Below, one piece after another: positions 1-64,000 of a stretch of 64,000 bases of DNA; position 1 is the first letter of the stretch, and every line of letters begins with the position of its first letter. The notes beneath the pieces are model-generated. The model was not told the DNA's origin. It was given only the letters and a program-made list of their open reading frames with translations, and made no database searches. The position numbers and the translations under genes are program-made. The DNA comes from Lingula anatina (taxonomy: Eukaryota > Animalia > Brachiopoda): positions 9,494,954 through 9,558,953 of the forward strand of contig CM120644.1 of assembly GCA_051362555.1 (NCBI GenBank), read 5' to 3'.

Positions 1-1353
1 TAAAATTTATATGAAAGAAGTTCATTTACCAGTACAAAATTCCAGGCATCGATTAGAGTTTGTCTGAGTTGAAGGTTCAGATTTGTCATTTGTCAGTAGA
101 CTATTGATTCGTCGAGAATTTAATGCTCGAAGATTTCTATAGGCTCCATATCTGGCGATCATAAGCTGCTCAGTCCTTTGATTCTGCAATTATTCTGGGA
201 ATGCAAGTACATGTAGTCTCTGTGGACGGGTTTTGTCATCTTGTTATACAAAATTGTCACTGAGGTGCCCCAGGATGTTCCTGTACTTGACTGGACAGCA
301 ATGCTTTGACACAATGGTGCAATGTACTCTCAGTTCACGCACCGTACTTGTATGCAAAGATTTGAACGCGTTGGTGAAATATGGAGAATTAGCATGCTTT
401 GTCATTCTAAACCCAGTCCAAAAAGAGTACTACCCTAGGAAACTTAGCGCAAATTACGTGATGCAGCGCTGCTACGAGCGTATACTGACTCACCTGATTA
501 CACAGTGTTATTCACATAACATGCATGAGATAATATATTATTATTATTATTTTTTTTTTTTGGTAAACAATTCATTTTAACCAAGACAGATTTTAGACTG
601 ACCTGACATATCCCATATTAAATATCAAGTATATATATATATATATAGTTCTTTAACACTACAGACTTGACATTTAATATGGGATATGTTAAAACAATAT
701 TAGAGAGCACAATGATGTCATTCCAAATGTATATACAAGTGGTGAATGAAAAAAAAAAAAAAAACAAAACAAATGAATGATGCTAGGAGAGGAAAGAAAA
801 AGAAAAAGAAAGGACTTATCGCCTGTAGACATAATAAAGGTTACAAAGTTGTCATTTGACGAAATTCTTAATGAAAATTTGAAAGTCACGCTGTATGACC
901 TTATCATTGTTTATCTGCTGCTTGCTTGTGTATATTTTTCATAATTGACACGTGTAACAAAATTATTACTTGCTCCTTCGTAAGTAAATAGTGTCATTCG
1001 CGCACCGGCCTTCAAATTAAGCCATTTAAAAATTTAACTCCCTTCACATGGTTGAAGTCATCGCATTGATTACACCAAATAGAATCAGCTTATGTAACCT
1101 CCCTTTTTAGAACAACAACGAAGTACAAAAGTGTGCTTCCCGCTTAACACGTTTATTCATATCTTCAAAGATAAGCAAATAGGGCCAAATGACATTGCCT
1201 TAAAGCTTGTATATACCAGTATTTGAGCCATTGCATACACAGTCAGAAAAAAGCGAATCTAAAATCTGAAATCTGAAGAAAACTAAAATCTGAAATTACT
1301 TTCAGAAGTACTGAAATCAAAGGCAAAGTCCATTTATAATATTTATAAGCACT

Positions 1354-3859
1354 TTATTGTCTTGGTCGGGCGCACACGTTGAACTTCGGTGGCACGTACA
1401 CAGAGCCGGTGGTACCAACTGGGACCGGAAGCATCTCTCCATCGGGCACGTGGAACGTGAAAGCGTGCACCAAGGCTGTGAGGATCAGGAACATCTCCGG
1501 TTTGGCCAGACTCTCTCCTGGACAGGAACGCTTGCCTTGAAAACAGAAAAAAAGGATATTATTATTTTCTCTTCTACATTATACAGAATGATTCACAATA
1601 TCAACGTTTTGTACTATTTACATTTATGGTATCATTATCATTCTAAAACTGACAGATTAAAAAAAATTGAATATGATCGAGAGGTGAAAGTTATCAGCAC
1701 ATGGTACATGCAATACTCGTAATAAAGTGTGGCTACTGAAATCTGAGCGAAGAATGCAGATTAACTTAAGAGCTGAATATCATAACGGATGTTGCTGCAG
1801 TCAGTTTCTTATAATAGTACTGTACTCATTTTTCTATCCCATATAAACAGACACATTTCATACCTAGTGAAAATGGTATAAACCCTTCGACTTTTTTCAA
1901 GTTTCCACATTGGTCCAGAAACCTCATCGGTTGAAACTGGCGTGGATTGGTCCAAATTGCTTCGTTCATGAATATTGACCAGTAGTCTGCCAAAATTCGA
2001 GTCCCCTTGGGTATAAAGAAGCCATGAACTTTGATGTCCTTTGTAGCCTTGTGCATACCCGAGAAAGGAGCTATATTATTACAACGTTGGATTTCCAATA
2101 GTGTAGCGCAAGTGAAAGGAAGATTCGGTCTGTCATCAAGTGTTGGGCGACGTAATTTCCCCACAACTTCATCTAACTCTGATTGGACCTTGTTGCAGAC
2201 GTCGGGATAAGACAACAGGAACAGCATTCCCCATGTCAGAGTCGATGAGGACGTTTCCGATCCAGCAAAATATAAAGTTTGACTATTAGCTTTGATATTT
2301 TCCAAACCAAACAATGGCTGGTCATTCTCTTTTGTTTGGTGCATCATAGCATCGATAAGCCCTCGTGTTGCGCATGCGTTGTAAGCCATTCGGTGCTTAT
2401 GTAAAATTTGGTTTACTGATTTGGCATAATTGTCCCAGGCATGCGCACTTCTTTTGCACTGAGGTAAAAACCAAAGGTATGGAAGGAAGTTTTGAAACGA
2501 TGCCTGACTGCTAAGTTTGACTGCACTGTGGTAAGCTTCTATCAGTGCTTGGAAGTCTGGATCATCGTAGTCATGTCTGCTACCAAACAGTAGGGCCCCT
2601 ATCATGTTAGACGTAGAAGCGCTTACCGCACTATTGAAGTCGAAACGCTGTCCGTTTTTGTGTCCTATGTATTGAATAAGGGCAATGATTTCATTTTCCA
2701 TTTGTTTTTCAACATCAAGCTTTGACAAATACTTAATGATAAAATTTCTCTGCCGTTGGAACTCTGTGCTGTAATCAGCACACAATAAACCTGTAAGATA
2801 AAAAAATATCCCGTGATAGAAAAAATAAGTATTTCATCATTTGAAAGCAATTTTAGCGATAGAAGGCATTTATTCAGCGCTAAAGTTACAATGAACACCA
2901 TTTCGTTTCCTAAAAGGATTGCGTTCGAACGGTGAAATATGCATTAATAACATTTTGTCATGTCCCGTTAACAGCTCTGTATACTGTATAACGGCAACAT
3001 GTCTGTAATACAAGTAATAAAACTGTGAGGTCGAAGTGACTGGCAGGTTCAGGTAAATTGACTGCCCTTTGTGCTGCAGTAAGGAAAAAAGGCATTATAC
3101 CCGAATGACGTTTTTCAATAGTAGCATGATAAATAAGTAAAATTATTTGTGAAAACTTTACTTAGAAGTATATTCCGGTGTGGTGAACTTTCAAACTGGA
3201 AGTACGTGTACGTGTGCCTTGACAATTTTTGTCTCTTTTTGTATATAAATGCATGACTCGTGCTCTGAATAATACATGTATGTGATTCGAAGAAATACGT
3301 TTTCTTAGCATTTGTTATCCCAATGGCACCCCTAACACATGGTGCTGAGATTTTGAATACCCTAAATTCAGTGTGCATCAAAGTTGGCTCAGTACTTGCA
3401 CATTGAATTCGGAGCTCAACCAGAATTATTGGTTAACAATGAAATATATATTGACTTATTTCAGGGAAGCTTTTGTGCATGTGTTTCCTTTTTTAAAATA
3501 AACCTACCTCTCCCGCCAAGAAACCTGAAAGTCGGAATATGCAGCCTGCCAGAGGACAAAGCTCCCTTTCTCTGAAAAACATCTCGAATAGCTTCATAAC
3601 CGTTCAATATAACCGTTGTTGTGGTTCCCATTTTGACGGTGAATATGTTGCCATACTTCTTGGCCCATTTCATCATAGTCAGCTGGGGCTCTCTGTCGAG
3701 GAGGGGTAAAACGCCGACAACCGGGAAACCCCACGGACCAGGAGGAAGGTTGAAACGATTTGAGTGTCTCGCAAGCCAGAGGAGTAAAAGAAATACAAGT
3801 GCGCTCAGTAGCAGTGATGTATCAAGGAAATCGCTGAGAGCTACCTCCATTGACGCCAT
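1354..3859 (-). CDS. Cytochrome P450, CYP2-clan-like, gene A; exons 3859-3508, 2790-1864, 1535-1354 (486 aa)
   Basis: N-terminal TM anchor then PPGPWGFPVVG; I-helix AGSETSS; ExxR (LEIQR); QFQPMRF; heme motif FSLG|KRSCPG across intron 2. GT-AG phase-1 introns; exon lengths 352+927+182=1461 nt. Confidence 0.93.
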
Positions 3860-4848
3860 GTAATGTATTAAGTGTTCTTATTACTGGAATGCAGGCAATA
3901 TGTAGTGCGTAATACCAATATATTACATGATGTTATTTGACCTGCAATGTGGAAAATGGCGGTTTCGGTATTTTACCTTAGCATTTATCCAGATGCTAAA
4001 GTATTTATCCAGATGTCTATAACCTACATGTAGTTTCGGATAATTTGATATGGTGTTGTTTAAACCTTGTTTGGTAAAAGTGAACTGGTCAAATTTGCAG
4101 GAAAGTTAGGAAAATGTACTCTCTTTAAAGACCCCTATTTGTGTAAGTAAAACGCACATGGCATGCTTTAGAAAGTTTCTTGGTCGGATTAATGAATAAG
4201 TGTGTTATTTTTACCGTGTCCTCAATAGATGCAAAGTGGCAATTTTGTAGTTTGTGTATGTAATTAAGTGTCGATATTTACCAGAGCAGTGGTGTAAACG
4301 CCTGCTTAAGTCAATAAAGTTTTCCAAGAGGAAGTGAGAGCAGGAATGTGGTAAAGGTTACAAAGTTGTTATTTGATGGAATTTTTAATGAAAAATATGA
4401 CCCTTAATCATTGTTTATCAGCTGTTTACTTGTTTATAATTATCATAAATGACATTCGTAACAAAATTATTACATTATCCTTCATATGTAAATGGCCATT
4501 TAAAAATTAACTCCGACACATGGCTGACATCATCTAATTGATTACACCAAATAGGATCAGCTCATGTAATCTCCTTTGCATTTTTAGAAATACAACAAAG
4601 CTTCCCACTTGATACATTAATTCATATCTTCAAACATGTAAGCATGTAAACATGTAAGCATGTATCGACATTGCCTTAAAGCTTGTCTATACCATTATTT
4701 GAGCAGGTGCATACACAGATAGATAAAAATTCTGATTCTCCATCACTGAAGTGAATATACTGGCATATTCATTGCAATTTAACATCTGAAATTACTTTGA
4801 GAAGAACAGAAATCAAAAGCAAAGTCCATTTATTATATTACAAGCGCT

Positions 4849-5030
4849 TTAGTAACTTGGGCGGGCGCACACGTTGAACTTCGGTGGCACGTACACAGAG
4901 CCGGTGGTACCAACTGTAGCCGGAAGCACCTCTCCATCCGGCACGTGGAACGTGAAAGCCTGCACCAAGGCTGTGAGGACCAGGAACATCTCCGGTTTGG
5001 CCAGACTCTCTCCTGGACAGGAACGCTTGC
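4849..5030 (-). pseudogene. Duplicated last exon of CYP gene B (GKRSCPGESLAKPEMF...ARPSY*)
   Basis: Same as 13785-13966; no exon 2 lies between it and the duplicated exon 1 at 12444-12795. Confidence 0.85.
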
Positions 5031-5220
5031 CTTGAAAACAGAAAAAAAATATTATTTTCTGTTTCCAATATATAGAATACTTCACAATATTAATGATTTG
5101 TACTATTTACGTTATTATTATTATTATCAATCTATAGTTGACGGAGTCAAAAAACTTTTGAATTTGATCATGCGGTGTAAGTTATCAGCACATGGTACAA
5201 CCCTTAGCAAAATTTAAGGC

Positions 5221-5605
5221 TTCTTGCAAACAGTTGCTGCAAATTTGCAACAAATTTGCAAGAGGAAATTTACCATGTAAATTAAGTCTCTTGCAAATTT
5301 GCTGCAAACTCCCCACAAACTTAATCAGCATGACAAAAGGGAATCTGTCACAGGTTTCTTGCAAATTTGCTGCAAACTCTCAAGAACCATTCATGCGAAT
5401 TTGCTGCAAACTCTCCACTACAGTTCTTGCGAATTTGCTGCAAACTCTCCAGAACTGTTCTTGCGAATTTTCTGCAAATTCACTAGAAGTTCTTGCAAAT
5501 TTGCTGCAAACCCTCCAGAACTGTTCTTGCGAATGCTCTGCAAACTCATAAGAAATCCTTCTTGCAAATTTGCTGCAAAATCTCCAGAACTGTTCTCGCG
5601 AATTT
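5221..5605. repeat. Left subterminal repeat array (TTCTTGCAAATTTGCTGCAAA core); copy at 14157-14540
   Basis: About 10 visible repeats of TTGC(A/G)AATTTGCTGCAAA next to the TIR; the same motif fills 33860-34445. Confidence 0.9.
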
Positions 5606-6157
5606 TTCCGGAACCCTCCCCCCCCCCCCCAAAAAAAAAAAAAACAAATCGAAAAAACATTCTTCTGCAGTACCACTATTGCAGTAGACTGCCAACTAAT
5701 ATTTAGCCCAGTGATTATGCTTTTATTTATGCCAGTTTTTTTTTTTTAATTAAATCTCAATCATGTATGCCATATTTGAAATCATGGAGTAGCAAAATTT
5801 TATTACTGTATTTTAGCCATATAGTGCAGCTGGCAGAACACATACAGAAAATTATCAAATGAATGAAAAAATAGCACACACAGAATATCAGTAAGAAACA
5901 CCATAAACATTTTTCAATATTTTATTTTAGAAACTTGCACATTTAAATCAAATTAAATCAACATTTGGTAAAGATTGTTCAGATGTCTCTGATATAATGA
6001 TACAACGTGAATCTGCTTATGCATTTTATTCATTGGAAAGAACAGTAACCAAGCTATAAAGGATGCTTTAATCTTTAAGAGGATTCAACAACTTTATTTA
6101 CATCCAAGTTTAAAGAAGTCCGAGTTTAATTATCGAGTCCTTAGTAATATTTCTTAA

Positions 6158-8638
6158 AGGACAATGTTCATGTAAAAATCCATTTCTCGAATTTTGAAGA
6201 TACAGCACTCAATCTATACACTAGAGGTATGTTTTAATCGATCCCCGCCATTTAAAAATTATAAAAACAATCTATTAGTAGGAAAAAAAGCGTTTTAGTA
6301 AACCTCACCTCAATATGCAAAAATGAAGCAACAGATCTGGATCACGTGGTACTGTGACGACAATCACGATAAAGGTCTATGAGACTCTGAGCTGCATGTT
6401 GCATACAGACGGAGAAGTTAAGGAAAGTTGTGTAGAACGGAGTTGAGGAAATTTCGTTATGCCTCGGTGTGTTGCCGTGGAATTCAGCAAAATTGCAGCT
6501 CTCGTTGACAATCTTTCTTTGTCTGTGACGGTCTTCCGTGACTTACTTACTAACTTCGGTGACAATAGTTGCGATGCTCTAGATCATGGTCACCTCAGGT
6601 GGTTTAGATCATATCTGGTAGTCTTTCAGATTAACTGTCATCAGTTGGCAAACTTACTGATTGCTGATGCATTTTAAATGCATTGTAGTTGACCAAAAGC
6701 TCGTTTACAACAAACCTGTTAATTATGCACCGCTGCAATTCCCAAGCCAGGTAATAACAGGTATGAAACTCGTCTTGGTGGGCTTTCATATTTTTCAATA
6801 TATCTCATTTATTTCATGGGGTTATTTTATTTGTATTTGTAAATGACGTTAAATATCAATACTTAAACAATTAAGTTCAAACACGGTCGCGAACATTAAT
6901 AAAAGAAATTGCTCTCAGGGTATCTTGAAGCTTCCGTGGAAGAAAACGTGTTGAGGAAAAACAGGAAAAAGAGCGTTATATTAAAGAAAAAATGGGAACT
7001 GCTATAATAAAATGGTTCGTTATCCTAATTCGTTTATGCTTTGAGGATTTGTTTCTGAAGATTATTTCATCTGAAATATTAAATAATTTAAAAGATTGAT
7101 CATTTTATAACTTGAAACGCAAATTCTGCGTCAGTACGCAATTTTTTTTTTTTTTTTTTTTTTTTTTTGCAAATTTGTAAGCTTATAACACCGTGCTATT
7201 ATAAAGATCTACTCAAGAAAAAAATTTGCTTGGGTAAAATTGAGTACGGAATGAACTGGAGACACTTGGCTTGTCATTAAGTTTACACGAAAATATGTCA
7301 GGTAACTTTATACTGTCTTTGAAAGAGTAAAGATTGAAAGATAATTTTAGACAAACTTTGACGGGGGAAATACCTACAAAGAGTAATGGGCTATTTCGCC
7401 AACATCTTGTTGAAAATTTTACACTGCAATTCTATTCAAATAAGCTAAGGAACTAATTGCCAAATTAATACTCTCATCACATAACAGGGGGGTAACCAGA
7501 CCTGCAAAAATTGTACGCACATATTTAAAAAGATTACAAGCACATACAGCAAAATGTAGACTTACGCAAAACATGAAGGACAGCGTACCGTAATCACAGC
7601 AAATGTACCTCATATAGTAGCTAAATTTCCATTAATAATAAAATCATCATTTAAGTCAAAAATATTCTTGCGATTTAATAACTATTTTAATTTACCCAGA
7701 ACGGTATATTTATTTTAAAGGCGGTTAACTGAAATATAGTTTTATGATTTGTTTGTGAAAATTGCCCATGTCACCCTGTTAGTTTGGAGGTCTAAGCTGG
7801 ATCAAGTCCGTGTTAAAATTCCTATGAAGTTGTGCAGGAAAAATTCTTCCTTTCTTTCTCTAGCTCCTCGGTAAACCTGGTGTTCAGATTTTATCTAGTA
7901 CCCCCAGGTCTACGGGAGCTGCGCTTTGTAACTAACGCACAGGTAGATTTTTACCTGAGATAACTGGAGTAAAGCTTAGATAGAGAGTGCGTTCGATACA
8001 AGCAAGACAAATTGAATGCCATTTAACCCTCTAATTAAGAGGTAAAGGAAGTTCCAGTTAGATGGATGATTAAGATAGGACTTGTCAAGGTAACGGGCAT
8101 TGTTTACCTCAGTTTAATAAAAGTATGCAAGACGGAGTGTCAGCGGTTTAATAAAATAAATTGAATTTCACAAATAACATGGACCTCATATGCAATAATC
8201 AACATTTCCCTTAACTCATTCAAATGCAGTGTTTTATACAACTTGGGATAACCATAATGAAATGCTTGTTAAAGAAATGACTAGACGGGAAATGGTTTTA
8301 CACAGCTTCACGAGGATTTAGACCCCTCGGGTAAGAGATTTGAATGAGTATAAACTTTTATCAGAAGCCAGATAGAGAAGTTATCTTACAGGTAGACAAT
8401 GCAGCTCAGTTTGACAGCTAAGCACGCTCTGTTCTCCAGTGGCTCGATTGTCGTCATTGGACCACGTGACCACGTAGCTCATTAACTCCCAGGCCGAGCA
8501 AATAGGACGTTTTTTAAAGCCAAAAATTTACAAAATGAGCTTTTAATTTGTGTATTTGGATTAAGATATCGTTAGTTGGGCATGTTTTCTGAAGAATATG
8601 TTCCGTTCAGGCCATTCTGACGGCATGAAGCAAACCCT
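6158..8638 (+). mobile_element. Kolobok-like non-autonomous element nested in the CACTA element; copy at 15097-17576
   Basis: TTAA on both sides (6154-6157, 8639-8642); imperfect TIR AGGACAATGTTCATG vs AGGGTTTGCTTCATG; inverted subterminal motif CACGTGGT-N4-TGACGACAATC (~6343 +, ~8445-8467 -); decayed THAP-like start MPRCVAVEFS at 6459. Confidence 0.55.
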
Positions 8639-9213
8639 TTAATTCTGTTAACTGGCTTCAATATATCAATTCTGTTAATGATTCACTGTAATGTATTTTG
8701 TGTGTATAAGTATATAAGGAGTAGAACTTAGTATAAGAGCTCAGAGTGAGTTTGGTCAGTTGAACTGATAGCTAGATAGTCCCTGCTGTCCTAGGAGACT
8801 CCAAATCTGTCAGCCAGAGAAATAAACGTAGAGATCAGGCAGGTTGTAGTTGATCTCTGGAAAACATATCACCGCTGTTGTTTCACTCGCTAGAGAAGTC
8901 AGACCAAATTTCGACTGGGATACAAGCACCATATCACATCTGAAAGACAAGAAAAATAAAACTTGACATTTCTTGTAAAATTTGTTGCACTCACAGGTAG
9001 TTTGTCAAGTAAGCTTCTAGTAGTTTCCATTAATAAAAACACCTATATATATACATATATATGATTTATGTTGTTAAGTAAAACTAAACTAAATTTAGCA
9101 GGCATGGTATAATCTAATCACAGTTAAAAATACTTTTCCTACCTTTTTTAAGGCCCTCTTTGCAGTGTGAATTTTTGCACTCATAGTGTGCTTAATTGCT
9201 GGCCCATCCATTT

Positions 9214-10486
9214 TCAAGTTGTTAATAACATACACTGAAAGAAAGAGAATTTAAACAATAAATAAAGCATGACTTCATTTAAAAAACTAAATGAGACAGA
9301 TGGGGGGGGGGGGGGGGGGGGTGGATATGGAGGGCACAGGGTATGCGTGTGGGGAGTTATGGAGGGCACAGGGTTGGATATGGTATGGGTGTGGGGAGAT
9401 ATGGAGGGCACAGGGTTGGAGATGGTGGGAGTAAGACGGGGGACAGATGATGCACGAGGCACTGAAACACTTTCTTCAACTGCTGCATTACAAGCTGGCT
9501 CTGATTTTTTTCCTTGAATAACACAGGGAAAGCTTTATTAAATTTGAATTCATGTGTGTAAAATGTACTTATTATTTGAAAGAGGAAATTACAATTTTTT
9601 CAGCATTTAGTGGAAAAGATATGCAACAGCAATTGCAGGTCAATTAACAATATACTTACACTACTACCATTGCTCTGGTTGTCCTTTTTATCTAAAAAAG
9701 TTAAAACATAAAATGTTATTCTACCAAAAAAGTGATGCATTAAGAATATATATTTATATATATGAACAGTTCATCATAGGTTGCATGGTTGTTTGAACTA
9801 AAAAAAAAGTGGGGTTCCTGTTATTCAGAAGCAAGGCAACACTGAAACATTTTGGATTCTGTGTTACTATTAAAAAAAAAACAACAATAATTATGGAATT
9901 ATCAGACATATTAGTTTCACAAAGAAGAGATAAGTCAGTATGAGGGTGATACACTTAAATTCTTAGATTTGTTCAGAAGTCTTTGACACTCACTGAAAAT
10001 ACATTTACTCACCTTTCACATATGCCTTCTTTTCCTTCTGACATGCATTTCTGTAATCTAAAATAAAAGGAGAATAGGTTTCAAAGCATTCTTTTAAAAC
10101 ACATGTATTTGCACTTTGATATTTCTCCTTTCTGTGGAAATGACCAAAACTGACTTTTAAAACCATCAAGACTATTAAAACTATAATTTTTTCCTGTGGC
10201 AGATATGATTGAATGTGCAAGTTTTTTTTTCAAGATTAAAAGTAATTTCAAGGGGCTAAGTTTAAAGGTGCATATGAAGTAAATTTTGGCCATGCATATA
10301 AGCCAACAAAATGCCAGCATATAGTTTCAAGTAGTATAACTTAGAGGATTACCAAAAGGCATAGTTTAATTAACCCCCCCTCCAAAAAAAAAAAAAAAAA
10401 GAAAAGAAAAAATATTTGAACAGATTTTTCTGCTAGCACTCTATGCTGTATATCAATGGACAAAAAAAATAAATAATAATAATAAA

Positions 10487-10517
<31 letters not shown>

Positions 10518-10964
10518 TAGGTCATGAAAAAAGGCTAAATTTCTGGCCAAAAATTTAAAGAAAGGAGCAGTCTAAAGCTCTTTAATGACCAATCTGGTGA
10601 CTTATTCAGTTTACCCCTTGTCATGTTAAATTTATTTGAGTAATTAGGAAATTTGAAGAAGTAGTTTATATGTGTTACTGGAAATCCATGTTACAGCGAT
10701 GCTCTGTAAATATGTACCTTAAGTGCCGTATGAACCCTTCTGCCCTTTGAATTTATTTCACCTAAGCAAACTATACTAATTGAGAATACACTTACCACTA
10801 AATGTAAATCACTTTTGCCAAATACATGCAACCATCCCAAGGAGCCATGAGTGTCTCTCCAACAGTAGGGACTTCCCCTTCTTACTCTTCCTCCCTCTCA
10901 AACTTCGAAACGTCTTCCACTGATACAACTCCATCCTTGTCAAAACCAATAGTAATCCACGTCT
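9214..10964 (-). pseudogene. Decayed spliced accessory gene of the CACTA element (exons ~10964-10796, 10057-10013, ~9690-9660, Pro-rich exon ~9520-9300); copy at ~18152-19897
   Basis: AG/GT-bounded exons reading TWITIGFDKDGVVSVEDV...*...VGETLMAPWDGCMYLAKVIYI and DYRNACQKEKKAYVK, with internal stops. Resemblance to N-termini of BEN/DUF4806-type transposon accessory proteins is an inference. Confidence 0.45.
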
Positions 10965-11008
10965 CTATAATTTAAAAAGAATATAGTTACACACTTATTC
11001 AACCGTTA

Positions 11009-11082
11009 CAGAGAGAGAGAGAGAGAGAAAAAGAGAGAGGGGGGGAAGGAGAGAGAGAGAGAGAGAGAGAGAGCGGAAAAAA

Positions 11083-11124
<42 letters not shown>

Positions 11125-11150
11125 TAAGAAGAGAAAGAGAGAGAGAGAGA
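11009..11150. repeat. (AG)n-rich microsatellite; copy at ~19942-20083
   Basis: Direct reading. Confidence 0.9.
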
Positions 11151-11445
11151 ACGAGATGGCCTTCCCAACAAGTACCATACTAGCGCCCCCATACTAGAAC
11201 TGTATTTAGAATCGGTTTACTTTCTACTTTCTACTCGCAGGCATGATGAGAATTCTCTGAGTGTAGTAAAATCCTATCTTGAATCAAACGTTCTGATTAA
11301 CCTTTGCACTCACCTGGCTTTGCAATCAACGCATAATAATTTCTAACTGGTTACACCAACTTAAAATCAGCTGCCGGTAAATCTCAAACCGTCTTCTTCT
11401 TCAAAATTTCCCGTGATGCATCAGATGGCGCATCAACCTATCACG

Positions 11446-12192
11446 AGCAGCACAGGCTTCAAACAACTGCGCATGTGCGAAAAGTGCGCTGTTTGAAATG
11501 AACAAGTTGGTGAAATTGACAATGCCTGCCGGCGTTTACCGTTTGGTTGATTTTATTTCATTAGCTCTCTGGTGTCTTTTTGAAAGTTTATATTAGAAAT
11601 GTTCTATTGATTTTATGTTGTAAAAAGTAAATCCGTCTGAATTCCTTAGAAAAGCATTTATTCTACCTTCATTTTAAGGGGATTCCCATTGTATTTATAG
11701 TGTTATATGTGGCCCCAATGGGGATTTTCACACCTCCCCCACTCTTGATTAATAAAATTCTTCATCTGGAGGATTGTAAATTATATTGCAAAATACACTG
11801 AAAATCTTAGGAAGGTTAACTGCAGATAATGCTGCGAGGATATTCTTAACAGTGGGGGAACTCGGCCAATATAAAATTTTTAACTTCGTTTTACGATTTT
11901 GGAGCGCCTGTTCTAATTTTTGAAAGAGAGGCAATGGAACCAAACAATGCTATACAATTTGTAATCTCGTAAAAATTGCTATTTTTATATAAAGGTTATA
12001 GCATGGAGTACATCGAAATGCGACTTGTTTATTATTATGATCTTAAATAATAATTAATATAAAACAAACGATATAATACGTTCTTAACGTTAGCCTATTT
12101 ATTAGCTTAATTGATTTTTTTTCGTATTTGGAGATTAAAAACACAAAAGTTGTCTGGTTTCATGTCGAGGCACTACGTTTCGTTCGTGTGCT
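11446..12192 (+). mobile_element. 747-bp unclassified non-autonomous element (AGCAGCACAGG...TTCGTGTGCT), preceded by ATCACG
   Basis: Same as 27740-28486; its right end coincides with the duplication junction. Confidence 0.75.
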
Positions 12193-12443
12193 ATTATGCT
12201 CTGAATAATACATGTATGTGATTCGAAGAAATACGTTTTCTTAGCATTTGTTATCCCAATGGCACCCCTAACACATGGTGCTGAGATTTTGAATACCCTA
12301 AATTCAGTGTGCATCAAAGTTGGCTCAGTACTTGCACATTGAATTCGGAGCTCAACCAGAATTATTGGTTAACAATGAAATATATATTGACTTATTTCAG
12401 GGAAGCTTTTGTGCATGTGTTTCCTTTTTTAAAATAAACCTAC

Positions 12444-12795
12444 CTCTCCCGCCAAGAAACCTGAAAGTCGGAATATGCAGCCTGCCAGAGGACAAAGCTC
12501 CCTTTCTCTGAAAAACATCTCGAATAGCTTCATAACCGTTCAATATAACCGTTGTTGTGGTTCCCATTTTGACGGTGAATATGTTGCCATACTTCTTGGC
12601 CCATTTCATCATAGTCAGCTGGGGCTCTCTGTCGAGGAGGGGTAAAACGCCGACAACCGGGAAACCCCACGGACCAGGAGGAAGGTTGAAACGATTTGAG
12701 TGTCTCGCAAGCCAGAGGAGTAAAAGAAATACAAGTGCGCTCAGTAGCAGTGATGTATCAAGGAAATCGCTGAGAGCTACCTCCATTGACGCCAT
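12444..12795 (-). pseudogene. Duplicated exon 1 (with upstream region) of CYP gene A; its intron 1 runs into transposon sequence
   Basis: Same as 3508-3859; no exon 2 follows before the orphan exon 3 at 5030-4849. Confidence 0.88.
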
Positions 12796-13784
12796 GTAAT
12801 GTATTAAGTGTTCTTATTACTGGAATGCAGGCAATATGTAGTGCGTAATACCAATATATTACATGATGTTATTTGACCTGCAATGTGGAAAATGGCGGTT
12901 TCGGTATTTTACCTTAGCATTTATCCAGATGCTAAAGTATTTATCCAGATGTCTATAACCTACATGTAGTTTCGGATAATTTGATATGGTGTTGTTTAAA
13001 CCTTGTTTGGTAAAAGTGAACTGGTCAAATTTGCAGGAAAGTTAGGAAAATGTACTCTCTTTAAAGACCCCTATTTGTGTAAGTAAAACGCACATGGCAT
13101 GCTTTAGAAAGTTTCTTGGTCGGATTAATGAATAAGTGTGTTATTTTTACCGTGTCCTCAATAGATGCAAAGTGGCAATTTTGTAGTTTGTGTATGTAAT
13201 TAAGTGTCGATATTTACCAGAGCAGTGGTGTAAACGCCTGCTTAAGTCAATAAAGTTTTCCAAGAGGAAGTGAGAGCAGGAATGTGGTAAAGGTTACAAA
13301 GTTGTTATTTGATGGAATTTTTAATGAAAAATATGACCCTTAATCATTGTTTATCAGCTGTTTACTTGTTTATAATTATCATAAATGACATTCGTAACAA
13401 AATTATTACATTATCCTTCATATGTAAATGGCCATTTAAAAATTAACTCCGACACATGGCTGACATCATCTAATTGATTACACCAAATAGGATCAGCTCA
13501 TGTAATCTCCTTTGCATTTTTAGAAATACAACAAAGCTTCCCACTTGATACATTAATTCATATCTTCAAACATGTAAGCATGTAAACATGTAAGCATGTA
13601 TCGACATTGCCTTAAAGCTTGTCTATACCATTATTTGAGCAGGTGCATACACAGATAGATAAAAATTCTGATTCTCCATCACTGAAGTGAATATACTGGC
13701 ATATTCATTGCAATTTAACATCTGAAATTACTTTGAGAAGAACAGAAATCAAAAGCAAAGTCCATTTATTATATTACAAGCGCT

Positions 13785-16700
13785 TTAGTAACTTGGGCGG
13801 GCGCACACGTTGAACTTCGGTGGCACGTACACAGAGCCGGTGGTACCAACTGTAGCCGGAAGCACCTCTCCATCCGGCACGTGGAACGTGAAAGCCTGCA
13901 CCAAGGCTGTGAGGACCAGGAACATCTCCGGTTTGGCCAGACTCTCTCCTGGACAGGAACGCTTGCCTTGAAAACAGAAAAAAAATATTATTTTCTGTTT
14001 CCAATATATAGAATACTTCACAATATTAATGATTTGTACTATTTACGTTATTATTATTATTATCAATCTATAGTTGACGGAGTCAAAAAACTTTTGAATT
14101 TGATCATGCGGTGTAAGTTATCAGCACATGGTACAACCCTTAGCAAAATTTAAGGCTTCTTGCAAACAGTTGCTGCAAATTTGCAACAAATTTGCAAGAG
14201 GAAATTTACCATGTAAATTAAGTCTCTTGCAAATTTGCTGCAAACTCCCCACAAACTTAATCAGCATGACAAAAGGGAATCTGTCACAGGTTTCTTGCAA
14301 ATTTGCTGCAAACTCTCAAGAACCATTCATGCGAATTTGCTGCAAACTCTCCACTACAGTTCTTGCGAATTTGCTGCAAACTCTCCAGAACTGTTCTTGC
14401 GAATTTTCTGCAAATTCACTAGAAGTTCTTGCAAATTTGCTGCAAACCCTCCAGAACTGTTCTTGCGAATGCTCTGCAAACTCATAAGAAATCCTTCTTG
14501 CAAATTTGCTGCAAAATCTCCAGAACTGTTCTCGCGAATTTTTCCGGAACCCTCCCCCCCCCCCCCCAAAAAAAAAAAAAAACAAATCGAAAAAACATTC
14601 TTCTGCAGTACCACTATTGCAGTAGACTGCCAACTAATATTTAGCCCAGTGATTATGCTTTTATTTATGCCAGTTTTTTTTTTTTTAATTAAATCTCAAT
14701 CATGTATGCCATATTTGAAATCATGGAGTAGCAAAATTTTATTACTGTATTTTAGCCATATAGTGCAGCTGGCAGAACACATACAGAAAATTATCAAATG
14801 AATGAAAAAATAGCACACACAGAATATCAGTAAGAAACACCATAAACATTTTTCAATATTTTATTTTAGAAACTTGCACATTTAAATCAAATTAAATCAA
14901 CATTTGGTAAAGATTGTTCAGATGTCTCTGATATAATGATACAACGTGAATCTGCTTATGCATTTTATTCATTGGAAAGAACAGTAACCAAGCTATAAAG
15001 GATGCTTTAATCTTTAAGAGGATTCAACAACTTTATTTACATCCAAGTTTAAAGAAGTCCGAGTTTAATTATCGAGTCCTTAGTAATATTTCTTAAAGGA
15101 CAATGTTCATGTAAAAATCCATTTCTCGAATTTTGAAGATACAGCACTCAATCTATACACTAGAGGTATGTTTTAATCGATCCCCGCCATTTAAAAATTA
15201 TAAAAACAATCTATTAGTAGGAAAAAAAGCGTTTTAGTAAACCTCACCTCAATATGCAAAAATGAAGCAACAGATCTGGATCACGTGGTACTGTGACGAC
15301 AATCACGATAAAGGTCTATGAGACTCTGAGCTGCATGTTGCATACAGACGGAGAAGTTAAGGAAAGTTGTGTAGAACGGAGTTGAGGAAATTTCGTTATG
15401 CCTCGGTGTGTTGCCGTGGAATTCAGCAAAATTGCAGCTCTCGTTGACAATCTTTCTTTGTCTGTGACGGTCTTCCGTGACTTACTTACTAACTTCGGTG
15501 ACAATAGTTGCGATGCTCTAGATCATGGTCACCTCAGGTGGTTTAGATCATATCTGGTAGTCTTTCAGATTAACTGTCATCAGTTGGCAAACTTACTGAT
15601 TGCTGATGCATTTTAAATGCATTGTAGTTGACCAAAAGCTCGTTTACAACAAACCTGTTAATTATGCACCGCTGCAATTCCCAAGCCAGGTAATAACAGG
15701 TATGAAACTCGTCTTGGTGGGCTTTCATATTTTTCAATATATCTCATTTATTTCATGGGGTTATTTTATTTGTATTTGTAAATGACGTTAAATATCAATA
15801 CTTAAACAATTAAGTTCAAACACGGTCGCGAACATTAATAAAAGAAATTGCTCTCAGGGTATCTTGAAGCTTCCGTGGAAGAAAACGTGTTGAGGAAAAA
15901 CAGGAAAAAGAGCGTTATATTAAAGAAAAAATGGGAACTGCTATAATAAAATGGTTCGTTATCCTAATTCGTTTATGCTTTGAGGATTTGTTTCTGAAGA
16001 TTATTTCATCTGAAATATTAAATAATTTAAAAGATTGATCATTTTATAACTTGAAAAGCAAATTCTGCGTCAGTACGCAATTTTTTTTTTTTTTTTTTTT
16101 TTTTTTGCAAATTTGTAAGCTTATAACACCGTGCTATTATAAAGATCTACTCAAGAAAAAAATTTGCTTGGGTAAAATTGAGTACGGAATGAACTGGAGA
16201 CACTTGGCTTGTCATTAAGTTTACACGAAAATATGTCAGGTAACTTTATACTGTCTTTGAAAGAGTAAAGATTGAAAGATAATTTTAGACAAACTTTGAC
16301 GGGGGAAATACCTACAAAGAGTAATGGGCTATTTCGCCAACATCTTGTTGAAAATTTTACACTGCAATTCTATTCAAATAAGCTAAGGAACTAATTGCCA
16401 AATTAATACTCTCATCACATAACAGGGGGGTAACCAGACCTGCAAAAATTGTACGCACATATTTAAAAAGATTACAAGCACATACAGCAAAATGTAGACT
16501 TACGCAAAACATGAAGGACAGCGTACCGTAATCACAGCAAATGTACCTCATATAGTAGCTAAATTTCCATTAATAATAAAATCATCATTTAAGTCAAAAA
16601 TATTCTTGCGATTTAATAACTATTTTAATTTACCCAGAACGGTATATTTATTTTAAAGGCGGTTAACTGAAATATAGTTTTATGATTTGTTTGTGAAAAT

Positions 16701-19419
16701 TGCCCATGTCACCCTGTTAGTTTGGAGGTCTAAGCTGGATCAAGTCCGTGTTAAAATTCCTATGAAGTTGTGCAGGAAAAATTCTTCCTTTCTTTCTCTA
16801 GCTCCTCGGTAAACCTGGTGTTCAGATTTTATCTAGTACCCCCAGGTCTACGGGAGCTGCGCTTTGTAACTAACGCACAGGTAGATTTTTACCTGAGATA
16901 ACTGGAGTAAAGCTTAGATAGAGAGTGCGTTCGATACAAGCAAGACAAATTGAATGCCATTTAACCCTCTAATTAAGAGGTAAAGGAAGTTCCAGTTAGA
17001 TGGATGATTAAGATAGGACTTGTCAAGGTAACGGGCATTGTTTACCTCAGTTTAATAAAAGTATGCAAGACGGAGTGTCAGCGGTTTAATAAAATAAATT
17101 GAATTTCACAAATAACATGGACCTCATATGCAATAATCAACATTTCCCTTAACTCATTCAAATGCAGTGTTTTATACAACTTGGGATAACCATAATGAAA
17201 TGCTTGTTAAAGAAATGACTAGACGGGAAATGGTTTTACACAGCTTCACGAGGATTTAGACCCCTCGGGTAAGAGATTTGAATGAGTATAAACTTTTATC
17301 AGAAGCCAGATAGAGAAGTTATCTTACAGGTAGACAATGCAGCTCAGTTTGACAGCTAAGCACGCTCTGTTCTCCAGTGGCTCGATTGTCGTCATTGGAC
17401 CACGTGACCACGTAGCTCATTAACTCCCAGGCCGAGCAAATAGGACGTTTTTTAAAGCCAAAAATTTACAAAATGAGCTTTTAATTTGTGTATTTGGATT
17501 AAGATATCGTTAGTTGGGCATGTTTTCTGAAGAATATGTTCCGTTCAGGCCATTCTGACGGCATGAAGCAAACCCTTTAATTCTGTTAACTGGCTTCAAT
17601 ATATCAATTCTGTTAATGATTCACTGTAATGTATTTTGTGTGTATAAGTATATAAGGAGTAGAACTTAGTATAAGAGCTCAGAGTGAGTTTGGTCAGTTG
17701 AACTGATAGCTAGATAGTCCCTGCTGTCCTAGGAGACTCCAAATCTGTCAGCCAGAGAAATAAACGTAGAGATCAGGCAGGTTGTAGTTGATCTCTGGAA
17801 AACATATCACCGCTGTTGTTTCACTCGCTAGAGAAGTCAGACCAAATTTCGACTGGGATACAAGCACCATATCACATCTGAAAGACAAGAAAAATAAAAC
17901 TTGACATTTCTTGTAAAATTTGTTGCACTCACAGGTAGTTTGTCAAGTAAGCTTCTAGTAGTTTCCATTAATAAAAACACCTATATATATACATATATAT
18001 GATTTATGTTGTTAAGTAAAACTAAACTAAATTTAGCAGGCATGGTATAATCTAATCACAGTTAAAAATACTTTTCCTACCTTTTTTAAGGCCCTCTTTG
18101 CAGTGTGAATTTTTGCACTCATAGTGTGCTTAATTGCTGGCCCATCCATTTTCAAGTTGTTAATAACATACACTGAAAGAAAGAGAATTTAAACAATAAA
18201 TAAAGCATGACTTCATTTAAAAAACTAAATGAGACAGATGGGGGGGGGGGGGGTGGATATGGAGGGCACAGGGTATGCGTGTGGGGAGTTATGGAGGGCA
18301 CAGGGTTGGATATGGTATGGGTGTGGGGAGATATGGAGGGCACAGGGTTGGAGATGGTGGGAGTAAGACGGGGGACAGATGATGCACGAGGCACTGAAAC
18401 ACTTTCTTCAACTGCTGCATTACAAGCTGGCTCTGATTTTTTTCCTTGAATAACACAGGGAAAGCTTTATTAAATTTGAATTCATGTGTGTAAAATGTAC
18501 TTATTATTTGAAAGAGGAAATTACAATTTTTTCAGCATTTAGTGGAAAAGATATGCAACAGCAATTGCAGGTCAATTAACAATATACTTACACTACTACC
18601 ATTGCTCTGGTTGTCCTTTTTATCTAAAAAAGTTAAAACATAAAATGTTATTCTACCAAAAAAGTGATGCATTAAGAATATATATTTATATATATGAACA
18701 GTTCATCATAGGTTGCATGGTTGTTTGAACTAAAAAAAAAGTGGGGTTCCTGTTATTCAGAAGCAAGGCAACACTGAAACATTTTGGATTCTGTGTTACT
18801 ATTAAAAAAAAAAACAACAATAATTATGGAATTATCAGACATATTAGTTTCACAAAGAAGAGATAAGTCAGTATGAGGGTGATACACTTAAATTCTTAGA
18901 TTTGTTCAGAAGTCTTTGACACTCACTGAAAATACATTTACTCACCTTTCACATATGCCTTCTTTTCCTTCTGACATGCATTTCTGTAATCTAAAATAAA
19001 AGGAGAATAGGTTTCAAAGCATTCTTTTAAAACACATGTATTTGCACTTTGATATTTCTCCTTTCTGTGGAAATGACCAAAACTGACTTTTAAAACCATC
19101 AAGACTATTAAAACTATAATTTTTTCCTGTGGCAGATATGATTGAATGTGCAAGTTTTTTTTTCAAGATTAAAAGTAATTTCAAGGGGCTAAGTTTAAAG
19201 GTGCATATGAAGTAAATTTTGGCCATGCATATAAGCCAACAAAATGCCAGCATATAGTTTCAAGTAGTATAACTTAGAGGATTACCAAAAGGCATAGTTT
19301 AATTAACCCCCCCTCCAAAAAAAAAAAAAAAAAAGAAAAGAAAAAATATTTGAACAGATTTTTCTGCTAGCACTCTATGCTGTATATCAATGGACAAAAA
19401 AATAAATAATAATAATAAA

Positions 19420-19450
<31 letters not shown>

Positions 19451-20017
19451 TAGGTCATGAAAAAAGGCTAAATTTCTGGCCAAAAATTTAAAGAAAGGAG
19501 CAGTCTAAAGCTCTTTAATGACCAATCTGGTGACTTATTCAGTTTACCCCTTGTCATGTTAAATTTATTTGAGTAATTAGGAAATTTGAAGAAGTAGTTT
19601 ATATGTGTTACTGGAAATCCATGTTACAGCGATGCTCTGTAAATATGTACCTTAAGTGCCGTATGAACCCTTCTGCCCTTTGAATTTATTTCACCTAAGC
19701 AAACTATACTAATTGAGAATACACTTACCACTAAATGTAAATCACTTTTGCCAAATACATGCAACCATCCCAAGGAGCCATGAGTGTCTCTCCAACAGTA
19801 GGGACTTCCCCTTCTTACTCTTCCTCCCTCTCAAACTTCGAAACGTCTTCCACTGATACAACTCCATCCTTGTCAAAACCAATAGTAATCCACGTCTCTA
19901 TAATTTAAAAAGAATATAGTTACACACTTATTCAACCGTTACAGAGAGAGAGAGAGAGAGAAAAAGAGAGAGGGGGGGAAGGAGAGAGAGAGAGAGAGAG
20001 AGAGAGAGCGGAAAAAA

Positions 20018-20057
<40 letters not shown>

Positions 20058-23000
20058 TAAGAAGAGAAAGAGAGAGAGAGAGAACGAGATGGCCTTCCCA
20101 ACAAGTACCATACTAGCGCCCCCATACTAGAACTGTATTTAGAATCGGTTTACTTTCTACTTTCTACTCGCAGGCATGATGAGAATTCTCTGAGTGTAGT
20201 AAAATCCTATCTTGAATCAAACGTTCTGATTAACCTTTGCACTCACCTGGCTTTGCAATCAACGCATAATAATTTCTAACTGGTTACACCAACTTAAAAT
20301 CAGCTGCCGGTAAATCTCAAACCGTCTTCTTCTTCAAAATTTCCCGTGATGCATCAGATGGCGCATCAACCTATCACAGAACGAGAACGAGGCTATGGCG
20401 GTTAGCTTGATTTTGTCTATCGTTCAGATTATTATGATAAAATATAACTAATTCAGAAGTTATTGGATGGAATGACTAGCAGAAACTGGAAAATGAACTT
20501 AGTATCTTCACATCAGCACACACAGATTTAGCCGAGCACAAGGATTCCAAGAGCTAGAGACACTTCAAATAGCGGCGTCATGGTTAGAACAAAGAACAAA
20601 GAACTGAGTTAGAGAAGGAATAAGAATAATTTGAAACTATTAAGCCGGTGAGTTACCTCGAGCAGCGTCTATAACTCATGTTAACTGAGGTTAACTTGTA
20701 CACTTGGTATCCTAGAGGAACTCTGATACTACTCAGGCAATAGATCGATCTCATATAGATAGATATATACGATACGATAAACAATAACCATGTCGTCAAC
20801 CAAATTCTACGCCGTAGCATCTGGGAGAGAGCCCGGCATCTTTCTACGGTGGCCAATGGCCCAGGCCAGCACAGTGCGATTCCCAGGAAACTGCCACAAA
20901 GCCTTTGAAACAATTGAAGAAGCGGTAAAGTTCATGAACTCCTATGATATCCCTGAGACTGACATCGAGGTACATATTAATGAAGAGTCCAATATGACCC
21001 TCAGGAAATTTCTAGATAGTAAAAAACAAGAAACTCCAGCAACACCAGAGATAGAAACTTTACAGAAAGGGGTATGTACAGATGTAGATGAAGGAGCTGC
21101 TCTCTGCCTCGTACATAAAATGGCATGTGAAGCTCAGTGCGGTACTCCTGACAATGAATTCATGATCCAGTGTTGCAATTGTAGAGGGTGGATACATTTT
21201 ACCTGTTCAGCATTGCCTGCGTATATGCTCACCTCTCTTAGAAATTCCAGCAGAAAGTTCTCTTGTGAATTGTGTGTCAGTCCAGACCCAGACATTTTAA
21301 ATCATCTTAACAATAACAATAACGAAATGCCACAAATGCCACAACTCACTGGTAAATCTGTCAGCACCAACTCTCAATTACCCACAACAGCAGTAGCTAC
21401 ACAAACTATCCACGACTTCTTAGAGGCTGAAACGCAAACTTCCCTAGAGGCAGCAGACCAAGGGACACGAACTGAGCCACTGAGAGAACAATCGCAAACC
21501 TTTATGGTTGAGACTCTGAAGGAATTTGAGGCTAGATGGGTTGATAAATTACAAGAGCAGTGTCTTGATCTCAAGATCAAGTTGGCACAAAGGGATTTAG
21601 AACTAGTGAAAAATGAAAAGAAAACCCTCGAGTCTGAAGTATCATCTCTGAGAAAGGAGTTGAATAAAACCAAGAGTGAGTTGGATAACGTTAAGAAAGC
21701 TGATAAAAACAGTGTGACAGATAAGATACATAAACTCAGGGTGGATATGGAACAAGCAGCCAAGGATCAACTCAATAAATTTAAGGCAGAAAAGATGGGG
21801 TTACAGGCCAAAGTGGATAAAATCACTGCAGCCATGCAGGCAAGGGACCATACAGCTGAGCAGCTCATGTCTGTTATTAAAGACAAAGAGGATGATCTAA
21901 CTAACCTACGTTCCAAGTGCGACAACCTCCAACTTGAGCTGGAAAAATCCAGAGAGGAAATGTATGAAGCACGAAGAACAAGTGTACAGTGTGACCATGA
22001 CAACACTTTTAATGCAGCAGGTTGCACTAGCAGCACAGTTCCTGGGGAAAGGAGAAAATCAGTCTGTAGCTATAATGGTGGCAGAAGTATAAGCCCCACA
22101 CTGTTTGATACACCAGAGTCCCCAGCAGAGAGGCACCATTACCCACCCACAGAGATAGATTCTAACCTTGAATCAGAAAATGATGGACACCAATCTGCTC
22201 ATCCCATCAACGTGCCAGCCTCAGGAGCAGAAAACCACGTCAACGGTGCTTCCTCCCCACCCCGACTATCATACTCGGAGGCTCTACGTACCCCTGTCGT
22301 GACACCACCACAACACATTCAAACAGTCACTGACATGAGAGGAGTAAGCAACAGCCACGAAAGATCAAGGAGACGTACAGTGACCCTTATTGGGAACTCC
22401 CAGATAAAAAACATTATCCCCCATCGCCTTGTGCCGGCTGCGAGGACAGAGACAGTTTTAGCATACACAGCTCCAGAGGCTGCTAACATTATGTTCAACA
22501 ACAAGAACCTAGATTCTGATTGTGTTATTCTTCATGAAATCACAAATGATGTCGGAGAGGAATCGGCTGCTCAGTGTGCAGAGAGACTATATGCAATGGG
22601 AGAGGGCTTTGCAAAGACTCAACCCCAGACACAAGTTATCATATCTCTGGGAACTCCAAGGTTGGACTATGCTATGCTGAACAGAGACACAGATGTTGTA
22701 AATGCCCTGCTGAAATCCAAAATACATTCGTCCAAAGTAAACAATCTTCATGTTTGTGAAAATGGAAACTTTATGCGAAGGGGAGTTATACAAAGACACC
22801 TGTTCAACAGAGATGGTGTCCATTTATCGCGCCAAGGCACTAGTCTGCTGGCAGCTAACTTACGTGACACAATTGAGAAAGTGTTGAATATTGACAGTCG
22901 TAGAAAGAGTGCAAGAAGAGGATTATGATGTAATTGAAAAAGGGTTTAACATTGACTTTACTAGTAATTGAAAAAAGGTTCTAAAGGGACTTGCTTTAAA

Positions 23001-23429
23001 TGTATTTATTAGCAGCACAAGGGTGCTACTAGCCCAATGAACTGTAATTGAGTATATAGTACATGAAATTGCTACGATTCAATGGACATGCCAGATCTCA
23101 GTGCCAAGTAGCAAGATAAGGAAGTATTGTGTCATTATCGATATGCAGATATTTTTGTTTGTAGGATTAATTATTTTTGTATATCTATCAATTTATCTAA
23201 GCTATTTATCATAATAAAGCAGATATTTTTGGGTGTAGGATTAAATATTTTTATATATCTATCTATTTATTTAAGCTATTTATCATTATAAAATGGTAAA
23301 CAGTGGCACTATATGTTTAAGTTAGTCTTCACATTATAATGGTTAGAAGTGGATTATCTTACAGTGTATCAATATAACATGCCTCATCAAGATATTTTTA
23401 GTATAGTGCAGATATACTTAAGATTTAAT

Positions 23430-23474
<45 letters not shown>

Positions 23475-26400
23475 TAGGTATGCATGGCTGTATATATTAT
23501 TACCTACCCTATCTATTTATTTAAGTTAATTATCATTTGTTAGTAGGGCAACTATTAAGTTAAGTTAGTCGTCACAGCGTAACGGTAAGAAGAGGCACTA
23601 TAAACAGAGTGATACTTTAACAGTGCATTGCTCAGATATCATTTATTTATTAATTATTTTAAGCTTCATACATCTGAAGTTAAAATACATACATATAACC
23701 AGTAGCTAGTCATCTCCATCCATTAACAGTACCTTTGACTTGGTATATAACTCTCATTTACAATGCTGCACAGCTCTCCTCGGAGTTTAAGAGCTGGTGC
23801 ATGGAACATAGATGGTATGTTCATGAGGATTGGGAATGAAAGGGTAAGCAAACTTGACTTGCCATGCTTCCAATCTGCACTACATCAATTGGACATTTTC
23901 TGTTTGATTGAAACCCACTGTGATGTCAATGATAACCTTCACCTGGAGGGGTTCCATATTGAATCAAACCTCAGACAGAGATCAAAAAATTCCCCCAAGG
24001 CATCTGGGGGTTTAGCAATAGGGGTAAGGAGCGAAATTCTCAAAGGGATTATGTTTATCAAACGAAATAACTCGGAGCTCATGTGGATAAAACTACAAAA
24101 GGAATTCTTCAATCTTAGAGAAGATGTTTACATGTGTAACGTGTACATCAGTCCAGTTGGAAGCTCCTATACCAGCCAAAGGGAAGATATCTTCAATATT
24201 CTAGAGGAGGATCTGTCAAAATATGAAAAACTAGGCAAATGCATTGTGTTTGGGGACTTCAATGCAAAAACTTACACAGAGAAGGACTTTGTACAACATG
24301 ACAGTGATACACAGGTTGGGACAGGAGAAGGTTATGTGTCAGATGTCCCAATGGTCAGAAGGAACTTAGATTGTCACAGTGTAGATAGCAATGGTAGGAG
24401 ACTATTAGAACTTTGTAAGAGCAGCGGTCTTAGGATAGTGAATGGTAGAGTAGTAGGGGATTTTGTTGGTAATCAGACATGTTTTAGTCATAACGGGCAG
24501 CCCAGCACGATTGACTATATGCTTTGCCACGTGGAGATGTTTAGTCAGATTGAGTTCTTCAGGGTACACGATTTATCACCGTACTCGATCCACTGCCTGC
24601 TTTCCTGCAATATAAGTATGAATACGTGCCAGTACATTACTCCTACGGGCTCATCAGAGGCTCTACTTAAGATCCCAGAGAAATTTTTCTGGAATACTGG
24701 TTCACGAGATAGATGGCTTAGAGCTCTCGCTCTACCCCATAATGCAGAAGAAATAAGGAAATTCACATCTGCAACATTCATGGAAACAGCAGAAGGAGTT
24801 GAAAACTGTCTTGAGGATTTCTACAGACTAGTGACGAGAATAGCTGCCAATGCAGGCATCACAAAAAGAATACCTAAAGTAAGAAAAGGTGTGGGCAAAA
24901 AGCCCTGGTTTGATGGTGACTGTAAAGATATGAGCAGAAAACTCCGGTCCTTGGCTAGACAAATACGTAAAAACCCAGAGAATCGAAAGATAGTCCAAGA
25001 TTACTGTGCCATGAAAAAAAGATACAAAAGGCTACTCAATAGCAAAAGCAATTCATTCAGGGAGAATATATATCAGCGTATAAGCAAGCTGGAGAATGAA
25101 GACCCGCAGGCATTCTGGGAGATGTATGATAAACTTTGCCCTAAAAAGCAGTCTTCTGGAAACCCTATCCCACCAAGCGAGTGGTGGAGTCATTTCAATC
25201 AATTAATGAATAGGAAAATTCCGCATGATGACACATCTTTTGAGGATGAAATAAACAAATACCACTTGCAACACGACCATAGGGTATTCAATGAAATGGA
25301 TTTTCGTATTACGGAAAAAGAGGTTCGTTTGGCGGCAACTAGTCTGAAAAGAAATAAAGCCCCAGGTCTAGACGGTATTCCTAACGAGATGATAAAGGAA
25401 GGGATTACTTCATTAGCACCGGCAATATCTAAGGTCTTCAATGTAATCTACTCCTCAGGAGAATTCCCGACCGCCTGGCGTACCAGCACCCTTAGCGTGC
25501 TCCACAAGAAAGGAGATCGCAGATGTCCAGGCAACTATAGGGGAATAGCTATCTCAAGCAACTTATCCAAACTGTTCTGTAAAGTACTTAACAAAAGACT
25601 AAATAACCAGGTCAAGAAAGAGCAAATCATCCCTGACAACCAAATCGGATTTAGGAAAGGTGCCAGGACCAGTGACCATATCCTAACACTGAAGAGTGTG
25701 GTAGATAAATACATTCACAAGATCTCTAGGTCCAAACTTTATGCAGCATTTGTAGACTTTTCACAGGCATATGACACTGTTTGGAGGAATGGACTGCTTT
25801 ATAAATTAATTAAGGCAAATTTTAGCTCTAAATTCGTAAACATACTCAGAAGTATGTATAATTCAGTAATGTTTTCTATTAAATGTGAGGGGGGGATCAC
25901 CAACCCCTTCAGTACGAGCGTGGGAGTCAAACAAGGATGTGTGCTAAGCCCTACACTTTTCAATATTTTCATAAAGGACATACCAGACCTATTTGTGGAT
26001 ACGTCTCAAAGCAAGCCACCGCTTTTGAATAACAGACCACTCACATGCCTACTTTATGCTGATGATTTAGTCATACTATCAGAAAGTGCACAAGGTCTCC
26101 AGTTTTCCTTGAACCAACTAGCTAGTTATTGTGACAGATGGAAACTTAGAGTGAACACAGATAAGACTAAGGTGGTTATCTTCAACAAGCTAGGGCGAAC
26201 GATAGATAAAGAGATCTTCACACTGGGGGAAAAGAGAGTGGGCATTGCTACTGAATATAACTACTTGGGAATTACGTTCACCCCCTCCGGCAAATTTACC
26301 AAAGGTATGGACACACTGAGAGACAAGGCAGCTAAAGTGTTCTTCAAAATTCGTAACCAGCTGTTTGCCGCCCCCACGGCCGTCGCAAAAAAACTTTTCC

Positions 26401-27567
26401 AATCCCTAGTGGTTCCAGTTATGGGTTACGGTAGTGAAGTGTGGATTCCATATCTGATACACAAAATGCAAAAAAATAATATTCTCTCCACATGTGACAA
26501 GCCCTCAGCAGAGCAGCTCCACATTAAAGCCTGTAAGACCATTCTGGGAATACACAAAAGAGCCAGTAACCACGCTGCAAGGGGTGAATTGGGAAGTTAC
26601 CCCATACTAATTCACCTTACGGCCCTGGCGGTCAAATATTGGAGTTACCTGAACTATAGACTATATAAAGGTGAAAATGCCATGGTACTCGATGCCCTTA
26701 TTGAAAACAGGGCAATGTCAGAAGCTGGTATCACAACCTGGTCTTCGGGTATTAAAGCGGCACTCTTAGTAGGCCATGCCGAGGAATTATGGGTTAATCC
26801 CATTAAAATATCCAACAGCAACACACAGGCCATAATAAACCAACACATGAAGCAGGCCTACAGTGAGGAATGGGAAGAGATGATAAAGGCAGTAGATAGT
26901 AGTAAAAAACTTAGAACATATGTAGGCTTCAAAAACAGATTCTCATGTGAGAATTACACTACAATTATGAATAAGAGTCTAAGAACCACCTTCTGTAAAA
27001 TAAGATTAAGTGCACATACCCTACAGGTGGAGCGGGGGAGATTTACCCGACCTAAGACACCGCTGGAGCAGAGGTTATGTAAATTGTGCGATCTTCAGAG
27101 AATAGAAGATGAATTTCATCTAGTTAGGGAATGCCCAGTATATACAGAGCAGCGGAACCAAATGGGTACTAAGCTAGAGTCTTTTGTATCATTTGAAGGG
27201 TTTAGTGAAAAAGAAATATTCAACTTTCTAATGGGGTCTGTTGAGATGGACATTATATATGTTGTAGTACAATATTTAGGTAGCTGTTTAAAACTTAGGG
27301 ATAAGTTGCTCACTATCCAGAACACTAGTTAACATAATCCCTGTGTGTCATTAGCAAAGTCGGGATGGATAGATAGTATGGGTTTACGAAATGCTACACA
27401 CAAAAAAACTACTGTAGCTGGATATATAACCTATATAATTATTCATTTATTTCTCATTGTAATTGTGCGTCATTATTGCTAGTAGTGTTATGGTGCCTTG
27501 TTATAGTTTGATGTCGGTCAGTAAAATATCCATTCTTAGGTGTAAGTTTAATTCGTATGTTCCATGT

Positions 27568-27620
<53 letters not shown>

Positions 27621-30600
27621 TATTATATCTAATATTGTATTTCTGTGACCATTTTATATTTGCTTGTACGCTATCGATGATCTGTACCTTGTATGTTAAG
27701 GTTCTTTATGATCAATAAACATTCCACATTCCTATCACGAGCAGCACAGGCTTCAAACAACTGCGCATGTGCGAAAAGTGCGCTGTTTGAAATGAACAAG
27801 TTGGTGAAATTGACAATGCCTGCCGGCGTTTACCGTTTGGTTGATTTTATTTCATTAGCTCTCTGGTGTCTTTTTGAAAGTTTATATTAGAAATGTTCTA
27901 TTGATTTTATGTTGTAAAAAGTAAATCCGTCTGAATTCCTTAGAAAAGCATTTATTCTACCTTCATTTTAAGGGGATTCCCATTGTATTTATAGTGTTAT
28001 ATGTGGCCCCAATGGGGATTTTCACACCTCCCCCACTCTTGATTAATAAAATTCTTCATCTGGAGGATTGTAAATTATATTGCAAAATACACTGAAAATC
28101 TTAGGAAGGTTAACTGCAGATAATGCTGCGAGGATATTCTTAACAGTGGGGGAACTCGGCCAATATAAAATTTTTAACTTCGTTTTACGATTTTGGAGCG
28201 CCTGTTCTAATTTTTGAAAGAGAGGCAATGGAACCAAACAATGCTATACAATTTGTAATCTCGTAAAAATTGCTATTTTTATATAAAGGTTATAGCATGG
28301 AGTACATCGAAATGCGACTTGTTTATTATTATGATCTTAAATAATAATTAATATAAAACAAACGATATAATACGTTCTTAACGTTAGCCTATTTATTAGC
28401 TTAATTGATTTTTTTTCGTATTTGGAGATTAAAAACACAAAAGTTGTCTGGTTTCATGTCGAGGCACTACGTTTCGTTCGTGTGCTATCACGAGCACACG
28501 AACGAAACGTAGTGCCTCGATATGAAACCAGACAACTTTTGTGTTTTTAATCTCCAAATACGAAAAATAATCAATTAAGCTAATAAATAAGCTAACGTTA
28601 AGAACATATTATATCGTTTGTTTTATATTAATTATTATTAGATCATAATAATAAACAAGTTGCATTTCGATGTACTCCACGCTATGACCTTTATATAAAA
28701 ATAGCAATTTTTACGAGATTAAAAATTGTATCGCATTGTTTGGTTCCATTGCCTCGCTTTCAAAAATTAAAACAGGCGCTCCAATATCGTAAAACGAAGT
28801 TAAAAATTTTATATTGGCCGAGTTCCCCCACTGTTAAGAATATCCTCGCAGCATTAACTGCAGTTAACCTTCCTACGATTTTCAATGTATTTTGCAATAT
28901 AATTTACAATCCTCCAGATGAAGAATTTTATTAATCAAGAGTGGGGGAGGGGTGGAAAATCCCCTTGGGGCCACATATAACACTATAAATGCGAAGGGAA
29001 TCCCCCTTACAATGGCGGCAATTATGAATGTTAATCAGGAAAGTTCGATGGATTTGCTTTTTAAAACATACAATCAACAGAATATTTCTAATATAATTTC
29101 TTAAAACAACACCAGAAAGCAAATGAAATCAAATCAACCAGACGGTAAACACCGACAGGCTTTGTCAATTTCACCATTTGTTTATTTCAAACAGCGTACT
29201 GTTCGCGCATGTGCAGTAGTTTGAGACCTGTGCTCCTATCACGATTAGTCGTTTTCATGACCATTTCCGGTTATCAGATAATCGCCGTTCATGAGAGCTC
29301 CGTGGACCAAGAATCTTAAATTTGATCTAACTGTTAGAAAAGGTAGATTCTGCCAACACCACTACAGATCTGCTCCTGCATCCAGACCAACTATTGTTTA
29401 CTGGGGTGGAATTGTTGAAAAGTCGTCAAGGCTGCGCGTGTCTTTATTTCGCGGAAGATGAATCCCAGCAATACTAGCAAACCATGCAGTGAAAGGTACG
29501 TAGCAGCTTATCTAGCAAGATAGTTAAATAGTGAGTGTTAGTAAATATTACTTTTTTTTCTTTCCATTCCTAAGTTACCATCAGATTTATATTATGTTTA
29601 AGGCATTGTTTTATTAAAAGGAGCATTTGGTTTGTGTATCTTTTATGAATTGACATTGATAAAAGTTAAATAATTTTAATGTCATAAAACTGATAAATGC
29701 CATATAAAATGCATTTTTACATTAAAAGCATCTTTTCTGCTTACATTTTAGCTTTGTGTGAAATAATGACGACATTTTAAATCAAGTCTATAACAATCCA
29801 GTGAAGTTAAATAGCCCAAATGTACTTATATGTCAGGTTACATTAAATTTTTGAGTTACAGTTAGATTAGGCTCTGCTGTGCTGTATTCTTCAAAGTGGA
29901 ATTGTTTAGGAAAGCTTATTAAGAGACAGTTTGAGTCTTAGGAGATGGGGACTTGCTTGTCCTAAACAACAAATAATTATTCACTTTACAATAGTCCCCG
30001 AATCTTTGATACAGATCAGTGCTATAGTAATTAACAGTCAGGTGTGAATAGGGCTCTTCCTCGCTAGCAGCACATCTTGTGGGCTGAGCATTTCAGATAG
30101 TTGTCGTCCAATTGAAAATTGTCACCTTTATAAGAGTGAGTGTCAACTAAGAATTTGGAAGGAGGATTCCCTTTAGTGTTTCTTAAGACATGACAGTTTG
30201 ATACTTAACTGTGTATAAAATATTATCCTTGTCTACTGTCATTCCCTATTTAGTTTATTCTAGTTTAACAAAATCTAATAAAATTAGCTGTAGGTTTCTG
30301 TGTATATTACCATAGTTAAAGGTACATTTTGAACTGAGTGTGGTGAAACATGGATTCTCAGTAAATGCTTATTAACTACTTCTACTTGTTTGTTATACAA
30401 CTAGAATAATTTATTAGACATGACGAGGAAAAATCACTTGATCAGCAAAAAGGAGCTTTTAACTGCTCCTTATTTTAAATTTTGGCTGAAAATTTAACAT
30501 ACAAGTACATATCTTACTTATCTGCCTGGATTATATCGGCATAGCAAGCTAGCAGAAAATTTTGTTCAAATATCATTTTTCGGGCAGTATTGAATGATGT

Positions 30601-31777
30601 CTTGCGGTAATTATCTTAGTACTATTTAAAATTTTTACTAGCAATTGGTGAGCTTTTGTGGCAAAAATTTACCATTTATGCATCCTAAAATTGATAAAAT
30701 TTTGATGTCTCTAGGTATATGCATAACAAAATGCAATTTTCCATTATTAGAACCCCTTCTACAGTCATTTGGGTTATTTGTCAGGAAGTGAAATGTTTTT
30801 AATTGAATCCATTATAATCCAGTGAAGCTAAATAGCTTAGGTAGTCCTAAAATATCTGTCAGATAATATAGAATTTAAAATTGAGTTGTAGTCACATTAA
30901 GCTTTGATGACCTGTAAATACTCTTAGAAGTGGAATTGTTCAGCTAAGCTTGTTGAAAGACAGTATGTACCTTAAGGGATAGATACTTGTTTGTTGTTAA
31001 ATGCTTCTCTAATAAGCAAGTAGGAATTTTAAGGTCCATGATCTTTACCTAGATACAGATCAGTTATTAACAGTCAGGTGTGAACAGGTTTCATCCTTTC
31101 TCTCAGCATCTTGCAAGATGAGCATGTCAGAGACTTGAATGGGGGGGATGGTGGGGGAATCTGGCAGGTGTCTCTTAAAAAATAAGTTTAATACATTGCA
31201 AAAATTTGAAGGTCAAAAGTGAAAAAAAAGAACAAAAAACTACAAGAAAAGATTCAGAAAATAATAACAAGTGCCAAGGAAAATATAATTTTCTAGCATT
31301 AAGGACTATCAACATTTACTTGATCATTTTACAGTGCAATTCTATTCGAACAAGCCAATACCACAGACATAAGGAATATATACATGTATTGCTATATGAA
31401 GACTATCAATGTACAAACTAGCAGAAGAAATTTAAAGGTATTCAGGCACTAATTAGAGTTTAAGAGCCTGTGATTTACATGATTTGAGTGACATCTAGGG
31501 TTTTATTCTTAAATGTCCATTCCACAGCATGCTTAAGCAGAAATACATTTTTACTAGATTAAGAATGTCGGATTGGGGAGGGGGGGTGTTAAAGTCGAGG
31601 AAAATTAAATAATCAATGCACAAATAACTGTAAATAAAACTTTATTCATACTTCACTAATTATGTAAGCTAAAAATCCTGAAAACCGAGGATCCAAGTAT
31701 AATGATTACTTTTCAAGAAGGACAAATAATTGAAAAAAGGAATATATGCAACTGAACTTGATAAGCATGGGTATGCT

Positions 31778-31823
<46 letters not shown>

Positions 31824-34800
31824 ATAATTTGCATTTAATTCTTTCATTGTTTCATTCTGATGAACCACAGGGCTTAGAGATTTAACAAATTGAATTGAAA
31901 GACCTCTCAGATAAGAATCAGTGTGTAATATGTTGGTCTGCTTAGACAGTTAATTATCTCTCAGGTGTGTAGTTTCCATAAAAGAACCAAACAGCCATTC
32001 TGCTGCACTGTAATTATCCATGAAAATTTGAAAGACCAGATGTGTCAAGGACACTGAATTTGAAGTTCCACCCTTACTAGTATGCATTTCAATTGAAGGA
32101 CCACTGTTCTTTGCTTAGATAGAAATCAGTTTGTTTATGTAGGTGCTATATAATGAAATGAGAATCTTTCTGCTTTGAATACAATGCTACTTAGTAATCT
32201 ATAGTAAATGGGGACTGAAAATGTACATCTTTTTTTAATCAATGAGACCTGTTATAATAAATTTGATCAATCTAGGCTTATTGTGACATATATTTTTCAT
32301 AATTCTTTTTTTCTTATTTTTTTTAGACAAGATGGCTGACCAACTTGGTAGAGTGAGACCCAAAAGATAAAGACCTTATCCTGAGAATGCCAAAGAGTTG
32401 GATGTACAGAATATTAAAGCAACAGCTATATGTGACATATCTGACACAATAACACAACTAAAAGAAGTTTGTGAAAATGACAATGGCAAAGAAAACTGTG
32501 GTCCTAACTTCTCTTATAGCGAAGAAGAGTTGAGTAATGAAGTGCACTGTGATGGTGATTATAGTGACAGTGATGATGATTTCAATGGAGATACCTGTGA
32601 TGACCCATGTGACAAACCAATTTACCCTGATCATAACTTGACAATGCACCTTAGTATTTTGCTCATTTTTCTGTATGCCACTGCCCATGCAATTACTGGG
32701 AGTCAATTAAGTGATCTTCACATGCTCATCAGTATACACTGGTTTGCAAACTCACCCTGGGCTAAAGAGTTTATTTGTTTTTAAGAAGTACTTCTCAGGA
32801 ATGTCATCCCCTGTAGTGTTGATTTTTATGTTCATTGATAGTTGGTGGGTTACATCATAATTCAGTATTGCTCCAAATCTGCCTAAATCATGAAAACCCT
32901 ATGAAATCTTAACATCATCCTGGTTACTCGGTATTATAAGCAGTAAATCAAAGTATTAATTTGATAATAATACATAAGAACTTAAATTATATCAAGTACA
33001 AATGTTATTATGAATAAATAATCATTTATATAAACCTTTGGAACTATTTTTTTTATGTGGGGTTATGTAAATAAATAAATTTGGCCAAAAAGTGGGCAAA
33101 ATCCATAACTGAACATGAATAGTTTGTTTTTCTTTTTTTAGTACAATTTTGTTAGTTTGGGTAAGGATGGTTTCGAGAATGGAAAAGAAGTTTTCAAATG
33201 CCTAAATCTTGATTTTTTCAAAAAAAAAGTTAATTTCTATTTTTATAAGTTTTTTGCAAACTGTAAGCTAATAGCCATTTTTTTTTTTTTTTTGCAAACT
33301 TCTTGCGAACTGTAAGTTAATTTCTAAGTTTCTTGCAAACTTATCGCGAACTGTAAGTAATTGTCTAAGTTTCTCGCAAACTTGTCGCAAACTGTAAGTA
33401 ATTGTCTAAGTTTCTTGCAAAGTTATCGCGAACTGTAAGGAATTGTCTAAGTTTCTTGCAAACTTCTTGTGAACTGTAAGTTGATGTCTAAGTTTCTTGC
33501 AAACTTATCGCAAACTGTAAGTAGACTGCTGAGTATCTCGAAAATTTGATGCAAACTAAGTAAATGTCATCTTGCAAACTTCTCCCAAACTATTAACAAA
33601 TGTCTAAGTGTCTTCAGGTGTCTTCAGACTTCTCATAAACTAAAGTTTATAAATTTCTTAGTTTCATGCAAAAATCTCATAAGCTGTTAGTTAACTTGGC
33701 CTTTTTTTTTTTTTTAACTTAATACTAATATTTTGGCTTGAAAATGGCACTTCCTGACACCCATGCTCAGTGCAAACATCATTAATTTAACTGTATGTTA
33801 GTAAAAAAAGGTATGGACTTTCTTGCAAAACTCAGGCTAACTTTTATATGAAAAAGAATTTGCAAATTTGCTGCAAACATGAAACAATTTCTTGCAAATG
33901 AATCAACTTGGTGTGTATAAAAGCTGAGTTTCTTGCAAACCTTTATGTAAATGAGGAGTTTATTGCAAATTTACTGCATTTGCAACAATGTTAGGCTTTC
34001 TTGCAAACTTCCTGCAAAATGTTATGTAAATGAAGGTTTTCTTGCAAATTTTCTGCAAATTTGCAACAGGGTATATTTATCCTTGCAAACTTTCTTCAGG
34101 CTTTTATGTAAATGAGCAGTTTCTTGCAAATTTGCTGCAAATTTGCAACAGTGTATAGTCTTTCTTGCAAACATCCAGCAAACTTTTATGTAAATGAGGG
34201 TCTTCTTGCAAATTTGCTGCAAATTTGCAAGAAAATAGAAGCTTTCTTGCAAATTTGCTGCAAATTTGCTAGAAAATGATAGTTTTCTTGCGAACTACCT
34301 GCAAACTTTTAATCTTCCTGCAAATTTGCAGCAAATTTGCAACAACTCTGATTTTTCTTGCAACAACCTGCAAACAGTTTCTTGCAAACTATTTGGTTTG
34401 CAGCAAATTTGCTGCAAATTTTTTGCAAGTTTGCTGCAAACTTTTCATTTTGCTAAGGGAAAGGATACGAAATATATCATGCAATATTTGTATTAAAGTG
34501 TGGCTACTGAAATCTAAGCGAAGAAAACAGTTTAACTTAAAAGCTGAATATGATAACAGACGTTGCTGCAGTCAGTTTCGTATAATAGTATTTTACTTGT
34601 TTTCTATCTCAAATGAAGAGACACGTTTCATACCTAGTGAAAATGGTATAAACCCTTCGACTTTTTTCAAGTTTCCACATTCGTCCAGAAACCTCATCGG
34701 TTGAAATTGGCTTGGATTGGTCCAAATTGCTTCGTTCATGAATATTGACCAGTAGTTTGCCAAAATTCGAGTCTCCTTTGGTATCAAATATCCATGAACT

Positions 34801-36684
34801 CTGATATCCTTTGTAGCCTTGTGAGGAGCCGAGATCGGAGTTATATTATTACAACGCTGTATTTCCAATAGTGTAGCGCAAGTGAAAGGAAGATTCGGTC
34901 TGTCATCAAGTGTTGGGCGACGTAATTTCCCCACAACTTCATCCAACTCTGATTGGAGCTTGTTGCAGACGTCAGGATAAGACAACAGGAACAGCATTCC
35001 CCATGTCAGCGTCGATGAGGACGTTTCCGATCCAGTAAGATATAAAGTTTGACTATTCGATTTGATATCTTCCAAGTCAAAGAAAGGCTGGTCATTCTGG
35101 TCATTCTCATTTGTTTGGTGCATCATAGCGTCGACAAGCCCTCGTGTTGCGCATGCGTTGTAACCCATTATGTGCTTATATAAAATTCGGTTTACGGATT
35201 TTGCGAAACTGTCCCAGGCATGCGCACTTCTTTTGCATTGAGGTAAAAACCAAAGGTATGGAAGGAAGTTCTGAATTGATGCTTGACTGCTAAGTTTGGT
35301 TGCACTGTGGTAAGCTTCTATCAGTGCTTGGAAATCTGGATCATCGTAGTCATGTCTGCTACCAAACAATATGGCCCCTATGATGTTAGACGCAGAAGCA
35401 CTTACCGCACTATTGAAGTCGAAACGCTGGCCGTTTTTGTGTCTTATGTATTGAATAAGGGCATCGATTTCATTTTCCATTTGTTTTTCAACATCAAGCT
35501 TTGACAAATACTTAATGATAAAATTTCTCTGCCGTTTAAACTCTGTGCCGTAATCAGCGCACAATATTCCTGTAAGATAACAAAAATAGCCTTTATATAC
35601 TTAATTTTGGAGAGTTCTGAGGGAGCCGTCACAGAAAAAAATCATTTTTCATTCGAACACAATATGCATTTTAATTATACTTTGTCATGTCCCTATAACA
35701 GCTCTGTATATTGAATAACAGCAACATGTCTGTAATACAGGTAATAAAACTGTGTTGTCGAAGTATCTGGCAGGTTCAGGAAAATATACACACTGTACAG
35801 TGCTGCGGTAACGAAAAATACCTTAATGACGTTTATAATAGTAGCATGATAAATAAGTAAACTTATTTGTGAAAAATTTACGATTGACTGGAAAAAAGCT
35901 AATAAGCAATTTCTGGTGTGGTGACCACTCAAACTGGAAGTAAGTTGAATAGGTGTAGGTGATCGAGCCCTGACATTTTTTGTGTCTATGTATATAAATA
36001 CAAGACTCATATTGCTGAACAATATGTGGATCGAAGAAATACGTTTCTTAGCATTCGTTATCCCAAAGGTACCCCTAACATATGGTGTTGAGATTTTGAG
36101 TGCCTTGATTTTAGTGTGAATCAAAATCGGTTCACTACGTGCACATTAAAATCGGAGCTCAACCAGAATTATTGGTTAACAATGAAATATATATTGACTT
36201 ATTTCAGGGAGGCTTTTGTGGATGGCTAAAACTAACCGTACAATCTCAACTTCATTCTTAATCTGAACGCGCTCTTGTGGTTATTTGAATTAAAGAATCA
36301 GTACCTTTCGTCTCTTTGTTCTGCGTTTCCTTTAAACCTACCTCTCCCGCCAAGAAAACCGAAAGTCGGGATATGCGGCCTGCCAGAAGACAAAGCTCCC
36401 TTTCTCTGAAACACATCTCGAATAGCTTCATAACCGTTCAATATAACCGTTGTTGTGGTTCCCATTTTGACGGTGAATATGTTGCCATACTTCTCGGCCC
36501 ATTTCATCATAGTCAGCTGGGGCTCTCTGTCGAGGAGGGGTAAAACACCGACGACAGGGAAACCCCATGGGCCAGGAGGAAGGTTGAAACGATTTGAGTG
36601 TCTCGCACACCAAAGGAGTAAAATAAATGCAAGTGCGCTCAGTAGCAGTGATGTATCAAGGAAATCGCTGAGAGCTACCTCCAT
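13785..36684 (-). CDS. Cytochrome P450, CYP2-clan-like, gene B; exons 36684-36342, 35569-34634, 13966-13785 (486 aa); intron 2 expanded to ~20.7 kb by transposons
   Basis: All three exons are open and paralogous to gene A with the same splice phases (343+936+182=1461 nt). Intron sequence on both sides of the CACTA element matches the 328-bp intron 2 of gene A. Confidence 0.85.
20790..22928 (+). CDS. LINE ORF1: RNase H1-type hybrid-binding (Cauli_VI) domain, PHD finger, coiled coil, SGNH esterase-like domain
   Basis: KFYAVASGREPGIFLRW...FPGNCHKAFETIEEAVKFM; MIQCCNCRGWIHFTC...FSCELC; heptad-rich middle; LIGNSQ...HEITND...DGVHLSRQG. Confidence 0.88.
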   Translation: MSSTKFYAVASGREPGIFLRWPMAQASTVRFPGNCHKAFETIEEAVKFMNSYDIPETDIEVHINEESNMTLRKFLDSKKQETPATPEIETLQKGVCTDVDEGAALCLVHKMACEAQCGTPDNEFMIQCCNCRGWIHFTCSALPAYMLTSLRNSSRKFSCELCVSPDPDILNHLNNNNNEMPQMPQLTGKSVSTNSQLPTTAVATQTIHDFLEAETQTSLEAADQGTRTEPLREQSQTFMVETLKEFEARWVDKLQEQCLDLKIKLAQRDLELVKNEKKTLESEVSSLRKELNKTKSELDNVKKADKNSVTDKIHKLRVDMEQAAKDQLNKFKAEKMGLQAKVDKITAAMQARDHTAEQLMSVIKDKEDDLTNLRSKCDNLQLELEKSREEMYEARRTSVQCDHDNTFNAAGCTSSTVPGERRKSVCSYNGGRSISPTLFDTPESPAERHHYPPTEIDSNLESENDGHQSAHPINVPASGAENHVNGASSPPRLSYSEALRTPVVTPPQHIQTVTDMRGVSNSHERSRRRTVTLIGNSQIKNIIPHRLVPAARTETVLAYTAPEAANIMFNNKNLDSDCVILHEITNDVGEESAAQCAERLYAMGEGFAKTQPQTQVIISLGTPRLDYAMLNRDTDVVNALLKSKIHSSKVNNLHVCENGNFMRRGVIQRHLFNRDGVHLSRQGTSLLAANLRDTIEKVLNIDSRRKSARRGL
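23763..27332 (+). CDS. LINE ORF2: AP endonuclease, reverse transcriptase, C-terminal Cys/His motif
   Basis: WNIDG, LIETH, GDFNAK, TIDY (APE); KAPGLDG, NYRGI, QIGFR, FVDFSQAYD, GVKQGCVLSPTLF, LLYADD, YLG (RT); RLCKLC...EDEFHLVRECPVY. Confidence 0.96.
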   Translation: MLHSSPRSLRAGAWNIDGMFMRIGNERVSKLDLPCFQSALHQLDIFCLIETHCDVNDNLHLEGFHIESNLRQRSKNSPKASGGLAIGVRSEILKGIMFIKRNNSELMWIKLQKEFFNLREDVYMCNVYISPVGSSYTSQREDIFNILEEDLSKYEKLGKCIVFGDFNAKTYTEKDFVQHDSDTQVGTGEGYVSDVPMVRRNLDCHSVDSNGRRLLELCKSSGLRIVNGRVVGDFVGNQTCFSHNGQPSTIDYMLCHVEMFSQIEFFRVHDLSPYSIHCLLSCNISMNTCQYITPTGSSEALLKIPEKFFWNTGSRDRWLRALALPHNAEEIRKFTSATFMETAEGVENCLEDFYRLVTRIAANAGITKRIPKVRKGVGKKPWFDGDCKDMSRKLRSLARQIRKNPENRKIVQDYCAMKKRYKRLLNSKSNSFRENIYQRISKLENEDPQAFWEMYDKLCPKKQSSGNPIPPSEWWSHFNQLMNRKIPHDDTSFEDEINKYHLQHDHRVFNEMDFRITEKEVRLAATSLKRNKAPGLDGIPNEMIKEGITSLAPAISKVFNVIYSSGEFPTAWRTSTLSVLHKKGDRRCPGNYRGIAISSNLSKLFCKVLNKRLNNQVKKEQIIPDNQIGFRKGARTSDHILTLKSVVDKYIHKISRSKLYAAFVDFSQAYDTVWRNGLLYKLIKANFSSKFVNILRSMYNSVMFSIKCEGGITNPFSTSVGVKQGCVLSPTLFNIFIKDIPDLFVDTSQSKPPLLNNRPLTCLLYADDLVILSESAQGLQFSLNQLASYCDRWKLRVNTDKTKVVIFNKLGRTIDKEIFTLGEKRVGIATEYNYLGITFTPSGKFTKGMDTLRDKAAKVFFKIRNQLFAAPTAVAKKLFQSLVVPVMGYGSEVWIPYLIHKMQKNNILSTCDKPSAEQLHIKACKTILGIHKRASNHAARGELGSYPILIHLTALAVKYWSYLNYRLYKGENAMVLDALIENRAMSEAGITTWSSGIKAALLVGHAEELWVNPIKISNSNTQAIINQHMKQAYSEEWEEMIKAVDSSKKLRTYVGFKNRFSCENYTTIMNKSLRTTFCKIRLSAHTLQVERGRFTRPKTPLEQRLCKLCDLQRIEDEFHLVRECPVYTEQRNQMGTKLESFVSFEGFSEKEIFNFLMGSVEMDIIYVVVQYLGSCLKLRDKLLTIQNTS
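27740..28486 (+). mobile_element. 747-bp unclassified element, left arm of palindrome, 6-bp TSD ATCACG
   Basis: ATCACG at 27734-27739 and 28487-28492; termini AG...CT. Confidence 0.8.
28493..29237 (-). mobile_element. 745-bp related element in opposite orientation, right arm of palindrome, 6-bp TSD ATCACG
   Basis: Reverse complement of 27740-28486 with substitutions; ATCACG at 28487-28492 and 29238-29243. Confidence 0.8.
32327..32820 (+). pseudogene. Truncated N-terminal exon of an EnSpm/CACTA-type transposase
   Basis: Acceptor (T)nAG, MADQLGRVRPKR*RPY, acidic tract, DKPIYPDHNLTMHLSILLIFLYATAHAITGSQLSDLHMLISIH, then frameshifted FKKYFS. This resembles the N-terminus of animal EnSpm transposases; the catalytic core is absent. 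Confidence 0.65.
33255..34445. repeat. Right subterminal repeats: ~41-bp tandem unit (33255-33600) and TTGCAAATTTGCTGCAAA array (33860-34445)
   Basis: AACTGTAAGTAATTGTCTAAGTTTCTTGCAAACTTATCGCG-type unit repeated about 6-7 times; second array abuts the right TIR. Confidence 0.9.
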
Positions 36685-37928
36685 GTTATATATATATGTG
36701 TGTGTGTGTGTATGTGTGTGTTCCTGTTATGCAGGTACAGTGTATTTATAAGATGTAGTGCGTAATGCCCGTATTACAAGATGTTATTTGATCTTCAATG
36801 TATAGAGAAATAGCGGTTTCGGTATTTTTACCTTAGCATTTACCTAGATGTCTATAGCCTTGTTTGTAGATAATTTGGATATGGTGTGGTTAAAATCTTG
36901 GTGGTAAACGCAAAAAGTTCAAATTTACAGGAAAACTCAGTACTCTCTATATAAAGACCCCTTTGTGTAAGCAAAACGCTCATGGTAAGCCTTTGAAAGT
37001 TCCTTGATCAGGTTAATAAACATGAGTTCACTTTTTACATTGCAAAAATGATGTAGATGCAAAGTGATAATATTGTAGTTAGTGTAAGTAATTGAATGTT
37101 ACTATGTATGTGTAAATCCAATATATAACAAAACAACGGTAAGAAAGCTTGTTGACAGGCATTTTTGCCCTCCCTAAATCAGTCAATAATCGACCAGTCA
37201 ATAACAATGTTTTTTTAAGAGGAAATGAGAGCTGGATTGCGAGGTGCGATTTGATTGCGTTTGCTGAGATATAGCCGTTTTCGTATCGTGTCAGAATCAC
37301 GCAGTGTACTTTTGATGAAACAGAATACGCAAATTTCGCGTTGAGTGTCAGTAGCGGGCAAAATTATAAACATATCAGTTGTGCGTCAGATACGGGATTT
37401 TTTCATGTCGGCGTAACCTTTTTTCATGCATTTAAAATAGCAAAAGCTAAATGTATTTCCTGGATCATTTTTTTCCAATTTCACTACAGCTCTAACACAA
37501 CATTCGTCGTCATCTGTCGACCTTATGAGCCTTCCATAAATTCAAAATTGTCTAAACCCGTTATTTTATAACAACTGAATACCATATGGCATATTCAAGA
37601 TTTATATCACTAATCAGTCACACAAATCGCTAAATTTTGACAGAAAAGAAACACTTCTAATACCGTTCAGAAAACTAAACAGTAAGAGTCTGAATCCTAT
37701 ATACAGAACATCATGCTCATGTACGAGTATAAAGGCGCTTTGACGACACATTGTTTACCAGTGCATTGTTAAGTCTGAATGCTCGCGCATGTTGACACAC
37801 CAAAACAGCATACGTCACAGCGTGGAAACGTTTATGTGAACAATACACTGAAATCTTAAGTAAACACACATTTGACGCAGGCGATCAGAGACCAAGTGAT
37901 TAGGATAGAAGTCGAAGGGATAAACAAA

Positions 37929-39058
37929 ATGGCGGACCAGGTTAAACTCTGGCTACACTGCGTTATCTTTTTGGTTTTATTACAAATACAGGTGAGATTT
38001 TATCCTGATATTATCCATGATAAGTTCATTTATTTACGGATTTAAACGGAAAGTTGGTATTTAACAGTTTCTGTGGGACTGAGGAGGTTAGGGACGTAGT
38101 CGTTACGGATAAAGGAAAGTAACTTCGATTTTCCATTTTCATCAAATTACAGTTATCGGCTTTGATTGCACTGGTATTTTAAAGTAGCCACCTTCCGAAA
38201 AGTGACCTCTCACTGATATCAGGAAATGGGAATTGATATGGACGAAGTGGGATTAGGTCTTGTAGAAATAATACCGGTGATACATGCTAGTGTTATGTCC
38301 AACAGAGGGTTAGGTGTCTAGAAGTGATATAATATAGTGACTGATTACCCTCTAGAAGATTGATTTTTCATTAAATATTTTAAAATGTGTCCCTGGATAA
38401 TGCATGGCACTTGTCTGCCCTTCGCGTAAGGGAAAAGTGTACATAACTTCAATCCACGGCCCTGGTAAAGAGTAGTGACTGATGCAGATTCGATGTTTGT
38501 GATGATGCCCCAGAAAACACTGTTCTAAGAATGGTGAAAAACCACTGGCATTCAAGATTCTGCTGTCATTGGACTGGCTCATTTTTCAATTTTCATTTGC
38601 ATTTTCCACGACTTCTTTTACCGGTTGTGAAAATTCAAGCAAGTCTCAGAAAATGACCACAATTTCATCCAAACATCTATAGACTAAGAGTGGTAGAGAC
38701 TCTACTACTCTTTCATCTAGACTAATCCATTACTTGTTCCCGTTAGACGAAATAGGCGCCGTGAAGACTTCTATTCTTCATCAGTTTAATAAATAATGAC
38801 GTGGGCGTCATTGTCTTTTCCTAAAACACATATACACAAGAGCGTACGTCCATAGCCTGTTCTATATGTAATGATATTAGACTAGAAGGTGTTAAAGTTT
38901 GTTAATATTCTCTTTAGGGAACTGAAGGATGTTACAGCCTGTACTACAATTGCTGGTATTCTTTGTGGTACTTTTGGTGAGTAGATTTATTTGTTAGTTT
39001 ATTTTTAATGTTTTATTTGTTTACAGAACATATCCAACTGATTAAAACGCACTCATGT

Positions 39059-39102
<44 letters not shown>

Positions 39103-39388
39103 TCACACACACACACACACACACACACAGACGAGCGCCTTTTTTACATCTTTTAACTTGATTATGAAACTGGTGTATTTCAAGAAGGCGCGTCACATTA
39201 CTATGGAGATTCGTTTATAGTTAATCAAACATGTTTCACGTATTTTCAGGGTCTGCATTTTCATAGTGATAGCTGTTGTAATTGGTATCTGTGGTGGAGT
39301 AGCACGTAAGCGCCATTTGGCAAGACAGAGAATTACAGTAACAACTACCCCAGTGGCCCCACAAAGCAACGGTAAATAGCTAAAGGAA

Positions 39389-39431
<43 letters not shown>

Positions 39432-40505
39432 GGTGTGTTTGAGAAAAAGATGAAAAAAGAAGATAAGGTATATTTGTTTTAAATGTTAAATACAAAAACA
39501 AGGAATGGCATATCACACACACATCTTTTGTTAAATACAGTTTATAAATAATTTCTTAAATTTTAGTAATAAACCTTATATTGACATCGAGCTTTGCTGT
39601 TTCAGTCGTGATGAGCGTTACCAACACTCACAATGTACAAAGTCACATGGTACAGCCGCCCCCTTACCAGGCTTACCAGCCCCCACCAGCATACCAACCC
39701 CCCAAGAGCAACTACCCCCCTCCCGGAATGGGAGCCTACCCACCCCCTGGGGGTTGTTACCCTGCTGGAGGAGGAATGGACCCTGCTTACCCACCGCCAG
39801 GTAACACTGTCGCTATCCTTTAGTTCGGAACTCTCACCCTCTGGTATTCTGTAGTAAATTAGTGTAGAAATACTCAACACTAACATTTTGCGAGAGGAAC
39901 TTTGTGTGACGGTTTCTCACCTGTAACAATCGTGATTTGTTTCGGAGTGAAATGTCTTGAATCAGTGCAGCACAGCTGGTGACCCAGGTGAACTAAATCA
40001 GCATTTTAATTACTATGTTATTAAAAACTTAATAAATTGATTTTAATATAGCATAATGGATTTAAATAATTTACTGGGCCACATGTATCTGTTACATCAG
40101 CTAACGTCATTTAATCTACACTTGCGTGAAGTAATTAGATTAATTTACATAGTATAATTGCAGCAGTATTATATAAGAATAATGCTCTAACACAATAGGA
40201 CCTTTTTTCTGTAATCCCCTCAAACATATGTTCAACGTAAAACAGGCTTTTTTGCCTGTCTCTTTTATGAAAAACTCATTGTCTAATACAATATTAAAAA
40301 AAAAAGATGGTTAAATACGTGAGGTATGCCTGCATACATGTATATCTCGTGTAATATACCGAGAATGTTTAAATCAACATCCACATTTTTTCATTGGCTA
40401 ATTAAGTGTCATCTGGGTTCTTTCTGCATTCCAGGCCCACAGTACTCACAACCGTATGCCTCAACGGGGATTGGCCAGCCTTCGTATGGATACGCATTTC
40501 CTTGA
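37929..40505 (+). CDS. VOPP1/WBP1-like single-pass membrane protein with PPxY tail; exons 37929-37991, 38918-38976, 39250-39371, 39606-39800, 40435-40505 (169 aa)
   Basis: Signal peptide, CYSLYYNCWYSLWYFW, TM VCIFIVIAVVIGICGGVA, RKR stop-transfer, PPPY/PPAY tail; splice phases consistent, total 510 nt. Confidence 0.8.
39060..39128. repeat. (CT)n(CA)n compound microsatellite; (GT)n also at 39391-39430
   Basis: Direct reading. Confidence 0.9.
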
Positions 40506-42851
40506 AACTAGAGATTTTTAAAAACTATATCATATCATGTCCACAGACGGGAGCTAGCTTTCAGCGCAGGACAATGTTAGCAAGATCGCCTTCATCTTCC
40601 TCTTTTTCTAACCATATCCCTCTGTAGGGATGGCATGGTATTCTAGAGTAAACGAGAGGCCCTTCTAGTTTTTTAACTAGGTAAAGAGATGCATGGGCAC
40701 ATTCTTTTTTCTCGTCTTTCCCATTAAATAGCGAGAAAGCATTTTCGGATTATATGGCATCCCTTCTGAATACAGGAATGTTTTATTATATTAAGCTTAC
40801 CTTAAGCAACTTTAAGGCAACTTATATTTAGTAAGGATTAAGACAAATATTTGTTTTAACCTTCCGATGCAAACAAACGTAATCCGCGAAACAGAGCCTG
40901 CATTGTAGGGATATTCTTCCAGCTTATATCATTATGTATTTATCTTGAAATATTTCGTAAATGATGTTTTTATCTGTGATATTATTTGGATCGTATATGC
41001 CACATTAGTCGGTGTTTTAGCTTCAATGTTACTTGCAAGTGTAGCGACGTCTGCCATTTTTTCGTGTAAAACTGATATACTATTTTAAAGTATGTGCTCT
41101 CCGTGGGGGGTAACTTTTATATTCAGTATATTTGGAAAAATATAATAATGGCTTCAACTTATTGAATCTCCCAAAAGCAAACTTTGCATGTTTACAGCAG
41201 GTTGTCAGAATTGTTTAACTGTTATCTGGTAATGTAATACGTCAGGTGTAATCCAACGCTTCTATTTTTATTCCAAGCTCGTGTTTTATTCAAATGTATA
41301 CATATAATGTATATATATGAAGGAGTTGTGTGAATTTGCATTTCTAGTAAATTTACCACGAAGAAATGTGTTATAAGAACCATAAGGTATAAACAACTGG
41401 GTAATCTTAAGTTCTTCCAGCTAGCCAGCCACCGTTTTAAGGTAGGCCTAGCCAAAAAACCCTCCTGTTTATATACGACACTTACAGATTTTCTAATAAA
41501 TATGTTATTTTCTCATATCATCGTGCTTATCGCCTGCTGTTGTATATGATCACTTCATCCACGCGGGTTTATTGACATAAAAAACAAAACAAAACAAAAA
41601 AATGACAATAAGGTTGAACAGAGTCAACAGATTATCGAAAATTATGATACAGTAGTTTTTCGCTTCATTGTGCTTGTTGTAATTTTTGTTGTTACTTTGA
41701 CCAAGGAGTTATAACACTCCTTGCTTTGACCATCCTCGTACCGCTTGATGAAAATGATCTTGAAATATCAAACCAAAATCTTTTTATCACGCCTGAGCGC
41801 AGTTCAGTTCATATCATACGTTTGTCTTCGTACGTTTCCCAATTATTCCTTAAATATATATATACAGACTGAAATTTATTGATAACTATAATGAGTTCTG
41901 GTGCGATGTGACCATTGGAATACTATCACGTTTCCAATGATTTGTACATGCAATCCACGTCCTACGTGCAAGCCTATCCTTACGTCACGCTAACCTTCAC
42001 TTATAGAAATCTAATGGAGGGCGGATTTTCTGTTAAAAGGACCCTCATTTTCGTCACACCCGCTCCGCAATTCTGCAATGTTCAGGGACGGGTCAAGCAC
42101 ACAGCCTTATCTTTACGTGTATATAGCGGCATCATAGACTCCTTCCTTGCTTCTTGTTTGTTTTTGGAGAAGGGGAGAAATAACGCTGTTCTATTTATTT
42201 ACGAAAAATAAGGCAAGCTGTAGATACATAGTGTGTGATCCGTCTGTGCTTCAAGAACATTATGGGCTGAATAAAAAGAACGTCCCGTTTTAGCCTTTCA
42301 AAATATAAAATAAAAAGGCGCTGTGAAAAATGATGAGCTTCAAATAGTAGGTCCCGCAATTACCGGTAGCTCAACTTAAATAAGTGGATTTGGACGTTAT
42401 ATTTTCAATCTTTGTTAACTTCATCAGTCAACTTCATCAGTCAAAATCAATATTTTTTTTATTTTTTCAAACCACTCATATTTCACCCCTCACGTACCCG
42501 GGTCAGAATACGGTAAACACGAATCAGCTGATGCTCTTGCTGAGATAAGCGTTCAAGAAAAGTGGGCTCACTGTCAATAAGCTCAGTGAGGCTGAAGGTT
42601 AACGAAGACGAAAGGTAGGCTGTCCATCTCTCGTCCACTCTCATTAGATAACATGCTGAGGGTCATCTATTATAACCAACTCTTAACGCGGTAAACTCGG
42701 GCATTAACTGATACAAGGGGGCGAAATTTGCCCAAGGTTTTCTTGCTATCTTCCCCAACGTTAACATAACGTGTCGCCTGTGATAAGTAGAAGAATAAGG
42801 TCTTAAGCGAAGGTGAGAGCTGATATCAGTGCAACTTTGACGGCAGCGCTA

Positions 42852-42965
42852 AAACCCATTTTGCATAGGACGGCGTCCTTTCTGCGTCCGTTGTGCGACC
42901 ATGATGCTGGCTGTTGTCGTAGAAAGGAGGTACAAGAACTGCTTTAGTTGCAGAATGATGAGGAT
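42852..42965 (+). mobile_element. Partial, decayed copy of the Harbinger-like MITE at 63532
   Basis: Shares GGACGGCGTCCTTTCTGCGTCC...TGCGACCATGA...AAGGAGG with 63547-63616. Confidence 0.6.
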
Positions 42966-43592
42966 GAAAATGGACAAATATTTGTTCTTCGAAACTGTAA
43001 AAAGAGAAATTAATGTTAATATTATTGTATGTTATCATTAATTATGATAACCCTAACATATTGTAATACTCCATAACTTAATAATATAAATTAACACACT
43101 TTATCTCTTATCAAAATCGCAATTAAGGCTCTCCTGTAGTCATTTTCCATAAGCAATCTGTTGCACCCTGTATGTTTTCCCAAAGAAAAGCATGTGCATT
43201 CTTGTGAATATACTTAGTTAAAAGAAAATCGTTAGTTTTTATAAAAAGTTTCTTTGTCAGAGAAGTTTTTCGATAAATATATATTCTTGAATACAGAAGA
43301 CATTTAAGACTCACAAGTGTGATTTATGGCGAAATAAAGATATATATGTATATGTATATCTTTATCAATTCAGGTAATTCTTGTTATCAGTCTAGTTGAG
43401 GTAACCGGGTAGTGTGCGTTATTTTAACCCGCTTCGTACAAGATGCGCTGCGGCCAAAATGCACAGAACGCAGACGTCCGCATTTTTAATCAACAGTGGT
43501 TGATAAATGTTGCATTTCACTTTTTTAATCTACAACTCATCAGATTAGTAAAATACCTCTTGGATTTAAGTGGCAGTAACCATTTTACACGA

Positions 43593-43835
43593 CACGTGAA
43601 ATTAAAAAAAAAAAAAGAAATTGTAACTCTGAAAGTATATGATGAAGTTTCATCCACACGTGACGTCATAGCGAGAAAAGTTCACGACATTGGCTCTGAA
43701 AACATGTATTAAGACTTGACAGTATCACTTTATGCTCGTATGTCCATCATCTTATCAACTCACTTTAACTGGCTAGTCAATCCCACGTGTTGTGGCGCGT
43801 GTGTTTGTACACGTGCTGTGTTTTACATAAATACA
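43593..43835 (+). promoter_or_regulatory. Putative proximal promoter of white: four CACGTG E-boxes, an overlapping CRE (TGACGTCA) and TATA-like TACATAAATA
   Basis: CACGTG at 43593, 43657, 43784, 43810; TGACGTCA at 43661-43668; all within ~330 bp of the ATG. Confidence 0.45.
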
Positions 43836-43921
43836 GCTTCATATTTGGTTTTTAGTTACAAGACCGTTTCTAATTGCCGGACGCTACTCGTCCTTTTTGC
43901 AGTGTACACGCAAGAGAAAAA

Positions 43922-46900
43922 ATGTCAGAATTTCACGAAGTGGACGAAACGCATGAACGGGCGCCCCTGATCTCCAAAGATTTTGCAGAGACGTCACTCT
44001 CTAATAGAAAAACAACCAGCTATAGCGCCCTGAGTATTGAAAAAGGACACCCGAATGGAGGATTTCACGGCAGTTCCATGGGACACGACAAACAGCCCAA
44101 TGGCTTTATGAACGGGAAAGTCAGTCACGGTGGAGGTGAACACGGGTATATGTTCGGTGGACGGAAAAGAGTCCTATCGACTAGACTCAGTTTCTCCGAG
44201 TCGTTCGATAAAATCAAGCTTACCTGGCACGATATCAATGTGTTTGTCCCGCCGCCTGAGCGGAAGTGGTTTCATTGCCTTAGAAACGGAGACGGGAGAG
44301 CCGAACCTGGGGCCAAGCAGATTCTGAGCAATGGTAAGAAAACATTTTTTCTCTTTATTTCCTTCTTATCTTTGGTTATCTCTAAAACCAAATTGAGAGA
44401 TGAAAGTGGGATATGATGCTTTTTATCCAATTTCCTTGTGTTTTTCTTTTTTTTTAATTTGCTATAACATTATTTATAAAGCGCTAAACTGAAAGTCTTG
44501 ATGTTTCTGCATGTTTCTCTTTTTCCATTTTTTTTCAATATTCAGGGATCTAAAATAGTTAGAACGTTTCAGGATGCTATAAGTTAGGTTACTGTAGTCA
44601 GTAATATACATAGCAATCTCAAATAAGTGGACTTCAGATAAAAATTAACGATATATGATCATTGCACAAGTTCATTTCACTCCAAATTTCAGAGCCACAT
44701 AGACTGGCTTTCATTCAATTCCCTTGTAAATGATTAATTTCATTTGCTCCAAGGGTAAAAAAAATGGGACGCTTAAGTTAAAAGTGTCATTTTTACATGT
44801 CTTTTTTTGGCCAATAACTTAGGTTTCAAAAATATTTGTCAAATAATTTTAGGGTTCTGTGAAGTGGTTGAAGTGGGTTACTGCAACCTTTAACCTACCA
44901 AAGAACACCAAACCAGAAATATGCAGATAAAACGCTATTTGGTCATAAAAATATTTTATATAAACAGTTTACAAATTCCTCATCTTTACACGAACTTGCA
45001 TCATGTGGGCTTTCGAAAAGCGTTTAAAAACAAGGGTCAGGAGCACCAAAGACGGTCACATTCATTGACAGCCTCCCCAGCCAAGTCAATCCCCAATTTT
45101 CACATTGCTACACAAGTAAGCTTATCAATATGCACACTACACTTAGAGTGTTCACTTGATAGAAGTGTTTGTTAACGTTGATAGCGCGTTCAGTCTTACT
45201 TGGGGAGAAAACAGAGATTTAAGATCCGAGATCTCTGGCTCTTAGCCAAGGATAACTTTTTTTTCGTAGACGGCGTACCGGGTATCAGCTCTCACTGTAC
45301 CAAATGTTGCGTTAGATTTAGATCTTTCTCTATACAGCGTCATCAATGTACAATGTATAAATACACATGGTTTAAGGCGAATTAAGTCAACCCTTTTATT
45401 GGGTCAGACATACGTCAGTAAATATGACATGACCAATGCCGACTACTGTCAAATACAGTTCCTTTATATCGTCAGACCACAAACAAAAATATTTTATCAT
45501 ACATTTAGTTCAGTCATATTGGCGGATACCGTAGGGGGTAGTAAATGTACACCCCTTTTACTTCACTAAATCACGTTTATATATGGAACTTAGATTTGTG
45601 CCGTTCTTGTGTGTCATTCTGTAACTTCAGGCTTTTCCCGCTAGTCTTTCTACAAATGAGAATGCCCAAGATGTACAGTTGCTGAAAATACTCCACAGCA
45701 CTTGGCGTTCAAGGTTTCGGGTCTTATAGGGGTTTATCAGTGGGGCCGTTTACCTTTAAAACGCGTCATTTTCCAGCCGTATCATAAGATGAAAGCGACA
45801 ATACGTTATCTACGAGGCGATTGATTTCTTTTCCGCACCTTTGGAGACCTTTAGATATACAAGTGTAAATATAACTACTATTTATAAATGACAGGTGCGT
45901 AAGAAGGGTGATACAGCTATCAAGAAAGTGCCTCATCATAGTTATGTGCACAAATATAGGGTCAGAAACTGGACCAGGTTTTCCCTCTGTGTGTGACGAA
46001 ATGACTTGCAACCCTAGACGGTTTCACTTAGTCAAAGATTGGGCAAAACACTTATATTTTCTCATGGCCAGAAATGCGCAGCATTCACGCGATACGCGAG
46101 GGCGCTACAGTAGGGCTTCACGTGACTCAACTAGCCAATCACAGCACAACAATGGCATCGCACACAGACTATGTGATAAGTGCTCAGCCCATTGTCAAGT
46201 AGTGTTAGTTCATGGTAACAAGCGTCTGACATGTGCAGAGAAGTTTATTGTAATATATATTGTTATTATTGTTACATTATTAAATCTAACTCTGTATCCA
46301 AGTAGTAACTATCCTGTACCAAGTCAGGTACTGATGATGTGCAGAGGTCGTGTATTCAATAATAAGCCATTACCACTAATTTATAACTTTAATTTTGTTT
46401 AATATGTTATTCTTGAAAGAGTTCATGAAATATTATTTTAATTTGTTAAATCGTGATCTTATTCTTTTTATATTCAAATAATTGAATAATGTGGGTAAAA
46501 TTGGTCTTCCACTTCTTATTTGCATTTTTCCTTTACTACAAGATTTTTTTTTTTTTTGGAACAGTTGCAGCATTAAAATTTAAAATAAATAGCAATTTGA
46601 AAAATAAAGCATTTTGCATTATTATTAAATGATGATAGGAATTTTGGATTAAGAGATTAGTTAAATACTGAGGAGTGATATTGTCAGTCAATTTATGAAT
46701 CTGATAATATGATTGAAAATACTGTTTGAATTCTTGGCCTTGCACTGTGCATTTTCACATTTGTGCCAAGTGATTTTTCGGACTCCATTGTACAGTGGTA
46801 AAAGTTCTTCAATTGCTATGAAATTTTTTTATCAGAGTCTGTATGGTGCTGCTATCTGCTGGTGCTATCGGCAACAAATTAGTTTGCCTTTGTTTCTGAG

Positions 46901-49900
46901 TGAATCAACGTCTAAAATCACTATTTCTGAAAATATTTACGTTTTGCTGAGGGTGGGCTAGGCAATGCACAGCACACTTTTTAGTACGTGTGTACAACAG
47001 AATTTTTTAAAAAACCCTAGCGATATTTGGTCAGGAGTTGCTTGAAGCATAGCACAGAGTTGCTGTCTATCGGCATCAGGCCGTTAGTTTGTCAATTATC
47101 GTGAATTACCCACGAATCGCGAACCCATTCATTTCCTATGGCAATCCAGCAACTCATTAAAAGTGCACGCATGCGCAGTGGGCTAAGCATGATGTCATGC
47201 AGCGCATTTCTGGGGATGACAAAATGGAGACCTTAAATTGCCCTTTAAAATGTGTATTATTGCATTCTTCATGCCACCTATCAAGGACCTCCAACAACTA
47301 GTTGTAGGTACTACTACTACTATTATTTGTTTGGTATTTTAAGAAATAATTTTAAAAACGAAATGTAGACAACTAAAATCAGTGTTCTAGAGCAAAGATA
47401 TTAAAAGAGGACCCTGACACGACAAACACATGACATTTTAGAGAATCAGACGATTTATCAATAATGTATGTTGGTCAAAATGTAATGAAGACAGCCTTTT
47501 TACTCCATAAAATTTCTTTTTTCGCCCTTACAGTAAGCGGTTACGTGGAACCTGGAACACTTCTAGCTATACTGGGGGCAAGGTGAGACATTTCACGATA
47601 TTTCCCAATCAGAAGTTTCATGTCATCTTCATAACAGTGGTAGTTCCTGAAGTTTACTAGAAGTAGACAGAATATAATATAATGCGTTAAGATATTGACC
47701 GTTTGAAGTAACTGGAGAATGAAGTAAAATAAAATATCTGTCTCGAACCCTCTGTCTCGATCCAGAATCCAAAATATAAGAAGATAAAAGGTAGTCACAT
47801 ATCTTAAAAAGTCAATCCCAAAGTTAGACACAGATTTATAAATCGCCACCTTACTTGATTGTTTTTGTACCAACAGCGGTGCTGGCAAAACTACCCTCCT
47901 GAACGTGCTCAATTCTCGCAACCGTGGTAACTTGATTGTTGATGGCGACATACGTGTCAATGACAAGTTGATAGGCAAAGGGATCACCAGTGTGTCTGCG
48001 TACGTCCAACAGGATGACGTATTCGTAGGGGCGCTCAAGGTGAAGGAACACCTGTGGTTTCAGGTTTGTATTCTTGCTCTCTTTAAGTCCTCTTTCCTTT
48101 TCTGTGATCTGGTCTCTTTTCTTTCTTTTCTATATTGTTTTCTTTTATTTTTTCATTCTATTTTTCTGTTTTCTAAAGTATTGTTTTCTTTTCCCCCTAT
48201 CTTTCCGTCTCTCTCTCTCTCTCTCTCTCTCTCTCCTTTCGGTACGGGTTCAGATTTATTACAGTTGATCAAGCATAGGACCGGCAGCCAACTGATAACA
48301 CTGAGACTTACACTGTTCTCCATAGGCAATGCTCCGCATGGATCCAGAGATATCTTTTAAAGACAGGGAGAGAAGAATGAAAGAAGTGATGCATGAGGTG
48401 AGACAACAGTATTAGCACAATCGGCGCAGTCACACCTATCACAGTTTAAACTGTAAAAAAATGTTAAAGGCATACCTTTCTACCCGGAGTTTGATGCCTA
48501 GTGTGAAGCCAGTCAACTTTTCTTTATCCTTATGCACTGTAGATAATGAAGGGCAGATCAAAACATTTTTAGTTCTAATGTTCAATTTGTCCGTTGTTCA
48601 TTTCTTCATCACTCTTTTTTTTCTTCCAGATGAGTCTGACCAAGTGTCAGGACACCAGTATAGGTATACCAGGGAGGGTGAAAGGCATTTCTGGAGGCGA
48701 GATGAAGAGGCTGTCATTTGCCGCTGAGGTCAGTGAGATGTTATTTTTTCCTTTTAAAAAACTCTCTCGGGGGGCGATCGTCTTGTATATAAATCGTGAT
48801 ATTCAGAACTGAAAGATCTACACATGCAATGTATACAACGGGTGTATTTTTTACCAGCAAGCAGACCTATGCATTGTAGAATCTTTCTCCTTCTTAATCT
48901 ATTAACATTTGGTGAACGAAGTGAGTTTCCAAAAACTTTTGAAATCAGAGTAACCAAGTGCCCTATATAGCCATTTGCTCTAATTGCAGTTGCTGACCAA
49001 CCCCCCTTTGATGTTTTGCGACGAGCCGACCTCGGGGCTGGACAGCTACATGGCCCAAAATGTGGTGGACACACTGAAGAGAATGGCAGCTACAGGGAAA
49101 ACTGTCGTCTGCACCATCCACCAGCCGTCGTCCGAAGTGTTTGCCATGTTTGATAGGTGATGCTTCTTTGACTTGATCAGGCAGAAAACATCAAATAATG
49201 TTTAAAAAAACGGCACCACTGCCATGCGTTCCTTTGAGACACAAAAACCAACATTTTAATCGTAATTGATTACTATGACGTTTTCCCTTTTAACAAAAAA
49301 ACGTAGTATTCAATGGTTAGATATGAAATGAACTTAAATGTTTATGTACATTATTGAAGAATATTGCTGATGGCCGAGGGCAGAGTGGCATACATGGGCC
49401 CAGCAAAGGACACATTAGAATACTTCAAGAGGCGAGTAACAGTTTTGATATCAGTCAGAGTGTTGTTAAAATTCATTTTTACGTGTACTACACGTACAAT
49501 GTAGGCAGGATGTCATTTTCTTCCAAATCATACGATGCACGGTACAATATTTCTCAAGATTGAAAAGTGATTATTCTAATAGTCAGATGTGAAGTATTTT
49601 ATTTTTAACCATTTAACGGAAAAGACTGGCGTTAGTATTTGGACACACGTAATGTTTTTATTCATTAACCTTTCCTTATTCATTTCTTATGCAAAAAAGA
49701 ATTCACATTACAAACATTGTCAAAATACAAACAGGCAAGACTAGCTGACAGTACATGAATTGACTTGCTGTAACGCTTGTGTAATCTCTATGTTTTAATT
49801 ATATTTTAACTCCGTGTGTAGCGGTGGCTTCACCTGTCCCGTAAACTATAACCCGGCTGACTTCTTCATCCACACCCTGGCTATTGTACCGGGAGAGGAG

Positions 49901-52900
49901 GCGGAGTGTCAGGATATCGTCAGGGTTGGTTTTTAAAATTTTCTTATTGATTTTATTCTCTCTTGTTTGAACCTTCAACATTGTGCTGTAGAATGGCATC
50001 GCATAAAGTTACCAGAAAAGTGACAATCTGATGGAATTGGTTTTGATTGGACGGTCCATAAACTTGCATTCATTTCCAATGGCAGTATCAAAGCTGAACA
50101 GCAAAGCAGAATAAAGCAGAAAGTAAATTTGACTACCTTTCAATACCGTTGGTCCTCCAGTGAAAGCTACCTGATAAACGACCGAAATGTATTCAATTTA
50201 AATCTGTCTGTCCCATCACATAGTGCCTTACTTCTCATTTCTAAGGTTAAAATACCTTTGTTGGATATTATGTGCCATATTTTACCTATTTCTCTGTCTA
50301 TTTCTCACACTTTACTCACCTTTTTGTGTCTGTTGTTTCTTTCAGCGAGTTTGTCATCAGTACCAGAACTCGGATTACCGTGACGCCGTCTTGAAGAAGG
50401 TGGCCAAAAATTATTCTGATCACACCCAGGTAAGTTTAACGTCCAAAATGTATTTTACAAAGGGTCTTAACTAATTTCAAAACTGGTTAATATGAGGAAG
50501 AGCACATCCGTTATCTTAAAATAAATCTTTTATAGATGCTTATAACTTAAATTATATGCGAAAATGAATTCAATTTATATTAACTTAAATGCGGAACGGT
50601 ACCCCAGACACATCATTTCCATTTCAAATAAAATATATTCTCTTGTAAATTATTTTTCAGTATGAAGAGGCATTTGCAGACAGATCACCGTAAGAAATAT
50701 TTACATATTGCTTACTTTCCACAAGATTGCTTTATCTTTTTTGTATTAAATACAACCACTAGCTAAAGCTTACATTATCAAGTGGTCTGAAGATCGAAAT
50801 ATATTATACTCCGTGTAACTTGGCTCTTTGAGCCCGGATTTCGAGTTACAGGTAGGCAATGTTAATATTAATTTCAGCGTATAAAATGAATAAGCTTGTA
50901 CCTTAAAAATTGTTCAAGATAAACGATACTCTGAATCAATATAAGGTGTTACCATCATTCCACTGTTACCAGATACAAGGCCACGTGGCTTGAACAGTTT
51001 CGCGCTGTCACCTGGCGGTGTGGTCTGTCTAACATACGAAACCCAGGAATTACCAGAACGAGGCTGTTCCAGACATTGGTAAGTTTTAGCAATCACTAGT
51101 CTAGATTATAATTGATATAATATCTGATATGTTCACATTCCGCTAAGCTGTTTTTTTCTTAAAGAGTGATTTAAATTTAATTAATTAAGTTTGATTAATT
51201 AACATTGATTAAAACAATAAACTATTAACGGACAACAATGTAACTGTGCAACGTCTGTTGTTCAACTAGTAGTTGTAAAACGTGTTTTGAGTCCATTGGT
51301 CCTTAAAGTAAGTGGAAATATACCAGTAAATTATGGTGGCTGACGCCTGTCTATACTAAGTGTAGACATAATTTGTCTTATAATTTGCTGCAGGATACAG
51401 TTTTATTTTTTATAGTCATAGCAAGACTATACATGTTTATTAAAAATTGGCTTGTGACAAGGGAAAAAACAATTCTGTTTGATGCTTAGAAATGTCTCTT
51501 CAGTTCATTTCACTTCTTGTGGGCGCCATCTATTGGCAGCAGCCGAACACGTCTACTGCGGTACAGAATATTAACGGTGCCCTCTTTATTTGGATAACTA
51601 ACATGACAGCTGCTAATTGCTTTAATGTTGTGAACGTAAGTTTTTTATGGTTAATTGGCGTCACACTCCAATTTTCAAGAAAGGACATCCCATGTATCCG
51701 TACTTACTGACTAATGTGATGAAGCTAATGGAAAACCTTTCTGAAAACAAGGGTATGACGTCATTTAAATTTTGAAAAACAGTCTCCAAAAATTTACTTC
51801 ATGTTTTATACCATCATTTCAGTTTATCGCCGTGGTTGTCGGTTTGATTTATTGGCAGCAGCCAAACAGCCAAGCAGCCGTTCAGAACATCAATGGAGCC
51901 ATGTTTCTGTGGCTGACCAATATGACGTTTGCCAACTGCCTCAATGTTGTCAACGTAAGCGTCATTTGGAGCTTCACTGATGTTTACACATAAAACTAAT
52001 TTACACAGCCAGCGTTCTATCTGATATAAAATAAATATATAAATATATTACGTTCATTTGATTCCCCAAGAAGACCAAAACAATGTGGCCAACCGAAACT
52101 TTTTAACAAATGTCATTCATTTTTTTCTGAGTGGCTCAAATGTTGACAATTTTTTGCATTCCCGTCCGTTTTGGATGCAATGATGTCACCAGTACTTAAG
52201 AATGGGCAATTTTACATTTATTCGATGTTAGAATTTAAAAACGGTATTTCATGATGATACTTGTGAAAAAGGGTAAAAGCTAAACCGTTCTGAAATGGGT
52301 TCCGGTCAGCCACAGAAACCGAACACTTTTCCTTTTAACAACATTTTGGCAATACTTCAAAACTTTATGAATGTTTTACAAAGTTCTCTTGTTATATGTA
52401 CACAATATTTTATTTCTCGTTTTACTAATTTGATTAAGCCTATATATTATTTGAATTTACTTATATTACACCGACTGGTCGTGTGCAACGTACATTACCT
52501 GCATGTGAGATCTGCCCTTATTATGTCTGTTATATGATATGATATATATGATAGTGTCGATACCGAGTGTACTTGCACTTCCAGACGTTCCCATTAGAAA
52601 TGCCTGTATTCCGCAGAGAACACCACAACGGCATGTACAGAGCCGATGTTTACTTCCTGGGCAAAATGGCTGCTGAGGTAGAATTTCTATTAAAAATGCT
52701 AACCACAAGAACGACGGCACTGAAATTTTGTGATGTATTTTGTGATGAATTTGATTGATTGGTTGTGGATGTTAGCGTTATTTTAATTGATATACAGTAC
52801 TTCACTGATGAAAGTGTTCATTAGCAGTCAATGGTTGTGTAGGCAATCATTGCAGCAAGTTTGTTAATTTTTTTCTTGTTATCATCATTATTATTATTAT

Positions 52901-55129
52901 TATTATTTTTTTTTTTTTTGGGGTGGGGGGGATACAAAATATGGTAAGATGTTACTATGGCGTGTAACATATACAGGTACAGACGTTTTCCAACTCGGTA
53001 ATATAATCATTTATGACATTTTTCACAAAATATACTATTTAAAAGTAGAAACCACTGGTAACTGGTTACAATGTACCATCTGGCAAGTGTTAAAGTGTGG
53101 TTAGACATCTTCACATTACAAATGTAAAATTTTCCGATAATGTTGAGTGGAATTCAATTTCAGCTTCCCATATTCCTGTTCCTGCCAGTGATATTCGTGA
53201 CTATCAGCTATTGGATGATAGGTAGGCCACGTTACTTTCTCTCATGGTGGAGTTTGTGAAAATACTTTAATGGTAGAAGTGCCATTTTTTGAAAAAATTG
53301 CAATCAGTATATTTTTACCGAAATGTTTTTGAAGTGGTTGCATTTATCAAAGTCGCTTTCTCTGTCTGGATATGAAATTTTATTTTCTTCACAGGTCTGT
53401 ACCCGACGGCCGATGCCTTCTTCTACTCCATGGCAGTTGTGACACTAGTAACTCTGGTCGCCGTTTCTTGGGGTAAACAAGACTTCACATTGTTAAAAAA
53501 AACTTCCGAAATGTTTTAAAAAAATAAATAGTATTCCCATTATATTAATTCTGTTATCCTTTATATGTACGACTTTGAATGTATGCTAGTACGTGTAATT
53601 GTGTTTTTTGACAATTTTCTTCACAATTAATCTTCACAATAAAACATCTTTACTCCAGGTTACATTGTATCATGCGTCACAGACGACATTGTCATCAGTA
53701 CAGCTATAGCGCCACCTTCAATAATGCCGTTACTGCTGTTTGGTGGGTTCTTCTTGAACAACGCGTGAGTAAAAATTGGCTTCATTTTCAATAATGTTTG
53801 CTGCCTCAGCCCCCCCTTCTCTCACCCCACCCCCGCAATAAATGGCAGAGCCATTAAGAATTAAGACTGGACACATGCTCCGTCTTCTCAAATGGCCAAC
53901 ATCTCCTGACCAAGGCCATTCAAGTATTTTACCCTCATGTGCTATGATCGTCCTATATAAGCTGCTTCCATATCCCATGCAGATCCATCCGTTGGGCAAT
54001 ATCCTCTTGCTTGTGAGATACAGGACAATGTTGCTATTTTCATTTGGTTATTTTTGCTCATTATTATTTCGTAACCTAATTATTTTACACACTGACATTA
54101 CCAAAGAACTTACAGCTAAATATCTATATGCAATAATGTGATTTCAAGAGACGTAGATGACCAATGAAAACTTGGCCTGAAATGGGTTTTGTAAATCAAA
54201 GAACATTTCCAAAATATTGTGTCTTGTGATATTATTATTATTATTGTTATTGTTATTGGACAGAAATTGGTACTCACATATTTCAAATGTGTTGCAAGCC
54301 ATGTTATATAATCGCACTCTATTTTAGGTCTATTCCTCCGTACTTTACATGGCTGAGTTCCATATCGTGGTTTACATACGCCAATGAGCTTTTGGTTACT
54401 AACCAATGGGCGAATTATGGGAACATTAGTAAGATATATCTTTATTTGTCGTAATATTTTATTTGGCAATTTTTTGCTGTATTCTGTGAACACGAATCAC
54501 GTAGAATTCGGTTGCTTAGCAATCTGTCGTTGTTTAGGTGGTATAAATGATAAAAAATGTCGAAAAAGTAAATCGGTTTGGTAAACTCTCAAAACGAAGT
54601 AAAGGGCTTACGTTTGTAGGGGGAAAGGTGAAAGAATAGTTTAAAAGTTAAAATTTTAGATGCTGTCCATTAAAAGTCTACTATCCGGCACTTGTTTTAT
54701 CTCCGCCTGTCTCTTTCTATCGCTCTCTCTCTCCCTCTCTTACTGTGATGCCACATTACAATTCCAGCTTGCGCAGGAGCGGACAGTACACGATGTTACC
54801 AAGACGGACATGACGTCATAAGCAGCCTTGCCTTCACAGTGGTAATGTTCTGTTGATTTTTCAATATGTTGTATTAATAATACATGGTGCAATGTGTAAA
54901 ATGTTAAAACAATTGTGTAACAGACAAAATATAAACGAAAAATGAATATATTTTTGTGATATCTAAATCTGTGAAATTGTTGTTGGTCGTGTGTTGATAA
55001 AACAGCTTGATATTTTTTTTTCTTTTTCAGTCGGATGAAACGCTCAACTGGGTCGTTCTTGGTGCTATGATCCTCATCTTCAGAATATTTGCTTTCATTT
55101 GCTTTCTACTGCGATCGTACAAAAAGTAG
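43922..55129 (+). CDS. white: White-type ABCG half transporter, 706 aa; exons 43922-44333, 47534-47582, 47877-48063, 48326-48397, 48630-48728, 48990-49156, 49360-49431, 49822-49924, 50346-50429, 50661-50689, 50973-51078, (51504-51635 or 51823-51954), 52585-52677, 53164-53221, 53395-53472, 53659-53764, 54328-54428, 54768-54841, 55031-55129
   Basis: Walker [31 protein letters not shown], Walker [33 protein letters not shown]2 membrane domain. The exons join to a 2121-nt open frame. Confidence 0.92.
51504..51635 (+). CDS. white: white exon 12a (TM1-TM2): [44 protein letters not shown]
   Basis: CAG| acceptor and |GTAAG donor, 132 nt, phase 0-0, open. Confidence 0.88.
51823..51954 (+). CDS. white: white exon 12b (TM1-TM2): [44 protein letters not shown]
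   Basis: CAG| acceptor and |GTAAG donor, 132 nt, phase 0-0, open; paralogous to 12a. Confidence 0.88.
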
Positions 55130-56228
55130 ACTGACCTTCGATAGCGTTTTCCTGACGCAAAAAACTTTAAAAAAAGGAGGATGCAGCAAACGTGTGCTCC
55201 ACCAACGTTTTTCTTTTAATTATCCGTCCTCTCTGTTGATTCGTTTAATTTACATATATATATTTATGTTTTGTTATTCATCAGTTTTTATTCCCATATT
55301 TGTCTTATTATTTGTTTATTCAATTAAATTTTATGCAAAATACCATCATCTCTTGCTCTGACACTGAAGGCAAAATTTTAAAATTTATCTAGTAGTATAC
55401 CTCGTGTGGTTAGCTATGACATTGAAACGAGGCGAGTTGACGGTCAACAATCTCGGAAATGGTACAAGACAAGAAATGACGTGGATTTTTACACGTGGTT
55501 ATTCTTATAATTCTTTACAGTACTAGTGACAGCGATGGACTTTGCTATACATTACGTATGGACATATACTGTTGGCAGGATTATTTCAGTAGTAACGCGA
55601 AGGAAACGTGACGTACGTGGAATCTTTGCCGATAGCGACAAGCATGTTCATTATACCTGTAAGGTATATTACAAATTTACTAGAGACAAAACAAGGTGTA
55701 TGTATGATATATATGCAAGCTTTATTTAGTGTTGATATCTTTAATAACAGTAAATACGTAGACTGAAAATAAAGTCATATGCTTTCAATATAAAGGCATC
55801 ATTCTACTCTACCTGTAAAATAAAATAAGTACAAATTTGGTCATACAGTTATATTCATACTTCTGTAAAAAAGCACTTTTCATAACAAAGGGTATATTCA
55901 GCAAAATTGTCCTTTTTCATCCCTTGGCGAATTTTCTTCAGTAGTGTAATCATGTGAGAAATGATCGCATGGCTCTTCGTGGTTATAACGCAATTTCTGG
56001 TGAACATTTTCACAAGATTAACTGTCGTAACAATAGCACAAGCCTTAAAAAGTCCTTTACCATTTACACTGGGTATTTAGGTGGCCAAATAATTTTACAC
56101 AATTTTTACTTCACCAGAAATATAATCATAAGTATTACTTTAACGTACAGTTTATTTTTATTGCACCACGATTAGAGTAGAAATGTTATCAAAGACAGAA
56201 TGATGACTTTGTTTTAGAATTGCTTATT

Positions 56229-58637
56229 TTAAGGCTTTGCGAACAGAAACCGTGGTTCAATTTTTGACAAACATGACTCGTGTTTTTTAACCTCTCGTGA
56301 GCAATTTTCATCTGGCACTGATCCAATGTCAATGCGACGATACCCTCTTCTCATTTCAACCGTTTGTGCAACCGTGCTTGTGGATTCGGGATCTGATTCC
56401 TGGAATGAAAATTTACATTTGGTATCACATGTTGGCATGATGTGGCCTAGTTGATTAAGACATACTGATCAAAATTAAGAAAATGACAAGAGATATTTAC
56501 TGCAACTAAAACAATTCCTCTCTCGTTCTTTCTTTCGTTCATTCTAAACCATTATTGTAAAATAACTGGAAAAATATCTCCAGTAGGCGTATAAGATTAA
56601 AAACATATGAATTACCACTGGACGTCTAACATAGATATGTTCCCCTACGTACAAAATGTCACCCCCACCACGTTTACGCGTACTGCTACAAGGGCACCCA
56701 TAGTTTTAACTTAAAATAAAAACTAGGAAACCGATCGTCGTGTACATTTGCGATGCGAGTAGTATGACATTGACCTACCCAGCATAAGCATTATATACTT
56801 CAACGCAAGTTTTTTGATTTTGAGGCTCCTAAGTGAGAGGGATACATTTTGTACCAAAGGGTTGACATAGATAAGAGTTTTGACCCGCCGAATAGCCAAA
56901 AGGTTGGGTTGTTCCATGAGAATCAGTGGAGGGTTAGACATCATGACCAAATAGGAACATAGGCAAGATTGCCTGGTAAGGCCGACCAAAGGAAACAACA
57001 CCCAGAGAAGAGAGATTGCCAATACGCCTCCCTCGTAGAAAGCATTTCGTGATATTTAAAAGCTTGAGTAAACTTTTACAAAAACAAACCATTTTCTGAG
57101 TTTACCGTCAGAAGACGTTTGCACAGTTGTCGATTTGGCAGGGTTTCTGTTAGGAGACCAGCGATCACTGCCAGGAACCGTGTACGTCAAATCAGATGGT
57201 ATACCAGAACTCTGGCATAGACACCAGGCAATGACTGGGCATTGACAGTGTTCACAGACAAGAAGTGGTTAAAGGTTATCAGGATTATGGACGCTTACGG
57301 ATTTGGAGAACAGTTGGTAAGAAGTATCTTTCAAAAGTTCTGCCTCTGGTCGACAGGACGCACCCCACATACGTCTTGTACATTGGATGTATTGGCTACC
57401 ATGGTGAAGGCGAGCTCTCAGTGGTCACGAGAACCTTAATAAAGACCCATGCCACCAAATACTGGAAAGGAAACTAAAGAAATTATGTCGATAATATATT
57501 TGGTGGCCATGATCACCCATTTATGCATCAGTTTGATAACGCTACTCCGCGTAAAACCCAACGCAACAATAGGCTTTTTATATGCCAGCCAGACCCTGAC
57601 CCCGATAGCTCAATCCCTATATCAGAAAACTTTTCTCGGAAATGGATAACTGAGGCATAATTCTGCAAACAAAAATGTCCTCATACTATCTTTGCACCGT
57701 GTGTGAAAAGCCCTCATTGCACAAAAGTTACAGAGCTTTTTAACCAAACGCACAGACGAGTCAGATGGGTCCTCCAATCCTGAGGACACTGTTCAAAATA
57801 CCAAAATGTGACATTGAATTTTACTATTGTAAGCTTCTTCGTTGGTATTACAATCAGTACATTTTTGCGAAAGAAATCCTTTTAGAAGTTAGATAAAAAA
57901 AAATTGGCTCATGACATCATTTTCTGTATAATGTATTTTACGCCCTGCGTTAGGGGTGACAATTTCTTGCTAGGGGAGTATAGAATTCGCTTTACACATT
58001 TACTTATTCAATTAACCTATTGATTTACTATATGGTAATAAGTTTGGCTTGGTGTGACACGTTTCAAATACCTTTCCTTTAAAATCAAAAAAGTTCATAT
58101 AAGCATTTCGAAGTCAAACATACATGTATTTTAACTGAAATACCACAATCGGTTTTAAATATGAAAATGCTAGACCAAAAAGAAAAATTCAGAAAGATAT
58201 TACCGAAAAACAGAGTTTTGAAAAATTTACATCTTTTATACTCACACTGTTTAGACAGCAACAAAGTAGAGCTACACAAGGCAACAGTGTAACGAACACA
58301 ACAACAGTGTAGAAAAAGCCAACGGGCAGCGGAGTAATTGGACAGTTGTGGGCGTGGTCGCAGTACATGTAGAAGTAACCCTTCTCTGGGAGGCGATACC
58401 CACGTTGTTGTTGTTGTTGTTGGCCGTGTCTGGTTTGTTTAAAATGGAATTTGGCGCAGATCTTGTAGCAGCAGGAGCGGACTCAGTAGCGTTGTCGCTG
58501 TTATGTCTCTGGGAGACCGATCCATTTCCGATAGAGGGCGCCGAGGTATTCGTGTTATTGGTAAAAGAGGAAGTGGCATGGGGTGTTAAAATTATCAGTA
58601 TGGCGGTAATACTGCACAAAACCCCGCATGTATCCAT
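56229..58637 (-). pseudogene. Mucin-like type I membrane protein paralog 1, frameshifted just before the TM; probable last exon 56399-56229
   Basis: Signal peptide MDTCGVLCSITAILII and S/T/N-rich stalk. The TM GFFYTVVVFVTLLPCVALLCCC is in another frame and ends at a GTGAGT donor. Acceptor TTCCAG precedes ESDPEST...FAKP*. Confidence 0.55.
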
Positions 58638-60891
58638 TGGCTGAGATTGATCTGAAAAACGAAGACAAAATGCCCACATGGAAGGATCGACGGGGTGAGA
58701 AAATTTACGAAGATTGCCTTTTGCGTATCAAATGGATAATTTGGTTTTAATTACAGACTTGACATTTAAAATGTGATATTTCAGTTTCAAGGGTACGCCT
58801 GGGTAAATGCGTTTATTTAACTCCCATCTAATATTAGATATATGAATGCACAAGTGTGTAGTCAGGTGCGTAGCTACCAATTAATTGACTACCATTTCTG
58901 TTGCACTGCTGCATTGTTTGAATAGCAGGTTTGAATATCTGACGATCTCTGATATGAGGAACCCACTGTAAACAGCAAAACATCGTCGTCTTTTTTTTCT
59001 AATGAATTTGGGACCGTGATCGTTTCTGGGTACAACAATAAAACTGCGTGGTTTCCTTTATTACTGAGGTCAGATTTCACTTCTACCGCTCAAGTTGTCA
59101 AAATACAACATTAGTCAAAAAGGTTGTCCCACCCCCATTTCAAAGTACTTTTATTTACAAATGATCACCTCACAGCTGTGAACTGTTAGAAATAGTGCTT
59201 TTCATTACGGATACCGTGTCTAACATGGTTAATGGTTAAAAAAATACAAAATAGTGGTGAAAATATACACATTTTATACCATTTAGTAAAATTTATAAGA
59301 GGTACCCCCTCAAATCGACTGTTTCACTGTGACAACTACAGATGTAAAGAAATGTCTATAAAATTGAAAAGACGCCATCAAATGTCACCAAATTCACACA
59401 CAATTAATTTGGTCACTGAGTGACCGAAAGCTCTGTAATGTACAGTTTCAAGTGAGTGTAGTAGATTTTATAAAACAATTAAGACCTGGTGACCAGAAGG
59501 ATTTACTGTATCATTCACATTTTGGCAGGTGTTGTATATTTGAATATGTTTGTAAATTGTCAATATGAAAATCACCAAACATCGGAAGTTCATTAATGAT
59601 GAGTTAGAAATTAAACCTCCCCTATCTATGATGAAAAAATTGCAACTTTGAGGCCTGTCTTTCCAAAATTAAGGCGAAATTATCAACCACACAGCCATAG
59701 ATTAGTAAACATTTTTACAGTGTATACACAGCAGCAAACCCAATCAAATAAAATAATCAATACGTTAACTCCTTCTGTGAAGGAGTACGTGAAAGATATG
59801 GGTCACGTAGTGGTTTAGTGTTTATTCTTGTTTGCTACTTTGTATGTCTCATTTATGAAATAAGCAACATTTGTTCTCTTGGAAGTTAAATTTACTATTC
59901 ATCTAGATTATACAACTATACCTTACACATGGAAATTATTATAATATAAATACTTAATTTCACAAAACATTATTCTAACAGCAGTGGGCGTGTACCAGTG
60001 CTACAAGTACAGTACCTCTCGATTTTACATCAAATGAATGGCGTCGAATATTCACCTCGAATACGTAGGCCCTACTTGGTAACTGCCTAACAAACTTGAC
60101 TTACCCTGTTGACTTATTATTATGTGCAGGATAATTAAGATCACCACAAGCGTACTCCAGTGTATGCAGAAAGACTGAACTACATGTACATGAATGCCAA
60201 CGCTATCAAAAAACAATGATAAGAAATAGACAAGTTAACACATAAATAAATAAATGAGGCTCATGCAGGCTCACATGAGAAAAATTCATCGTGTGGAGAA
60301 CTAGTCGGTGCTTATACAATCATATAAGCAAGCATAACTGAGATATCGGGGCAAGTGTTAATTTCTTCTCATAACTTTCTTTTTAACAAATCAATCTGTA
60401 ACGCTAACTGGTCTGTTATACTACGAGATGGGAGAAGAGGATGATTTCCATGTTAGGCACGTATTTTTTTGTACATCTACATGATGCATTATAGTGGGGT
60501 AAAGTAAATATTAAGTATAGTGGGATTGAACAGTTTTGTCTGGGTCATTGATAAGCAATAAAAATAGATCAGCTGTAGGTTTAGGTCTCTTGAAAGTCTG
60601 TCATTTGGGGACAATTGAAGTGGGTCTTCATTGCAGGCTCAAAAAAGCTATATCAAGCTATATAATCAAGCAAAAAGGCCACAATCGACCCTAAGATCCA
60701 TCAGAGAAAAATTCAAAAATTATATTCCCGTCCTACAACGCAATTTTCGCTGCATCCTAAATTTTAACGAATTTCTCGATTTAAATCGGATAAAAATATC
60801 ACCATGTTAATAACTTGATTATAAGGAAATGAAATATACAAAAATAATAATAATTCCAGTATTTAGCAGTCCGAACACGAAACACGGTTCC

Positions 60892-61860
60892 TAGTCGGTG
60901 AGCGATCCACTTTCAGATAAATTCGGTTGTCTCCTTGATCGGTTTACCATTCTAAAGCACTTAAATGACTTAATCATACTACATCTGTGCACCAAAAACG
61001 AAAGCAAATACTAAAGAACATAAGAGCATAGTAATAAAGAATGTTGTAATTGCTGTTTCAAAAATATTGTTTCATTCAAGATATAAAGATATTTTGCCGA
61101 TTCATTTTTTTTTTTGTTTGTTTTAGCAATAAAAAATTATTTTTCTAGCATCTTTTTTGCTACTACAGAAGCTTTAAAACTGTAAACACATATCACAGCC
61201 CACACTTTAACAGCTGTGAGGTCAATCTATCGCGTACCTCTCTGCAGCCTCAACGGTCTACGTGCAGTTGTAAATAAATTTTCCCGAAGATAAATGACAT
61301 GAAATTCATATGTAAAAACCATATTTGTGACCACTGAATGCAGGTTCACCATTTTACATGGGCAATATCTTATCCTAGATAATCTCTCTTTGCCAGAAGA
61401 AACTCACACCAAGCTGCTGTCAATCTGTCAAGATAGTATATTTAGAATTTAAAGGATGAAGAGTAACCAGAAGTAACTGGCTCTATCTCTGACAACAAAA
61501 CACTTGACTGGGTCTTCCCACCTGCTGACACTATTGAAAAAAAATAGCAGCATCATATACATGTACAAATGTACTTAACCACTGTAGGCCTAGAGGCCAG
61601 TATTGTCTGACTCCAGTTGCTTTCCTTCAATGATATACCAGCAGGTTTCATCAGAGGATTTCCCACAAATCTGTTAAAATTCTGGGACAATATTGACTTT
61701 AAGGAAGAAACTCTCACTGGGGCTGGAACTACCCACAATTCTAATAGCATAACGCTTCAAAGAGAGCACCTAAATGTGTCACTGCCAAGCCAAGGGAGAC
61801 AGTCGTTGACGAAAAAGAAAGTCTTTGCGATTACAAGAAACAGTCCTGAGTTTAACATAC
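60892..61860 (+). mobile_element. Academ-like DNA transposon remnant with decayed transposase
   Basis: Fragments KLLSICQDSIF, SLTTKHLTGSSHLLTLL, IPAGF...WDNIDFKEETLTGAGTTHNSNSITLQ recall Academ transposases; a TAGTCGG start at 60892 may be the left end (uncertain). Confidence 0.6.
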
Positions 61861-62301
61861 CTATAGAAATCAATATCAACATGTATGATGATTAGAATAA
61901 TGCTGTGACTTTTTACAATGAGATTTAAATATGAATGGAGCTCCCATGCAGTACGTGTAATATATTCTCTTTTCTGTATATTAGGGTTGACACTTTTCAG
62001 CAAACTAAGGGAGTAATGTATTAGTTTGAAACATTTATTTAATAGAGTAACCTATTGATTTACTATATGGTGATCAGTTTGATTTGGTGTGGCACTTTTC
62101 AAAAAGCAATACTTTTCCTTCATGATCAAAGAAGTTCATATAAGCAGTTTGAAGTAAACCTATCTGTATTTTCATTGAAATAACAAAGCGGGGGTTAAAA
62201 GATGATAATGGTACATGTAGACCCCTCCCACCCAAAAAAAAAATAAAAAAAAAAAATCAGGAAATAAACTTGCTGAAAAACAGAGTTTTACAACGTTTAA
62301 C

Positions 62302-62718
62302 TTAAAATTTACATCTTTTACTTACTCTGTTACATAAGCAACACAGTAGGCCTACAGTAACCAACACTGCAACGAACACAGCAACAGAGCAGGTAAAGCC
62401 ATTCATCGCAGTACATATACCTTTGGTACCGGCAGTTGTGGGCATGGTCGCGGTAGAAGTAACCGTTCTCTGGGAGGCGATACCCATGTTGTTGTTGTTG
62501 TTGGCCATGTCCGGCTTGTTTATGCTGGAAATTGGCGCAGATCTTGAAGCAGTTGGGGCGGGCTCAGTGGCGTTGCCGCTGCTAGGTCTCTGGGAGACCG
62601 ATCCATTTCCAGTAGAGAACACTGAGATACTCGTGTAATTGGTATAAGAGGAAGGGACGTGAGGTGTTAAAACTATCAGTATGGCGGAAACAGTGCACAA
62701 AACAACGCATGTATCCAT
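62302..62718 (-). CDS. Mucin-like (S/T-rich, N-glycosylated) type I membrane protein paralog 2, main exon
   Basis: Acceptor TTTCAG upstream, signal peptide, NYT/NGS/NAT sequons, TM VAVFVAVLVTVGLL, CCLC, then AGA|GTAAGT probable donor. Paralogous to 58272-58637 including flanks. Confidence 0.65.
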   Translation of the reverse strand: MDTCVVLCTVSAILIVLTPHVPSSYTNYTSISVFSTGNGSVSQRPSSGNATEPAPTASRSAPISSINKPDMANNNNNMGIASQRTVTSTATMPTTAGTKGICTAMNGFTCSVAVFVAVLVTVGLLCCLCNRVSKRCKF

Positions 62719-63531
62719 TGGCTGAGAGCGATCTGAAAGATTAAAACAAAATGCACACATGTGTGAGGAAATTTACCACGGTTGCCTTTTGCAAAACTAA
62801 TGGGCATGATTTTGGTTTTAATTAGTTTCAGGAGGGTGGTTTTGATAAATTTCATCATACTGTATAAACCTGCTATTGTAGGACAGAATGCCATCAAAGA
62901 TAATAGTTAAGTTAGCCATTGATATACAAATTAAAATGTACACATAACGGGAATTAGACTGTTATTTGGGTTAAATATTAAAAGTATAAAATTGCGTCAT
63001 GTCGATATTACAGGTAGATTGCTGATACACGGTAGTTGTACTACCGATGATGACCTACATTATGTCTTACCTACATTAGGTCTAATTCAAGGTTAAGAGT
63101 TTGATCTGAATGCGTGGACTATCGTCTGGACCAGTGGCGGATTTAGAGGGGTCAATTTCACCTTCGATTTCTGGTCCTCTCTTGAAATTAAAATGTTCAC
63201 TAGCTGAATCATAGTTACCATCATTCTCTGAAACTCGACTGTGCGATTTAAACAAACACTTATTTCCCAAAACGAATGAGGTCACCTGATTTAGTGTCCT
63301 TGCTGATGTTGTACGTATCATGTGCTACACATTTCTGTTCACCTTGACGTTAAGATTATTTTTTATCTGGTTTGTCAGGATAATATGACTATACCTTACA
63401 CATGAAGGTTTGATTCTTCCAGCCTGATATCAAAATGGACGCGTACCACTCGGTTTCACATCAAATGAAGTGCGTCGGTTGAAAACTCATGATGACAGAT
63501 TCACCCCGAATAACTTCCTAGCCGCTGCTTA

Positions 63532-63754
63532 TACCCCCTTTACACTGGACGGCGTCCTTTCTGCGTCCTCTCTGCGACCATGAAATTTGGCAACGCTGTG
63601 GTCTTAATAAGGAGGCACGAGCATGGATTTTGTATCAGAATGAATGCTCAATGAACAGCAAGTTGTCGGCACGTAAAGTATTATAATTTTTTAACTCTCA
63701 AATGGGGCCGGACTGCTGGACGCAGAGAGGACGCCGTCCAGTGTAAAGGGGGCT
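63532..63754. mobile_element. PIF/Harbinger-like MITE
   Basis: ~35-bp TIR CCCCCTTTACACTGGACGGCGTCCT(T/C)TCTGCGTCC at both ends; TTA on both sides (63529-63531, 63755-63757). Confidence 0.85.
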
Positions 63755-64000
63755 TTACCTTGTCATCTTTGTTTACCTCAATGATTTAAAAGCCGGAAAA
63801 GGAAGCCAAGGCGCTGCAATCTAGCTTAACAGGATTACTTTGTTTACGTCGACCTACATAGCTGACAAAAACAGATAAAAAATAGATAAAAGGAGCCCCG
63901 GCCTCAACTACAGTGGAATGTTTCTTATCATTTTTAGTGCAGATTAATTTTGTTTGGCTTTATTAATAAAAAAATATGTCATTGAGTTATAAAAATATCC

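What the first reader, a model, noticed from the sequence alone, without database searches (positions are those of the whole stretch)
51504..51954. Duplicated, probably mutually exclusive exons in white swap the residue matching the ABCG2 F439 substrate clamp (Ala vs Phe)
Seen: two 132-nt phase 0-0 exons, 187 bp apart, both open with canonical splice sites, encoding the same TM1-loop-TM2 segment with many synonymous differences, so both appear to be maintained by selection. Known: in human ABCG2, TM2 residues T435, N436 and F439 (GVLFFLTTNQCF) line substrate cavity 1, and F439 is the aromatic clamp. My by-eye alignment gives [12 protein letters not shown] (12a, Ala) and [12 protein letters not shown] (12b, Phe). 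Inference: splicing switches the substrate pocket, and since ABCGs dimerise, one gene could make a/a, a/b and b/b transporters, an intragenic analogue of white pairing with scarlet or brown. I know of no description of this but could not search the literature.
Basis: partly seen in the sequence, partly recalled or inferred. Interest (0 to 1): 0.8.

Follow-up and report, generated by a model that had tools for sequence, protein, structure and literature searches.

The report
Swappable pocket exons in brachiopod transporter
A brachiopod membrane-pump gene carries two old, intact copies of the exon that builds its cargo pocket, one with and one without the phenylalanine that grips cargo in the human relative, so the animal likely splices in one or the other to make pumps predicted to handle cargo differently.

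Summary
The window encodes a Lingula anatina white-type ABCG half-transporter with two tandem 132-nt phase 0-0 copies of exon 12 (outer TM1, loop, all of TM2). Synonymous sites are saturated and 32 of 44 residues are kept (dN/dS about 0.1-0.2), so both copies have been under selection. The Ala/Phe site aligns without gaps to ABCG2 F439 and ABCG1 F455; two further differences fall at F432 and V442/S443. Mutually exclusive splicing is untested: eight RNA runs gave no reads on the exons, and both full-length RefSeq models use 12b. New here: a perfect 16-bp complement between exon 12b and the downstream intron, which could mask 12b (not favoured in long folds), and an independent tandem pair of the same exon in an unnamed organism (P0161) whose first copy also lacks the clamp Phe. 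F439A abolishes ABCG2 transport, so 12a may be a weak or regulatory subunit rather than a new-substrate one. Precedents exist (coq-2 6a/6e, MRP1); none was found for ABCG in my searches. Verdict: a real, probably alternative exon pair; new member of a known kind.

The parts
43922..55129 (+). white-type ABCG half-transporter gene; exons 43922-44333, 47534-47582, 47877-48063, 48326-48397, 48630-48728, 48990-49156, 49360-49431 (GC donor), 49822-49924, 50346-50429, 50661-50689, 50973-51078, 12a or 12b, 52585-52677, 53164-53221, 53395-53472, 53659-53764, 54328-54428, 54768-54841, 55031-55129
   Evidence: 706-aa open frame; 1 and 2 differences from RefSeq P0001, P0003; ABC_tran 135-288, ABC2_membrane 432-642; top fold match ABCG2
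51504..51635 (+). Exon 12a, the more derived copy; Ala at the F439 site, Ile at F432, Phe at V442/S443; adds an N-T-S sequon in the short outer loop
   Evidence: in none of the 3 members of the RefSeq cluster
51609..51611 (+). Ala codon at the ABCG2 F439 / ABCG1 F455 position (protein 496)
51636..51822 (+). 187-nt intron between the copies; ordinary branch-point candidates 15-27 nt from the acceptor, nearest other AG at -42, so no sign of steric exclusion
51823..51954 (+). Exon 12b, ancestral-like copy used by both full-length RefSeq models; Phe at the F439 site, Leu at F432 and at V442/S443
51928..51930 (+). Phe codon at the ABCG2 F439 position
51903..51918 (+). Arm E: 16 nt inside exon 12b, perfectly complementary to arm D; the matching 12a stretch is only 10 of 16 identical
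52304..52319 (+). Arm D: intronic element between 12b and exon 13, candidate masking or docking site for 12b (function inferred)
   Evidence: -31.9 kcal/mol against -11.1 to -18.0 for 35 other exon-flank pairs; 0 of 8000 shuffles; against:
51922..51965 (+). Predicted local hairpin pairing 51922-51932 (holds the Phe codon) with the 12b donor 51955-51965
   Evidence: probability about 0.98 in four folds; z -2.7, 2 of 200 shuffles; same stretch of 12a z 0.17

Best explanation
An old tandem duplication gave this white-type ABCG gene two intact, selected copies of its pocket exon, which are likely spliced one at a time and would yield subunits with or without the aromatic cargo clamp. 12b (Phe) is the ancestral-like, probably default form; 12a (Ala, plus changes at F432 and V442/S443) is the faster-evolving, probably minor form, predicted to leave a wider, less aromatic cavity and so to alter what the dimer carries or how well. 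Inclusion of 12a is inferred to be allowed when 12b is masked by pairing of its body with a downstream intronic element and of its donor with its own coding sequence. Shown: duplication, intactness, selection, residue register, the complementarity. Inferred: splicing, exclusivity, masking, transport effect.
For: dN 0.15-0.24 against dS 1.1-1.7, NG86 saturated, 25 of 29 synonymous and 18 of 103 nonsynonymous sites differ, Fisher p 2e-12. A copy dead since duplication kept frame, splice sites and 32/44 identity in 0 of 20000 runs at each distance of 0.8 or more, 186 of 20000 at 0.5. Neutral drift from 12b by 6-12 residues kept 12a's profile score in at most 51 of 20000 runs. Splice-site scores of both copies are in the upper half of the gene's own sites. 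Intron flanks share no BLAST similarity beyond the donor. Position 36 is Phe in 106 of 119 homologues but in only 7 of 16 in the clade with molluscan and Lingula paralogues, one with Ala, against 99 of 103 outside, so duplicates vary this site. P0161/P0236 read through an independent tandem pair of the same exon, first copy Lys, second Phe. F432, F439 and V442 line the ABCG2 cavity. The exon is an old symmetrical module: 26 of 36 metagenome loci show AG and GT at the same ends. E-D helix statistics.
Against: No transcript or protein with 12a was seen: 2 of 2 full-length RefSeq models use 12b, a 12a search found none of 2 candidates, and the best exon-like hit among 76 representatives was 60% identical. 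12a has the longer branch (0.283 against 0.05 on a 44-column tree) and has lost Gln477 (16 of 16 in its clade) as well as Phe496. Both-in and neither-in forms stay in frame. E-D had probability 0 in two long folds and 0.37 in a 620-nt fold; no second competing selector stands above chance; 10 of 474 window tiles have as long a complement, all in repeats; BLAST E is 0.09 against the whole window. 0 of 36 metagenome loci and 0 of 10 clusters showed a second copy or an exon-12 isoform swap. F439A is transport-dead for Hoechst in ABCG2. The one search test starts from 12b, not the true ancestor, which favours rejection.
Confidence: 0.55

Rival explanations
1. Both exons are spliced exclusively, but the 12a subunit is transport-poor and acts as a brake or an asymmetric partner in the dimer rather than as a pump for other cargo.
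For: ABCG2 F439A could not transport Hoechst (passages); ABCG1 F455A inhibits ATPase, ABCG5 Y432A lowers cholesterol efflux, and F439Y/W keep function (passages). The two F439 side chains sandwich cargo on the two-fold axis.
Against: Apparently whole molluscan and other paralogues carry Ala, Val, Ile, Met or Leu at the site, so an aromatic is not universal; the rest of TM2 in 12a scores as well as 12b (78.1 against 79.6); 12a keeps the family Phe one turn below.
Confidence: 0.18
2. 12a was once used but is now silent or nearly so, a young pseudo-exon or an exon in evolutionary storage.
For: No 12a product in any collection searched; longer branch; loss of two conserved residues; 9 intact-looking features cannot exclude very recent loss.
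Against: Frame, length, both splice sites and profile score are intact after saturation of synonymous sites; differences are conservative (mean BLOSUM 0.58, matched in 0.5-4% of neutral runs).
Confidence: 0.15
3. Both copies are routinely included, giving a 750-residue protein with an extra helical hairpin.
For: In frame and stop-free; the 187-nt intron has normal splice signals and no distant branch point with an AG-free zone.
Against: RefSeq models are 706 aa with 12b alone; no homologue among 119 has an adjacent double of this segment (the two double hits are about 510 residues apart); the exon starts mid-TM1, so a repeat would be expected to disturb the pocket (inference).
Confidence: 0.08
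4. Assembly artefact: two alleles or paralogues merged in tandem.
For: The Lingula assembly holds near-identical copies of this gene and the window has an 8.2-kb duplicate at 99.8%.
Against: The copies differ at 43 of 132 nt while the gene copies differ at 1-2 of 706 residues; only this exon is doubled; 12a and 12b are sisters (support 0.985) apart from the other Lingula paralogue.
Confidence: 0.02

Closest known systems
coq-2 exons 6a/6e (Tan et al. 2020, PMC7434440; passages read)
   Same: Homologous mutually exclusive exons in a membrane protein swap helices at the substrate site, including a Phe204-to-Leu change; present in molluscs and annelids.
   Different: There the splicing and the switch from ubiquinone to rhodoquinone are shown and shared across phyla; it is an enzyme. 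Here a transporter, seen in one genome, splicing unshown.
MRP1/mrp-1 (ABCC) mutually exclusive exons (passages in PMC6071210 and PMC7434440; Yue et al. 2017 not held)
   Same: ABC transporter, equal-length exclusive exons, arisen independently in several lineages, controlled by RNA pairing with a downstream docking site.
   Different: Full-length ABCC transporter; that its variable exons encode membrane helices is recalled, not checked. Described selectors are intronic and conserved; here one arm lies inside the exon and no competing selector was found.
Homologous MXE switching in general (Lam et al. 2021, PMC7954323; abstract and passages)
   Same: Variable residues cluster near functional sites; enriched in membrane proteins.
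   Different: No hit for 'ABC' or 'MRP' in its main text; supplements not read.
Human ABCG2 / ABCG1 / ABCG5-G8 aromatic clamp (PMC10439158, PMC8289821, PMC11957596, bioRxiv 2022.05.18.492512; passages)
   Same: Same fold (TM-score 0.87 by target, 31% identity) and same TM2 register; Drosophila White is reported to share the motif.
   Different: The clamp is fixed per gene; asymmetry comes from two genes (G5/G8), not from splicing.
Insect White with Scarlet or Brown (recalled; one search found nothing relevant)
   Same: Family name and about 45-55% identity; partner choice sets the cargo.
   Different: Separate genes; insect White nearly always keeps the Phe. No pigment role is shown for the Lingula gene.

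Membership tests
ABCG half-transporter | One nucleotide-binding domain before one ABC2 membrane domain | tested here: met
   PF00005 135-288, PF01061 432-642
ABCG half-transporter | Intact Walker A, Q-loop, signature, Walker B, H-loop | tested here: met
   Seen in the translation, (motif names recalled)
ABCG half-transporter | ABCG fold | tested here: met
   pLDDT 86, top 10 matches all ABCG2
ABCG half-transporter | Works as a dimer; partner identity | not tested
   No complex job sent: a pass would follow from likeness to ABCG2 and would not tell self-pairing from pairing with P0126
white subfamily (versus scarlet/brown) | Orthology to insect white | tested here: inconclusive
   RefSeq name white; groups weakly (0.58) with molluscan and Lingula white-like proteins (117 of 120 rows); scarlet and brown were not sampled as outgroups
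Homologous mutually exclusive exons | Adjacent homologous exons of equal length and phase with valid splice sites | tested here: met
Homologous mutually exclusive exons | Both copies under coding selection | tested here: met
Homologous mutually exclusive exons | Each exon found in transcripts, never both | tested here: inconclusive
   no reads on the exons in 8 of 8 runs laid; only 12b in protein records
Homologous mutually exclusive exons | Pair conserved in related genomes | not testable with these tools
   No genome held; no brachiopod locus among 36; P0161 is an independent pair
Docking-site/selector control (Dscam, 14-3-3, MRP1 type) | Two or more intronic selectors competing for one docking site | tested here: not met
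   one outlier helix, with an exonic arm; all other helices at chance level (-19 kcal/mol or weaker)
Docking-site/selector control (Dscam, 14-3-3, MRP1 type) | Conservation and compensatory change of the pairing | not testable with these tools
   No orthologous intron available
Steric (distant branch point) exclusion | Branch point close to the upstream donor with an AG-free stretch to the acceptor | tested here: not met
   AGs at -100, -73, -42; candidates at 71-79 nt from the donor have AGs downstream
Frame/NMD-enforced exclusion | Double inclusion shifts the frame | tested here: not met

The most novel reading that the evidence does not exclude
The symmetrical TM1-TM2 exon of white is a recurrent switch: unrelated animals have duplicated it independently and removed the clamp Phe from the upstream copy, so one gene builds symmetric and asymmetric cargo clamps across the dimer axis (Phe/Phe, Phe/Ala, Ala/Ala), doing by splicing what white, scarlet and brown do with three genes; in Lingula the choice is set by the clamp-coding RNA itself pairing with the intron and the donor.
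Probability: 0.2. Interest if true: 0.8.

Novelty: new member of a known kind. Interest (0 to 1): 0.5.

Why it matters
ABCG specificity is usually traced to gene duplicates and partner choice. A natural Phe/Ala swap at the one residue shown to clamp cargo in ABCG2, in an otherwise identical protein, is a ready-made experiment on how ABCG pockets set specificity and whether a half-clamped dimer works. The second, independent pair suggests the solution recurs and can be searched for across animal genomes. The principle itself (pocket-switching exclusive exons) is known from coq-2 and MRP1.

Tried and rejected
RNA: no RNA holder listed. Laying 8 of the 9 same-label runs gave no test: 0 reads in X1, X4, X5, X7 at 90% likeness on 48550-54600; in X2, X3, X8, X9 at 80% the bin holding both exons had zero depth, although X8 and X9 showed the neighbouring gene spliced (8 and 9 junction reads), so the organism or a close relative is present and white is not detected there; 6-30% of each run was read. 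No whole genome. Protein search with 12a: nothing. Earlier findings: nothing in 4 look-ups. Steric, NMD and classical competing-selector mechanisms were tested and not met. Weaker helices (upstream intron with D, upstream with middle intron, exon ends with 52335-52353) are at chance level and were dropped. The idea that 12a's Phe500 replaces the clamp is left open: it aligns to V442 (gapped) or S443 (ungapped), and S443 contacts R482. P0160, P0162, P0222 are false hits and P0224 a whole-domain duplicate. Two papers were not held. No complex prediction was run. Literature searches for a prior description (listings only) found none; the library lacks most subscription papers and no supplements were read.

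Full report
Observation. I built the whole gene by hand: 19 exons from 43922 to 55129, 706 residues with either copy; including both (750 aa) or neither (662 aa) also stays in frame. The 12b form differs at 1 and 2 residues from two RefSeq proteins named white from Lingula anatina, both of which use 12b; the third member of their cluster is a fragment ending before this exon. Pfam and a confident model (pLDDT 86) make it an ABCG half-transporter whose closest solved fold is ABCG2. The exon covers residues 461-504: the outer half of TM1, the loop and all of TM2.

Both copies have been selected. About 25 of 29 synonymous sites differ against 18 of 103 nonsynonymous sites (Fisher p 2e-12); dN is 0.15-0.24 and dS 1.1-1.7 by two methods, saturated by a third, and a fourth failed. 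A simulated copy dead since duplication never kept frame, splice sites and this identity at distances of 0.8 or more (0 of 20000 each; 186 of 20000 at 0.5, which gives half the observed third-position change). Drift from 12b by 6-12 residues kept 12a's family-profile score in at most 51 of 20000 runs; that test starts from 12b rather than the ancestor and so leans towards rejection. Flanking introns no longer align. On a 44-column tree 12a and 12b are sisters (0.985), with branches of 0.283 and 0.05: the duplication is lineage-specific and 12a is the derived copy. Very recent loss of 12a cannot be excluded.

The register is right. Each exon aligns to ABCG2 405-438/441 without gaps, and a 133-residue stretch confirms residue 496 = ABCG2 F439 = ABCG1 F455. 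Two more of the 12 differences fall at F432 (Ile/Leu) and at V442 or S443 (Phe/Leu; one-residue gap ambiguity). F432, F439 and V442 are listed within 6 A of mitoxantrone (PMC11957596, passages); S443 contacts R482 (PMC8289821, passages). The site is Phe in 106 of 119 homologues; it is Phe in 99 of 103 outside, but 7 of 16 inside, the weakly supported clade with molluscan and Lingula paralogues, where one whole protein has Ala (rows are not independent). In human ABCGs the Ala change is damaging: F439A did not transport Hoechst (PMC10439158, passages), ABCG1 F455A inhibited ATPase and aromatic substitutes kept function (bioRxiv 2022.05.18.492512, passages). So 12a could carry different cargo or be a weak, regulatory subunit.

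Splicing is untested. Eight runs gave no reads on these exons, although two of them showed the neighbouring gene spliced. No 12a protein was found. The RefSeq model matches mine down to a 29-nt exon and a GC donor, which suggests transcript support for 12b (inference).

What could enforce a choice. Not frame and not a distant branch point. One sequence feature stands out: 51903-51918 inside 12b is perfectly complementary to 52304-52319 in the next intron. Its duplex is -31.9 kcal/mol against -11.1 to -18.0 for the other 35 exon-flank pairs of the gene; 3 of 1500 shuffles of the exon 11-13 interval and 0 of 8000 intron shuffles reach 16 nt. In real DNA 10 of 474 tiles do, all in repeat clusters; D has no close copy elsewhere in the window and its bin drew no RNA reads, unlike known repeats. 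Next to it a hairpin pairs the Phe-coding stretch with 12b's own donor (z -2.7; 12a z 0.17), though its opening cost is only third of 19 donors. Against: the long helix had probability 0 in 1.5-kb and 0.9-kb folds and 0.37 in a 620-nt fold, no competing selector exceeds chance, and conservation cannot be checked. I read it as a candidate mask that lets 12a in, not as a docking-site system.

Elsewhere. The exon is an old module: 26 of 36 metagenome white loci have AG and GT at the same ends, and 0 of 36 show a second copy within the DNA held (counted by eye; several loci are transcripts or cut short). Ten clusters showed no same-species isoform swap in this segment. But among 73 exon-bearing representatives, one (P0161, with cluster mate P0236; unnamed Logan contigs) reads through two tandem copies separated by 20 codons that look like a 60-nt intron; copy 1 has Lys at the F439 site, copy 2 has Phe and a Glu at N436. 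The copies are 18 of 44 identical to each other and 18-19 of 44 to 12a and 12b, so the duplication is independent. I could not see its DNA; the intron is read from the translation, and in P0236 a residue next to the Lys differs, so copy 1 there may be decaying.

Known kinds. Exclusive homologous exons that reshape a substrate site are shown for coq-2 (PMC7434440, passages), are general (PMC7954323, passages), and occur in the ABC transporter MRP1 with RNA-pairing control (PMC6071210, passages; one search found no mention in PMC4691838). Seven searches (listings only) showed no description for white or ABCG; the library is incomplete and supplements were not read. The a/a, a/b, b/b idea needs self-pairing, which is untested; insect White's need for Scarlet or Brown is recalled, and Lingula has another white-like gene.

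Verdict. Real feature; likely a mutually exclusive pair with a predicted pocket change (0.55); new member of a known kind; interest 0.5, or 0.8 if the recurrent clamp switch proves true (0.2).

Noticed in passing
P0161 / P0236 (unnamed Logan proteins): Independent tandem pair of white exon 12 with a 60-nt intron-like spacer; Lys versus Phe at the F439 site, Asn versus Glu at N436. The short spacer could force steric exclusion.
   Followed up: partly
window 3261-11444 and 12197-20377: 8.2-kb tandem duplicate at 99.8% identity holding cytochrome P450 first and last exons; recent duplication or assembly artefact.
   Followed up: no
window 835-3877, 12397-14042, 34593-36726 (-): Cluster of related cytochrome P450 genes and pieces upstream of white.
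   Followed up: partly
window 27740-29237 and 11437-12194: 1.5-kb foldback element (arms 90% alike); one 758-nt arm has a 100% identical copy between the two 8.2-kb duplicates.
   Followed up: no
window 20781-22928 and 23751-27332 (+): Two long intact ORFs of a LINE-type element; the second has endonuclease and reverse transcriptase domains.
   Followed up: partly
window 37930-41700 (+): Small gene with a signal-like start, a membrane stretch and a Pro/Tyr-rich tail; last intron spliced in runs X8 and X9 but with no reads in X2 and X3; no Pfam hit for the tail exon.
   Followed up: partly
window 58272-58727 and 62302-62772 (-): Two related single-exon-like ORFs of about 150 aa, Ser/Thr/Asn-rich with hydrophobic ends, 73% alike; no Pfam hit for the first.
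   Followed up: no
window 63534-63752: Short element with 25-35-nt terminal inverted repeats; a related piece at 42848-42958 draws many RNA reads.
   Followed up: no
window 51546-51554: Exon 12a adds an N-T-S glycosylation sequon in the outer loop, absent from 12b; the loop is only about 7 residues, so use is doubtful.
   Followed up: no
window 49432-49433: Intron 7 begins with GC, and exon 10 is a 29-nt micro-exon; both agree with the RefSeq protein.
   Followed up: yes
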